DNA from: Rebecca billardiae RCC1528
Taxonomy: Eukaryota; Protista; Haptophyta
DNA: 64,000 bases
Direction: 5' to 3'
Assembly (NCBI GenBank): GCA_965240325.2
Contig: OZ251222.1
Coordinates: 1,054,001 to 1,118,000, forward strand
Positions within the stretch are counted from its first letter, which is position 1; each line of letters begins with the position of its first letter. The notes beneath the pieces are model-generated. The model saw only the letters and a program-made list of their open reading frames with translations. It had not been told where the DNA came from and did no database searches. Shown one piece after another: positions 1-64,000 of the stretch. The position numbers and the translations under genes were made by a program.

Positions 1-58
1 CGCGCCTCAGAGTCACCGATCGTCCCCTGACCTCTGCAGTCCTATGCTCCCTTGAGCG

Positions 59-553
59 TCAGCCGTACATTCGATTAGCAAGCGATGGGTCGATGAGCTC
101 GACGACGGCCTCCACTTCAACAGATGCGTCGAACGGGAGACCCGCGACGCTCACCGCGCTTCGCGCGTGCTGACCAACCTCGGCGCCAAAAGTTGCGACA
201 ATCAGGTCAGTGTAGCCGTTTGCGACGGTTGGTGAGTCGGGGTAGCCAGTCTCGGCGTTCACAAAGACAGTGACCTTGTGCCAGCACCGAACGTTGTTGA
301 GCCCGCCGCATCGCTCGCGCAGGAGTGCCAGGTGACCCAGCGCACACGTGCGGGCCGCAGCCGCGCCGGCCGCAGCATCCTTCACCTTCCCGACGATGAG
401 CTCGTCAGTGGACGAGCGCGAAATGTACCCCGAGAGGAAGCACGTGTTACCGGCACAGCTGAAGGGGAGGTAGTGTCCCCCTGGCGGTGCCACGGGAGGC
501 AGCTCCTCGCCGTTGGCGAGCGCCGCCTTGAGCAGATCGTCGGCCCCGGCCAT
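59..553 (-). CDS. RidA/YjgF/UK114 superfamily protein (Atu1372-like subgroup)
   Basis: 164 aa ORF with P-G-x-Y-x-P near the N-terminus, FLSG, KVTVFVN, VANG, HARSAVSVAGLPFDASVEVEAVV at the C-terminus. Confidence 0.88.
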   Translation of the reverse strand: MAGADDLLKAALANGEELPPVAPPGGHYLPFSCAGNTCFLSGYISRSSTDELIVGKVKDAAAGAAAARTCALGHLALLRERCGGLNNVRCWHKVTVFVNAETGYPDSPTVANGYTDLIVATFGAEVGQHARSAVSVAGLPFDASVEVEAVVELIDPSLANRMYG

Positions 554-666
554 CGTATCACTTCGCCGTCTGTGAAATCGGAAAGCTCGATCGACGATGA
601 AAGTCCGGCTCCGCGGCCCTCGCTAGCTTGGCGCCTGGCGGCGGCGTGGTGCCGGCTCATGAACCA

Positions 667-697
667 GCCAATAGGCAAGCCCTTGCCAATAGGTAAG
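667..697 (+). promoter_or_regulatory. Duplicated CCAAT-box-like element (GCCAATAGGYAAG x2) in the divergent RidA/GAD intergenic region
   Basis: GCCAATAGGCAAG at 667 and GCCAATAGGTAAG at 685, followed by an AT-rich TATA-like ATATAAT at about 721. Function is inferred. Confidence 0.4.
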
Positions 698-885
698 TTT
701 CCGTTGACGAATCTGATTAGATATAATACTGGCCCCTCGCGCAAACCGCGGGCACGCGTGCGGCGGCGGCGGCCGCGCGAGTCAGGAGCGCCTCGCGATC
801 TTGACGACGACATCAACCAGTCCGACTCGGTCACGCTCGTACGGCTTGCCCGGCAACAGTACCACGCGTACGGCACATCGCGCAG

Positions 886-3126
886 ATGGCCCCGCCGAGC
901 CTGAGCATGTCTGATGGGGACCTCCCGTCGTCCTACGCGGATGCCGTGACGCGAGTGTCCTCTAAACTCCCGTCCCACCCGGCAGCCCTGAGCTCGCCCG
1001 GCACGAGCCGGTCCCGGACCTCGCGCTACCTCGCGTGGGAGGCGAAGCTCGCCGAGGTGGGCGAGTCGGAGGACGACACCAACGCGGTGCAGCCCGTCGT
1101 GAGCGAGGGCGCGCCCTACTACGCCGCGTCGTGCGCGGCCCAGCCCCTGCACCCGTGGTTTCCCAAGGAGGGCTCACCGGCGCAGTTCGCCAAGGCGCGC
1201 GTCGCCGAGTACCAGCTCCTCGACTTCAACCCGCAGCTCAACACGTCGTCGTACGTGAACGTGGTGTTCGAGCCGGAGGAGATCGACGTGGCGAAGCTGG
1301 GCATGCAGGTCAACATCGCCGACCAGACCATCTACCCGGGCTCGTTCCGCCTGCACAACGACACGCTCAACATGGTGGCCGACCTGTGGCACTGCCCCAA
1401 GCCCGAGAGCTTCGAGGAGTTCGGGTGCTTCCCCGGCGCGGGGACGGTCGGATCCACCGAGGGCTGCCTCCTCGCCGGCCTCGCGCTCAAGTTCCGATGG
1501 CGCAAGTGGTACGCGGAGACGCACGGGCTGGACGAGCGCCAGGTGCGGCGCGAATACCCCAACATCATCATCTCGACGTGCTTCCAGGCGTGCTGGGAGA
1601 AGTTCTTCCGGTACATGGACGTGGAGCCCAAGTTCGTGCAGCCCGAGTCGACCACCTTCCGGATGAGCCCGGCGCAGGTGCGCGAGGCGTGCGACGAGCA
1701 CACCATCGGCGTCGTCTGCATCCTCGGCAACCACTACGGCGGGCAGTACGACCCGGTGGCCGAGGTGGGGCAGGCGCTGCAGGACCTGAACGACGCCAAC
1801 GGCTGGCAGATCGGCATCCACGTGGACGCGGCGTCTGGCGGGTTCGTCGCGCCGTTCCAGCGCGGCGTGCGCCCCTGGGACTTCCGCGTGCCCCAGGTGC
1901 TCTCGATCTCGGGCTCGGGGCACAAGTTTGGCGTCTCCGTCTGCGGCACGGGCTGGGTCGTTTGGCGCGATCGGGAGGACCTGTCGGACCACGTGGCTGT
2001 CGACGTCAGCTGTGCGCGCGCGCGGCACCGTGCGCGGGCGGCCCCGAGCGCGGCCCGCCCTGCGCGCGGGTGCGCTCACGCCTTGCCTGCACGCCGTGCG
2101 CCCGCCCTCGCCTTCGCCCTGCTCCGCCTGCCTGCGTGCGACGGCATCAGACCTCGGCGGCCGCGGCGAGTCGTACACGCTCAACTTCTCGCGGCCCGCC
2201 TCTGGCTCGTACGTGCAGCTGTACAAGTTCCTGCGGCTCGGCCGCCCGGGGTACAAGAACCTGGTGACCAACATGATGTCCAACGCAGCGTACATCCGCA
2301 ACGAGCTGCGCAGCTTCGTGCGGGACGGCAAGCCGCTGTTCACTGTGCGCGCGCCGCTGCTGCGCGGACAGCGGCGCGTCCACGACCGCGTGCGCGTGGC
2401 TTGGCAGCGGGGGCCCTGCTCTGCGCGCTGGACTCAGTTGGGGCCACCCGGCTGCCCCCGCGTACCCGCGGCGACGACAGATCCTCGACGATGGCGACTT
2501 CAGCTGCCTGCCCGTCGTGAGTGCCATGTTCAACCGCGAGCTGGATCTGCCCTACGATGCCATCGATCTGCAGCACGCGCTCGCGGAGCGCCACTGGTAT
2601 GTCTCAGGTGCGTGCGATGGAGCGGCGCCGCACGCGCACACGACCGCCGGGCGGATGGCTAGCCTCGGCGGCTGCTCGGCGCGCACGGCGCAGTGGCGCC
2701 ACGTCTCCCGCGCGTGCGCGCGCCCCACCCGCACTCTCGCGCCGACGCTCACCCCGCCCCACCCCCGGTCTCTCCGCCCCGCCCGGCACTCGTTGCGTCG
2801 AAACGCTCGCAGGATACAAGATGTCCTTCCACAACCCGATCACCAAGGAGGAGATGGCCCTGTTCTCGGACCTCCCGAAGGAGCAGGCCATGTTCCGCAT
2901 CGTCGTCAAGCAGAACCTCACGCGCCCCCTGGCCACGGACCTCATCGACGCGATCGCCGCGACCGTGCACTTCCTCGATCTGTCCGGGCCCTTCTTCAGA
3001 TCCGTCCACATCGCGCGCAACGAGGCAGCGCAGAGCCAACCGTCCCGGTCCGAAGAGCCCGCGGTCGCGAAGACACCGCAGCCGCGCATGGGGCGCCGCC
3101 GCGTGAGCATCGCCGCGGTGTGCTGA
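886..3126 (+). CDS. GAD: Glutamate decarboxylase (PLP-dependent, group II), 4 exons
   Basis: TVGSTEG, HVDAASGGF, WDFR, SGHKFG (PLP lysine). Introns 2012-2150, 2345-2480 and 2608-2812 restore VSYLGG...TLNFSRPA, FTILDD and WYVSGY. Confidence 0.93.
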
Positions 3127-3632
3127 GCGTCGCCGTTCGGCCGGCAGTGGACTCCGAGCCGGCATCGTCGTCGGCAGCCGCCGTGCCGCCGCCGGCCGGC
3201 TGTTTCACTTTGCCAGCGTCCACCCGTCAACAAGTCCGAGCGCGAGTCGGTCAACGATATTGCTCGGTGCCACTGGCCCACCTGGCACTGCCCAGCGTTC
3301 AGTGTCAGCAGTGCTCTGGCGGGGACAGTCAATGCCATCACAGTAGAAGTCTTCGAATGTGTGAGAATGTGTGACTTCGCGGCTGCACCGGCCGCACTCC
3401 CGCAGCGCTAGCTGGCCCCAGACCCAGGCACCCAGCCGGGCGACGGTCTGAGTCGCGCGGCACGCTCCAACTCTACTCACTCTAGGCCGCGCCGAAGGCT
3501 CCGCGGTCTAACTTGCACGGCGGCGGTCTGACAACTGCTGCTGCTCAGGGTCCATCAGTCGTCACAGACAAATCCCGAGGCCAGCGCGAATATTGATGGC
3601 GGCAGCGCTTCGGTGCACGCAGAAGCCACTCC

Positions 3633-4043
3633 TCACGTCTTCTTGATCCACTTGCCGTCAGGGCCCTTGACCCATTCGCCTGGCTTGTCTGCCTGCATCC
3701 GCTTGCGCGACTCAGAGCCGTCCGGGTCGATCGTGACAGGTGGTAGCCCCGAGTAATCGTGCCGTGGCTCCTGCTTCGGCGTACGGGACCACCGCGCGGT
3801 CTCGTAGTAGTAGGTCTCTGCCGCCTCATCGTAATAGAACGAGGTCACGAACGAGCATGCCTTGCAGCGGAACACGGTCGACCCGTACCCGTCGCCGTTC
3901 ATCCTGCAACCGGCCACAATGTCCTCCGAGGAGATCTTTTGCGCCGAGCATTTGGGGCAGGTTTTGAAGCCTGACCGCCAAAGCGCCTGCTTCACGCTCT
4001 CGCTCTGATCTCCGTGCCGCTCCTGCGCGCCAAACGCCGCCAT
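3633..4043 (-). CDS. Small zinc-ribbon-like hypothetical protein
   Basis: ATG at 4043. Two CxxC pairs (CPKC, CKAC), aromatic-rich FYYDE...YYY segment, coding-like composition. Confidence 0.6.
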   Translation of the reverse strand: MAAFGAQERHGDQSESVKQALWRSGFKTCPKCSAQKISSEDIVAGCRMNGDGYGSTVFRCKACSFVTSFYYDEAAETYYYETARWSRTPKQEPRHDYSGLPPVTIDPDGSESRKRMQADKPGEWVKGPDGKWIKKT

Positions 4044-4239
4044 CACCGTGGCGGCCGCCTCCGGCCGCCCGCTCCACCCTACAGTATTGAGTGCGCGCTC
4101 GCCGCCCGACCGGCACCGGACACGCCCCATCCCGCCGCCAAGCCCGGCCGTCGTGCAAGGGGTTGGCGCTCCCGATCACACCAGCCGACGGGTGGTGCCT
4201 GCGGGGCCCGCTGCGGCGAGTTGCGCGAGCTGACCAACC

Positions 4240-7200
4240 ATGAGCGACGGCCCTCGCTCATCGGCATTCGGGTGCGCCCAGCACCCACGCGGCGAAGCGC
4301 GCGCGCGCGTATGCGCGCTTGCGCTCGATCGCTGACGACGCCCGCGGCCCTGCACATCATGCGCGGCGCGCGTGCGGCAGGAAGCTCGTGCTGACCGACC
4401 TTCCGTCGGGGATCTCCAGCGAAGTGGTCCGATGCTACTTCTCACGCTACGGTGAGGTGGTCGACGTGCACATCAGCCGCGCCGAGGACCAGCGGCCGTG
4501 GACGGGGATGGTGCGCTTCGCGACGGCCGAGCCGCTCGACGTGGTCGTCCAGCAGCCGCAGCACGTGATCGACGGCTCGCAGGTCGGCGTGGAGGCGGTC
4601 TCGACCTCAGAGGAGGGCTGCCGCGTGTACGTCGTCTGCTCCAAGTTCTGCTCCGAGGCGTGCCTGCGCGACGTCTTCCGCGAACACGGCACAGTCGTCG
4701 CGTGCAAGGTGCTTCGTGATCGGCGCCACCAGTCGCGCGGCTGTGCGTACGTGACGTTCTCGGAGCCCGCCGGCGCGGAGCGAGCGATTGCGACTGTGAA
4801 TGGCATGGACCTGCGTGGGCGCACGCTCAAGGTGCTGCTCTCCGACGAGCGCCGGCCGACCGACGCGTCACCGCACGCGTCGCCAGTGGCGGGGGCGGCC
4901 GTCCCTGCTGGCCAGCCACCGCCCACCACGCTGCCACCGCTCGCCTCGCAGTGTGCGGGCTGCACCGGCGATGTGCCCGCGGCCGTCGCAGCGGTCCCGC
5001 CGCCCGCGCCGACGCCGCCGCCGCCGTGCACTGCCAGCGGCGCGGGGCCGAGCGCAGCGGCCGGTACGGCGGGCACGCCGGCGCCGGCCGCGTTCGGGGC
5101 GGCTGCATCCGCTGCAGCTGGAGGCAGCGGCGGAGTGGCGCCTGGCGCGTATCTGTGCGGCGCGCACCAGCTGCCGCCGGCTGCGGGGATCGTGATGCCG
5201 CTCGCTGCCATGGGCGCGTGCGCAGCCGCGCCGCCGTCGGCTGCTCGCGGGCTCGCTGAGTGTGGCGGGCACTGCGCACATCCGGCGCCGTGCATGCCGA
5301 TGGCTCCGGGGCTGGGCGGCTCGGCCGGAGTGAGCCAGCAGGACTTCCGGAGCGACGGCATCCGTGCGTCGACGAGCACCCGCGCCTCAGGCCAGCGCGC
5401 GCGCGCCCAGGGCCGCGCGCGGAACCACGGGCGCGAGCAGCAGGTGCGACTATCGCACGGGCTGCAGCCGCCGCCGCCGCCGCCCGGCCACGGCCACATG
5501 GGCGCGCCTGTGATGCCCATGGCGGGTGCAGGGTACATGGCAGGGATGTGCGCCGCGCCGCACATGCCGCCGGCAGGCGTGCACGCGCCCGGCGGCGGCT
5601 GGCAGCTCCTCGCAGGCCAGCTCCAGCCCGTCTCGCACATGGCCGCGTACGGCGCCGTCCCTGGCGGCCCGCCGGTCGTCGGCTGCGGCGGGTATCTGGC
5701 TCACTATGCTCCGATGCATGCCGTTCTGCCCGTGCCCGGCCCGCCGCACGCGGCGGAGGCGGCCGCGGCCGCATCGGTCGGCGCGAGCGAGCTCGCGCGC
5801 GCGCGTGCGGCGGAGGCGCGCGCCGGGCCCGGCGGCGCTGCGAGCGCGCACGTAGCGGCAGCGATCGCAGCGGCGGCGGCCGCGGCTGCGATGGGCAACG
5901 CAAGCGCCGCGGCCGCGCCGTGTGCCCCGTCCGCTGGCCAGCACGCTGCGGGTGCATCCTCCGCCGGCGATGGCGCCGGCGGGACGGCAGCGGGCGCGCC
6001 CGCGGCCACCGTGCACTCGGGAGCGCTGCGCGCCCTGCCGGCCACGCTGCCCGAGGGCGTGCAGCTCCCGCACAACTTCGCGGCACACTCGCAGGTCAAC
6101 AGGGCGGCGCAGACGCTGTCGGTGCGCCGCGCGCGCGCGCGCCCCGGGGGCCCGCCTCCGCACGCGCGTCCGCCTGAGCGGCCGTGTCGTGCGCGTGGCG
6201 GCGCGCGCCCGCGCTCACGCCCGACACTCTAAAACTCGCCCGGGCGCGCGCGCGCGCGCGCGCCGTCGCGCCCATCACGCGCGCAGGCCGCGGCCGCGCA
6301 GGTGCAGCAGTACTCCGCACTGCTCGAGTCGACACGCGCGATCTTCAGCGCAGTGCGCCCCGAGCTGATGGCTGCGGTGCCGGACGCGCTCGACGAGAGC
6401 CCCGCCGACTCGCGAGCGCTGCTGGATGACTTGCGCAGGGGTCGCGACGGCCTGAGGATTATACACGCCGAGAGCGCGCGCAAGCTCGCTAAGATTCGCA
6501 CGGTGCGCGCCGCCGGCGCGCGGGGCGTGCGCGCACCGCGCCGCGGCCAGGCGGTCGTGCTGCGCCCCTGTGCCAGCCCAGCCCAGCTCGCGACCCCGCG
6601 CGCGTGCGCCGCGCGCGATGTGTGATTGCGTTGGATCGCCAGCCAGCCTCAACAGCGGCGCCTCGCATTCCGCGCGCCAAGACGAGCGCCGCTCACGCCC
6701 GTGTGCGGCACGCCCGAAAACTAATCCTACCCCGAACCCCCGCGGCCCCGCCTCCTGGCGCCGTGCAGGAGCTGACCCAAGTCGATGCCGAGCTCCAGCT
6801 CTCCGCGATGATGCACCGGCCGTCCTCGCCGCAGCGCTCGCCCGCCGACGGCGGCGAGGGCGGCGGCGGTGCGGCGCGCGCTCAGGCACAGGCGTCGAGT
6901 GCGCAGGCCACGCCCGCCGAGCGCTCGGAGCCAGAGGCCGGCGGCTCGGCTTGCGGCGCGCGCGGGAGCGATCGCGACACCGTCGCGGACGACGACGTCG
7001 CGATCGAGCGCAGCATGGCACAGCTGCGCGCGATGCTCTCGCAGCAGGTGCACGCGATTTCCGAGGCGCTCGCGCGCGCAGAGGCGCACGAGCAGCAGAT
7101 GAGTGGCGCGGCCGCCGGCGCCGACGACGGCGGCGGCGGCGGGGACGGCGGGGGCCGAGGCGGCGGGAGCGCTGGCCCCGAGGGGAGCAACGGGCTCAGC

Positions 7201-7695
7201 GCGCCTGCGGACGGCGCGCACGCCACCGGCGAGAAGAAGCCCTCGACCGCGGTGGATAGGGAGCACTCGGCCACACCTCCGGCTGAGCCAGAGCACGCCG
7301 CCGCCAGCGCCGCCGCCGAGCGAGACGACGGCATGGAGACGACGGCCGCGGCCGGCCGCGCGATCCCACGCGCCGGCCGCGGCTCCATCGACATGATCGA
7401 CGGCGCGAGCCGGCTGAAGAACGCGAGCAGCGCGTCCTCCGCCGAGCTGCGCAACTTCTTCCTCACGCAGGCGCGCCGCCAGCTGTCCGAGGTGCCGATC
7501 ATGTGCCCGCCGACGGATGCGGGCCTCGAGGACGGCGCGAGGAGCGGGGAGGCCGGGGGCGGGATCGCCGCGATGACGCAGCAGGTGGCGCGGCCGTGGC
7601 CACTGCAGACGGCGTTTCTGTACAGCCCGCCGCTGGCGCCGACGCCCGCGGGTGTCGCGTCCGACATGATGCACATCGAGGCGCTGGCGCTGTGA
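4240..7695 (+). CDS. RNA-binding protein with two RRM domains, a low-complexity Ala/Pro/Gly region and a C-terminal coiled coil, 4 exons
   Basis: RRM1 KLVLTDLP...YFSRYGEVVDV...GMVRF; RRM2 FREHGTV...SRGCAYVTF...AIATVNGMDLRGRTLKV. Predicted introns 4272-4380, 6122-6301 and 6503-6768 (all GTGCGC..CAG, frames join). Confidence 0.75.
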
Positions 7696-7834
7696 GTGTG
7701 AACCGAGGGTGAGACATACTGTCGCGTATATACTGCCAAGGGTGCTAATAATAAATTCGGGCTCCGGGTGCTGACTGCTGAGTCAGGTTTTTTCGTCAGC
7801 ACGAACGAAGCTCGGCGAAGTACTGCTCGGCGCC

Positions 7835-10054
7835 ATGGCGACGGCGATCACTTCGGCGGCGCATAGGATGCTGGAGGAGCGCTGCTCGATTATCGGCTGC
7901 GGCGCGCCGGTGGACGAGGGCGCGCCGCACGTCTGCGTTTCTGGAGACCAGCTCGAGGCCATGCTCGACCTTCACCTGCGCCACGGCTCGCACGTGCGCG
8001 CGGCGAGCGGCGGCAAGGCGGTGATGCGTTTCTGCGAGAGGCACGCGAGCCCGGCGGTGATGCTGCTCGGCGAGCACGTCGCGGAGGTGCCCTCGTCCAC
8101 AGGCGCCGAGCCATACCGCATCGGCCGCGTCGAGCGCCTCGTGGTCGACTCGGACGACGTGCTCGCCGTCCAGCCCTTCTTCGAGCGCTACGGCGCAGAC
8201 GCGGTTCAGTACGGCGTGCGCTTCTACCCGCCGGTCACTTCGGATGGCCGCACGCTGGGCAGCGTGCCCTGGTTCGAGGACGAGTCGCCGGCCGAATCAG
8301 ACATCTCCCAGACCTTCTCGCACGCGGAGGTGCGCCGCGGCATCGCCGTCTACGAAGGGTTGAACGCGTACGTCGAGACGTGCGCGCCCGCGCGGCTGCG
8401 GCGATCGGAGGACAGCCGCGCGCGCATCGACCGCAAGCTGGCGGAGGTTCGCGCGCGGGCGCGGTGGCAGACGGCGCTGATCGGCCACCGGCTGATCGAC
8501 TTCTTCTCGCGGTACCGCGGCACGTGGCAAGCCCGCGCGGGCATCCTGATCTCGCGCGCGATCGTGGTCGTGCTTACCGCCAGCTGCCTGTTCGCCACAT
8601 ACCTAGCTATGGTCACGCGCGGGCTGCACGCGCGCGCGACCATCTCGGCGGCGGTGATGTCGGTGCTCGCGACGTCGATCTCGATGTTCGAGATCATCAG
8701 CCACCTGCAGAACGTGCACTCGCCCGAGCTGCAGCTCTACGTCGTGCGCATCCTCTTCGTCGTGCCCGTCTTCTCCATCGACTGCTGGTTCTCGCTGCGG
8801 TTTGCCAACAACCCGAACGAGCTCACGATCTACATCAACGTGGCGCGCGACGTGTACGAGGCGTTCGTGATCCACACGTTCTTCCTGTTCCTCACGGCGT
8901 GCTTCGGCGAGGGCGGCGGCGGCTCGCGCCTCGCCGCCGTGCTCGCCTCCAAGCCCGCGCAGCACCACCACTTTGGGCTCGGCCTGTGCCTGCCGATGCC
9001 GCGGATGGGCAGTCCCTTCCTGCTGCTGTGCAAGTACGCGACGCTGCAGTTCGTCGCGGTCAAGACGCTGCTCACCGCGGTCGAGGTGGTGCTGCACGCG
9101 ACGGGGCACTACCAGGAGGGCGACCTGAGCCCGCGCTCGGGCTACCTCTGGCTCTCGCTCGGCATCAACTGCTCGCAGATGGTCGCGCTGTACGGCCTTC
9201 TCCTGTTCTACCACGCGCTTGCCGAGGACCTCGCGCCGATCCGGCCGCTCGGCAAGTTCATGTCTGTGAAGCTGATCATCTTCTTCACCTTCTGGCAGTC
9301 GATCGCGATCGCGATCGCGGTGCACGCCGGCCTGATCAAGGACACCGAGCACTGGCAGGTGAAGCACATCTCCACCGCGCTGAACAGCTACCTGCTCTGC
9401 GCCGAGATGCTGATCGCGGCGGTGCTGCACCGAACCGTCTTCTCGCACAGGGACTTCATCGGCGGGCAGATCGTGCAGGAGACGCGCCGGCCGCGCCGCT
9501 TCGACTCGATGGTGTTCGAGGCGATCAACCCGAAGAGCATCGTGGTGGACACGGGGAACATGCTCTGCGCCTTCGCCACGTGCACGTGCTGCGATGCCGC
9601 CGTCATGCACTCCCGGAGGGCGACAATGGTCCGGCTGCCCACCACCGTGCACGAGCTCGAGCTGGAGGACCGGACCGCGGGCGCTCATCCGAGCGGCGCG
9701 GACGTGGAGGAGGCCGCGGCCGTTGCGCCTGCCGAGGGGTGGCACGACGCCCCGAGCGGCGGCGGTGGCGCGGCGGCAGCGAGCGCGCAGCGCGGGCCGA
9801 TCTTCTCGTCGTTCCGCAACCTGCTGCTCAGGGCGAGCGGAGCCGCCGACGGCGCTCCTCATCTCGGCGACGAGATCGACGACGCGGACCGTCGGCTGAC
9901 CGCGCTGCCGAGTGGCGCCACCTGCTCGAGGTTTGTGAGCGTGGCGGCAGCGCCGCCTGACGCGGAGGACGCGGATCGCGCAGCTGCGTCCAGAGCGAGC
10001 GCGCCGGCAGCTGCTCAGTCTGGCACAGCCTCCTCGTCGTCCATGATGCACTGA
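7835..10054 (+). CDS. TMEM184 / organic solute transporter alpha family membrane protein with N-terminal extension
   Basis: VVRILFVVPVFSIDCW, RDVYEAFVIHTF, LQFVAVK, ALYGLLLFY, KFMSVKLIIFFTFWQ, LLCAEM. Confidence 0.9.
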   Translation: MATAITSAAHRMLEERCSIIGCGAPVDEGAPHVCVSGDQLEAMLDLHLRHGSHVRAASGGKAVMRFCERHASPAVMLLGEHVAEVPSSTGAEPYRIGRVERLVVDSDDVLAVQPFFERYGADAVQYGVRFYPPVTSDGRTLGSVPWFEDESPAESDISQTFSHAEVRRGIAVYEGLNAYVETCAPARLRRSEDSRARIDRKLAEVRARARWQTALIGHRLIDFFSRYRGTWQARAGILISRAIVVVLTASCLFATYLAMVTRGLHARATISAAVMSVLATSISMFEIISHLQNVHSPELQLYVVRILFVVPVFSIDCWFSLRFANNPNELTIYINVARDVYEAFVIHTFFLFLTACFGEGGGGSRLAAVLASKPAQHHHFGLGLCLPMPRMGSPFLLLCKYATLQFVAVKTLLTAVEVVLHATGHYQEGDLSPRSGYLWLSLGINCSQMVALYGLLLFYHALAEDLAPIRPLGKFMSVKLIIFFTFWQSIAIAIAVHAGLIKDTEHWQVKHISTALNSYLLCAEMLIAAVLHRTVFSHRDFIGGQIVQETRRPRRFDSMVFEAINPKSIVVDTGNMLCAFATCTCCDAAVMHSRRATMVRLPTTVHELELEDRTAGAHPSGADVEEAAAVAPAEGWHDAPSGGGGAAAASAQRGPIFSSFRNLLLRASGAADGAPHLGDEIDDADRRLTALPSGATCSRFVSVAAAPPDAEDADRAAASRASAPAAAQSGTASSSSMMH

Positions 10055-10347
10055 CGTAGCCGTCGGATGCGCCGGCGCCGCTGCGCCTGAGGCCGATCCG
10101 AGCCCGATGCACGCCAATTCAAACCCTACTGCTACAGTTTTTTTAAGGCGATATATAGCTACGCTATTACTATACATGATGTCGATCTGATTATTGCTGA
10201 TGAATTAAGATGACCAGATGATGTGACTGGGCATCACTTACAGTGAGTTACACCAGGCCGGTGCCGCCCACCAGCAATCTGTGCCAATCAGGCCATGCGC
10301 GCATTGCCGATTGCACTTGCAGGCTGCACGCCGCACTCGTCAGACTG

Positions 10348-11664
10348 CTATGCTGATGACCATGCCCTGCGGTGGCGACTGCCGTGGCTCGGCGCGGGCC
10401 TCCGCTCTGAGTCTGACGACGCGTTGGTCGCCCCGATGCTGACGAATGCGGGGTCGTGAAGGATGGCCGGCTCAGCACACGCAAGGCGTGCTTGTGCGCC
10501 GCCGCTGCCTGGAGCTCCGCCCGCGTCTTCGCGCACCATCCACAGCCCAGCCGTGCGCATGCGCGCCATCTTCTGGTCCTGCTTGCACCGGTTGTTGTGC
10601 ACAAGGAATGGCAGCGCGTGCTCCGAATGCGCGTACCGCTTGGTCCAAAAGTCGTCGCCATTCGGCAGCAGCGCGCGCGAGCGCATCGCGACGATGCGCG
10701 CCGGCCGAGCGAGGTCGCCGCAGTGCACGGGCGCCCAGCGCGCGCAGCCGCTCGCCACGTCGTTCAGGATCGCCTGGTCGTTTTGGTACTCCGGCTCGTA
10801 CGCGCGCGCGCGCACGCCGCACGTGAGCATCGCGGCCATCAGCTCCTCCGCCTCCGCGCTCGCGCGCAGCGCCATGAAGCCCGCGTTGCAGTGGCCGCGG
10901 TACTGCGCGACCGCGATCGTGCGCGGCCGGCGCTGCGCGGACCCCGCGGCGGCAGGCCTACTCGGCGGCACCATGGTGGACACATACCGGCCCCCGAGGA
11001 CGACGGGCTCGTCCTGCTCGAGCGCGCGCACCATGGCCGGCAGCGGGTCCTGAAGCCACGTCACGTCCACGTCCGACCAGATCGCGTGCACGCCCGCGCG
11101 CAGCACCGACAGGATCAGCGCTGGCTTGAGGAGGCAAATCTCGTTGAAGGCGGCGCCGCCGATGTTGGCGATGCCGCCGGCGTCCGCCGCGCCCGCGCCG
11201 GGCAGAGCGACGTGCGCGAGCTCGGCCGCGGGCACCGAAGCCGCCGGCACGGAGGGGATGCCATGCTGCGCGAGGAACGGAACAACCTCGGCGTCGAGAG
11301 CGACGACGAGGAAGTTTTCGCGCCCGAGCCTGCGCATGCCGCACGCGAAGTGCAGGGCGAGCTCGGCGAATCCCGAGTTGGCCATCGAGACGACAAGCGC
11401 GCCATCGCGCGCGAGCGAGCGCACGAGCACCTCGAACGAGCCGCCATGCTCCGTCGAGTTGTTCGTCGGCGGGCGATCGGCGGCCGTGCGCTCGACACCA
11501 GGCGGCGGCGCGACGCGCGCGACCGAGGGCGCGCGACGCGCGGCGCGACGGCGATGATCGAGATGCTCATCGTACACGCCCAGCAGATGGACACAGGTGA
11601 GAAGCGTGCACGCAGCAGCCGCGGCAAGCGCCAGCGCCAGCCGCAGTGCTCGCCTGCGAGCCAT
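10348..11664 (-). CDS. Nucleotide-diphospho-sugar transferase (GT77-like), type II membrane protein
   Basis: N-terminal TM after MARRR; FLVVALD, LKP-LILSVLRAG, WSDVDVTWLQDP (DxD), CNAGFM, NDQAILN, VHNN...KMARMRTAGLW. Confidence 0.85.
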   Translation of the reverse strand: MARRRALRLALALAAAAACTLLTCVHLLGVYDEHLDHRRRAARRAPSVARVAPPPGVERTAADRPPTNNSTEHGGSFEVLVRSLARDGALVVSMANSGFAELALHFACGMRRLGRENFLVVALDAEVVPFLAQHGIPSVPAASVPAAELAHVALPGAGAADAGGIANIGGAAFNEICLLKPALILSVLRAGVHAIWSDVDVTWLQDPLPAMVRALEQDEPVVLGGRYVSTMVPPSRPAAAGSAQRRPRTIAVAQYRGHCNAGFMALRASAEAEELMAAMLTCGVRARAYEPEYQNDQAILNDVASGCARWAPVHCGDLARPARIVAMRSRALLPNGDDFWTKRYAHSEHALPFLVHNNRCKQDQKMARMRTAGLWMVREDAGGAPGSGGAQARLACAEPAILHDPAFVSIGATNASSDSERRPAPSHGSRHRRAWSSA

Positions 11665-11797
11665 CGTCAGCCATCGTGGAAGAGATTTGCTGCCATCGTC
11701 ATTCTTGCTAGATGAAGCGGTGAAGGGCTGAAGGCTGCTGGCAGCGGCCGCCGCGGCTGATGCCGGCCAACTGTCGCCCGACTCGTCGGCGCGGCAG

Positions 11798-13345
11798 ATG
11801 GAGCGGCGGAGAAGCGTGGCCGTGATCGGCGCCGGCCCAGCTGGGCTATGCGCGCTGAAGGAGCTTCGCTCCGTTGGGCTTGCGGTCACCGCCTTCGAGC
11901 AGTCGAGCACCATCGGCGGTGTGTGGTCACACATGGTGTGGGATGAGATGCGCTGCAACTTGAGCAAGCATGCGTGCGCGTTTCGGAGCTTCCCGTGGCC
12001 GCCCACGGCCGATCTGTTCCCCTCAGCCGCCGCCATGCGCGAGTATCTGCGTGAGTACGCCTCGGCGAACGACCTGTGGCCGTCGATTCGCCTCGACACG
12101 CACGCACGTGTCCAGCGCGCCGACGACGGCACGGGTTGGCAGATCCACTGGACTTGCGCCGACGGGAGCACCGGCGTCGACAGCTTCGACCTGGTGTGCG
12201 TGGCCTCGGGCTTCTTCTCGACGCCGAGGCTACCGAACGAGGTCGCAGGCGTCGACGCCGCCCGTCCACCCGTGGCGCTGCACTCGAGCGCCTACAGGTC
12301 TGCGCGCGCGCTCGGCGCGCCGCAGGGAGGGACGGTGCTCGTCGTGGGCGGCTCCTTCTCGGGCGCCGAGATCGCGGTGGAGATCGCGCGGGCGCAGCCG
12401 GGGGTGCGGGTGCTTAGCAGTGTGCGTACGCCGCACTACTACCTGCCGCGCTTGTGCGCCCGCGCAGGAGAGGCCCCGCCGCCTTCCGTCCCGCGCGCCA
12501 GCGCGGCTGCGCCAGCGTCGCACGGCGCGCGCGACGCAGCCGACACCCTGGCCGGTCAGAGCGAGCCGCCGCCTGGGCTGGCTCCGATCGATGAGCTGCT
12601 GCACGCGTGGGCGGACGTGTGCGAGCCGTCGGCGGCGGCGTCGCAGCCGCCGACCCTCGCGCAGCGGCACGAGCGCATCCGCGCGCTGGCGCTCGACTCC
12701 GCCGCCGCCGCGCTGCCTTGGCCTGAGACACGCCGCCCGGTGCGGGTCGCAGTGAGCTCAGACTTTGTCAGACTGTGTGCAGAGCGCAGGATCGAGGTGG
12801 TGGGCGGGCTCGAGGCGGTGGAATGGCCTGCGTCGAGCCCGGGCGGTTCGCCGCGCCCGCGTGCGCGCTTCGCCGACGGGCGCGTCGAGCCCTTCGACCG
12901 CTGCGTACTCGCCACCGGGTTCACGTGCTCGGCGCTGGCTGGGCTGCTGCCTGCGGACGTGCTGCGCGCTGCGGAGTACGAGCCGTCCGACGGGCTGCAG
13001 CCGCTGCTGCTGCTTCTGCACACGCTGCACCCGGGCGAGCGCACGCTCGGCTTCGTCGGGATGTACAAGGGCCCGCACTTCCCTGCGATCGAGCTGCAAG
13101 CCAGGTGGCTCGCCGCGCTCTGGACAGGCGCGTGCGAGTGGCCATCGGAGGCGCAGCGGACTGATGCACTGCACGCCGCGCGAGCCGTGCGGAGCGGTGG
13201 CGGCGACGAGACTACGGGCGAGGCGGCCGGCCGCGCACAGTTCCCAGCTGATCACGTGCGGCTCATGCTTGGCCTGGCGCGCCAGCTGGGCATTGCGCCG
13301 ATGGATGTTTGCGGCCCCGTGAGTTCGAATCCGCTGCGGCCCTGA
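11798..13345 (+). CDS. Flavin-containing monooxygenase (class B, FMO-like)
   Basis: VIGAGPAG (FAD), FEQ...GGVW, VASG, HSSAYR (degenerate FMO fingerprint), VVGGSFSG (NADPH), LATGF, ELQARW. Confidence 0.88.
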   Translation: MERRRSVAVIGAGPAGLCALKELRSVGLAVTAFEQSSTIGGVWSHMVWDEMRCNLSKHACAFRSFPWPPTADLFPSAAAMREYLREYASANDLWPSIRLDTHARVQRADDGTGWQIHWTCADGSTGVDSFDLVCVASGFFSTPRLPNEVAGVDAARPPVALHSSAYRSARALGAPQGGTVLVVGGSFSGAEIAVEIARAQPGVRVLSSVRTPHYYLPRLCARAGEAPPPSVPRASAAAPASHGARDAADTLAGQSEPPPGLAPIDELLHAWADVCEPSAAASQPPTLAQRHERIRALALDSAAAALPWPETRRPVRVAVSSDFVRLCAERRIEVVGGLEAVEWPASSPGGSPRPRARFADGRVEPFDRCVLATGFTCSALAGLLPADVLRAAEYEPSDGLQPLLLLLHTLHPGERTLGFVGMYKGPHFPAIELQARWLAALWTGACEWPSEAQRTDALHAARAVRSGGGDETTGEAAGRAQFPADHVRLMLGLARQLGIAPMDVCGPVSSNPLRP

Positions 13346-13605
13346 GCCTGAACGACACAGCAGATATGACGGCACAGGTCTCCTGATTTGTTGTCGGCAA
13401 CGGTGCTCGATCGTCGACAAGTATATCAAGTATATTACCTGCACTGCTGATGATGTCGATTTTTGATCATCGATTATAATTTCAATAATTTGTACATAGA
13501 ATAATAAGGCGGAGTTCTTTGATGTTGATGAGTTTTCATGTTGATGTCTTTTTCAGGCGGGCCGGGCGAAATAAAAAACGGTTGCGAAGTGACGATTCGT
13601 GGGCG

Positions 13606-14703
13606 ATGGCGGCCGAGTGCTCGCGCGCCGTGTTGCTACTGGCGCTCGCACTCGTCAGTGTGCTGGCGCTGATATCGAGCGCCAAGCGCGGCCGCACGCC
13701 ATGGGCAGCTACACTGCCAATTATGCTGCTCTCTCCGCCCGTGCCTGAGCCACGCGTGCGTGGCAGGGGACGCGCGCTCGCAGGCCTCCACGGCAGTGGA
13801 CAGCGCTCGCAACGTCGTGCGCAGCCGGTGGCACCTTCACGCCAGTCCGTGGCGTGCGTGCGCGTGGTGTGGCCCTCGCTTCTACCCGAACGAGATCGCC
13901 ACATGCGTGAGCTCACGCAGCGCATCCACGGCTGCAAGCCCACCATCGTCCGCGCGACCCGCCTAACTGAGCTCGTCCGAGACCGGACCGGGCGCTTCTC
14001 AGCGCGCGGCGTGCTGCTCACGGGCCCGGACTTCCCTGTGCCGAAGCACGCGCAGCCTCGCGCGAACGCGGCGAACGCGATGACGCAGGCACGCATGCTC
14101 CGCGTCGTCTCGAGCTCCCCGGTGCTCGCCGAGCGCGACTGGGCGCTGCTTCTCGAGAACGATGCTGCGCTGCACCCGCGCGCGCGCGCGCTCGCACCTG
14201 CAGAGCTGGCGCGCGTGATCAGGTGGGCGACAGGCGTGGCGGAGCAGCGCGGCTTCAACATGGTGCACTTTGCGCTCTGCCCGTTCAGCACGCAGCCGTA
14301 CAAGTGCCGCCGCGTGCAGGCGGACGGCGCGCAGCCAGGCTGGCCATCGCTGCACGCGTGCACCGGCGACGCGCGATGCGCAACCGCGTACGCGCTTCCA
14401 AAGGCGCGCGCGCGAGAGGTGGCCGCGGCGTGGGACGCGCGGAACAAGGGCGTGCGCACGTGCCCACGCCATGTTTGGGGTGGACCCGCATGCCCGCGTG
14501 ACCCGTGGCTGCTTTCCGAGCACCTCGGCGAGTGCGCAGCCGCGCGGCCGGGCCTCGTGTGCCGCTCGCTCATCGTCGGGTACGACTGGGCCGGCCAGCC
14601 GGGAGCGCAGCGCGGCGTGTTTGTGCAGGACCGCGGCTCGTTCGGCTCGACCATCGACTCGAAGAAGTCGCCCGACGGCCGCCTGGTAAACGTGCCGCCC
14701 TGA
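13606..14703 (+). CDS. Type II membrane protein, putative glycosyltransferase (GT25-like)
   Basis: N-terminal TM helix; SLLPERDRHM resembles the GT25 N-terminal SL..R..R motif; WALLLEND resembles ALILEDD; CATAYAL; GVFVQD. Confidence 0.45.
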   Translation: MAAECSRAVLLLALALVSVLALISSAKRGRTPWAATLPIMLLSPPVPEPRVRGRGRALAGLHGSGQRSQRRAQPVAPSRQSVACVRVVWPSLLPERDRHMRELTQRIHGCKPTIVRATRLTELVRDRTGRFSARGVLLTGPDFPVPKHAQPRANAANAMTQARMLRVVSSSPVLAERDWALLLENDAALHPRARALAPAELARVIRWATGVAEQRGFNMVHFALCPFSTQPYKCRRVQADGAQPGWPSLHACTGDARCATAYALPKARAREVAAAWDARNKGVRTCPRHVWGGPACPRDPWLLSEHLGECAAARPGLVCRSLIVGYDWAGQPGAQRGVFVQDRGSFGSTIDSKKSPDGRLVNVPP

Positions 14704-14946
14704 TGATCGCGACGCAGTGCGAGTGACTCGGGCCGTGCGCGCGTTTGCACGAGTTCGCCGCGGGTGGCTCACGCACGCCTGCGCAAGCTGGTGCGGCGCG
14801 GGCGGCGGTATCCTTTTTGATTACTAATTCTATGATTACTGTCGTAAATCGAATAAAACTCGATCGATCGATGAAAAGAAGAAAAGCGAGCAGCTGTGCG
14901 CGCGCGCGTTTTATCACTCTACTCGGGCCGGGGGTTTGGCGGTAAG

Positions 14947-14985
14947 GATTTTCCGAAAAATCGGCCGCCAGTTTTTCGGAAAATC
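14947..14985. repeat. Perfect 14-bp inverted repeat with 11-nt spacer
   Basis: GATTTTCCGAAAAA (14947-14960) and TTTTTCGGAAAATC (14972-14985). Confidence 0.85.
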
Positions 14986-17189
14986 GCGCGACTGTGGCGG
15001 ACGCGATCCATGCCGCACGACGGTGATGGCCGCGCCGGGGGAGGACGCGGGACCGGAGGTGCAGCAGGCCGCAGCTGCGATTGTTGCGTTGATGGGATGG
15101 GCGGCGCGGCGGCCAATGCCCCGGCCCATGATCCGGGCGATACCCAGATGTCGAGACCGGGGCACAAGTTCCCGAGCGGGTGCCGTAGGAGTATCAGCAT
15201 CTGCTCACGTAGCGAGCATTGCCCTTATTGGTCTTGTTCGCGCGGGGATCCATCTGGCCCACAGCTTCGCGATGCTGCGCACTGTGGGCCAGGTGATGCA
15301 TGCTTTCCAGTTCGCCGAACTCAAGAGGACTGCTCGCACTGCCAAGGCTTGGGCCTGTACCGCGGTGGTGCTCGGCGGACCTGATCCAAAGCCACAGCTG
15401 TGGTTTGACCTCGCGGGCGTACATGGCAAGACTGTATGGTCGCACGGCCATCGATGTGAACGTGTGCACGGCGCCACTCTGCCATGCTTCAACTCGTCTG
15501 GGTTGAGCTGAGGGCAATCATTCGTGCCCGGAGCATCTGTCAGGCGCGCGTGCATGCATGCGCGCTGCGCGCCGCGCTGCGGCCCGCGACTACAGCTCCT
15601 GTCACCTTAGCAGATATCTAATGTTGACCACCCCTTTGCGCATCCTGCAGTAGGCCGTGGCAGGTGGGCCTTCCGCAACTGCGCCCATCATCATCATGTC
15701 GCCGTGATCATCTGTCAGCAGCTGATCGTCGAGTCGTCTGCAGCTTGTCACTGTCCGCCCGTCCGGGCCCGGGGCCTCAGGCTCAGGCTGCTTTCGATCG
15801 GGCTGGCGCCGAGCTCAAGTGATAATCGTCGGCTCACGTGTAGTCACATATCCGGCGGCGGATGGCAGCAGTGAGAGAAACAAGTCTCACTCGCAGGCTC
15901 AGCTGATGACCGCCGAGACCAGTAGCGCGTCAAAATCGTCAGTAGTCTTAGTACGCGTAGCATCATCGTCAACGGTCAGCGACTACTCATAGTCATACTG
16001 CATCCAGTCGACTCGTCCTCAGCCGCCGGTTGCCCCTAGGAGCGGGCGCAGCGTCACCCTGGCGCCCTCAACTGCAGGCCAATCGCGTCGGGCGGCAGCG
16101 AGGGCAGCATGACGAACGCTGAGTCGACGAGTGCGAGCTTTCCTGCTGGCGCCTCGCCCGCCGCTCGCCGCCGCAGCACTCGCAGGGATGACTGCCGGCA
16201 GCGCGCGCAGCTCTGAGCTCACCGGCGATCAGCGCGCGCAGCTCATGCGCGCGCTGACCGGTGAGCGTGCCCGCGCCCATCGCGCGGACGAGCGCGGCGT
16301 AAGCCGAGAGCTATGCGGCTTTCCGCACGTACGTGTGCGTCGCCAAGCCCCGCGCGAGCTCGAGCCACACGCCGTGCGCAACGGCAGCTCAACCGCATCA
16401 CGCGTGAGACGGCACGCGATAGAACGCAGAGGTCGGTGAGGCTTTCAGAGCGGCGCTCACTGAGGCGGCTTGCGCAGGGCGTAGCTTGGCGAAGCGCTAC
16501 TGAAGATGAATACCTGCCCCCGAGATGCAAGCCACGACATGTCTGTCAACTGGGACAGCACACTGAGGGAAGCATCAGCTGCGAGGTCAGGGTGTTCTAC
16601 TTCCAGACATCTGCCAATCAAAACGCCTCGCGCCCCTCCTTCGTGCCAGCTGGGCGGAGCAGCTAGCAGCAAGAGGTCGCGCAGTACGGTATGGCAGCGT
16701 CCGCGAACGGCGAGAGGGTCGCCCAACAGCCATGTACTTGGATCGACAGCTCGGCGCATGCGTTGAACGATAGGAATTGTCCTTGTGCGTGGACGGCAGC
16801 TACGCGCCTGCTTCCCCGCAGCGGGAGCAAGCACGACGGCGGCGCACGCAACAAGGACCGACACCACGCTCGTGGCAAACGTCTGCCGTCCTCTGCCTCG
16901 CCTCTCGCTTCCGAATTGCGGCCGATTCGGCGACGTGCAGATGGGCGGCATGGTGCAGTCTCGCGGCCTGGTGAGCCCTATGAGCCCGCTCCCAAGTACC
17001 CGTAAGGTGTTGACACATAGGAGCCGGCTTCATGGGCGATTCGCCTTTGAATAGCAGCTGCCTTCATAGGCGCGCGCTCAAAATAGCGCACGCCGACCAA
17101 GCTGAAACGGTTTGTCCCGCGGACAAACCGTTACAAACCTCGCTACCACCAAACCCCCGGCCCGAGTAGCTACTTTTACGCGGTCGGCG

Positions 17190-17912
17190 ATGCTCCATCG
17201 GGTCCTCGTCATGGGCTGCTGCGGTTCGCTACCTTCTGCTCGCATGAGCGCGTCGACGTCATCTGCTCGGGAGGTCTTGCGCTTTTGGTTCGGTCCCGAG
17301 TACTTCGCCGAGGACCGCAGCCAGCTCAACGACGAGTACTCGCAGCGGCAGGTGAAGAGGTGGTTCATGGGTGGGGAGGAGATGGACAAGGAGTCGCGCG
17401 CATTTATCCCGCTCATCCGTGATGCTGGGCACAAGCGGTTGAATGGGGCCGAGTGGGCGTCATGTGACGGGCTCATCGCGCAAATGATTCTGTGCGACCA
17501 GCTGTCGCGCAACGCCTTCCGAGGGAGTGCGGAGGCATTCGCGTACGATGACAGCGCGGTCGAATTCGCGACGCAAGTGATGGAGTCACCAGATGCGAGG
17601 CCGGGGCAGCTGAAGTGGCCGGCCGCGGTGTTCTGCATTGTGGCATTGATGCATTCGGAAGACGTGCAGCTCCACGAGCGCGTCCTTACCTTTGGTGCCG
17701 CGCACGCTAATGCGAACACCGGCGCTGGCGAGCACTTCCTGAGAAACCAGCTTGATGGCGCACTGCCCGAGCACACGGAGGTGCTCCGGCGCTTTGGCCG
17801 ATACCCTCACCGCAACGCCCTCAAAGGCCGCGAGACATCGCCAGAGGAGGCAGCGTGGCTCGCCTCCGACCAGGCACCGGGCTGGGCTAAATCGCAGATG
17901 CCCAAGAAGTGA
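17190..17912 (+). CDS. DUF924 family protein
   Basis: EVLRFWFG, WF, ILCDQLSRNAFRG..AFAYD, LMHSED, RFGRYPHRN..GRETSPEE. Start at 17190 or 17244. Confidence 0.9.
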   Translation: MLHRVLVMGCCGSLPSARMSASTSSAREVLRFWFGPEYFAEDRSQLNDEYSQRQVKRWFMGGEEMDKESRAFIPLIRDAGHKRLNGAEWASCDGLIAQMILCDQLSRNAFRGSAEAFAYDDSAVEFATQVMESPDARPGQLKWPAAVFCIVALMHSEDVQLHERVLTFGAAHANANTGAGEHFLRNQLDGALPEHTEVLRRFGRYPHRNALKGRETSPEEAAWLASDQAPGWAKSQMPKK

Positions 17913-18446
17913 ATGACCGACCGGCGGCACCTGTGACCTGAATGCTCAGACTCTAGCTGTCTGTCTCTGATCAATGTATACAGTAGTATCGGTTCAAACT
18001 ATCTTTGAACTCATATGTCAGTGACGGTGACCAGGTCCAGGGTACGGGGTCACCGTACTCACTGCTAGGCAGCGCTAGCCGTACCGATTCGATGCATCGG
18101 ACCTGCGGCGGTGGCGGGCCTCTGGCTGCTATGTCGTCAATGTGGCTCACGACGGCGCGGATTGTAAGGCCTCACTGTGCACATCGTGCCGCTCACCCGC
18201 GCTGCCCGGCCTGCCCCGCCGCGGACCGCCGAGAGTCCGAGCCTGTAGTTACGCCCACTACAGCCACTACTGTCGGTCTCGGTCTCTGGCAGTGTCACTG
18301 TCAGACAGGCGTGATCTCATCACAGTCGAATCACTTGACACGGAATCGCGGCACTATCCGCGGCTCACGGATGCGGCATGCCGCCGCCGCCGATACTCGA
18401 TAGTCCCGAGTCACACGGACTACACGGAGTGTCGCCAAGGGCGGTA

Positions 18447-19558
18447 AGGGCTGTCAACTCCCAGTGGCGGCAGCGCCAGAGGTTGGCTCCCGCTTCGCTG
18501 CTGCGCAGCCTCGCTCCAGCGACTAACTCTCGTGGGCGCCCGCCCCGGGGGGCGAGTGGGGCGCGCACGGCGCGAGCTCCTGCGGCCGTGTACGCGCGCG
18601 CGGAGGCGGCGCGCGCGGCTGGGCAGGTGCTAGGGAGTGCATGTCGCCCTCCCACGCCGCGCGCCTTGCTCGCCGCCGCTTTCGCCGCGCCTCAGGCCAG
18701 CGCGCACGCGTGCGCCGCCTCCAGAGCCAGCCTCGGGCCCGCGGCAGCTGGCCGCGCGCGTGTGGTGCGCGGTCTGGTCGGCGCGAGTCGGTCGGGGCCA
18801 TCGGGCGAGGTTCGCATACTTTAGACGCGCGCTCTGCCGCCGCGCGCCGCCGCGCATGGGCCCGGTACCATCTCGTGAAGCTGTTGAAGGAAGCTGATCG
18901 ATGAATGCACGACAAGCAGAAATGAGCTCGAACACGCGACAGTGAGCGCCCATGCGCGTGATAGGCGGCCGCATTGGGTGCGTGTACGGCGTCCAATGGG
19001 TGCATTGCCCCGCTCTCCATCGCCTGCGCTCGTCTGTTGTGCTCTTCAGCGTCTCCATGAGCGTCCAAACATGAGCATTTTCGCATTCGTGCTGCAGTTC
19101 GTGTCAGACCTAAGATGCTTGCGTGTCGACCCATGACAACCGTGCGCGGCGGCGCGCGGCGGCAGAGCGCGCGTCTAAAGTATGCGAACCTCGCCCGATG
19201 GCCCCGACCGACTCGCGCCGACCAGACCGCGCACCACACGCGCGCGGCCAGCTGCCGCGGGCCCGAGGCTGGCTCTGGAGGCGGCGCACGCGTGCGCGCT
19301 GGCCTGAGGCGCGGCGAAAGCGGCGGCGAGCAAGGCGCGCGGCGTGGGAGGGCGACATGCACTCCCTAGCACCTGCCCAGCCGCGCGCGCCGCCTCCGCG
19401 CGCGCGTACACGGCCGCAGGAGCTCGCGCCGTGCGCGCCCCACTCGCCCCCCGGGGCGGGCGCCCACGAGAGTTACCAGTAGTCGCTGGAGCGAGGCCGC
19501 GCAGCAGCGAAGCGGGAGCCAACCTCTGGCGCTGCCGCCACTGGGAGTTGACAGCCCT
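18447..19558. mobile_element. Non-autonomous foldback/MITE-like DNA element with ~410-bp TIRs and TA flanks
   Basis: Arms 18447-18856 and 19143-19558 are near-identical reverse complements (one substitution and one 6-bp indel noticed). Ends TA|AGGGCTGTCAACTCCC...GGGAGTTGACAGCCCT|TA; 286-bp spacer; no transposase. Confidence 0.85.
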
Positions 19559-20426
19559 TACCCGTACAGCGCCGGGAGACTCACGGGAGACTCACTCAAC
19601 TTTAATGGTCGGTCCCGGGCGCAAGGTTGGTGCGCAGGCGACAAGAATTGGCTCACATTTAGCGTCTCGGAGATCTCCTTCGGACACTCCGCGGGTTGGT
19701 TGCGCTCCGCTGCCGCCCGCGCGCGCTAAAATTCATTCTTTAAAATAGGGTTTTCAGTGCACGAAGAACCAAGCGAAGAACATGACTCCAACGGGCAAAA
19801 AAGAGCAAAATCAACAGATTTGCGGAGCTTCCCGTAGGCTATGAAGGGCACGGTGCAGGCGAGTGATGCGGGCGCTCCATGGCCATGTCGGCCGTCGCGG
19901 ATGGCGTCAACGCACGCCACATGCTCAAGACACATGCTCACTCGCACACACTTGGGTTGGGCGGGGCGAGACCGCGCTCGCGCAGCCGATCGACACTCAA
20001 CGACGCTTGTGCGTTGCGACTGCTTTGACACAGCGAACGGCAGGGTGCAGACTCGAGATGTGAGGGTCATGCGGGCTTGGACTCGTAGCCAGTACCCACT
20101 GGCGGCAGCCTGCATGCCGCGCGTACTCGTCCGGACGCGAACTCGTACATCGAGCGGCCAAACTGCTGCGCGAGTCGCCGCCCCAAGTCACAAGCTCGCC
20201 ATGGATCGCAGAGCCCGCGTAATCTCGGCGCTGTACGGTTACTGGTACCGCCCTTGGTGTCGCGGTACCGTCGATGTCGATGACTCAGCGGTGACTAGAG
20301 ACGACTGACCATTTGCGCTAAGACCACCAGTGCCCGGTTTCAGTTCGGCTGGGTGAGCTGCAAGTGACGAACGTCGACTCTGGCTTCTGTCATCGCGATG
20401 AGTGTCGAGGAGCCGAGGCCATTAGT

Positions 20427-21533
20427 CTAGTTCAGGGGAAAAGTCCGGGAGCCGCCAACACCGTCGGTGTTGGTTCGCTGGGCATGGCTGCCCTTGTGGT
20501 GCGCGGTTGGCGACGAACATATGCCGAGCACGGCGCCAAGACGGCCCGCGCACAGCAGTAGAGACGGGCTAGTGGCGTCGTACGGCCCCAGCGCGCCCTA
20601 CCGAGGCGCTTGAGCCGACATCTTGCGCCCAGTTGAGGCCGTACGTTCGTGCGGGCTCGTCGGCACGGCCATTGCCGGTGTTGGTTCAAACGTGCGGGCG
20701 CGGCGCGATGTAGCACACCAAGGTGAGGGGGACTGTGGTAGGGGACGTGTTGGTGTGGTCCTGGCGCGCGCTCTCCTAGCTCGGCCTTGTCGTACGACCC
20801 ATCGGTCTGGAGATTCACGCAAGTAAGGCATCGCTAACGGTTATACCACCACACAGACCATTTTTGGCCATTTCGTTATGTATTCATGGCTGTGAATGCT
20901 GCCTTGCATGCTGCATCACAGTGAGCCTGTTTGGCGCGTGCCGCGCGTGCCATTGCTGCTGACAAGTCGCAGAGCTACAGAGGAGCATGTCACAGCACTA
21001 TGCGTGTCTAAATCCCGGTGGTCGAGTACGCTCACACCTTGTCCGCAAAAGATCGAGCACGCCCATGCCTAGATGCAGCCGCACACGTGAAGACGGGTGA
21101 CAGTTGGTGAGCCTTCATGTCAATCCGCGTACTCATACTTCCTCGGAGGCTCTGGCGGGGAAGGGACGCTAGGAGAGTGCGTGCCAGTACCGCACCAACA
21201 CGTCCCCCACCACAGTCCCCCTCGCCTTGGTGTGCTACATCGCGCCGCGCCCGCACGTTTGAACCAACACCGGCAATGGCCGTGCCGACGAGCCCGCACG
21301 AACGTACGGCCTCAACTGGGCGCAAGATGTCGGCTCAAGCGCCTCGGTAGGGCGCGCTGGGGCCGTACGACGCCACTAGCCCGTCTCTACTGCTGTGCAC
21401 GGGCCGTCTTGGCGCCGTGCTCGGCATATGTTCGTCGTGAACCGCGCACCACAAGGGCAGCCATGCGCCAGTGAACCAACACCGACGGGTGTTGGTGCGT
21501 TTCACGAGCAGTCCGGGTGAATCCCTGAACTAG
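20427..21533. mobile_element. Non-autonomous foldback element with ~325-bp imperfect inverted arms and outer 11-bp inverted repeats
   Basis: Arms 20455-20780 and 21168-21495; outer CTAGTTCAGGG (20427) and CCCTGAACTAG (21523-21533); repeated GTGTTGGT/ACCAACAC motif inside the arms. Confidence 0.8.
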
Positions 21534-21542
21534 GCCCTGTAA

Positions 21543-22405
21543 CCAAGGGGCTTACAAAATACCACTGGGGGCGAAAGCGCCAGTGAGTGAGGAGCCCCGT
21601 CGGATGCGAGGCTCCTGAGACGGATAGTGTCCGGGAGCTCGTATGAAAAAAAGACCGGAATGCCTTGAAAGAATACGAGATGGCTCGACAGATTACCCGC
21701 TTTCCCCCCTTGATTCCTTTGTTCCCGGATTCAAACTTCCCCCACAGTGTTTTCCACTGACCGGACACTGTCCGTCTCAGGAGCCTCGCATCCGACAGCT
21801 GTGTTTCGCCCCCAGTGGTATTTTGTAAGCCCCTTGGACAGTGGCAACCCGGGGACTTTGTCCCCGCGCCCCTATCGCGGGCTCTGGCGCGCGAACGCTT
21901 TGTCACTACTGGATTCCGAGCCGGAGGTTGGCGCTCCGTGCACCAACAAAGACATCCCCAGCCGCATGTTGCCACTCGACACCTCGTCTCGCCTCGCGCG
22001 GAGCCAACTTGTGGTGTGCGGGAGCTACCCGAAGCACAGGCTGTGCTGCACGCGGCGCGTCGCGAGTCGGGAGTGCATCGCGCACACGGCGGCGCACGAC
22101 GTGCCATGGGACAGACATGAGTATGTACTCAACGGATTGCGCGTGCGACGCCTTCGCGATGCACTGATGTTGACCCGCCACGCGCGTCGCTACACGGCCC
22201 AGTGTGCTACGGGTGGCTCCCGCACACCACAAGTTGGCTCCGCGCGAGGCGAGACGAGGTGTCGAGTGGCAACATGCGGCTGGGGATGTCTTTGTTGGTG
22301 CACGGAGCGCCAATCTCCGGCTCGGGGGCCAGTAGTGATAAAGCGTTCGCGCGCCAGAGCCCGCGATAGGGGCGCGGGGACAAAGTCCCCGGGTTGCCAC
22401 TGTCC
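21543..22405. mobile_element. A..A'B..B' split inverted-repeat element (DIRS ICR-like architecture), non-autonomous
   Basis: A 21543-21576 pairs perfectly with 21804-21837 (inner pair 21599-21634 / 21761-21796). B 21836-22038 pairs with 22203-22405. A' and B overlap by GG; the element carries CC at both ends. Confidence 0.7.
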
Positions 22406-22768
22406 TTTCCGACGCACCCCTCGCCTAGCGAGGGGTGCTCGACCGTTACGGAAGATTAGATGCACCTGGCCTCTTTGGGTGCGTCTTGTAACGTGACGTT
22501 CGGCGGCCGCCATCGTGACGGATCCTGACGGGAGTTCCCACTTCTTCCCATCCCTCTCTCCCCTGCTCAGGCTGGCTGGTACTCTCCGCCATCGCACTCG
22601 CTGGGCTGTGCCCGCCGAGTAACGATGGCGGCGCAGTCCGGAGGAGAGTACCAGACAGCTGCTCAGGCACGCCGCACGGCGCGGCTGAGTGGAAACACTT
22701 GCGCTCCACCCGCCTCAGCAGTGTGGCTCCACACCTCTCGCCCGCGCCTGCCAGGGCGGCCAGGGCTC

Positions 22769-23965
22769 ATGCGTGGAAGCAGAGCGCCATTATTCGCCGC
22801 GATTGTCGCGGCTTTAGGATGCGGCGTGCACGCGAGCGCACCGCGCGAGCCGTTCGGGCTCGAGCTCGACCCTGCGATGCTGCCGGGAGGACCTCGGCGG
22901 GAGCTCGCGTTTGCGACCTCCTTTGGCGCATCTGACCCAGGACCGCTGGGTGGAATGGGCGGGTTCCTGCTCTCGCCAGTGAAGCTCGAGAAGATGGCCG
23001 CCCGACGGCCACCGCCACTGATCTTCATCGAGACGCACGAGACGGCGGAGGCGGAGGTGTCCAACATCGTCCACCGGCTGGGCGACTGGCGGAATCTGTC
23101 GTTCATGATCCCGCGCAACTTCGTCTCGATGGGCTTCCCCGGGCCGTTCCCCGGGCCGTACATGCCCCTGGCACACAGGCAGTTCGACATTATCGCCAAC
23201 CACGCGACGCTCGACCTGCGACGAATGTCCACGTACCTGCGGCAGCGCAAGCCGCTCGTGTTCAGCGTGCTGCTCGACCCGGTGCGCCAGTTTGAGAACG
23301 CGTACAACAAGTACAAGCAGCACCGGCAGGTGCCGGTGGGCGACCACCTCGAGTGGATGCGCGCGCTCACGTACGTCACGACGACGGCGGCGGCGCTGTT
23401 CCGCAACCCGCAGGCCCACGACCTCGGCTGGTACAAGCACGTCGCGTACAGCACGTCAAAGGACCACGACGAAAACGCGATCACTGAGTGGATCGAGACC
23501 GTGCTCACGCCGCAGGTCGACCTGATCCTGATCGCCGAGCGGCTCGACGAGGGGCTGGTCGTGCTCAAAGAGGCGATGAACGGCACCGTCGCCATCGAGG
23601 AGCTCGTCACCGTGCCGCTGCGCGAGCACAAGCCGGGGCAGCGGCACGTCGGCCTCACGCACACGCAGGAGCAGCGCGTGCTGCGCATCAACCACGTCGA
23701 CCACGTGCTCTACCGCCACTTCGCGCGCAAGTTCGATCGGATCGCCGCGCACATGTCCGCCAACGCGCGCGAGAACCTGGACAAGCTGCGCACGCTCAAG
23801 CAGCAGTACGAGGGCAAGTGCAAGGGGCTGCCGCGCTGGGGCTCTGGCCGGGGGGCCGTCCGCCCCAAGGTGCGATACGTTGCCAAGGAGAAGCAGTGCC
23901 CCCTCGCGCTGCGCACGGATGCAAACGGGTACACGCGCCACCACGCAACGAGGCAGCAGGGCTGA
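22769..23965 (+). CDS. Galactose-3-O-sulfotransferase-like protein with altered PAPS-binding motifs
   Basis: Signal/anchor at the N-terminus; IFIETHETA..VSNIVHRLG....SF..P, FDIIANH, FSVLLDP...FE, FRNPQAHDLG, DLILIAERLDEGLVVLK, N.VD..LYRHF all match the Gal3ST fold. Confidence 0.8.
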   Translation: MRGSRAPLFAAIVAALGCGVHASAPREPFGLELDPAMLPGGPRRELAFATSFGASDPGPLGGMGGFLLSPVKLEKMAARRPPPLIFIETHETAEAEVSNIVHRLGDWRNLSFMIPRNFVSMGFPGPFPGPYMPLAHRQFDIIANHATLDLRRMSTYLRQRKPLVFSVLLDPVRQFENAYNKYKQHRQVPVGDHLEWMRALTYVTTTAAALFRNPQAHDLGWYKHVAYSTSKDHDENAITEWIETVLTPQVDLILIAERLDEGLVVLKEAMNGTVAIEELVTVPLREHKPGQRHVGLTHTQEQRVLRINHVDHVLYRHFARKFDRIAAHMSANARENLDKLRTLKQQYEGKCKGLPRWGSGRGAVRPKVRYVAKEKQCPLALRTDANGYTRHHATRQQG

Positions 23966-24259
23966 GCCGCGGCGTGCTGCGCTGAGCGTACAGGCTGGCG
24001 CCTGGCCAGCATCCCGCACGGTGCGCACGCAAAGCACGGGTGGCCTTTGCAAAGCCAGTTCAAGCCACGGGGCGGCCGTCCAGTCTTAAAAACGGCGCGG
24101 CCTAACCTGCTGGACGATAGCTAACTATTAGTAACTACATTCCGACGCAAACCATTGTCATTGATCGCATCATCATCGCCTGCTTGAGACTGCAAGCTGA
24201 TACGGCCCGAGCAGTACCCCACACGATGAGAATAATATTAAATTATCCGCCAGTCACAC

Positions 24260-25504
24260 TCACCGCCTCGCTGATGAGGCCGTCGCAGCAGCGCGGGCGA
24301 GGCGCTCGCTGATTGCGACGAGGCCATCAGTGTCCCACGCGATGCGCACCACCTTACGACGAGACCTCATTCCTGCAGTGACGGTGACCTGCGCGCGCGA
24401 TGCCCCAACCCACTTCGCCAAAGCCTCCGCCAGCTCCTTGTTGGCGAGCCCGTCGCGCGGCGGTGCGGCCAGATCGACCACAAGGACGCCGCCTGACGCC
24501 TCCGTCCGCGGGTCGGCTGCAATCTCGGTGCGCTGCTTGTTGGGCCGCACCTCACACTCGACCAGGACCGCAACTGGTGCAGCCGCGTTTGCCCCGCCCG
24601 GCTCGGCACGCACGCACGGCAGCAAGGCTCGCTGGACGGCATTCGCGCTTGCCGCGGCGGCGAGCTCTTTGTCGCTTGCTTCGCGCCCCGCAGGCCGTCG
24701 ACGCATTTCAGCCTCGAGCACACCACGCGAGCACACATCGCCGCCGAGCGTGCTCAACCTTGTGACGAGCTCGTCATGTGTGACGTATGCTGCATGGGAG
24801 AAACGGGGTCCATCGAGTGCGCTCGCCACGCGCTCCGAACCGCGGTGCAGCACGCTTGACTGCCGCTCTTTGCACTTGTGCCCAGCCCTGTCTATATCCA
24901 TGTACTCGGTGCGTAGCTGCTTCAGCACCTTGTCGACTGCAGCGTGCGCAGCCGCCTCCGAGGCGGCACACCCGCGCACGACGAGCAGCACGTCCGTTGC
25001 CCGAGTTGCGCTCTGGCGGTAGAACCCGCGGCCAGAGATGCCGTCCACGGCCAAAATCGCCTCCTCAAGGCGCGCGAGGTAGCCTTTCGAATCGTTCATG
25101 TGATCGATGCGAACGAGGGCGGTTTCTGCCGCGGTGGGGACAGCAGCTGTCTGTTGGAGCTGTGCGGGTGGCGCTTGGAGAGGCGCGTCCAGCTGGATCT
25201 CTGCGAGACGTGAGGCGAGCGCTACCGCAGCCGACGAGATGCTTCCGCCCACTGCGAGCTCTGCATCCACGGCCGAGTGCAGAGCTGCACGCTCTTCGGT
25301 CTCGCACGATGGGGCGTGCAAAGCAACGTCGGCAATTCCATCACTGTGAAAAGCGGCGACCAGAGCGACCGCGCCGGCGGCGGCAGAAGGCTCGACGCGC
25401 CAAGTGAGGCTCGTGAGCTCGAGCTCGGACACGTCAAACATGGCCTCGAGAAGCTGGCGCTCTGCCTCGACAGCGTCGCCCAAGCTCACTCGCCACGCCG
25501 GCAT
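24260..25504 (-). CDS. RWD-domain protein (RWDD3-like) fused to a DUF167/YggU domain
   Basis: EAERQLLEAMF (RWD start); LVRIDHMN and MDIDRAGHKCKERQSSVL (RWDD3 C-domain); VRPNKQRTEI...LAAPPRDGLANKELAEALAK...GMRSRRKVVRI (DUF167). Confidence 0.8.
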   Translation of the reverse strand: MPAWRVSLGDAVEAERQLLEAMFDVSELELTSLTWRVEPSAAAGAVALVAAFHSDGIADVALHAPSCETEERAALHSAVDAELAVGGSISSAAVALASRLAEIQLDAPLQAPPAQLQQTAAVPTAAETALVRIDHMNDSKGYLARLEEAILAVDGISGRGFYRQSATRATDVLLVVRGCAASEAAAHAAVDKVLKQLRTEYMDIDRAGHKCKERQSSVLHRGSERVASALDGPRFSHAAYVTHDELVTRLSTLGGDVCSRGVLEAEMRRRPAGREASDKELAAAASANAVQRALLPCVRAEPGGANAAAPVAVLVECEVRPNKQRTEIAADPRTEASGGVLVVDLAAPPRDGLANKELAEALAKWVGASRAQVTVTAGMRSRRKVVRIAWDTDGLVAISERLARAAATASSARR

Positions 25505-25577
25505 GGATGCAGCTTCATCTACTGGCAGGTGCCGCTGAAGATTGAGAACGAACCGTGGCCTCCGCCCTTTCCGCCCG

Positions 25578-25623
25578 CGGTTTTCCCGCCGAAAGCGGCC
25601 CTTTTCCGGTTTTCCCGCCGAAA
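25578..25623 (+). promoter_or_regulatory. Tandem E2F-like sites (CGGTTTTCCCGCCGAAA x2) in the divergent RWDD3-like/PARP promoter
   Basis: Exact 17-bp direct repeat at 25578 and 25607, each containing TTTCCCGC (E2F consensus TTTSSCGC). Confidence 0.5.
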
Positions 25624-25868
25624 ACTCCATCCACAGCATTGTCAGCTTGATGAGCTGATCAAGAGCGTCCTTCGTTAGTCGTTCGCTTTGACGCTCGGTG
25701 CTTCCAGACGATCTCAGATCCAGATTGAAGATCACGCAAGGGTCGAAATCACACTGGCAGCGGCGCGCGCGCGGCAACAGCAAGCTCCAAAGCGGCCTGG
25801 CGGCGCAGCACTTGTGAGCAGCGGAGCACCGCCGCGGCTGGGACGCACGGCCTCGAGGCGGAGTCGGG

Positions 25869-27887
25869 ATGGCACCGCGCATCGAGCCCTCGCCGAACAG
25901 GCGGGCCAAGTGCCGCGTGTGCTACGCGCAGATCGACAAGGCCGTCCTCCGAGTCGGCACCGAGGCGATGTCCGAGTGGGGGCCGACGACCCAGTGGCAC
26001 CACATGAGCTGCCTCAACCTTTCCAAGCACGTCAAGTCCGCTGCCGAGCTCGCGGGCTTCGCGGAGCTCTCTGGAGCGCACCAGGCCGAGGTGCTCGGGC
26101 ACTTCAACGGCGGGGGTGCCGCGAGCGCTTCTGCGCCGCCGACGCCGGCGCGGCCCACGCCAAAGAAGGCCGCGCCGAAGGAGGCGCGTCCCGAACAGAT
26201 TGCCGAGAAGGCGCCGCTGGAGCGTGGGATCTGCGCCATCGAGTACGCCAAGGCGCAGAAGCCCTCGCCGTGCATGATCTGCAAGGGAAAGATCGCCAAC
26301 GGCGAGCCGCGCGTGGGCGACAGGCAGCCGTCGCCATACTACGAAGGTGTGCGCGCACCGCGAACATTGCGCGCGCGCGAGCGCGCGCGCATGCAGTCCG
26401 CGCGGCTCGCGCGTTGCACGCTCCCTCGCGCGCTGCTGTCGCGCCGCGGTCCGCGGTCGAGCCCGTGGCGCCCGCGCGCGGCGGATACCTCCGCGCAGGC
26501 CTGCAGACGCGCTGGCTCTGCCTCTCGTGCGCGCTGAGCGGGCGGCGCGTTCTCTCGCTCACGCAGCTCTGCGGCTGGGACCGCATGGGCTACGACGCGA
26601 ACCGCGAGATCCGCGAGGCGACGGGCGAGCTCCTCGTCGGCGAGAAGGAGGCGGAGCTCGAGCGGATGATGGCGCCGCTGGAGGGGCTGACGGACGAGAT
26701 CACCGCCAACCTCTCGGTCGACGCGCTCGTCGGCGCCCTCCGGCTGAACGGCATCGACGTGCGCGCGCTCACGATCGAGCGTGACACGGTGTGCATGGCG
26801 CACGTGCTCGCAGACGCGATGCTGAACGGCGTCGCGGCCGACTGCCCCGTGTGCGAGATGGCGGGGCTGCACTTCGCCGCCGGGCGGATCGCGTGCCTCG
26901 GCCACGTCGAGAACCTCTCGCGCTGCCCGTACCGCTGCGCGCCCGACAAGGTCGCGCGCTACCGCTGCAAGCTGCCGCAGGAGTTGCTCGACTCTGATTG
27001 GCTGGCCGCGTGGCGCGCGGACGCGGACGGCGCGCCCGCAAACGGCAAGGGCAAGAAGGGCGGCAAGCGCAGGGCGGCGGCGATGAGCCGGAGCTCAGTG
27101 GGCAGCCGCGCGCTCGCCGGCCTGGAGCTCGCGCAGCCCAAGCCCAGCGACACGCCCTCCGCCGCGCCCACACCGCGGAAGCCGCCGCCGACCCGCGAGG
27201 CGCCGCAGCCCTTCTCGCCCATCCTCGAGGTGCACCGCGGGTACCGGCAGACCGGCCTGTACGGCTCGGCGAAGGTGCTCGTCGACGACGACGGCGTGAC
27301 GGTGTACAACGCGCACCTCATGCAGGTGGACGTGGCGACCCGCGTCAATCGCTACTACATCGTGCAGGCCCTCGCCGTGGGGGGCACCTTTGAGGTGTTC
27401 TGCCATTGGGGCGCGACTGGGCGTGAGGAGGAGGAGGAGGTGGGCGGCGCGCGGTGGCGCGACAACTACCAGCGCTACCCGCAGCCGACGAAGCAGGCGG
27501 CGATCGACGCCTTCAAGGGCTGGTTCGCCAAGAAGACGAACTGGTCGTGGGACGACCGGCACAACTTCCGCCAGACGCCCAAGTGGTACAACTTCGTCGA
27601 GCTCTCCACGCACGACCCGCGCGCGAGCAAGCCCGGCGCCGGCTCGGCCGCGGACGGGGCGGGGCCGACCAAGCCGTGCGCGCTGGACGCGCCGGTCGCA
27701 GAGCTCGTGGAGCTGCTCTTCGACGCGGATACGATCCTCAACTCGATGTCGACGAACGGCATCCGCGTCGATGACAACTTCGGCATCCACTCGGTGACCG
27801 CCGAGCGCGTCGAGCGCGCGCACGGCATCCTGAGCCGGCTGGTGCAGCTCCTCAAGCAGCGGCCGCCGCCGCTCGAGCCCGCGGCCG

Positions 27888-27921
<34 letters not shown>

Positions 27922-29165
27922 CTGCCGGGGCGCGCGCGCGCGCAAGCCGACGAAGAAGCAGCTGGAGAAGGCGCAGGCGGACGCCGCGCGCGCCGAGGCC
28001 GAGCGCGTCGACGCGCACGAGCAGGCCGAGCGCGTGTGGCGCGCCAAAGTCGACGCGCTGAGCAACGACTTCCAGCAGACGATCCCGGCGGTCGACCCGG
28101 TGCGGCTGGACACAGACGCCAGGCTCGAGGAGAAGGCCAAGCTGCTCGACACGCTGAGCGACATCGCGCTGGCGCAGCAGCTGCTCAAGAAGGGCCAGGC
28201 GGAGGCGGACAGCGCAGCGGCGGCGGCCAGCGCCGAGCCCGCGCCGCATCCGCTGGACGTCAAGTATCAGTCGCTCAAGTGCGAGCTGCGCGCCCTGGCG
28301 GATCAGGACCCGGTGAGCGACGCGGTGCGCCGCGCGGTGCGCAACACGGCGAGCACGCTGCGCAAGTACGAGGGCCACCTCTCCGGCTTCCGCATGCGCA
28401 CGCGCGCGGTCGGCTCCTCCTCGCGCGACGACGGCGCATGGGCGCCCGAGGTCCTGGGTGTGTTCGCCCTCGAGCGCGAGGGCGAGCGCGAGCGGTACGA
28501 GCCCTACACGGAGCTGGGCAACTGCCGGCTGCTCTGGCACGGCACGGACGTGAGCTCCGCAGCGGCGATCGTCTCGTCGGGGCTGCGCATCATGCCCAGC
28601 TCGGGCGGGCGTGTGGGCAAGGGCATCTACCTCGCCGAAGGTGCGCGCACGCGCGCGCGCGGCATGCACACGATTGGGCGGCTAGACCGCGGCCCCCGTG
28701 CCTCTGACGGACACTGCGCGTGCGCGTCGCGTGCTCCGCGCACGCCTCGAATGGCGCGCGCACCGTGGCGCAGAGGTGAACAAGTCGGGGTGGTACGTGA
28801 CTCCGTCGGCCTCTGGCGAGGCCATTATGTTCCTCGCGGAGGCGGCGCTTGGCCACCCGGCGAGCGTGCAGTCCGACAACCCCAGCTTGAAGAAGGCGCC
28901 TCCCGGCCACGACTCGTGCGTGACGACGTCCTGCACGATGCCCGACCCGGCGCACGACGTGCAGCTCGATCTGGACGCCCGGCAGGTCACCTTCGCCACG
29001 GGCCCGATCATCGAGCCCGAGCCGCCCGCCGCGGCGCCGGGCGCGGGCAGCGGCGCCGGTGGCGCGAAGAAGCAGCCGCCACGAAGCCCGTTTGTGCAGA
29101 AGGAATACCTCGTCTATCGCGAGAGCCAGGTCCGCCTGCGCTACCTCGTGAAGCTCCGCATCTGA
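25869..29165 (+). CDS. PARP: Poly/mono(ADP-ribose) polymerase with 2 zf-PARP, PADR1-type zinc domain, WGR, regulatory and catalytic domains, 3 exons
   Basis: RAKCRVC..WHHMSC; IEYAK..CMIC..WLCLSC; CPVC..C..C; NRYYIVQ..HWG; HPLDVKYQSLKC; LLWHGT, GKGIY, KSGWY, EYLVY. Introns 26347-26498 and 28641-28773. Confidence 0.92.
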
Positions 29166-29618
29166 TTTCATGCAGATGAGGATGATGACCATGATGATGA
29201 TGATGATGACGTAGTAGTCGTCCGATATAAATGATGACGCGCCCGAGTATAGGCGGTCTATAAATAGTCTTAATTTAATTAGGACTGATCGTAGTAGCAG
29301 TCTGTGCATTATCGATTATGACTTGTGATGTCAGGCATCAGATGTCATCAGCATGTCGGAACACGCGCCCGCTTAACTAACGCGTCTATGGCTATCGTCA
29401 TCATCTTCCGGGCGTGCACGCCGCCGCAGTAGACTGTAGACACTACTATATTAGTAGGCGCACAGCGCGCTCGAGATCCTTTGCGGCCGCCTTGCCCGGC
29501 GCGCCGCCCATTCGACATCTCAATGGCAGCCCATGTCGCAGCGGCAGCGGCCGCTGCGGTGACCTCCGCGCATGCCGAGGGGGGGGCTGCTTCCGTGATT
29601 AAATGCCAGCCTGCTTGA

Positions 29619-31083
29619 TCAGACGTCGTAGTTGCGCAGCAGCCAGAAGCCCTGCACGCCGTCGTCCTCCAGCTCTTTCTGCACGGCGATAAAGTGCAGC
29701 CCGCGCGCTTCGCGGCACGCGCGAGTGAAGGCCGCCGCCTGCAGACGCGCGCGCGGCCCGGGACGCGCGTCAGCCCGAGCGTCAGCCAGGCGTGCGCACG
29801 CGCGGCGCGTGCGCGTGCGCGCGGCGCGGCGCGGAGCGCACCTCCTCGCGCTGTTTGAGATCCCACAGCTTTGCAAACATGTACTGCGTGTCAATGCCCA
29901 CCTCCAGGAGCAGATCTCCACCCTCCAGATTGACCGAGATCGACGCGAGCTCCGTCCCAGACATCCACGCAGCCAGCGGCTCGGCGCGGCCCGAGGTGAT
30001 GAGCAGGCCCGGGATCGGCGTGTCATCGGGCAAGTCGATGTCGTCGACGGAGAAGAGCGTGCCGAAGCCGATGTTCGACGCGTCGATGCTCCGCTTGGGC
30101 CCGCGCAGCTCGCTGATCTGCGCCGCGCGCGAAGCGCGCGCGGCCGCAGCGGCGAGCAGGAGGGCACAGCCGGGCGCGTCGCAGGGCAGAGGCAGGGGTG
30201 AGCGGCGTGCGGCGTGGGGCTGAAGGGGAGGGCGTCTCGACGCGCCGTGCGCCGCGCACGCTTCCGCCACACGCCCCGCGCCACCGCCGCCGCCTCCGCC
30301 ACCGCCGCAGGCGCCGCTGCACACCGGCAAGTTGACAAACACCCACTTGTCTCCGCGCAGCGCGTCCGGCATCTTGGTCGGCACGCGGTCCAGGGCGGGG
30401 CGGGCGCGCTCCTCCTCGGCGAGGGCCTCGTTGTACCCCGGCATCGTGGGGTACGTGTCGCCGTAGCGCTGCTCGAGCCAGTTGCGCAGCTCGTACGTGC
30501 GCCGCGTCGGCACAGTCAGCACTGGGAGCTCAGAGAGCGCGACACCGATCATCGACTGCATCTCGGAGCGGAAGAAGCGCACCTGGGTGGGGCGCACCTC
30601 CGCGCGGTCGATGAGCGCCTGCACGCGCTTGCGCAGCTCGCGCGAGTTGATCAGCGACGAGGGCAGCGGCTCCACGTGCCGCATCACGCCGTTCGAATCG
30701 CACACGAGCAGCTCCCACAGCTTCTTGCCCATGTCGTTGGTCACCGGCCGCGTGTATAGGTCGAGCTCCCAGATGGGCGACGGGGGCCCGCGACGCGCCG
30801 AGCGCGGCGCGGCCGACGGCGGTGCGCCCGCAGCCGGACCGGCCTGGGCGTCCGACGGCGGGGGTGGCGTAGACGCCATGCGCGCCACTGCTCGAGGCGC
30901 GGCGCGCGCGCGCGCGCACTGCGCGTCGACGCATGCCTGCGCCACCGGGAGCGCGTGTGGCTGCACGCGCGTGGCGATACCACGTCCGCCGACCGACGCC
31001 ACGCTGCCCGCAGCTGCCGCCACCGTCGCCGGCGCGATGCCGACCGCTGCAACCCACAGCGCTGTCGCGGCGTGGGCTCTCAT
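29619..31083 (-). CDS. TAB2: Tab2/ATAB2 plastid RNA-binding protein with bipartite leader, 3 exons
   Basis: WELDLYTRP....KKLWELLVCD, INS, VRFFRSEMQSMI, RRTYEL..WL, PDALRGDKW, RA.PLAAWMSG.E, GLHFIAVQ, GFWLL. Introns 30118-30324 and 29739-29841. Confidence 0.92.
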
Positions 31084-31347
31084 CGTGTCAGCGATGGGGT
31101 ACGCGTCGCGCGCAATTCCAGCACGCTTATTCTCGAAAACTTTCCATTTAATTGGGCCACGCACCTTGCACGCACGAGATCTTCTGTGCTGAGATCTCCA
31201 CCCGACCGGAAGGACGACGCCGCGACGCAGAAGCTCTCCGCTCAGCGAAGGCCCCGGCGCGGCAGCCATGTGAAGGTTGTATGACGTTATCTATCGCCGC
31301 CGCCATGTGTCCTTGGTCAGCGCAGGGTGACTGAGGAGCTTGCCCTC

Positions 31348-32132
31348 ATGGAGGGCGGCGAGCTCTCGGATGAGGAGGCTGTGCCGTCGGGCCAGAGGCG
31401 CGGCACGACGATCTCCGCGCCCTCGACCAAGGAGACCATCGACAAGCTGTGCAAGCGGCTCAGCGCCGAGGACCACGCGGAGGTGATCAAGCTGGTCGAG
31501 GAGCTGCAGAGAAGGCGGGCGGACATGGGCCGGCTGCGCTACCAGGCCGAGCAGGCCAAGGCGCAGCTGGCGCCGGTGGTGCAGGAGCGCGAGGCGGCGA
31601 AGCAGGTCGCCGAGTTCGAGCGCAACACGCGCATCGCGCTCGAGGAGGACCTCAAGGAGCAGCGCGTCTTCATCGCCGCGTGCGCCAAGGCAGTCTCGCG
31701 CACCTCTGTCGCGCTCAGCGACGCGATCCGCGTGCGGAGCGTGGCGCGCGTGGAGGAGGCAGTGAACGACCTGCGCCCGGTGCAGATGCGGATCGTGGTG
31801 AACGGCGCGACGCAGCACGCAGCCGAGCGCCAAGCCGTCTCCTTCCTCGAGAACAACTTCCCGCTCTTCAGCCACAACGTGCGCGCCGGCGCCGCGACTG
31901 CCGTCGGCGCGTCGCCTGAGGACGCGGACGCACGTGTGCGCACGGGCATCGACCTGGTCTCGCTCTTCAACGCGGTGGACGACGAGGCCTTCGAGGACGA
32001 GCAGCGGCAGCTGGTGCTCAGCCGCGTGCGACAAGCCGCGGGCGACGTCGTCGCGAGCGAAGTCACCGAGAGCGAGCGCGCCGGCGGCTCACTCGGCGCG
32101 GCCGCAGTGAACGCCCTGGCGGCGATTGCAGC

Positions 32133-32174
<42 letters not shown>

Positions 32175-33840
32175 GCAGGGAGGGTCGAAACGGGTGGGCT
32201 GCGCGAGCGTGGCGGGCGCGGCCGTCGCGCCATTCGACGACCACATCTCCGAGAGCGAGGCGAGCAGCGTCGCCGAGTGGGCCGACGAGCACGCGCCGAG
32301 GGCGCTGTATGGCGCGCGCCCCCCGAGGCCTGGCGCACGGCGCGTGTCTCTGCCACCGGCGGGCGTGGGCGCGGGCGGACGGCCCGGGCGGGTGGGCGGG
32401 CGGAAGGGCTCCACGGCAACCGACGCGAGCGAGCCCGCTCCCGCCAGGCGGTACAGCGCCGCGTCCACCTCCGCCGCCGCCGCCGCCCGCCTGCTCAGCA
32501 CCGTGAGCGAGAAGGTTGACGCATCGAGCAGCGGCCGCGCGGGGCGGCGCCGCCCGTCCGGTGGCACCGGCCAGCCTCCGCTCGAGCGCTCGTCCACGAT
32601 GGCGTGCGACCGGAGCGTCTCCGCGGAGGAGGCGACGAGCGCGTATGTGGGCGCCGGCGCCGCGCATCGCCTGGCTCGCCGCGTCTCGGGCAGCGGGAGC
32701 GGCGGAGGCTCGTTCAAAGGGCCGGGTGGCGCGGCGGGCGGCGCGCCGGCCTCGGGAGGGCGCGGCGCGGCCGACGGCGCGGGCAGCAGGCGTGGCAGCG
32801 CGCAGGTCGCACCCAAGCTGCGCCGGAGCGCGTCGGAGCGCGTGCCCTCCGGCAGCGACGCGAGCCTCGGCTCGGCGGGCGAGATGAAAACCGGCCCGGC
32901 GGCGGCGGCCGTCGCTGCTGCCCGCGCCGCAGTGGCGGAGCTCGCCGCAGAGGCCGAAGCGGAGTTGGCTAGCCGTCTTGCGTACGCCGGCGGCGCGCCG
33001 CCGCGCGCGGCAGCTGACGGCCCTGGCCGAGCCGTGGCGGGGTACGCGCAGGCCGACGCGCCGCGCGAGGTGCGCCGCTCGCCAAGCGTCACGTTCGCGT
33101 CCACGGACGGCCTGCCGCTCGGCGCCATCCCCACGGCGCTGCCGCCGAGGCTGCCGCGCGCACACAGCGGCCCGGCCGAAGCCCTCGGAGGCGGCGCTGC
33201 GGTTGGAGTGGATGGCGGCGGCGGCAGCCTGGACTCCGCGCTGTGGGTGGGCTCGGGCGCGGGGGCGGCGAATGAGGCCGCCCACGCCTCCAGCTCGGCG
33301 CTCGGCGCCGCAGCCGACACGCCGCAGCCTGCGCCGCGCTCAGGCGCCCAGGCGGCGGCGGCGGGCGGAGGGGCGGCGACGCTCAGCCCGGGACCCGGTA
33401 TCTCGGCCGTCGAGATCACGCCAGCGGAGGAGCCGAAGGGCGCGGGTGAGGCAGAGGCGGCGGCGGGCACGAGCGGCGCGAGCGGCCGTGCCGGCGCCGC
33501 CGCCGCGCCCCTGAACGTGCGCCGCGGCTCACGGCACGTCCTGCTGGGCCTCCCAGCAGACGGCGAGGGGGCGGCCTCGGCCGCGGCGCCGTCTCCGACC
33601 ATGCGGCTCGCGCCCCAGGACACGGTGGACCAGGCTGCGTTCAACTTCACGCTCGCGGCGGGCTCGGACACTGGCCGCGCCGCAAGCGGCGACGCCGCGA
33701 AGCTGCGCCCAAGCGACGGCCCACAGGTGCACGTGCTCGAACGCGCGCACGTGAAGCTGCCCGCGCCGCCCATCCACGCGTCGCCCAAGCTGCCCAGCAC
33801 ACCAAAGTCGCACGCGCAAGATTCGTTCCTGTTCTCGTGA
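31348..33840 (+). CDS. Hypothetical protein with N-terminal coiled coil and long Ala/Gly/Ser-rich tail
   Basis: Long uninterrupted ORF with heptad-like segment (LVEELQRRR...ALEEDLKEQ); no family recognised. Confidence 0.65.
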
Positions 33841-34225
33841 CGGCCCGCGATGGCGTGGGCCACTGGTTGGCGGCGAGGCTGTCGACCGCCGGGATCGTAG
33901 GTCGCCGCAACATGCGTGTGGCCGAGCACGGGGGTGCCCCGACCGCTGAGCGCACTACTCATCAGATTATCAGAGTCGAAAATCGTCGTATACGCAGTCA
34001 GCGGAAAATTATTGCATGGGCTTCCACCCCAGCATGCAAATAAAAAAAGGAGCAACGGATGTCGATCTGCTCGCACTCGGTTCGCTCCACACGTCAAAGG
34101 GTGGCCCCGGCCAAAGTTTGCATCTCGAGATCGCCATCTCCCAGTGCTGCACAGCCGTCGTCATCAAGTACCCACCCGCTTGCGCACCCCAAACCGGCTG
34201 GGCTGGCGGGTGGCACGTGAGCACG

Positions 34226-35913
34226 ATGCTCGCGCGCCGATTCAGCAGCGCGGATGGGTCGACCGTGGTCGACCCTCCGCCTCGGCTGTCTCCGTTGGAT
34301 ATGGGCGAGGCCATCCAGGCTCTCCGCAACTCCACCATGTTCTCGACGCTCTCGGAGGCCAACCTGCGGCGCGTGGCCGGCCGCATGCACCGGCTGGAGT
34401 TCAACAAGGGTGATGTGCTGATGCGCCAGGGGGAGGCCCAGGAGCACATGTACGTGGTCACCTCGGGCACGGTGAAGCGCGAGCGGTACGAGCGTGGCCG
34501 TGTGCACGACACCGAGACCCTCGGCGCCTCGCACTCGCTCAACACGATTGGCGCATTGCATCTGCTCAGATGCGAGCCCACCTACGCGACCGCGCGGTGC
34601 GAGTCGCCCATCGTCGCGTACCGGTTGAGCTCGACCGACCTGGACGAGCTGCTGTGCTCGCCATCGATCGCAAAGGAGGTCGTCTTCGCGCTCACGCGGG
34701 AGATCAAGCGCCAGTCGATCAAGCTGCGCACGCCGCTGCTCGAGCAGCACTCGCTCCAGCTGCCGATCGTCCCCACGTCGGTCGCCGCCGCGATCGAGTC
34801 GTTCTACCGCTCGGCGCTCAACTCGTGGCTCAACTACCGGCTCACCGGGCACTCCGCCGCGCTGTTCCCCAACATGCACGTGCAGCTGCCCACGCGCGTG
34901 CTCTACATCAACGGCTTCAAGATCATCCGGCAGACTCTGGACGAGCACGTGCAGCCGGACGATTACTCCCACCCCGACGCCGTGCGCTGGCTCAAGGTGG
35001 GGGGGGCGCGTGCGCGCGAGGGCGCGCGGGTGGGAGTCGATGGAGCCGTGGCGCGTGGGCCTGGCTGGGTTGGGCGCGCGCCGCCAAGCGTGTGCCCGCT
35101 CGAGTGCCCACGCGCGCGCGCTTGACGTGACGGCGCGCTGGGCCGCTGCTGCGCCGGCGCCGCGCGCGCCCTGATCTCCGCCCATCCCGCCGACGCGCTC
35201 GCGCGCAGGCGATCACGCCAGGCCTCGCGATGACGCCTGTCTCGAGCGTGCTCGAGGCGTGCAACGCCGGCCACTCCAACCCGGAGCCCCTCGCCCTCCG
35301 CTGGATGCGTGGGCTCGTGCCGCGCGCCGGCCGCGAGGTGATTTTCGGCATTGGCTTGAACCAGCTCTCCGAATATTGCGAGGAGCGCGTGCCGGTGCAG
35401 GACCCGATGCGCCGCTCCTTCTTCGGTGCGCACGGCATGGGCGTCGACGCCGCTCGCCTCGCGGCACGCCACGCCGCGCCCCCGGCGCGCGGCTCACGCG
35501 CCCCCGACACGCCCAACCCGGCTGCGCGCCCTGCTGCGCGCCCTTCCGGCCCTCCAGGCTCTCTGACTGCGGGCATCATCTGCGGCTACCTCAGCCACGT
35601 GCCGCACAACCTGTCGACGCTCAAGCTGCTGCACCCAGAGAAGACGTACATGCAGCACACGCACGACCTGATCAGGACCTCGTACCTGCGCGTGCCGCGC
35701 ACTGTGCCCAAGCCGGCGCGGTGGGCGACGGCGGCCATCCTGGCGTTTGCGGCGCCCGCGGGCCTCACCGTGCGGACGACGCAGATCGCGGGCAGCTTCT
35801 GCATCATCAACGGCGTGATTGCCGCCATGAGCCGGAGCAAGAACGGCAACGGCAACGGCAACGGCGCTTATGCCACCACCGCCCTCGGCACCACGGTCCC
35901 GCTGAGGCGATGA
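34226..35913 (+). CDS. Cyclic-nucleotide-binding domain fused to a divergent mitochondrial-carrier-like domain, 3 exons
   Basis: CNB: MFSTLS..L..VA..M....FNKGDVLMRQGE...MYVVTSGTV...IGALHLL..EPTYATARC. Carrier-like: MTPVSSV, RGLVPRAGREVIF, GSLTAGIICGYLSHVPHNLSTLK, GLTVR. Introns 34997-35208 and 35426-35557. Confidence 0.75.
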
Positions 35914-36977
35914 GCACCTCCACCAGTCAGCAGGCGCACTCGCACGCACCCGGCGCACACGAGTTCCCAGCCAGCACCCTGTCTAGCGGCTTGTCTTGCC
36001 CTGTGCCCCAGCGGCGGCCACCCGTCACCACACAGTCCGGCACTGCACACCCTGCACGCACCATCATGCATTCAATCCAGCACACTACCGCGCAGCTCGC
36101 ACTGTAACGACAGGGCGCCGCTCCTTCCGATGCCGCGCACCCGGTTTGAGTCCACGCCTCTGAGCCGCTGAGCCGCTGACCGCTCCCGCCGGCGGCATCA
36201 TCATCCGATCAATATCTCACTGCCGTACAGGTCTAGGCCTGCCCCGGAGCCCCAAGCCGGGTACTGGGGCTGCCACCATCCGTCCGACATGTAGTGTGAT
36301 GTGACGTCCGTCTGCTCGCCCTTCGGGGCGGCCATTCAGATATATATATATGTGTCCTCCTGCATGAAGAGCGACGCGACGCCATTGAGTATGGACGAAC
36401 ATCACCCACAGTCTGCGTGATGTGCATGCGAGGGCAGGTATTGCAGCATATATGCGAGCATGCAGCAAATGCCGATACACACCATGCCGAAATGGTGATG
36501 TATAAATATATACTTGCGCGTGGTGGGGATTTCGCAACGAGCACAAGCAAAGAACGCAGAGGAGATGGCGGGACCTCGGGCTTTGCAGATGCGCAGGCCG
36601 AAGCAGGGGCTGCCGAGAGATGAGCAGCTCGGCCCGAAAGGTCGTGTAACCGATGATCGAGCGAGCTCTGCTTAGGTGGGCTGCTTGATATGAACTTTGG
36701 TAAGTTGCCACGCCGACTTAAGATGACCTTGTATATGATCTCGAGCGCCGGATAGTGGAGAGGAGCGGGTACTTACAGAGGAGCCAGTGTGGTTGGCCGA
36801 TATGAAAGGACCAGCGCCCGCCATGATGATGATAAAGGATAGCTCCGTGGCCGATGAGCTCCGGAAATCGACTGCAACTACCTGCAGGACCTAGAAGACG
36901 ATGGCGGCCCTTGTCCACCAGCTGCGCGTTGCCTTTCCAGCCTCCCGACACACTCGGTTATAACTCCGTTATAACGC

Positions 36978-37110
<133 letters not shown>

Positions 37111-37530
37111 TGGCTGCTTCACTCTTCAGCCGGCCGCGCCGTGACGCCGCGACGCGCCGTGACTGCCGTCGGCGTCTGTTACTCAGTGTCTGTCCGCGGT
37201 GTATTAAGCTTGTGGTGATAACGACCGATGAAGGCTCGTGGTCACTTACTGATCTGCAGCCGCACCGGCTGAGCCGGACAGTGAACGTCTGGGCAAAACG
37301 GGCGCGCCACAGGCCGCACGTTACGAAGGCACGCGGCTCGCCTTAGACTCTAGTTAGACGCGCGACAGGCGCCGTACCAAAAGAAAGGCAGTCGCCCGAG
37401 CCATCGACTCCATCGCTTGCCGAGCCAGCGGGGGAGCGCACCGAGCGCGTTGCTAAGCCGAAGTTCATCAGCGCAGCTGCTGTCATGGCGCTAGGCCAGG
37501 CTGCCAGATGAGTATACGTGACTCATAAAT

Positions 37531-38808
37531 ATGACCGCGTTCCGCGGTCCTTTTCTGCATAGAATCAACGCAGTTGGGGGCCCGCGGTGGCCGTGCAATC
37601 GCGGCTCTCCGCCGTAGTGGCAGTTCGCCAGTTGAAGTCGGTTCTGAGATGACTGAAGCTATTAGTCCGACCGTCGCCCTGCCTGCGCGACCGCGAGACT
37701 CATTCACACTTCACACAATCACAGCAGCGGACCTGAGACCGCACCCGGCACCGGTCGTCAAATCGGACGTCCGTCTGACAACTAGCTGCCAAATGTCCAA
37801 CTGGCTGATCAGCTCGGATCCGACCCGTCCGCGATCGTGCCATCGGCATCGGAATTACTACTAGTAGCTGCCAAACTGTGTCCAACTCTGGCTGATCAGC
37901 TCGGATCCGACCCGTCCGCGATCGTGCCGAGTGAGTCGTGCCGCGGAGCTCGGAGTACTGAAGGAGTCGGGTGTGACAGCAGGGTGCTTTAGCGCTGCGG
38001 CCCGTGCCAGCCAACGACCAGACGTACTCTGGCCACTTGACCCGTTGCACGGGTGAGTGACCGTACGCCCTGCCTAGTGCCTACCGCGCGCGCCGCGCGA
38101 CCGGCGACTCGGGGTGATGGAGAGCGGATGGCGACAGCAGCAGCAGTCCTCATGAAGACGATGAAACTGGCGGCACGGGTGCACGAGGTGGCAGGCGAAA
38201 GCGCGCCGACGAGACCGCATTTGACACACCTGAGCCGCACGCGCGTGCCGTCGCCCGAGCGGCGAGCGCTGCAAACGCGCAACCGTACCGCGCGCGCCAC
38301 GACGGCGCGGCACTAGCTGATGCAGGCCGTACTGCCGGCACTGCTTCTGCGATCATGCGCCACGGTCGCAGCTGACTGCGTGAGCAGCAAGCGGGAGGCG
38401 GGTCCGGAGGCACGTGCAGGCGCCGTCCCGCATATCCGCCATGCCTGGGCACGTCACCTCCGACGATCCGGATGTGGCCCAGTCCGGACGTCACGCGATC
38501 CGGGAAGACGAGTACGATTCGCTCGTAACGAACCGTTACACTAATGTCACGTCCAGCTGACGTCCAGATCGCACTTTACTTAAGGGAATCAGCTGGGCGC
38601 GGTTTTTTTTGGCCTGATAGACCTCTCAATGCGATCTCAAAAACTCGAAACTCGGTCTCCGCCAGCCCTAAAAATCGCCCCCCGTCCCTTTTTTTCCGCC
38701 GCCCCCCGTCCCTTTTTTCTTGACGATCAAAGATCTTTTTGAAACGTGGTTCGGGCCCGCTGGTGCGGGCTCCACGCTGCGCGCTCCGCCCTGCACCGCG
38801 GGCCATAA
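37531..38808 (-). mobile_element. Non-autonomous Helitron2/Helentron-like element, copy H1
   Basis: Minus-strand 5' end TTATGGCCCGCGGTGCAGGGCGGAGCGC; 5' hairpin (38754-38766 pairs with 38793-38804); subterminal inverted copy at 37577-37589; 3' hairpin GACCGCG-GAA-CGCGGTC. Both ends are homologous to 44473-46617. Confidence 0.72.
37783..37928 (+). repeat. Direct duplication of ~60 bp inside H1
   Basis: TAGCTGCCAAA...GGCTGATCAGCTCGGATCCGACCCGTCCGCGATCGTGCC at 37783-37841 and 37865-37928. Confidence 0.92.
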
Positions 38809-39204
38809 GTCATAATCCGGTGGCCCCATCATTCATCAGACATCATCAACCGCGTCGGTATAAAGCTGGCGGGAAAGCTGAGACTGCTATGTGGCCCGTA
38901 TATATATCGTCAATAAAGTTGTATTTGATGATGACTGACACTAGCTGCTGCTATGTTGTCGTCATTGACTGTGTCTACTACACGTATCGCGACTACTGTG
39001 ACACGCCCGCGCGGTACGAGGGAGCTAACCCATATATACATATATATTGGCCGCCATATATTATTCCAAAAGCACGAACTCCGAGGACGTGGGTGGAACT
39101 ACAAATACAATCAGCATATCAATTATTATAATTCGTCTTCTGACGAAGTAGGCTAATTTTAAAATACGTATATATATAATCCTGGCTCGCCACGTATCAC
39201 CATC

Positions 39205-40887
39205 TCACGGGCTGGGATCCAGGTCGATCGCGTGTGCAGCGCAACGACCGGAGTCGTCGTCTGACGGAGCCTCCGAGAGGCAAAATGTTGATGTCGTCGT
39301 TGCCTCGAACGGCATCATCGCCACATCAGGAGAGCCCGGTGGCGACTGCGATGCCTCCGGCGGCGACATGGTCTGGGGCGAGTGCACTGGGCCCTGCCAA
39401 TGCCAGTCGTCTGCGGCGGGTAGCATCTCGGTCGTCTCGCCAGCATCGGGCGTCTCATCTGCCGCATCGCCGCGAGGGCTGGCCGACTCCACAGCGCTTC
39501 GGTTGGGGAGAGGCGTGCCGACCTCCGCAGCGTGCCCACGCTCGTCCGCGGCCAAGGAGGCACCGCGAGAAGCGGGGCTGAGCGGCGCGTCGTCCTCCTC
39601 GCTCGTGAGCCGGTCGTCCGCGGTGATGTCCAGGTCAACCGCGCCATCCTCCTCCGTGAGGTCCAGCTCCGCCAGCCGGCCCTGAACCGATGCGCGAGGA
39701 GCGTGCGGCGGTTGCTCTGGGTGCGTGCGCGCGCGCGGAGCGCTCGAGCCAGCTGCAGCGGACCCGGTGGCACGGGCCGGCGGCGGCATCGCGCCCGCGG
39801 TGCGTGGCGGCGCGGCGGTGCGGGTCGCCGCGTCGAGGCCCAGCCGCACCGCATCGGGCCACAGCAGCCGCTGCTCGCAGCTCGGGCACTTCCCTGCTGC
39901 CGGGATGAGCTCGAGAGTTGCGCGCTCTCCGAGGAAGCGGGCTGCAAGGCAGTGCGGGTGGGCGGCGAGCTGCGCGCACGAGCAGCCGACAAAGTGCGCG
40001 CCGAGGGCGTCGCCGCACAGAGTGCACGGGAGCGCGCGCGCTGTCGGGGCGCGAGTTTCGGCCGTGCGCGCCGCCACGCGCGCGCGGCCCTCCGCCTCGC
40101 CCGTGGCGGGGCGACGCAGCTCGAAGCCGGTGCGGTCCTGGACGGCACCGTCGACGTCGCTGCCACTGTCCGCGCGGTCGAGCATGTCGATGATGGCGTC
40201 CTCTTCATCGCTGCCCTCGTCTTGCCCCTCTCCCTCCACCTCGCCCTCGTCTTCGTCGTCCTCTTCGCCCTCCTCCTCCTCCTCCTCCTCCTCCTCGTCG
40301 TCCATCTCGCTCTCCGCCGCTGCGCCGCGCGCGCGGGCCGCAGAGTGTTGCCGCAGGGCATCGCATGCGCTCGCGTCCCCAGAGGTGATGCGCGCGCGCA
40401 CGTGCTCCGGCACGGCGGGCAAGTGCATCTCGCCGCGGAGCAACTGCTCGTGCCGCTGCACCACGAAGTGAGACGGCTGGTGTGCGCAGCCGAACAGGTG
40501 CACGCCGAGCGGCTGCAACGAGAATGGCTTGGTGTTCAGGATGAGCGCGAGCACCACGAGGCGGGAATCCAGCCGATTCTTCCCGCGGCTCTTGACGTGC
40601 TGGGAGACGGCGTCACGCAGCAGGCGGGACTTGTCCGGCTTCGTCCACGCCCACTCGAACTGCAGCGCGATCGTCTTCGTGGTGAAGCCGTGCACGACGA
40701 GGACGAGTTCCCACGGCCTGAAGCGCGCCGTGCGCAGCGCGCCGCCCTTGATCTCGCCGTTGTGCTGGCGGATCCGACGGAGCGGGCTGACGGTGAAGCC
40801 GACGTAGGTGCGCCCGGCGCCCTTCGGGTGCAGTGACTGTAGCAGGTAGCACGAATACGTCGGCATCCGCGATGGCTCGCGTGCCAT
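39205..40887 (-). CDS. SLX1: Structure-specific endonuclease SLX1 (GIY-YIG plus RING/PHD-like zinc finger)
   Basis: YSCYLLQS, TYVGFTVSPLRRIRQHNGEIKGGA.RT..RPW..V..VHGF...ALQFEWAW; C-terminal CTLC..C..HPHCLA..F...LIP..GKCPSC...WPD. Confidence 0.93.
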   Translation of the reverse strand: MAREPSRMPTYSCYLLQSLHPKGAGRTYVGFTVSPLRRIRQHNGEIKGGALRTARFRPWELVLVVHGFTTKTIALQFEWAWTKPDKSRLLRDAVSQHVKSRGKNRLDSRLVVLALILNTKPFSLQPLGVHLFGCAHQPSHFVVQRHEQLLRGEMHLPAVPEHVRARITSGDASACDALRQHSAARARGAAAESEMDDEEEEEEEEEGEEDDEDEGEVEGEGQDEGSDEEDAIIDMLDRADSGSDVDGAVQDRTGFELRRPATGEAEGRARVAARTAETRAPTARALPCTLCGDALGAHFVGCSCAQLAAHPHCLAARFLGERATLELIPAAGKCPSCEQRLLWPDAVRLGLDAATRTAAPPRTAGAMPPPARATGSAAAGSSAPRARTHPEQPPHAPRASVQGRLAELDLTEEDGAVDLDITADDRLTSEEDDAPLSPASRGASLAADERGHAAEVGTPLPNRSAVESASPRGDAADETPDAGETTEMLPAADDWHWQGPVHSPQTMSPPEASQSPPGSPDVAMMPFEATTTSTFCLSEAPSDDDSGRCAAHAIDLDPSP

Positions 40888-40930
40888 GCTCACAGGGCAA
40901 CGGCCTACTACCAGGCGAAAGCCGCCATCG

Positions 40931-40940
40931 TTTTGGCGCG
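40931..40940 (+). promoter_or_regulatory. E2F-like site TTTTGGCGCG in the SLX1/TRM112 divergent spacer
   Basis: Matches TTTSSCGC, about 45 bp upstream of the SLX1 ATG. Single short motif. Confidence 0.35.
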
Positions 40941-41040
40941 ATGAGTTCCAGGGCCCTCGCCACTGAGTAGCAGCGGTGCGCGCCGCCGCCGGGTCCTGTC
41001 GTCGTGCCCAACGACGGCCGCGCGGAGCACGGCTCGGAGC

Positions 41041-41501
41041 ATGAAGCTTCTCACGCACAACATGCTCACCTCGCCGGGGAACGCAAAGGGCTTCCCGCTC
41101 AAGATCGAGGCAGAGAGCGTCGAGGAGGTGGAGACGGATTTCAACGCCGAGTTTGTCGCGCGCATGGTGGGCAAGCTCGAGTGGAAGGCCTTGCTAGCGG
41201 CCGTGAAGGAGGTTGGGATTACTGCGCAGCTTCCGCCGGAGGTGCCTGAGAAGTACGAGGAGGACGAGGAGTTCTTGAAAGTGCTGCACCACGTCCTACT
41301 CGAGGTGCGTGCCGGGGACCTTGGATCCGCACTTCGCGTCTGCCCGAACGCGCGCGCATGACTGCGACAACGCCGTGCGCTCATCCGGGTGCGAATGCGA
41401 TGCGTGTTCCTGCGCAGGTGGAAGTGGTGGAGGGCCACCTGGTATGTCCGGAGACTGGTCGGAAATTTCCCGTCAAGGAGGGCATACCCTCCATGATCTA
41501 G
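41041..41501 (+). CDS. TRM112: Methyltransferase activator Trm112, 2 exons
   Basis: MKLLTHNML, GFPLKI, DFNAEF, FLKVLHHVLLE | VEVVEGHLVCPETGRKFPVKEGIPSM. Intron 41305-41417. Confidence 0.95.
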
Positions 41502-41994
41502 CCGCTGATGACTAGCATTGCCGTGCTGGCTGCCAACGAGGCGCTGCATGGCGCCGTCTGCCATCTGGCTGGCGTCTCGGCGTCTCCGCGTCTCGGACCG
41601 CAGCTCTTGCTAAAGTTCAATGAGTCTGACGTCTAAGCATGCTCCCTGCTCACTGTCGTCGGGCACTGGCCGTGGGTCGTCGACCAGCAGCAGTGCTGTG
41701 ATGAGCTGTCCGATTACTGCAATAACTGCCGCGTGTGATACTCTGGTGCCGCCTTTCCGACGAGTCTAGCTGTAATCGCTCAGATCGATAGTCTTCATGA
41801 TTCGATCTTCAAAGTCGTCGTCGACTTGTCACGACGACATATTACTGAGATTACATTTATTATGTAACAACGTGACGGCGATGACATCATCATTCGGCCC
41901 ATTTTTGACGCGCAGATGAAAACGACGGCCGCCCCTCGCGATGCGGAGCGGGACCGGAACCGACTCGATCGTCGCCGCGGGCACGATCCGGGCC

Positions 41995-43104
41995 CTATTT
42001 GGTGGCAGCCGACGTCGGCCCACCTCGCGAGAATCGCGGGTTGCGAGCGCGCAGCTGCTCGAGCGCTTGCGTCGCAAGGCCTGCCGCCTTGCCCGTGTTC
42101 ACAATGCCGTCGATGAAGAGGACCGTCTGCCCGCCCACTTTTTGGAAGTGGAACTCGATGTAGCGCTCGATGTCGAACGGGCGGAAGAGCATCGGCGCGA
42201 TCGCCATGGCGATGGAGAGCACCCAGCCGCGCACGAGCCCGATCACCAAGCCGACGAGGCATGAGGGGCCGCTCGAGTGCGCCATTGTCGTGATGCGCAT
42301 CGACTCGCGCGCCGCGCGGGCGAGGAGAGCGAGCAGCTCACGGTCGCGGCGCAGCCGCCCCCAGTCCCACGCGCAGACCTCGAGGGCCACGAGCCAGGGC
42401 ATCAGAAAGCCTTCGGCCGGCGCGAGCTCCGCCCCGACCGAGGGCACCACCTTGCACCCCAGCCCGCCCACTCGCAGCGCGCGACACAACGCCCCGAGCA
42501 CGCGCGGCTGCTGGCACCCTCTGGCCGTTGAGAACAGGAACGGCCCCGGCACGACGTACGCGACGGGGGCTGCGACGCCAGCGCCGGCCGCGGCGGGGGC
42601 GGCGGGCGGCGGGATGGCAGGAAAGCGCTCCCGCGGGAGGGGCGCCTGCCATGCGATGAACGTGATGCCACCTTCGACCACGGCGGGCGCGGTGGGAGCG
42701 GCGCCCAGCAACGTCTCACTCACAAAACGGCGGTCCTCCAGGCCGGCTGCCAGCAGGATCACGGCATGGCACGGGATAGTAGAGAGCCCGACCAGCGATC
42801 GTAGCGCGTCTGCTGGGATTGCGAGGACGATCACGTCCCAAGGCCCAGCCGCGCGCGCATCCTCGACGGAAGCATGCGTGGCGACGCGGTGCGTCGACAC
42901 GGCTGCGCGGCCACCAAAGGGCGTGAGCGGCAGCTGGTGGAGCTCGATGGGGTTCGCGGTGAGGTACTGAGCGTGCTCCAGCCGGCGGACAAGGAAAGCG
43001 ACCGTTGCGCCGCCACGAATGAGGTGGCTCGCGAGGACACGCCCGACGGCACCCGCGCCCACGATCAACGCGCGGGGCGCGCCATTTGATGGCAACCCCT
43101 CCAT
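41995..43104 (-). CDS. Ketopantoate reductase (PanE/ApbA)-like NAD(P)-dependent oxidoreductase
   Basis: ALIVGAGAVG Rossmann motif, VAFLVR, WDVIVLAIPADAL; C-terminal DIERYIEFHFQKVG.QT. Confidence 0.7.
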   Translation of the reverse strand: MEGLPSNGAPRALIVGAGAVGRVLASHLIRGGATVAFLVRRLEHAQYLTANPIELHQLPLTPFGGRAAVSTHRVATHASVEDARAAGPWDVIVLAIPADALRSLVGLSTIPCHAVILLAAGLEDRRFVSETLLGAAPTAPAVVEGGITFIAWQAPLPRERFPAIPPPAAPAAAGAGVAAPVAYVVPGPFLFSTARGCQQPRVLGALCRALRVGGLGCKVVPSVGAELAPAEGFLMPWLVALEVCAWDWGRLRRDRELLALLARAARESMRITTMAHSSGPSCLVGLVIGLVRGWVLSIAMAIAPMLFRPFDIERYIEFHFQKVGGQTVLFIDGIVNTGKAAGLATQALEQLRARNPRFSRGGPTSAATK

Positions 43105-43306
43105 CCTGCACGCGTGCGGGACGACGAATTCACGACCGGATGCTGAGTCTGAATTCTCGTCTGAAAAGCTTTCCAACTTTCCGGAGCCACGTCGAACAGT
43201 TTCGAGAACCCTTTCGTCTTTTCGCGACCGCGAATGCCGGTTCTCGAACCGGCACGCTGACCAACGGAGAACGTACTGTGCGGCCAACGGCCCGTCCGCC
43301 GCCGAG

Positions 43307-44264
43307 ATGCTCCACCTCCTCCACCTCGCCGCGGCGCTGCCAACCCCGTCGCCCGCGGTGCATGTTCGGGTGCCTGTCAACCAGACGCATGACACCGCTC
43401 GGTTCACCCCACGCCTCTTCGACGCGGCCGACCTCTCGGCCATGGACGCACATTTCGGTGACATGCCTCTCGACCCGTACCTGAAGACACCACGAGCTTC
43501 TCGTACGCGCCGCTATGCCAAGCTGCAAATCGCGCGCCTCGACGAGCCGGCGCCACGCAATGCGCGGTACATGACCAATGTCTTCATCCAGGTGATGCAC
43601 TGCATATGCGCGTGCGCAGCGAGCGCGCGAGCGCGCGTGTGCGCGCCCTGCTAGCGGCCGTGCGCTCGCTGCTCACGCACGCCGTGCCCCAATGCGTACG
43701 CGCGCCGTGGTACAGACGGGCTACTACAACGACCTCGTCAAGACGGGCGAGGTCGCGCTCGTTCGGCGATACGAACGACTTTCGGACCAGCTACTGACCC
43801 TCCCGGCCGTGCAGCGCCTGCTCGACCACTGCTCGGACGAGATGCTCGCGATGGGCGCCCGCCACGACGTGCCGTACGAGTTGGGGCTGCACACGATCCG
43901 CACGTCGGCGCCAGGCATGCCCACCCCCGAGGGCGTCCATCGCGACGGCTACGCCTTTGTGCACACAACGATCATCGATCGTCAGGGCATCGAGGGCGGG
44001 AGCTCGCGCGTGCACACGGGCAAGTACGACGAGCCTCTGTTGGACGTGCCCATGATCCCGGGCGACAGTCTGATCATCAACGACGAGGCGGTGATGCACT
44101 CAGTGAGCAACATCACGGTGGTCCCAGGCCGCGAAGTCGGCCACCGCGACGTCATCGTCATCACCGCCCGCCCGTGGGCCTCCGGCGAGGCAGGCGAAGA
44201 GGAGGCACGAATCCTTGCCTCTCTCGAGGGCACCGTCGAGTCACCTGACGTCTCCGACTCGTGA
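43307..44264 (+). CDS. 2OG-Fe(II) dioxygenase (BsmA/2OG-Fe_Oxy_2-like), 2 exons
   Basis: MPLDPYL...R.RRY, FIQ|TGYYN (intron 43592-43715), HTIR, PTPEGVHRDG (HxD), IEGG, MHSVS (distal His), RDV. Confidence 0.85.
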
Positions 44265-44472
44265 CCGTTGGCTCCAGGCGCTCCAGCTGCAGGCTCGCTG
44301 ATCATGATGAATCATGTTGGCGCCGACTCAGCTCGTAACTACAGTACACAGCCATTCTACTTGTAGTCGTAGCATAAGTGGGCGATAGCGCCGCGCAGGA
44401 TGGCGTCGTAATCTGATCGGACTGATCACTCCGCCCGGGGCCGGGCGCCCGACCCGGACCGTCTGACGTCTC

Positions 44473-46617
44473 TTATGGCCCGCGGTGCAGGGCGGAGCGC
44501 GTAGCGTGGAGCCCCGCCGGGGGCCCTCACTACGTTGTCAAAAAGATCTTTTGATCAAAGAAAAGGGGATGGGGGACGATTTTGAGGGCTGTTGGAGGGT
44601 GAGTTTTCGACTTTTTGAGGGGGGGTATGCTGTCCATCACAGCTTAAAAGGCCGCGCCCGCTGCAATTCTTGTATCTACTATGGACGGACGTGGGATCAG
44701 ATACCCCGGGGGTGAAACAAGTGAGTATTCCTATCCCTCTTGTATGCTGAAGTACGAGTTTGCCGAGCGACGTTTGATTGTTTTGGGTCGAAAACAGCTA
44801 TGAAGCCAGATTCTTTTGAATAGTGCTTGTTCAAATACGTTACCCGTCTGTCTCGATGGATGAACCGCCTCGTCATATTAAAAGAGATTCTTTTCAATGG
44901 CGCTTGTCCAACCAAGTTACCCGTCTGCCTCGATGGATGAACCTCCTCGTAATATTGAAAGAGATTCTTTTGAATAGCGCTATTTAAAGCCAGTTACTCG
45001 CTTGCCTCGATGGATGAACCTCGTCCTGTACTCCTGTGCCATAAGCCCATAATGAAAGAGAGGCGCTTGTGAAAACAGGTTACCCGCCCGCCAGCGTTTG
45101 GATGCCGTGCAAAGGCGTGCGCGCCGCGCCGGTGCCCTCGCCCCGGTGGCGTGGGCTGGCTGGCTGCTGGTCTCGCCCACGCGCCCCACTCGCCCCAAGC
45201 GCGCAACGCCTGCGGGAAGCGCCGGCACCATACCTAACTAACCTGCGCGTCGACGCCCGTCCCGCTGCCGCGGCCCGCGCCCTCGATCGATCGTCGATCG
45301 GACCGCGTGCGTGCGACTCCGTCCGCGCCCGCGCGCAGGGTGGGAGGGGCTGATGCAGGAGCAGATGCAGGACTACCTCGAAATTGCACGCGACGAGGAG
45401 GTGCCCAGCGCGCACTTTACGCTGCGCGCATCATCGAGTGGTCGCCCAGCGAGCGCGGGCAGCCACCGCCGCCGGCTGACGGCGGGCGCAGCAGCGCAGC
45501 TGCCAGCTGCGGACGCGCAGCGGGCGCGGAGTGGAGGCCGGCGCGGCGGCCGGGCAGCGGCGGCCGGCGCGGCAGCACGCTCGTATACATCGCGGCAGCT
45601 ACCGCCGTCGTGCGGGGAAAGCACACGCTCTCGGCGGCTTCCAAGATGCCGACGGGCCACGGCGTGCAGGCTGCGTGCGCGCTGCAGTGGCTGTGTCGAG
45701 CTGCTGCGGCGTGTGCTCGAGGCGCGGCGCTCGCACGGGCTACGCGGGCGCAGCGGGTGCGCGCAGCTGGCGCACGCAGTGCCACGTCCTGCGGCGCCAG
45801 TTTGGCGGCCGTCCGCCCCCCCGAGCTCGAGTTCTGCGCGCTTTGCGACGGCGCGGCCGGCCGCGCCCATCTGCCTGCTTGCTTGGGCACGCCAGCATGG
45901 CCGCCGCCGGGCCTGCTACGCGCGCCGAAGCTGGAGGGCGGAGGAGGGCGCTGGGCTGCTCCTACGGCGTGCTGCAGCCCGGGCAGGCTCTACCGCGGCG
46001 CGGCGAGGCCGTCGCGCCTGCTCGCCGCCGTCGAGTCGCCCGTGCTGCGTGACCCTCGGCCGCACGTGCTCGGCGGCACCGCAGCAGGCGTCCCATACCA
46101 CGGTATGCTCGAGCCGCTGTGCGCACCCAAGGCGCGAGCTGCTCGAGCGGGCCAGGTGGGCCCAGGGGGTGCGCGCAGCTGGCACACGCAGCCCCGCGTC
46201 ATGGGGTGTCGGTTTGACGGTCGCCAGCCCCTGTGGGCTCGAGCGCTGTGCGCTTCACCACGGAGGTGCCGGCAGCGCCCCGCGGCGCGCAACGGCGGGG
46301 CAGCATGGCCGCCGCCGGCGCCGCCGCACATGCCGCCGCTTACGGGCAGTCGAGAGCTTGGGGCAGCACCTACGGCGCATGCTGCAGCTCGGGCGGGCTC
46401 TGCCAGCCTGCTGTGGCGTGATCGCGCATTTTCCAGACCGTCGACTCGCCCGCGCTGCATAATATTCCATTATTCGTTTGCCGCGCGTGCTCGACGGCGC
46501 TCCGCGCTGCTGCTGCCGCTACGGCCGCGCGTTGGACGGACAGCATATGCCGACGGAGGGTGCACCGCGGGCCCCTAACTACGTTGGTTCTATGGAAGGA
46601 CCGCGGAACGCGGTCAT
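44473..46617 (+). mobile_element. Non-autonomous Helitron2/Helentron-like element, copy H2
   Basis: 5' TTATGGCCCGCGGTGCA; inverted copy TGCACCGCGGGCC at 46561-46573; hairpin GACCGCG-GAA-CGCGGTC at 46599-46615; about 200 bp of 5' and about 55 bp of 3' sequence shared with H1. Confidence 0.72.
44808..45090 (+). repeat. 77-bp minisatellite (about 3.5 imperfect units) inside H2
   Basis: GTTACYCG...CTCGATGGATGAACC starts at 44839, 44916 and 44993 (77-bp period), with a degenerate start at 45079. Confidence 0.9.
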
Positions 46618-46707
46618 TAGCAGTAGTAACTAAGCTAGTCTTTCTGCGGACGACATCTCGTCTGCCAACTCTTATTAACAATCGATCGTATTAACGAATG
46701 TCTAATG

Positions 46708-46887
<180 letters not shown>

Positions 46888-47484
46888 AACTAGCTAGCAG
46901 GTGATGATGATTCATATTCATCAACATGAACAGTCTAGACTGAGTACAGAGTAAGCAGACAGAGTTCAGACAGACAGACTCCGAATGCCAGTCATCGTTA
47001 TTGGCGGTATCTTCAAGTTCAAACTAGCCACGGGGCCGACGGCGGTTCCGCCGCCGTTCCGCGCGGCAATAAAAGCCAATAATATACATATATAGATTCT
47101 GGCCGCGGGGCATCTGCGCCTGCTGCCAACCGGCCCGCCGCCAGTGCCCGCGCTGCTAATAAACCAGCCATTTGGCGGCGCTGTCATCAGCCCGCGAGCC
47201 GATTTACTATAATTTAGTCATTTAAGCTTTTAGGAATTTAGCGCTGTCGGTCGGCCAGTGAATGAAGCCCGTGCGTGATGTCGGCGAACGCCATCATCGG
47301 GCGTCAACGGGGTTCCATCAGGCATATCATAGTTATTTAGCTGCTGCATAAGTATGCTGCTTAGTCATAGGAACTCAGCTTGCGCCTGTCGGCCTGTGTC
47401 TGGCAGATCGATGAGAGATCGAGGGCGAGGCCGATTTTCCTTTTATTCGTTTTATTCGTCGGCACATTTCAAAACGCGGGCGGG

Positions 47485-48371
47485 CCCTGGCCGATACACA
47501 CCCGGCCGCTCTGCGCGTGGTGGAACCACGCTCGCAGAGCGGCCGGGGCTAACCTCAGAGATCGGGCCCGTGACGAAACCCGTGGCAGCGCCTCGGGACG
47601 CGTGGCCGGCGCTGGGGGGCGACACGCGTGGTGCTCGTTTGGCGTGGCGCGGTGTCGGACCGGTCGCGCGCTTGGAAGATGGACGCACCTTCACGTTGTT
47701 CGGGCACTCCCGCATCAGGTCTATGCACGCGCGTCTCTCTCGCCGCCCGCGCGGGGCTCGCTTTCCGACCCGCCGCCTTTGCACCCGCCTCACAATCGAG
47801 CCGCTGTAACTCGTTATGGGCGGGAATGGGCGGGCTCAGACGCATTCTGCGCGGTGGTCTAGTGGTATGTGAGAAGGTTGGATGCGGCCGTTTTCTTGTC
47901 GTGGCTTGTCGTCGCTCACACGCGTCCACTTGGCTACCAGTGCGCACTGCCTGTGACTGCCTGTGCGCACGCGCTCTGACATCTCGGCTGGGGAGGGATC
48001 GGCATGCCGGTGTCACGACGAGCCCGGGCAAACGGAACTAATCGTAGTCTACTCCCAAGCCGCGCGCACCTGGCTGGAAGTGGCTGGCGAGCAAGTTGGA
48101 ACCGAATGCAATCATGATGGCACTCTACGCTCTGCTCAGCCTTGTCAGTGCGAGCACGACGGGAACGCCGTACGCGAGGCGAGGCGGCGCAATGAAGCGC
48201 GCCCCGATGGCGGAGAGCTCACCAACAGGATCGAAGAGCCCGCCCGCACCCTCAGGCGTGGCCGCGGGGCGCGCGTCCGGGACCGCCTCAGGCCCCTGAG
48301 ATTCGCCCCGGCCGCTCTGCGAGCATGGGTTTCCCCATGCGCAGAGCGGTAAGGGTGTGTATCGGCCAGGG
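47485..48371. mobile_element. Non-autonomous TIR element A (~75-bp imperfect TIRs with internal hairpin)
   Basis: CCCTGGCCGATACACACCC...GGGTGTGTATCGGCCAGGG, flanked by GCGGG on both sides. Confidence 0.78.
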
Positions 48372-48376
48372 GCGGG

Positions 48377-49219
48377 CCCTGGCTGGTTCAGACCCAGCCG
48401 TTTCGTGGTACCCACGAACAATAAATTGCTCCGTGCGGAGCGGCTGGGAAAGTCCAGCAAGGGCCTGAAAGGAGATCCGGCCACGAGGGCCTCGGCGTGC
48501 CGCCCGCCCTTGTGCCGACGCGCCGTCGCGCTCGCGGCTGTGACGCGTCGGCGGTCGCGCGCGCGGCTCTCGCGCGAGTCGGATAGACGTGGATCCCTCT
48601 TCGCCGGCGCCTCCACCTGGTGAGCGGTGCTCTCCCCCCCTTCGCGCTCGCCGCGCACTGCTTCTGTCCCAGAGTGCGGTCTGTGGGGCACCGCGCGTAC
48701 GCGTGGCCGGGCACCTCGCAAAACCTTCGCGGGCAACACTTTTGAGTGGCTGGCATGGGGGGGGACAGTGTGTACCGTGCGCTGAGTAGCTACCCGTGTA
48801 CGAGCGCGGAGGGGCCCGCACTCTTTTTTGGCCACACGTGTCACACTGTTCCATGGCCCGTTCTACCTTGTGTCCGTGTGCACGTACAAGTGGAGCAGGG
48901 CGGGGTGGGCGGCCCTTATCGCCGTCGGATGAGACCCAAAGATAGCATGTGCCACGCCGCACCGCGCTGCACCACCAGCCAACAATCTGGGCGGGCGGTA
49001 CCGGCGATCTGCGCGGCGCGATGGGCACGGGCAGCATGCCTGCCAGCATGACGGCGAACACGGCAAACCGCCTGCAAATCAGGTCCGCGGTCTGAACTCC
49101 GCGAATCCGGATTTCACGCACGGGAAGACCGAAACGCTTTTCCACTGGATATCGCTAGCCGCTCCGCGGGCCCGCGGAGCGGCCTCCCAAAAGGAGCGGC
49201 GGGTCTGAACTAGCCAGGG
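48377..49219. mobile_element. Non-autonomous TIR element B, in tandem with element A
   Basis: CCCTGGCTGGTTCAGACCC...GGGTCTGAACTAGCCAGGG (18/19 inverted match), flanked by GCGGG; perfect 26-bp palindrome at 49158-49183. Confidence 0.75.
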
Positions 49220-49280
49220 GCGGGCCCGGCACGGCGGAGGCCGGGCCAAAGGCCGCCACAGGCCCACAGCACGTGCAGTA

Positions 49281-50837
49281 ATGACGGTCGATCATGAATC
49301 GCTGCTGCTCGTGGGCTCGGGACGTGATTCTGAGCCGCGCAGGGCGCAGCGCAGGAGACTGCGCGTGCCACAGGTCGTGCTCGTGGCTTTGCTTGGGGCA
49401 GCTGTCCTCTGCCTGACGATTGGGGCGCGGTACAGAAGCCGTGGCGCTGCATCGCGGCTGCGCGACGATCAACCACCGCCAGAGCTGTACGACTGTGAGC
49501 TTCCAGTGCCACCAACGCGCGAGGATCCGCCCGCGTGCACGGAGACGCTGTTCACGCATCTCTTCCGTGCCAAGTTTGAGGAGATGCGGGCTTCGATCGT
49601 GAACATATCCGCCGCCTTCCCGCCACGCGACAACTCTGCGCACACCGCCTGGCGCGCCCGCCACGGACAGCTACGTGGTGTGAACGTCGGTGGGTGGCTC
49701 CTGCTCGAGCGGTGGCTGGTGGGGAAGGACCCGACCGTCGAGACGCGGTGCTGCGGCGCCGTGCAGTCGCCCTTCGACGGCACCACCTGGGAGACCGCGC
49801 CGGACGAGCTCAGCCTCACGCGCTGGCTGCGCGCCAACGGTGAGCTCTCGCGCATCAGCGCCTTCCGCGATACGTACATCAGCCGCGTCGACTTCGCGCT
49901 GATGCGCTGCCTCGGGCTGAACGCGGTGCGCATCCCGTTCGGCTACTGGCTCGCGACGCCGCCGGGCGTCGACGACGTCGACGGCTTCTTCCCCGGCCGC
50001 GGCCTCGAGTATCTCGACCGCGCGCTCGGCTGGGCGTCAGACTTTGGCCTCAAGGTCGTGCTCGACCTCCACGGCGCCCCGGGCGGGCAGAGCGGCGCGA
50101 TGACGTGCGGGCAGGAGGACCGCAACTGGGCGCCGGAGCGCTTCGGCGTGGACGCGACGGTCAGCGTGCTCGGGCGCATTGCGGCTCGCTACGCGGGGAA
50201 CCCCGCCGTGATCGGCATCGAGCTCCTGAACGAGCCCACACTTCCGCGCGAGCTCGCGCTCAGCGTGTACGGGCGCGCGATCGCGGCGGTGCGCGGCGCT
50301 GGGATGGCCGCCGAGGATGTGGCCATCGTGATCAACCTGTACGGCTTCGGCGAGCTATCCGTGGAGGGCTCCGTGTGGCAGGGCCTGCTCTCCGAGGGCG
50401 GGCTGCCGCCTGCCGAGAATCTGATCATCGATCTTCACCTGTACTACAACACGCTGCCACGCGTGTTCGCCCTCGTGCCTCTGTGCTACGTGACGAGCGA
50501 GCTCGTGGACGCGCAGTCGCGGCTGCTGTCGCTCCTCGGGCTGCCGACGATGGTGGGCGAGTGGTCGCTGCGCCTGCCATGGCAGGGAGAGCTCGCGCGC
50601 CAGTTCGAGGCGATGACGGCTCCTCAGCAGGACGCGTTTCTGGCTGCCTTCGCGCGAAGGCAAGTGGAGGGCATGGCGGCGGCCAACGCGAGCAGCGTGG
50701 GCGGCTTCTACTGGACGTGGACTGCGCCCGAGACCGAGGCGCAGTGGAGCCTGCTCCGCGTGCTGCAGAACTCCTGGCTCGTCCCAGGCGCTTGGACGCG
50801 TGCCCGTGAAGCAGGGGTCGTCTTGCCCCGACGGTGA
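49281..50837 (+). CDS. Glycoside hydrolase family 5, exo-beta-1,3-glucanase-like, N-terminal membrane anchor
   Basis: RGVNVGGWLLLERW, NAVRIPFGYW, VVLDLHGAPGGQ, IELLNEP (acid/base), DLHLYY, VGEWS (nucleophile), FYWTW. Confidence 0.92.
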   Translation: MTVDHESLLLVGSGRDSEPRRAQRRRLRVPQVVLVALLGAAVLCLTIGARYRSRGAASRLRDDQPPPELYDCELPVPPTREDPPACTETLFTHLFRAKFEEMRASIVNISAAFPPRDNSAHTAWRARHGQLRGVNVGGWLLLERWLVGKDPTVETRCCGAVQSPFDGTTWETAPDELSLTRWLRANGELSRISAFRDTYISRVDFALMRCLGLNAVRIPFGYWLATPPGVDDVDGFFPGRGLEYLDRALGWASDFGLKVVLDLHGAPGGQSGAMTCGQEDRNWAPERFGVDATVSVLGRIAARYAGNPAVIGIELLNEPTLPRELALSVYGRAIAAVRGAGMAAEDVAIVINLYGFGELSVEGSVWQGLLSEGGLPPAENLIIDLHLYYNTLPRVFALVPLCYVTSELVDAQSRLLSLLGLPTMVGEWSLRLPWQGELARQFEAMTAPQQDAFLAAFARRQVEGMAAANASSVGGFYWTWTAPETEAQWSLLRVLQNSWLVPGAWTRAREAGVVLPRR

Positions 50838-51645
50838 TCTATCTGCCAGGGGGACTGGAATCTGACTGACAATGTCATCGCACTGGGTCACTAGAACGAG
50901 TCACTAACACTTAACAGTGACTAGACGACTGGTCGCCGCGCGTCATTGTTATAGTAGGTCGTCACAGTAGTGACTAGTGACAATGCATGCGCGCGCCATT
51001 TTTGATCCCGCCGCCGGATTCCGGGGCCGGCGGCCGATCCGCGCCCGCGGCCGATCAGTGCCCGATCACTGCGATATTGCGCACGACTCATACATATATA
51101 TCGGCATCGTCATCATTCACATCAGCACTTTGTCACATACGTAGGTGCCATAGGACTTCAGGACTTCACTTTGATGTCACTTCATTGCGCACGTAGTCTC
51201 AGCCAGAACTTTGACACGTGTGACGTGACGCACGACTGCTCGGTGACGTTGTCAGTCCACTCACAGTCACTCGCCTCCCGATCACCGATGCCCCGCCGAT
51301 TCGGTCCGACGGCGACCACTGGTGTACTCATCACAGTACTGGTGCATGTACGTCACAGTGGGTGTGTCAACCCGGCGGCCCTGTCTGTCGCCTGTGCTGT
51401 AGTAGTATGAGTAGATATTGTCGTCAGACATCAGTACGTATGGAGCAGCCAACGCGGACACCGTCACCGTGATTATGACCGTGAGTAATATTACCGTCGG
51501 CGTCGTCACCCGTGAGGCGCGACCCAGGCCGCCCGCGCACACCGTCGGGTGGCAGTGCTGCTGTGGTCGGTGCGGCTCGGCTGATCCCCCGAACGCCCGC
51601 TTGGTCGCACATGTTGGCAACCGGCGCGTCCACGCCGTGAGCTGC

Positions 51646-52422
51646 TCAAAGAGCGGGCTCGCCTCCGCGGCTTTGTCTAGCATCGTCGGCCACCTGGTCG
51701 TCGAAGGCTGGTTGTTCCGCCTCCTCAAGGGCGCTCTCGGTTGTGGGCGACTTGAGAGGCACGGTCTCTTCCGCAGTGGGCTGCGAGCTGGCGGCCGGGA
51801 AGCACGCCTTGAGCAGAAGTTGCAGACCCGCGAGACCCACGCCGAGCACGTTGGGCACCGAGATCCACGGGTCCTCGATGGCGAGCCCGTACGCAGCCCA
51901 CATGCCGCAGTTGAGCAGCTGCGCGATCGTGAGCGAGGCGAGGATCGAGCCGGCGTCGCGCGCTCGGATGACTTCGACTGCGGTGGAGAGCGGCGACGCG
52001 TACAGAATGACGCTGATCGTGGTCGCAAACCCGCCCATGAAGATTTTCCGCTGCGATTCCGGCAGCCAGAGGTGCGCAAACGTCCACTCGTTTGTGCTGA
52101 TGATGGCTGCCGAAACGATCAGCATCCTGAACGTCGCCAGGCCCGGGTCGGAGCCCATGAGTGGTAGCACGGACACGACGTACCAGATGGTCAGCGCGAT
52201 GCCAGGACCACTCGCAGCAATAATGTACCGGTTCGGAAGCGCACACCCGTAGCCAGTCCATGTCACTGTTGAGAGGACCATGAGTGCGATCGGAGTTGTG
52301 TTGAGGTCGTCCAACCGACGCTCGCGGATGACGCGCAGGACGGCCGGCATGGGTGAGAGGTACAGCGCGAGTGATAGGACGACACCCAACGAGGGGCAGA
52401 TCACCTCGGTGAATACACCCAT
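51646..52422 (-). CDS. SWEET (MtN3/saliva) sugar transporter
   Basis: Two MtN3 repeats: LYLSPMP...P...WTGYG and LYASPLS...VIR...NCGMWAAYGL..DPWISVPNVLG...LQL. Confidence 0.92.
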   Translation of the reverse strand: MGVFTEVICPSLGVVLSLALYLSPMPAVLRVIRERRLDDLNTTPIALMVLSTVTWTGYGCALPNRYIIAASGPGIALTIWYVVSVLPLMGSDPGLATFRMLIVSAAIISTNEWTFAHLWLPESQRKIFMGGFATTISVILYASPLSTAVEVIRARDAGSILASLTIAQLLNCGMWAAYGLAIEDPWISVPNVLGVGLAGLQLLLKACFPAASSQPTAEETVPLKSPTTESALEEAEQPAFDDQVADDARQSRGGEPAL

Positions 52423-52844
52423 CGTGCACGCGCCGAACCGCGCTCCCAACTGCACGGAGCTCAATCGAAACGAGGATGGCGCATGGCACGGCACGGTCGT
52501 CCTGATGCGCCCCCCTCCCCCGGCTGGTTCACGAGTCCGGATCTGGAGTGTGTCGACGCTGCGCACCCGCCGAGAACGGAGATCGAATAAGAATGAGGGT
52601 GAGCCGTTCTGAGCCTGGAAGTGCGCTGCTGTCCACGCTCCCCAGCCCGACAGCCCGACCCGACGGCCACTCACTCGACTGCTGACTACAGTCTACAGAC
52701 TACAGTCGTGACTGCTCCTTGCTCCGCGGCTCCGCGCCGCTGATACTTAGACTGCTGCCAGCCGCAGCAGCCAGCCTGCTGCTCCCGGGGCAGTTACTAG
52801 TCACCAATGATGCCGCAGGGCAGACGGGCTTCAGAGTTCAGCCT

Positions 52845-53972
52845 TCACCGCTGCGCGCGACTGCGCTGCGCCTTGGACGGCTTTGATTGCCGCCTGCCGC
52901 CACCGTGCGAGCGCGGACCCTGCGCCTGTGCGACCGGACCGCGCGGCAGCGTGACGACGGGCTTCGGCTCCGGCGGCTTCTCGCGCTTCTGCTCGCTCGC
53001 GGCGGCTGCCGCGTCCACTGTGGGGGGGAGGCCAACGAGCCTGCGGAAGGCGGCCGAGCGGAGCAGCGCGGTCTGCCCCACGCCGATCAGGTTGGTCGCG
53101 GAGAAGTACAGCACGACTGCGCTGCTCATGTTCGCCATGATGGGTAGGAAGAAGACGGACAGGCCCATGCCCGCGTACCGCATCATCTCAGCCTGCTGCT
53201 TGCTCGCCACGTTGGCCGGGTCCTGTAGGTACGTGGTCAGGAAGAAGCTGGCGGACGCGGCGATGGGCAGGCCGTACATCGGGTCGGGCACGGAGAGGTC
53301 GGGGAACCACAGCAGCCCGCCCGTCTCGAAGCCGTGCCAGGGCGAGCCCGTCTTGTGGCTGCTCATCGCCAGCAGCGCCGAATAGCCAAAGATGAGGACT
53401 GGGAGTTGCGCGAGGATGGGTACAAGTGAGTACAGGGGGTTGCAGTTGTTGTCCGAGTAGAGCTTGAAGATCTTGGTGCGCAGCGCGAGGGCGCGCGCGC
53501 GCCCCGAGTCTGTGTTCATGTCGCACTGCTGCTGCTGCTCCATCATCTCGTCCGTCTTCGGCTTGAGCTTTGTGACCATCGCGGCGTTGCGCATGCTGAA
53601 GAGGGTGACAGGGAAGATGACGACACGCGTGGCGATGGTGAGGGCGGTGATGGTGCCCCACCACTCGAGGCCGCCGGTGGTGTGAATCCAGTCGATGGCC
53701 TCCATCATCCGATGCGTCGCCCACCACGAGTCCGGGGCCACCAGCTCGGCGTAGCCCGCCATCGTCGGGTCAGGCGGGCTCGGGAACGGGGCGCCTACGG
53801 GCGGTGGCGACGCCTCGGGCCCGGCGGGGGCGGCGGTGGAGAGAGCGCGCGCGCCGAAAGCATGGGACTGTGCGAGCTGAGCTCTGCACGGCAGCAGCGT
53901 ACGGCGGCACGCGCCCGATGCGATGGTGGTCCACCGTGCCGTGCGTAAGGCACGTGGGCCGACGAGCGCCAT
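52845..53972 (-). CDS. OXA1: Mitochondrial inner-membrane insertase, Oxa1/YidC family
   Basis: Arg-rich presequence; GLEWWGTI..LTIATR..IFP, NPL...PILAQLP, GGLLWFPDLSVPDPMYGLP, SAVVLYF..TN. Confidence 0.9.
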   Translation of the reverse strand: MALVGPRALRTARWTTIASGACRRTLLPCRAQLAQSHAFGARALSTAAPAGPEASPPPVGAPFPSPPDPTMAGYAELVAPDSWWATHRMMEAIDWIHTTGGLEWWGTITALTIATRVVIFPVTLFSMRNAAMVTKLKPKTDEMMEQQQQCDMNTDSGRARALALRTKIFKLYSDNNCNPLYSLVPILAQLPVLIFGYSALLAMSSHKTGSPWHGFETGGLLWFPDLSVPDPMYGLPIAASASFFLTTYLQDPANVASKQQAEMMRYAGMGLSVFFLPIMANMSSAVVLYFSATNLIGVGQTALLRSAAFRRLVGLPPTVDAAAAASEQKREKPPEPKPVVTLPRGPVAQAQGPRSHGGGRRQSKPSKAQRSRAQR

Positions 53973-54119
53973 CGCTTGTCGTCGTCCGCGGCGCCGGATG
54001 CAAAAGTTATTGCAAACGCGCTGCTGGCCGGACTTTCGAGACGACTTTCATAGTTTCGTCATCAGTGGGCGTGCGTCCTCGGCTCGATCACGCCACGGAC
54101 CCGGCCAAGCGGACTTTCG

Positions 54120-55160
54120 ATGTCCACGGCCGCGCGGGCGGGGCCGCTCCTCCTCGTAGTGATCTCTCAGTGTGCGTTGGCTAGCGCGTTGTCGATGAGT
54201 GGCGTGGCACGGCCGGTACCTACCGTCGCGACGGTGGGCTCGATTAACGCCGATGTGTACGTCGAGATCCCCCGCCTGCCCGCCGAGGGCGAGACGCTGT
54301 CAGCCATTGGGGACTCCGCCATCCTGCCTGGCGGGAAGGGCGCCAACCAGGCGGCGGCCGCGGCACGGCTGGGCGCGCGATCGCTTATGATCGGCCAAGT
54401 TGGCGCGACCGACGATTACGGCCCGCAGATGCTGGGCCACGCGCAGGCATGCGGCGTGGACACGAGCCTGGTCACACGGCACCCGACCGCTCAGACGGGG
54501 CAGGCGTTCATTCTGCTGCAGCCGAGCGGCGAGAACTCGATCATCATCATCGGCGGCGCGAACCAGGACTGGCCGGTGGATGAGCCGCTCAAGGAGTTCG
54601 CCTGCACGGCGATCCGCGAGGCGAGCTGCCTGCTCCTCCAGCGCGAGATCCCCGAGCACGTGAACGCGTTTGCCGCGCGCGCGGCCGCTGAAGCTGGCGT
54701 GCCTGTCATTCTGGATGCGGGCGGTGTTGACGAGCCGCTCGACGCGGAGATCCTACGGCTGTGCACGTGCGTCAGCCCGAACGAGACGGAGCTGTCGCGG
54801 CTCACGCGGATGAGCACCGACACGGATGACGAGGTGATCGCCGCCGCGAACGCGCTGCGCAAGATGGGTGTGAGCCAGGTGCTGGTCAAGCTGGGTGCCC
54901 GCGGCTGCGTCCTTGTGAGCGGCGGCGCGGAGCCGACGTGGCAGTCGGCGTTTCCCGTGGCGAGCGTGGTGGACACGACGGGTGCGGGCGACTGCTTCAC
55001 TGCAGCGTACGCGGTGGCGATCTCCGAGGGCATGCGCCCCGACGCGGCCCTCCGCTTTGCGTCCGCCGCTGCGGCCATCACGATTCAGAACAAGGGCGCG
55101 ATGAACAGCCTGCCGCCGCGCGAGGCTGTCGACGACCTCATGGCGGAGGTCGTCCCCTGA
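54120..55160 (+). CDS. RBKS: Ribokinase (PfkB family) with N-terminal signal-like leader
   Basis: VGSINAD, PGGKGANQAAAAARLG, TGQAFI..GENSI...GAN, LLQREIP, PNETEL, VDTTGAGDCF. Confidence 0.93.
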   Translation: MSTAARAGPLLLVVISQCALASALSMSGVARPVPTVATVGSINADVYVEIPRLPAEGETLSAIGDSAILPGGKGANQAAAAARLGARSLMIGQVGATDDYGPQMLGHAQACGVDTSLVTRHPTAQTGQAFILLQPSGENSIIIIGGANQDWPVDEPLKEFACTAIREASCLLLQREIPEHVNAFAARAAAEAGVPVILDAGGVDEPLDAEILRLCTCVSPNETELSRLTRMSTDTDDEVIAAANALRKMGVSQVLVKLGARGCVLVSGGAEPTWQSAFPVASVVDTTGAGDCFTAAYAVAISEGMRPDAALRFASAAAAITIQNKGAMNSLPPREAVDDLMAEVVP

Positions 55161-55368
55161 GTCGGTGGTGGGCCATCTTCATAATCCGTGACCGTGGGTG
55201 CCACGGTGATGGCAATCGCGCCTGACGATGGATCAGTGACGACGCCGATGATGACATCGATGATTGAGCTTAGTTAGTAGTTACTCACCGGAGGCTCGCA
55301 TCCGACTACAAGTCGGCGCCGGGGGCCTGGCCCTGATGACTCCTGAGTCCGCCCAGCTGGGCACGGCC

Positions 55369-58300
55369 TCATGCCATCGGCACGTTTGTACCGCCCGTGA
55401 CACGGCGGCTGACGGCATTTGACGATCCAGCTGGCTCGCCAGGCGGCTGGGGCTTGGCTGTTTCCTCCACCAGGCTGAACAGCTTGGCCGCGCGCTTCTT
55501 GGTCGCCGTGCCGCCGCCGCAGATGCTCAGCACGACGGGCACAACCATCAAGCCGGCGGCGAGGCCAAAGAAGACCGTGTTCCAAATGAGCACAAAGACA
55601 GTGCGGAACACGGGCGTTTGCTGCGGGCGCGTGGGCGGCGGCATCGGCGGGCGCACTCGCTCGTGAGTGGGCAGGTGCGGCAAGCCAGCGACGAGTGGGT
55701 ACCGTGCGCATCGTGTCGCCCGGCGGGGGGGACGAGGCAGGAAGGGCGCCGCTTCGGAGCGCGTGCGCGCGCTGTGCGGGCGCGCGCGCGCACGGAGAAG
55801 GCTAGGAAGAAAGTGCCCAGCAGGGTGCTCGCGCCCGCGTTGAGGATGGAGAGGCCCATCGTCGAGCACGCGTGCTTCACCTGCGCGGCGCGGCGGATGG
55901 ACGGCAGCTCGTCAGCGCCAAGCACGCGCGCCCGCGCGCGCCCGCGCGCGCGGACCGCGCCGCGCGCGCATGTGCCCACGTGCCGCGCCGGGGCCGCGCC
56001 GAGGCCGCGCCGCGATGCGCCGCGCCGCGCCGCGCCGCCGCGCCGCGTCGCAGCGCGCGCCTTGTCAATCTGGCTGGGCAGCGGCGAGGTCTCATACGCG
56101 TGTGCGAGGTGGCACGAGTAGTCGATGGCGAGGCCGAGCGCGATGAGCAGCGCGACGGTCGTCATGCAGTGCAGCCGCACGCCGTACAGCACCATCACGC
56201 CGAGCAGCAGCACGTCGATGAACGCGACTGTGAGCGTCGAGAGAATCGAGAGCCGCAGCGGCAGGAAGACCCACACGGAGAAGAAGATGCCGATGGCGGC
56301 GCAGATCAGGTTGCGCAGGCAGAGCCGCGGCATCATGTGGTCGCACACGCCGAACTCGTACCGGTAGTGGTAGATGAACCCGTTGATGTGGTGCCTCTGC
56401 AGCACCTCGTTGATCGCGAGGTACTGTGGGTAAGCCTCAAGGATTACCTTGGGCATCGACGCCGTGAGGATGAACCGCGACGCGTACACGCTCGCCGTGC
56501 CCTCGCGGAGCACGACGTCCGACTTGAAGCCGCGCCCGCCGTGCGCGATGGGCGGCTCGGCCTCCTCCTCCTCCTCGAACGCGTCGCTCGCGTTCAGCCC
56601 CGCCACCGTCCCGTTGCCGCCCGGCCGCGGCTCAGGCGTACACAGCTCACACGTGAGCGGGCAATAGGAGCGCACAATGTGCCATCCGCGCATGCCCTCC
56701 GCGCAGTGCGGCTTGGCCTCCGTGCAGCTGTGCCCGCCCGAGAGCCGGGTGAAGTGCGAGTTCGCGTCGACGCACGGCTTGGAGCGCCGTTTCCGCTGGC
56801 GGCGCGACTCGTGCGGCTCCTCCTCCGCCGCCGCCGCCTCCTCCTCGGGCGGCGAGCTGGAGGTCACGTCGGCCGCGTCGGCAGTGCTGCCGAGCGCTTG
56901 CGTCTCGTGCCCGCCGTGCGCGCGATGCGGCGGGCGCGAATGCCGCTCGCGCAGCTCGCGCGAGAGCAGATTGCGCCCGTGGCGGTGGTGCCGCGAGCCG
57001 TGCCGCCGGCTGCTGCTCGCCTCCGCCGCATCCGCACCCTTCGCCGCCGCGTCCGCACCACCGGCCGCAGGCGGCTCCTCGCCGCTGGCCGCAAGGCCGT
57101 CCGACGCCGTGCCGTTCAAGTCGGGTTCGTCGTAGCCGCCTTCGCCCTCGTCCTCGTACAGGCAGAAGCGGACCGTGCTGTCGTCGAGGAATTCGCGCAC
57201 GCGTGAGAAGTCGGCGAGGGCGCCGCTGGCGAGCGGCACGCCGGTCTCGCGCACGAGCGTGCAGTTGTACCACTCACGGTAGTCCTCCATCCAATTGGTC
57301 ACCACGTCCAGAATGAACGGGAGGGCGGCGATCTCGGCGACCGCGCTCACGACGTCGTTCACCGCGTTCGCGTCGGTGAGCTCGGTGTCGCGCAGGACGA
57401 GCATCACCTGGAAGTCCTGCGTGCCCGTCCAGTACCGGTTGACGTCGTTGAAGAAGTGCAGCGCCACCGAGTCGGACGGCAGCGTCGACTCCATCGGCAG
57501 CCCCAGCTGGATGTGAGGGATGAGGCACACGGCCGCGATCACCGTGATGCCAAAGCCGATGAGCACGGCGATCCGGACGCGCGTGCGCATGAGCCAGTCC
57601 GCGTAGTTGTGCCGCCACCACCGGCCGAGCCGCGAGTTGGTGCAGCCCACCTCGTCCTCGGCGACGCCGAGCGGGTTGGTCGGCGGCCCGTAGATGGAAG
57701 TGGCGCCGTTCGCCGGCGCGCCGTTGCCGTTGCCCTGGGGCTTGGAGTGGTTGTCGGCGGGCGGGTGCACGGCCGTGGTGCCCTTGGGCACGCAGAGCTT
57801 CTCGGGCAGGCAGCGCGCGCAGTCGAGCTCGCCGCTGGCCTGCCGCCGCGCGTCGAGCACGAGCAGCGCGGTGAAGAACGTCACCTGCAGCACGTTGACC
57901 ATCAGCATGGACGCCGCCGCGGGCGCGCACACGAGCTGGATCGACGGCAGGTCCACCATCACGCCCGAGAGGAAGGCCACCATGGTGGTCATCGACGTCA
58001 TCGTGATCGCCGTGCCCGCGTGCGAGAGCGCGAGGCGCACGCGCTCCTCCAGGCTCACCTGCGACGACGTGCGGTCGAACGCGTCCACGATGATGATCAT
58101 GTCGTCCACCGACACGCCAATCAGCGTGAACAGGACGAGCGTGGACACGGACGCGAGCGGCACGCCGATGTACGCGCAGATCCCGAAGCCGGAGGCGAGC
58201 GAGCACACGGTGCAGATGCCGCAGAACGCGCCGAGCGCGGCGCGCGACTTGCGCCGGTCGAGCGTGAAGCCGCCGAGCGTGATGCACACGTACACGAGGA

Positions 58301-59684
58301 TCGAGCTGAAGGTCAGGCACAGAACGTCAATGTCCTTCTTCACAATCGACGACGCGTCGCGCTCGTTGAGCTTGGTGGACCAGTAGGAGAGGGCGAGCTC
58401 GGAGCGCGAGTTGAAGCCCCTCACGACGTCTTGCACGAGCTCCTCCTCCCACACCGCCATCCCGCCGTCGGAGTACGCCGGCACCGACGTGTTGAAGTAG
58501 TACGAGATCTGGAGCGCCTCAGCGAACAGATACTCGGTCCCGTTCTGGTCGAGCTCGATCCGGAGCTCGCCGCCAAAGTCCACCTTGGAGCCGCGCCACG
58601 CGTCGAGCACGGTCGTGTGCCACTGCTCGTCCATCCGGAAGACGGCGCGGTTGAAGTTCCACAGCATGAGCACGGACGAGCTCAGGCACTCCTCGCCCTG
58701 CGCCTGCACAAAGTACCGGCGTGCGCACAGGTCCTCAAACGACATCGCCTGCCCATCCCACGGGACCGCCATGCTCGTCACGTTCTCGTGCAGGTCGAAG
58801 AGCGCCTCCATGTGCTCGCGCGAGACGACGGAGCTGCCGTCGACGTGCGCCTTGACGACGAAGATGCCGGGCTGCGGCCGCTGGCCGAACGTCTCGTCGA
58901 CGAACTTGCGCTGCAGGCCCACCTCGGAGTACTGCGGCACGTACAGCTTCTCAGGCTCCGTCTCAAAGCGCGCAAAGAAGAGCCCGCTGCTCAGACTGGC
59001 GACGAGCAGCACGCTGAAGATGATCGTGAGGATGGGCCGGCGCGCGACGATCACGCCGAGCGCCGAGTACAGCTTCTCGATGATCATCGGCACGTACTTG
59101 CCCTCGTGGCCGCACGCCCGCTCATACAGCTGCAAGTCGCGGAGCGACGCCCGGGCGGGCAGCAGATTGCCCGAGCGCGAGAGCGTGCGCCTCAGCGCGC
59201 CAGGGACGCCCGGCAGGCCGGGCATCGGGAACGGCGACCTCACCAGGCTGTCAGGCGCATTCGGCGAGCCCAGCACCTCGTTCTGGAGCGTGTTCGCGCG
59301 CGAGTGCACGCCGCGCCCCTCCGCCGTGTCGCCGTCCGGCAGCTGCATGCCATCTATGCTGCCGGGCGAGCCGATGCTCGAGCAGTCGCTGCCGCGGCGC
59401 ATCGCGACTTCGGGCGAGATCGGGGCGGAGGCAAAGCCGTCGCCCTCTGACCCGCGGTGCGCCGTCGCGCCCTCGGCCCCCGATGGCGTCGTCAGCGAGT
59501 CTCGGCGCGGATGCGTGTCAGCGTCGGTCCACTCGTCCGCCGACGCATCTTGCGCGCGCTGCCTCCGCGCGCCGAAGCGCGCGCGCGTGCCGGGCGAGGG
59601 CGAGCGGCCGTCGTCGTGGTCGCTAGACTCGGCCGAGGAGCCGGACGCCACTCGCTTCGCCCACACGTACGACGGCGCCGGCAT
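55369..59684 (-). CDS. Patched/NPC1-family sterol-sensing-domain transporter with ShK-like insert, 3 exons
   Basis: FETEPEKLYVP, IGVSVDDM, AGTAITMTSMTT (SSD), GLAIDYSCH, GLSILNAGASTLLG. Introns 55881-56060 (GC-AG) and 55621-55793. Confidence 0.9.
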
Positions 59685-60035
59685 GGCGCAGCGTCTACGC
59701 CCACTTGCGGACGCCGGCAAGTGATTGAGAGCAGTGTGGGCCCCACAGTCGCCCCTTTTCGGATTCGCCTGTGATGGCCGACGAGCGAATCCTGGCCGTG
59801 AATCCGGAGTCCGGCGCGGCCGCCCGGGCGCGGCTGCTTCAAACGAGGATCGATCGCCGCGACCGGTGCAGCGGTGGATCTTCGTCATCGGCTCACGATG
59901 ACTCATCATTGTCTGTGTCAGTGACAGTGTATAACTACATACGTGTACAAGTAGCTGGTCGCCGATGCCTAGATCAGACTGTGTGACAGACAGTCTTCGG
60001 GCACACGAACGGGTCGTCGAGAGCGGAGGTGCGAC

Positions 60036-62162
60036 TCAAGAACGCAGCAAATGACTTGCGCCCGGATCTACAAGCCGGTCGTGTGGGGTGACAAGGAGGG
60101 GGAACGGCAGGCTGTCGAGCAGCGCGACCGTGCCGTCCTCGACCAGCTTGCGCAGGTACGCGCGGTCCGCCTCCACGTGGTGATACACATCGAGCGAGGC
60201 CGTGGGCATTGCGCGGGTGCCGTGGCCAGACGGGCCGCGCTGATAGTCGGCGTGCTCGTACGCACCGGTCGTCGGCCCGCCAGCGCCGCTGCCCAGCGTC
60301 ATGTCGAAGCCGATCGCGTAGATCGGCCGTGCCTGCACGTTCCGAACAGCCCACTCGATCGCGATCGTGCCCGTCAGCGGGTGCTTGACGCTCGGGCCCT
60401 TGGCGCGACGGCGCAGCCGGCCGGGGCGCGCGTGTTCGCCGTTCGGGTTGACGCCTAGAGCGCGCCGCATCTCGCGCATCAGCCCGCGGTAGTAGTACGG
60501 CTCGAGCACCGTCGCGCGCTCGAGCTCGAGGCCGGTGCCGCTCGGCTCGCGCATGCGCGCCTGCAGCACGTCTGGCGGTTCGTCAAACGGCGCGAGCAGC
60601 ACGTGCGAGCGCGGCAGCGTGGCGAGCGGGCGCTCGAGCGCAGGCGTGCCGCGCGTGGCCTTGTGCACGAGCACGTGCGTCGTGCGCGTGCCCGTGACGT
60701 TCCCCCCGGCCATCTCAAAGTCGTTCACCCGCAGCACGCTCCGGCACATGTCGATGTACACGCCGTAAGGCGCGCGCACAGACGGCCCTGAGCCCACCAC
60801 GACCGTCTTGTCGCGCAGGTACTCGCGCCACCAGAGCTGCTCGCGCTCCAGGACGTGCCTGCGCTTGTCCATGCGCGGGCGCACGTCCAGCGGCGTCCAC
60901 GGCTTCGCGCCGAGGTAGTGGATCACCGTGGCCCTCGCGTTCACGCACATCTTCGTGCGCGAGCGCTTGTCCCGCTTGCCAACGTTGAACGGCCGCGGCA
61001 GCAGTCCCTCGAACGAGTGGAAGATGGTGTTGAGCACGGACTGGTCGCCGAACCACCGGGTGGGCACGAGGCGGTCTGGGCAGGGCGGCGCCTGCGCGAT
61101 GAGCAGCAGCTCGCGGAACGTCCTCGCCGCCTGCGCCGGCTCGAGGTACTGCGGCCCGAGCGCGAAGAGGCCAGCGTTGAAGTAGACACGCCCTTGCTTG
61201 CTGCAGATCGGGACCGCGGCAAAGCCGTGCTCGCGCGCCACCTTGCCCACCGTCGGGAGGAAGGGCGCGACGGGCAGCATGTCCGAGGAGTCGACGGAGA
61301 CGACAACCGGGCACGACGAGAGGAGGAGCACCTGCATGCGCAGGTAGAACGACAGGCGCACCGGCGGCGTGAACATGTCGTTGGCGCGCATCCGGATCAC
61401 TCGACCATCCCGCACGTACGCTGGCAGCTGGAGCACGCCGCCCGTGCGGTTCCCGTCCCAGGTGGGCATGAGCGGCTCGAGGAAGAAGGTGCGATCGTAG
61501 ACGCGGCGGAGCGTCTCCTTCTGCCCCTGCGCGAGCGTCGCGCCCACGCACCCGTCCACCGCGACGAACGGCGCGTCGAAGCTCGGGTCGGAGCGCACGA
61601 GCGATCGCATGAAGACAGCATGCCCCGTCAGGTACCACGGGTTGGCGCCGCCGAGGAGCGAGGTGAGGCAGAGCTTGCACCGCGCGCGCTGGATGGCGCC
61701 GGTGAGGCCACTACGCTGCTCAAACTCGCGCACGTGCCTCTGAGCCGCCAGCGCGAAGTGCTGCGCGCACGCGCCCGCGCGCGCCGGTTGCAGCAGCCCG
61801 CCAGTTCGCTCGTCCACTTCCATCGCCTCGCCCCTCGAGCCGCACAGCTTGCGCCAGTCGGTGGCGGCAGCGCAGCCGCGCCGGCCGGGGCTACACGGCG
61901 GTAGCTCCGACTGCACCGTCGCGCACCGGAAGCACCGGCACGGGTGCAGGGTCGGGCACGTGGCTGGGGTGCGCGCGTGCCACTCGTACAGCCACCCGTC
62001 GCCGCGGCCATTCCGCGCGAGGCAATCGGCCGGCGCGGCCGGCTGTGGCATGGCGCACTGCATCGACGCGCCGCATCTCACCGTGGCCTCGGCTCGCGCG
62101 TGCCGCAAGAGTGCACTGCACGCGCTCAGCACGATGATTCCGGGCGCGAGCCGCAGCCCCAT
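60036..62162 (-). CDS. Two-domain glycosyltransferase: GT8-like plus GT29 (sialyltransferase-like)
   Basis: GT8: VDSSDML, YFNAGLF, GDQSVLN, IHYLGAKPW. GT29: VVVGSGPS..YG..ID....V.RVN....GTRTT (motif L), PLTG..AI....IYAIGF (motif S), YHHVEAD. Confidence 0.78.
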   Translation of the reverse strand: MGLRLAPGIIVLSACSALLRHARAEATVRCGASMQCAMPQPAAPADCLARNGRGDGWLYEWHARTPATCPTLHPCRCFRCATVQSELPPCSPGRRGCAAATDWRKLCGSRGEAMEVDERTGGLLQPARAGACAQHFALAAQRHVREFEQRSGLTGAIQRARCKLCLTSLLGGANPWYLTGHAVFMRSLVRSDPSFDAPFVAVDGCVGATLAQGQKETLRRVYDRTFFLEPLMPTWDGNRTGGVLQLPAYVRDGRVIRMRANDMFTPPVRLSFYLRMQVLLLSSCPVVVSVDSSDMLPVAPFLPTVGKVAREHGFAAVPICSKQGRVYFNAGLFALGPQYLEPAQAARTFRELLLIAQAPPCPDRLVPTRWFGDQSVLNTIFHSFEGLLPRPFNVGKRDKRSRTKMCVNARATVIHYLGAKPWTPLDVRPRMDKRRHVLEREQLWWREYLRDKTVVVGSGPSVRAPYGVYIDMCRSVLRVNDFEMAGGNVTGTRTTHVLVHKATRGTPALERPLATLPRSHVLLAPFDEPPDVLQARMREPSGTGLELERATVLEPYYYRGLMREMRRALGVNPNGEHARPGRLRRRAKGPSVKHPLTGTIAIEWAVRNVQARPIYAIGFDMTLGSGAGGPTTGAYEHADYQRGPSGHGTRAMPTASLDVYHHVEADRAYLRKLVEDGTVALLDSLPFPLLVTPHDRLVDPGASHLLRS

Positions 62163-62544
62163 GCTGGGGCGAGGTCGCCCGAAAAGGACGAAAGGGCGGA
62201 AAGGCCGCCTCAACCGCCGTGCGGTTGCGGTACACGATGGCGGCGGACCCCGTCACCACTGTGACCAAGTCCACCGCAAGCCGCCCCAACTCCCACTGAG
62301 CAGTGCAGGCTGTTCGTCCGTCGGTCAGACGTACCCGGTGGACATCAGCATTGTCACTGCCAATGCACTACTGTGCCATGGCCACAGTGGGTGCCGCCGG
62401 GCCCGCCGGGGCTGCTAGTGCAGCGCGCCAATGCCCGTGGCCCGTCGCCCCGTCGGGATGAAAGTGGACCGATGGACGGTCATCTGCCGTCTGGGCCGAT
62501 GGGTGGCGGCGCATTCGACGGGGCGGTGGGAGGCGACACGGTGC

Positions 62545-63780
62545 TCACTCCGCGTCCCACACCTCGGAGCCGGGGGCGATGCCGGTGCCGCGGGCGTCGG
62601 CCTCGCCCGTCGGCGTCAGGCGCAGCCTGCACTGTCCGCCAGACTCCACCTGCCACTCGCGGACGGCGCGGCATACCGGGGCGGCCTCGAGGGCCTTGGC
62701 GGCCGTCAGGCGCTTCTGCATCTCCGCGTACGCGTCGCACGCCGACCGCACGACGGGCTCGAGCCCGGCGAGGTCGCGCTCGAGCCGGTCCCTCGCGAGC
62801 TCGTACAGCCGCTTGTCGCCGCGCGCCTTGTCGTCAATCAGTGCGTGCAGCTCGGCAATCTCGGCGTCCGAGTAGTACGGCCACGGCCCGGGCGGCACCT
62901 CCTTCGTGCCCTTCGCCTTCTTGTCCGCGGCGGACTCCCACTGGCGCGCGTAGTGCGGGCACACGGGCAGCCCGACGCGCGAGCACACGAGGAACACCGC
63001 CTGCGCGAACTGCGCCATCACGCCGACCACGTCGAACGCATCCAGCACGCGCGGCAGGTCGGGAAATCCTTTCTGCACGAACCGGCCGGCGTGCGGGTGC
63101 ATCTCGGGCAGCCCCTTGCGGTGGCGCGAGGCCCAGGAGGCGTTGATCACGAAGCCCGAGCCGCCGAGCAGGTGCCCCAGCTGCGGGCTCTCCGCCGCCT
63201 CGATGTACGACCGCATGTCCACCTTTTTGAACTTGTACACGAGCTGGTACCTGTACACGGACGCAAACCAGCCGCGCGGCTCGCGCACGATCAGCACCGC
63301 GACGGCGCGGTGGTGCGCCGGAGCGCGGCGGATGGAGCGGATGCGGGCGAGGTCGGCGGCGAGCGAGGTGCTCATGTCCGTCGACACGTGGTACTCCACC
63401 GCCGCCTGCACGCGCTTGTCGAGGAGGCCGTTCGCACAGCGCTCGTACTTGTCGGTCGCCTCGCGCCGCCGCTTGCCCGCGCCGTAGAAGCAGTAGTGCG
63501 TGGGCGCCGGGTAGACCGACTGCGTGTGCCAGTCGAGCGTCGACAGGCTCAGCCGCTCCCACACGCCGCGCATCGTGGTGCCGGCGCACTTCACGATGTG
63601 GCGGACGATCACAAGGCGGCACTTGATGTCGCCGTCGGGCGCGCCGTCTATCGACGGCATGGCAAAGCCGTCGCGGCACGCGACGGACGGGACGGCGGGC
63701 GAGGACAGCGCGCCGGGCTGCGATTGCCCGGCCGCGAGCACCACCAGCATCCCGACGGGGCTCACGCGCACGAGGCGCAT
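62545..63780 (-). CDS. Golgi-type sulfotransferase (Sulfotransfer_2 / Gal3ST-like)
   Basis: HIVKCAGTT (5'-PSB loop), VLIVREPRGWFASVYRY (3'-PB), FDVVG, D.RLYELA. Confidence 0.8.
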   Translation of the reverse strand: MRLVRVSPVGMLVVLAAGQSQPGALSSPAVPSVACRDGFAMPSIDGAPDGDIKCRLVIVRHIVKCAGTTMRGVWERLSLSTLDWHTQSVYPAPTHYCFYGAGKRRREATDKYERCANGLLDKRVQAAVEYHVSTDMSTSLAADLARIRSIRRAPAHHRAVAVLIVREPRGWFASVYRYQLVYKFKKVDMRSYIEAAESPQLGHLLGGSGFVINASWASRHRKGLPEMHPHAGRFVQKGFPDLPRVLDAFDVVGVMAQFAQAVFLVCSRVGLPVCPHYARQWESAADKKAKGTKEVPPGPWPYYSDAEIAELHALIDDKARGDKRLYELARDRLERDLAGLEPVVRSACDAYAEMQKRLTAAKALEAAPVCRAVREWQVESGGQCRLRLTPTGEADARGTGIAPGSEVWDAE

Positions 63781-64000
63781 CGCGCGAGCGGCGCTGGAAT
63801 CAGTTCGCGCTGTCGCGCCACCCTTGCTTGACTTTTACTCGGATGGCACGATGGCCGCCCGAGCCGATCGAAAGGCCCAAGCCGAAAGTTCGACCGGAAA
63901 GGCCCGGCGCTGGGCACGGAGCCAGCAGCGCGAGCCACTGGCCGCGTGACGGCCACGATCAGGATGGCGAAGAGTGACAGCCTCGCGCGCAAGCGCGCTC

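What the first reader, a model, noticed from the sequence alone, without database searches (positions are those of the whole stretch)
34226..35913. Cyclic-nucleotide-binding domain fused to a mitochondrial-carrier-like fold: candidate cNMP-regulated organellar transporter
Seen: a MLARRFSS leader, a full CNB domain, then six helices in SLC25-like order (IVPTSVAAAIES; LFPNMHVQLPTRVLY; AITPGLAMTPVSSV; WMRGLVPRAGREVIF; GSLTAGIICGYLSHVPHNLSTLK; AGLTVRTTQIAGSF). Known: SLC25 carriers have Px[DE]xx[KR] and [YWF][KR]G motifs, and their characterised regulatory domains are EF-hands. Here the charged salt-bridge residues are mostly lost and the CNB phosphate cassette is atypical (IGALHLL..EPTYAT versus FGE.AL...PR.AT). 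Inference: a nucleotide-gated carrier-derived channel or insertase, possibly sensing a ligand other than cAMP.
Basis: partly seen in the sequence, partly recalled or inferred. Interest (0 to 1): 0.7.

Follow-up and report, generated by a model that had tools for sequence, protein, structure and literature searches.

The report
Ligand-sensor domain fused to mitochondrial-carrier fold
This three-exon algal gene encodes a cyclic-nucleotide-binding-type sensor domain joined to a very divergent mitochondrial-carrier (SLC25) fold; the uncharacterised family occurs in many protist groups, and if it is a regulated carrier its regulatory module would be a kind not described for SLC25 carriers.

Summary
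On the + strand, a three-exon gene (34226-34996, 35209-35425, 35558-35913; 448 aa) encodes an N-terminal cNMP_binding domain (Pfam PF00027, E 3.5e-12) followed by about 270 residues with no Pfam hit above threshold.

I used an 85%-identical homologue (P0002), which spans both splice junctions, as a stand-in for the joined protein.
- **Fold:** the model is confident (AlphaFold2 pLDDT 91.7, pTM 0.81).
- **Carrier match:** the C-terminal half alone matches only SLC25 carriers: Z 16.6-10.9 against Tetrahymena complex-IV carriers, UCP1 and the ADP/ATP carrier. The next unrelated chain scores 5.5.
- **Sequence kinship:** this is weak. There is no PF00153 hit, and 25 of 81 relatives hit PF18405 "SLC25_like" below threshold.

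Two departures hold across the whole family.
- The carrier salt-bridge motifs are gone.
- The phosphate-binding cassette lacks the canonical Glu and Arg in all ~78 members aligned there and carries a near-invariant His instead. Canonical cAMP/cGMP binding is therefore unlikely.

The family has at least 537 proteins, from oomycetes, brown algae, diatoms, haptophytes, cryptophytes, Euglena, red algae and colponemids. Choanoflagellate members lack the sensor domain. The Euglena orthologue is listed in a published mitochondrial proteome.

Best reading: a ligand-regulated, non-canonical SLC25-fold transporter whose sensor faces the cytosol or intermembrane space. This is a new variant of a known kind.

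The parts
34226..34996 (+). Exon 1 (257 codons). It holds the start codon, the CNB-fold sensor, the conserved linker (..RTPLLEQ..), carrier helices H1 and H2, and the start of H3.
   Evidence: Translation. P0002 aa 1-220 aligns to 34337-34996 at 85% identity. GT follows at 34997.
34394..34654 (+). Pfam cNMP_binding match (aa 57-143).
   Evidence: PF00027, E 3.5e-12, 46.6 bits. PDB sequence hits are to PKA regulatory subunits and CRP-family regulators. Foldseek on the full model gives CRP/PKA-R domains at probability 1.0.
34547..34591 (+). Non-canonical phosphate-binding cassette, I-G-A-L-H-L-L-R-C-E-P-T-Y-A-T (aa 108-122). The canonical Glu is Ala, the canonical Arg is Thr, and His112 is near-invariant in the family.
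   Evidence: Sequence. Family column counts show no Glu and no Arg at these positions among ~78 aligned members, and His in 74 of 78. It aligns to the T. brucei cAMP-independent PKAR cassette.
34766..34846 (+). Carrier helix H1 (aa 181-207), with invariant E191 and R195.
   Evidence: Helix 144-170 of the P0002 model, mapped at +37. Invariant columns.
34874..34948 (+). Carrier helix H2 (aa 217-241), with invariant Q220, R224, K232 and R235. No matrix helix lies between H1 and H2.
   Evidence: Model helices. Conservation.
34997..35208 (+). Intron 1 (212 nt, GT..AG). It lies in the first turns of H3 and shifts the reading frame.
   Evidence: Sequence. The P0002 alignment jumps from 34996 to about 35206.
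35209..35425 (+). Exon 2. It holds the rest of H3 (P-x-S-S in place of Px[DE]xx[KR]), a short h34 helix, H4 with RWxRG..P...R-E (invariant R299 and E300), and the start of H5.
   Evidence: Translation. Model helices. Conservation.
35426..35557 (+). Intron 2 (132 nt, GT..AG, in frame, phase 1). If it were retained it would add 44 Ala/Pro/Arg-rich residues inside H5.
   Evidence: Sequence. There is a 44-residue gap against P0002.
35558..35916 (+). Exon 3 plus the stop codon. It holds H5 (G-Y-L-S-H-V-P-H-N-L-S-T-L-K), h56, a linker helix, H6 (invariant R402 and Q405), and a low-complexity tail (NGNGNGNG) with low model confidence.
   Evidence: Translation. Model helices, with pLDDT below 50 for the last ~17 residues. 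Conservation.

Best explanation
This is a nuclear gene of a plastid-bearing, high-GC alga, probably a pavlovophyte haptophyte. It encodes a 448-aa two-domain organellar membrane protein.

**Shown**
- The N-terminal ~170 residues form a CNB-fold ligand-sensor domain.
- The C-terminal ~270 residues form a six-helix barrel of the SLC25 mitochondrial-carrier fold.
- The fusion is one transcript and is conserved across many protist lineages.

**Inferred**
- The termini of SLC25 proteins face the cytosol/intermembrane space, so the sensor sits on that face.
- The sensor is joined to H1 through its C-helix and a highly conserved RTPLLEQ linker. Ligand-driven movement of the C-helix could therefore open or close the carrier's cytoplasmic side. 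This is the arrangement by which N-terminal EF-hand domains regulate the Ca2+-dependent carriers APC and AGC.
- The sensor most likely does not bind cAMP or cGMP in the canonical way. The cassette lacks the Glu and Arg and has conserved His/Arg residues instead (window R85, R87, H94, H112), which points to another, perhaps anionic, small ligand.
- The carrier half keeps a strongly conserved polar interior. One invariant arginine sits on each even helix (R224, R299, R402), and H4 carries an R-E pair 7-8 residues after its RG motif. That is the register of SLC25 substrate contact point II.
- The carrier half lacks both salt-bridge gate networks.

I read it as a solute transporter with non-canonical gating, most likely in mitochondria.
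For: **Gene model:**

**CNB domain:** (PF00027, E 3.5e-12; PDB sequence hits; Foldseek hits to CRP/PKA-R).

**Carrier fold**
- Model pLDDT is 91.7 with pTM 0.81 for the full protein, and 89.6 with 0.83 for the carrier half alone.
- The nine best Foldseek hits are all SLC25.
- VIA-align against 48,161 chains gives Z 16.3, 15.7, 10.9 and 10.8 for carriers and 6.5 for the next chain.
- In the second look, the 11 best entries are all SLC25 (Z 16.6-10.9), then 5.5.
- The top ESM Atlas structural hit is a 'Mitochondrial carrier protein' cluster, TM 0.66/0.76. The Atlas feature search also names carrier clusters, at score 0.92.
- PF18405 'Mitochondrial SLC25 homolog' is hit below threshold by 25 of 81 members, best E 1.5e-6.

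**One transcript and a conserved fusion:** (at least 537 proteins, most carrying PF00027).

**Non-canonical cassette:**. In PKA the cassette Arg neutralises the cyclic phosphate, and polar replacements accompany loss of cAMP binding in trypanosomatid PKAR (PMC10959531).

**Conservation:** the carrier half is more conserved than the sensor, 0.635 against 0.463 mean top-residue frequency, and it has invariant charged and polar residues in its helices.

**Mitochondrial location:** the Euglena orthologue EG_transcript_7927 (= P0153) is among the 'Verified Transcripts' of the purified-mitochondria proteome, with MT/CP 1.90 and no TargetP signal (PMC7403612).

**Import route:** the family has no conserved presequence, as is typical of carriers imported by internal signals.
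Against: - No transport, ligand binding or localisation was tested for this protein.
- PF00153 gives no hit even at E<=10.
- A family HMM finds no solved carrier by sequence.
- hhalign finds no similarity between the three putative repeats.
- The Px[DE]xx[KR] and [FY][DE]xx[KR] networks that define alternating access are absent. The only SLC25-fold proteins I know that lack them (MTCH2, SLC25A46) are outer-membrane proteins, not solute carriers (own knowledge).
- Repeat 1 has no matrix helix.
- The contact-point reading rests on motif register, not on a residue-level superposition. The tools return no coordinates.
- The Euglena enrichment is modest (1.9-fold over the chloroplast fraction), and that proteome also lists obvious non-mitochondrial proteins such as actin and myosin.
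- No RNA run of this organism was listed, so the splice sites rest on homology.
Confidence: 0.55

Rival explanations
1. It is an outer-membrane SLC25 derivative like MTCH2 or SLC25A46. On this reading the carrier fold has lost its gates and acts as an insertase, scramblase or lipid-handling scaffold, and the CNB domain sits in the cytosol as a regulator.
For: Both salt-bridge networks are lost across the family and repeat 1 lacks its matrix helix. There is no presequence. A large soluble N-terminal domain is easiest to accommodate on the cytosolic face (inference). Detection in a whole-mitochondria proteome does not separate the inner from the outer membrane.
Against: All six helices are modelled and match complete carriers over 228-235 residues. 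Nothing seen here points to an open barrel, though without coordinates this was not examined. One invariant arginine on each even helix and an R-E pair on H4 look like a solute site. No MTCH2 or SLC25A46 structure was among the hits, so the comparison could not be made.
Confidence: 0.2
2. It is a canonical second-messenger-gated carrier: the CNB domain binds cAMP or cGMP and switches transport. This is the reading in the finding's title.
For: PF00027 is matched above threshold. The fold matches cAMP-binding CRP and PKA-R domains.
Against: The cassette Glu (ribose 2'-OH contact) and Arg (phosphate contact) are absent in every aligned member, and the cassette instead reads G-[SAM]-L-H...P-[SAT]-[YF]-A-T. 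The best PDB sequence matches are the cAMP-independent trypanosomatid PKARs, which have the same Arg-to-Thr change and needed T318R plus E311A and V319A to respond to cyclic nucleotides.
Confidence: 0.1
3. The CNB fold is a ligand-free structural or protein-interaction module, like the CNB-homology domains of KCNH channels, and the carrier half works constitutively.
For: The canonical ligand contacts are lost. Choanoflagellate homologues lack the domain altogether (P0099, P0101, P0098), so the carrier half can stand alone.
Against: The replaced cassette is itself strongly conserved (His 74/78, Thr 63/78, Ala 61/78). So are R85 (69/74), R/K87 (69/75) and H94 (68/75) on strands beta4 and beta5, which looks like selection on a pocket rather than decay.
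Confidence: 0.12
4. It is an artefact: two neighbouring genes, or a wrong splice model, or a carrier fold that the prediction invented.
For: No RNA data from this organism were available. The reading frame changes between 34996 and 35209.
Against: P0002 (85% identical) crosses both junctions exactly. Hundreds of homologues, many from transcriptomes and marked complete, have both halves. The model has high pLDDT without templates and gives consistent hits from three independent structure searches.
Confidence: 0.03

Closest known systems
Ca2+-regulated mitochondrial carriers APC/SCaMC (SLC25A23-25) and AGC (SLC25A12/13)
   Same: The architecture is the same: an N-terminal soluble sensor followed by an SLC25-fold six-helix domain, with the sensor expected on the cytosol/intermembrane-space side. 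AGC1 clusters (Mito_carr plus EF-hand) appear among the Atlas structural hits to the carrier half.
   Different: The sensor is a CNB fold, not EF-hands; Pfam finds no EF-hand. The carrier half does not match PF00153 and lacks both salt-bridge networks.
Canonical SLC25 carriers (UCP1 8hbv, ADP/ATP carrier 2c3e/6gci, Tetrahymena complex-IV carrier subunits 8b6h_DV)
   Same: The fold is the same: Z 16.6-10.9, 210-235 residues aligned, rmsd 3.6-4.7 Å, covering all three repeats. The P-kinks in H3 and H5, a G-xxx-G in H5, an RWxRG..P...R-E H4 and an arginine on each even helix are retained.
   Different: Identity is only 8-17%, and there is no HMM-level sequence match. Px[DE]xx[KR] has become x-x-S-x-x-R, P-x-S-x-x-L and P-x-N-x-x-T. 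There is no [FY][DE]xx[KR]. Repeat 1 lacks the matrix helix.
Pfam PF18405 SLC25_like ('Mitochondrial SLC25 homolog')
   Same: It is the only Pfam family that recurs for the C-terminal half: 25 of 81 members, best E 1.5e-6, always profile positions ~162-275 of 285.
   Different: Every score is below the curated cut-off (best seen 25.3 bits against 34.5), and only the last ~40% of the profile is matched. I could not establish what PF18405 was built from.
Trypanosomatid cAMP-independent PKA regulatory subunit (PDB 6flo, 6hyi)
   Same: These are the best PDB sequence matches to the sensor (E 4.7e-10). The cassette Arg is replaced by Thr in the same P-T-x-A-T context, which shows that CNB folds can be retuned to non-cyclic ligands (PMC10959531).
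   Different: PKAR keeps the G-E Glu and has a Glu where this family has His. It is a soluble kinase regulator with two CNB domains, not a membrane fusion.
MTCH2 / SLC25A46 (outer-membrane SLC25 derivatives)
   Same: They are SLC25-fold proteins that have lost the carrier signature motifs (own knowledge, not tested here).
   Different: They have no CNB domain. No sequence or structure comparison was possible with the tools.

Membership tests
CNB domain superfamily (Pfam PF00027 cNMP_binding) | Profile match above the curated threshold | tested here: met
   46.6 bits against 27.5, E 3.5e-12, aa 57-143. Most family members carry PF00027.
CNB domain superfamily (Pfam PF00027 cNMP_binding) | Eight-stranded beta-roll flanked by helices, with a C-helix | tested here: met
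   The model has strands 18-98 followed by helices 99-106 and 109-129. Foldseek hits CRP/GlxR/PKA-R at probability 1.0, with TM by target up to 0.79.
Cyclic-nucleotide-binding CNB domains (functional cAMP/cGMP receptors) | Phosphate-binding cassette with Gly-Glu (ribose 2'-OH contact) and Arg (phosphate contact) | tested here: not met
   The window has G-A...P-T. Across the family the Glu position is S/A/M and the Arg position is S/A/T/C/V; neither Glu nor Arg is among the residues tallied at those positions in 77-78 aligned members. The role of the Arg is given in PMC10959531.
SLC25 mitochondrial carrier family (Pfam PF00153 Mito_carr) | Profile match to PF00153 / SOLCAR repeat | tested here: not met
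   No PF00153 hit at E<=1 or E<=10 for the window's exons, five homologues and 81 domain sequences. A family HMM finds no solved carrier at E<=10.
SLC25 mitochondrial carrier family (Pfam PF00153 Mito_carr) | Six-helix barrel built of three two-helix repeats (fold) | tested here: met
   VIA-align Z 16.6-10.9 against 11 SLC25 entries, with 210-235 residues aligned across all three repeats, and 5.5 for the next chain. The top nine Foldseek hits are SLC25. Atlas TM 0.66/0.76.
SLC25 mitochondrial carrier family (Pfam PF00153 Mito_carr) | Detectable sequence similarity between the three repeats | tested here: not met
   hhalign of the three sub-alignments gives probabilities below 1%. Neff is low (2.4-2.9), so this test is weak.
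SLC25 mitochondrial carrier family (Pfam PF00153 Mito_carr) | Matrix salt-bridge motif Px[DE]xx[KR] on H1, H3 and H5 | tested here: not met
   Family consensus in the P-kink register is x-E-S-f-Y-R on H1, P-x-S-S-x-L on H3 and P-H-n-l-S-t on H5. The acidic position is therefore S/S/N and the basic position R/L/T.
SLC25 mitochondrial carrier family (Pfam PF00153 Mito_carr) | Cytoplasmic network [FY][DE]xx[KR] on H2, H4 and H6 | tested here: not met
   The nearest strings are F-K-x-x-R (H2), Y-x-E-E-R (H4) and F-x-I-l-N (H6). None fits the motif.
SLC25 mitochondrial carrier family (Pfam PF00153 Mito_carr) | Organellar (mitochondrial) membrane location | tested here: inconclusive
   The Euglena orthologue P0153 is in the verified mitoproteome, with MT/CP 1.90 (PMC7403612). 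That is one organism with modest enrichment, the sub-compartment is unknown, and nothing is known for this alga.
Pfam PF18405 SLC25_like | Profile match above the curated threshold (34.5 bits) | tested here: not met
   The best scores seen are 25.3 bits (P0013) and 15.1 bits for P0002. 25 of 81 members match below threshold over profile positions 162-275 of 285.
EF-hand-regulated carriers (APC, AGC) | N-terminal EF-hand Ca2+-binding domain | tested here: not met
   Pfam finds only PF00027 in the N-terminal half.
MTCH2 / SLC25A46-type outer-membrane SLC25 derivatives | Outer-membrane location, with a barrel open to the bilayer | not testable with these tools
   No coordinates are returned, and no MTCH2 or SLC25A46 structure or sequence was at hand.

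The most novel reading that the evidence does not exclude
The family is a new class of ligand-gated SLC25-fold transporter in protist mitochondria. A retuned CNB domain, with a His/Arg pocket in place of the cyclic-phosphate cassette, senses a non-cyclic-nucleotide metabolite. It directly gates a carrier that has replaced its salt-bridge gates with polar Ser/Asn contacts, so the protein works more like a gated pore or uniporter than like a strict alternating-access exchanger.
Probability: 0.3. Interest if true: 0.85.

Novelty: new variant of a known kind. Interest (0 to 1): 0.62.

Why it matters
The only regulatory domains known to me on mitochondrial carriers are the EF-hand modules of APC and AGC (own knowledge). 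A second, unrelated sensor module on the same fold would show that metabolite or second-messenger control of organellar transport evolved more than once. This one is conserved from oomycetes and brown algae to Euglena, cryptophytes and red algae. It would also give a natural example of an SLC25 barrel working without its salt-bridge gates.

The family occurs in plant-pathogenic oomycetes (Phytophthora, Aphanomyces, Pythium). No animal or land-plant hit appeared among the named hits; the only fungal-labelled one is a Batrachochytrium salamandrivorans entry of unclear origin. That makes it a candidate lineage-specific target.

The retuned cassette adds another case, besides trypanosomatid PKA, of a CNB fold that has apparently left cyclic nucleotides behind.

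Tried and rejected
- **RNA evidence:** no run was listed for 34100-36100.
- **Sequence links to canonical carriers:** all failed. PF00153 gave nothing at E<=10, the family HMM hit only chance matches among PDB sequences (HMG-CoA reductase, E 0.065), and hhalign found nothing between the three repeats.
- **Bridging through weak word-search hits:** P0093-P0104 gave no PF00153 or PF18405 match above threshold.
- **Giant-virus relatives:** none in viral contigs.
- **Literature:** four searches for a CNB plus SLC25 fusion, and one for PF18405, found nothing relevant. A Phytophthora zoospore membrane-proteome paper mentions both terms, but in unrelated contexts.
- **MLARRFSS as a conserved mitochondrial presequence:** rejected.
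- **Full-model Foldseek search:** it was swamped by CNB hits, so the carrier half was folded and searched alone.
- **Not done:** the 1.84-billion-protein search was not used, because of the operators' cost note and because no claim here rests on an absence of relatives. The exons were searched by reference and P0002 stood in for the joined protein.
Full report
**1. What is in the sequence**

The window is high-GC (about 0.56-0.78 in 2-kb windows) nuclear DNA of a eukaryote with short GT..AG introns. The finding's coordinates hold up.

- The ATG at 34226 opens a frame that runs to 34996 and ends ...RWLK, followed by GT.
- Exon 2 runs 35209-35425. Exon 3 runs 35558-35913 and is followed by TGA.
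- Intron 1 is 212 nt and changes the frame. Intron 2 is 132 nt, in frame, and interrupts a helix.
- The spliced product is 448 aa.

A tblastn of P0002 supports this model. P0002 is a 411-aa homologue from a 1,411-nt JGI contig. Its aa 1-220 align to 34337-34996 at 85% identity. Its aa 220-411 align to 35206-35910 with a single 44-residue gap equal to intron 2.

No RNA run of the organism itself was listed. The exons were searched by reference, and P0002 stood in for the whole protein.

**2. The sensor half**

- Pfam places cNMP_binding (PF00027) at aa 57-143, E 3.5e-12.
- PDB sequence hits are PKA regulatory subunits, PKG and CRP-family regulators.
- The AlphaFold2 model of P0002, built with 82 aligned homologues, has pLDDT 91.7 and pTM 0.81. 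It shows the beta-roll and the B and C helices. Foldseek matches CRP/GlxR/PKA-R domains at probability 1.0.

The phosphate-binding cassette is not canonical, and this holds across the family. The consensus is [VIF]-G-[SAM]-L-H-[LVI]-L-x-x-[DE]-P-[SAT]-[YF]-A-T. His is present in 74 of 78 members. Neither the Glu nor the Arg appears in the tallies at its usual position.

In PKA the cassette Arg neutralises the cyclic phosphate. The cAMP-independent PKARs of trypanosomatids have polar residues there. TbPKAR needed T318R, together with E311A and V319A, to gain high-potency activation by cyclic nucleotides (PMC10959531). Those PKARs are the best PDB sequence matches to this domain, and they share its P-T-x-A-T context.

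This family goes further by also losing the G-E Glu. Other conserved residues in the domain are R85, R/K87 and H94 on strands beta4 and beta5 (window numbering). I infer a pocket kept under selection for a ligand other than cAMP or cGMP. The ligand is unknown.

**3. The membrane half**

By sequence it is nearly orphan.
- PF00153 gives no hit even at E<=10.
- A family HMM finds no solved carrier.
- There is no detectable similarity between the repeats.
- The only recurring Pfam signal is PF18405 'Mitochondrial SLC25 homolog'. It is below threshold in 25 of 81 members, with best E 1.5e-6, and always covers profile positions ~162-275.

By structure it is clear. The domain modelled alone has pLDDT 89.6 and pTM 0.83.
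- The nine best Foldseek PDB hits are all SLC25 proteins.
- The Foldseek-independent VIA-align search of 48,161 chains gives Z 16.3 for a Tetrahymena complex-IV carrier subunit (234 aligned). It gives 15.7 for human UCP1 (228 aligned, rmsd 4.1, chain residues 11-298), 10.9 for a second Tetrahymena carrier subunit and 10.8 for the bovine ADP/ATP carrier. The next chain scores 6.5.
- In the second look, the 11 best entries are all SLC25 (Z 16.6-10.9), then 5.5.
- The best ESM Atlas structural match is a 'Mitochondrial carrier protein' cluster, TM 0.66/0.76. The Atlas feature search also names carrier clusters.

**4. How it departs from canonical carriers (family consensus)**

- In the P-kink register, the Px[DE]xx[KR] positions read S..R on H1, S..L on H3 and N..T on H5. 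The ionic matrix gate is therefore replaced by small polar residues.
- No helix has [FY][DE]xx[KR].
- Repeat 1 has only a 9-residue loop where the matrix helix should be.
- What is kept: the prolines of H3 and H5, G-xxx-G in H5, an RWxRG..P...R-E helix 4, and one invariant arginine on each even helix (window R224, R299, R402).
- Other invariant residues are E191, R195, Q220, K232, R235, E273, N281, N308, H343, H346 and Q405.
- The carrier half is more conserved than the sensor, 0.635 against 0.463.

The R-E pair sits 7-8 residues after the G of RG. From my own knowledge of SLC25 carriers, that is the register of substrate contact point II, where amino-acid carriers have R-[DE]. This is an inference from register, not from a superposition.

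**5. Distribution and location**

The first word search found 104 relatives, and a profile search found at least 537. Named sources include:
- oomycetes (Phytophthora, Aphanomyces, Pythium, Albugo, Hyaloperonospora);
- brown algae, Tribonema, a diatom, a raphidophyte and labyrinthulids;
- Pavlovales sp. CCMP2436 (70% identity, the closest named hit, which is why I guess the window is from a pavlovophyte);
- cryptophytes, Euglena gracilis, Rhodelphis, red algae and a colponemid.

UniProt and NCBI label them only 'cyclic nucleotide-binding domain-containing protein' or 'hypothetical'. Choanoflagellate members (Monosiga P0099, P0101, P0098) have the carrier half without the sensor.

None of 58 full-length homologues has a presequence-like N-terminus, so MLARRFSS is not a family feature.

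The Euglena orthologue P0153 is EG_transcript_7927. It appears in Supplementary File 1 and in the 'Verified Transcripts' sheet of the E. gracilis purified-mitochondria proteome. There it has MT/CP 1.90, no TargetP signal and function 'Unknown' (PMC7403612). This is modest but independent support for a mitochondrial location.

**6. Mechanism**

The termini of SLC25 proteins face the cytosol/intermembrane space. The sensor must therefore sit on that face. It is tied to H1 by its C-helix and the linker R-T-P-L-L-E-Q, in which T, P, L and Q are 86-95% conserved. The pTM of 0.81 for the two-domain model suggests a fixed packing.

The most economical reading is an APC/AGC-like design with a different sensor. 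Ligand binding would move the C-helix and control access to a polar, arginine-lined cavity. Because the ionic gates are missing, the transport cycle cannot be the textbook one. An MTCH2-like, non-carrier role in the outer membrane remains a serious rival.

**7. Novelty**

I found no paper describing a CNB-SLC25 fusion. The proteins are in public databases but are uncharacterised. I rate this a new variant of a known kind, with interest 0.62.

Noticed in passing
window 31327-33840 (+), mirrored by an 852-aa ORF on the minus strand at 31539-34097: An 837-aa Ala/Gly/Arg-rich ORF lies directly upstream and contains a (GA)n stretch. Only its first ~250 residues look like ordinary protein, and Pfam gives nothing significant. 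The long antisense ORF is probably a by-product of 78% GC.
   Followed up: partly
window ~36950-37120: A long (TA)n microsatellite, read as IYIYIY in the ORF at 36854-37144, lies in the lower-GC (0.56) intergenic stretch downstream of the gene.
   Followed up: no
window 29782-31269 (-): A Tab2/Atab2 RNA-binding protein homologue (PF06485 E 1.6e-31, PF20429 E 1.6e-23). To my knowledge Tab2/Atab2 acts in chloroplasts, so the organism probably has a plastid.
   Followed up: partly
window 25688-29179 (+); 39205-41058 (-); 55548-59909 (-); 7835-10054 (+); 886-2520 (+); 22625-23965 (+); 49281-50837 (+): Ordinary eukaryotic neighbours by Pfam: PARP (WGR, regulatory and catalytic domains), SLX1 (GIY-YIG plus SLX1_C), an NPC1/Patched-like sterol-sensing protein, an OST-alpha-type solute transporter, a PLP-dependent decarboxylase, a galactose-3-O-sulfotransferase and a GH5 cellulase.
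   Followed up: partly
P0096 (349 aa, ENA metagenome): One family hit carries an Orn/Arg decarboxylase N-terminal domain (PF02784, E 3.3e-10) next to a short match to this family. It is either a chimeric gene call or another fusion.
   Followed up: no
P0072 (NCBI: Batrachochytrium salamandrivorans BASA81_002242): A full-length CNB-carrier member is labelled as coming from a chytrid fungus, the only fungal label among the named hits. It could be a contaminant or mislabelled assembly, or a real fungal member.
   Followed up: no
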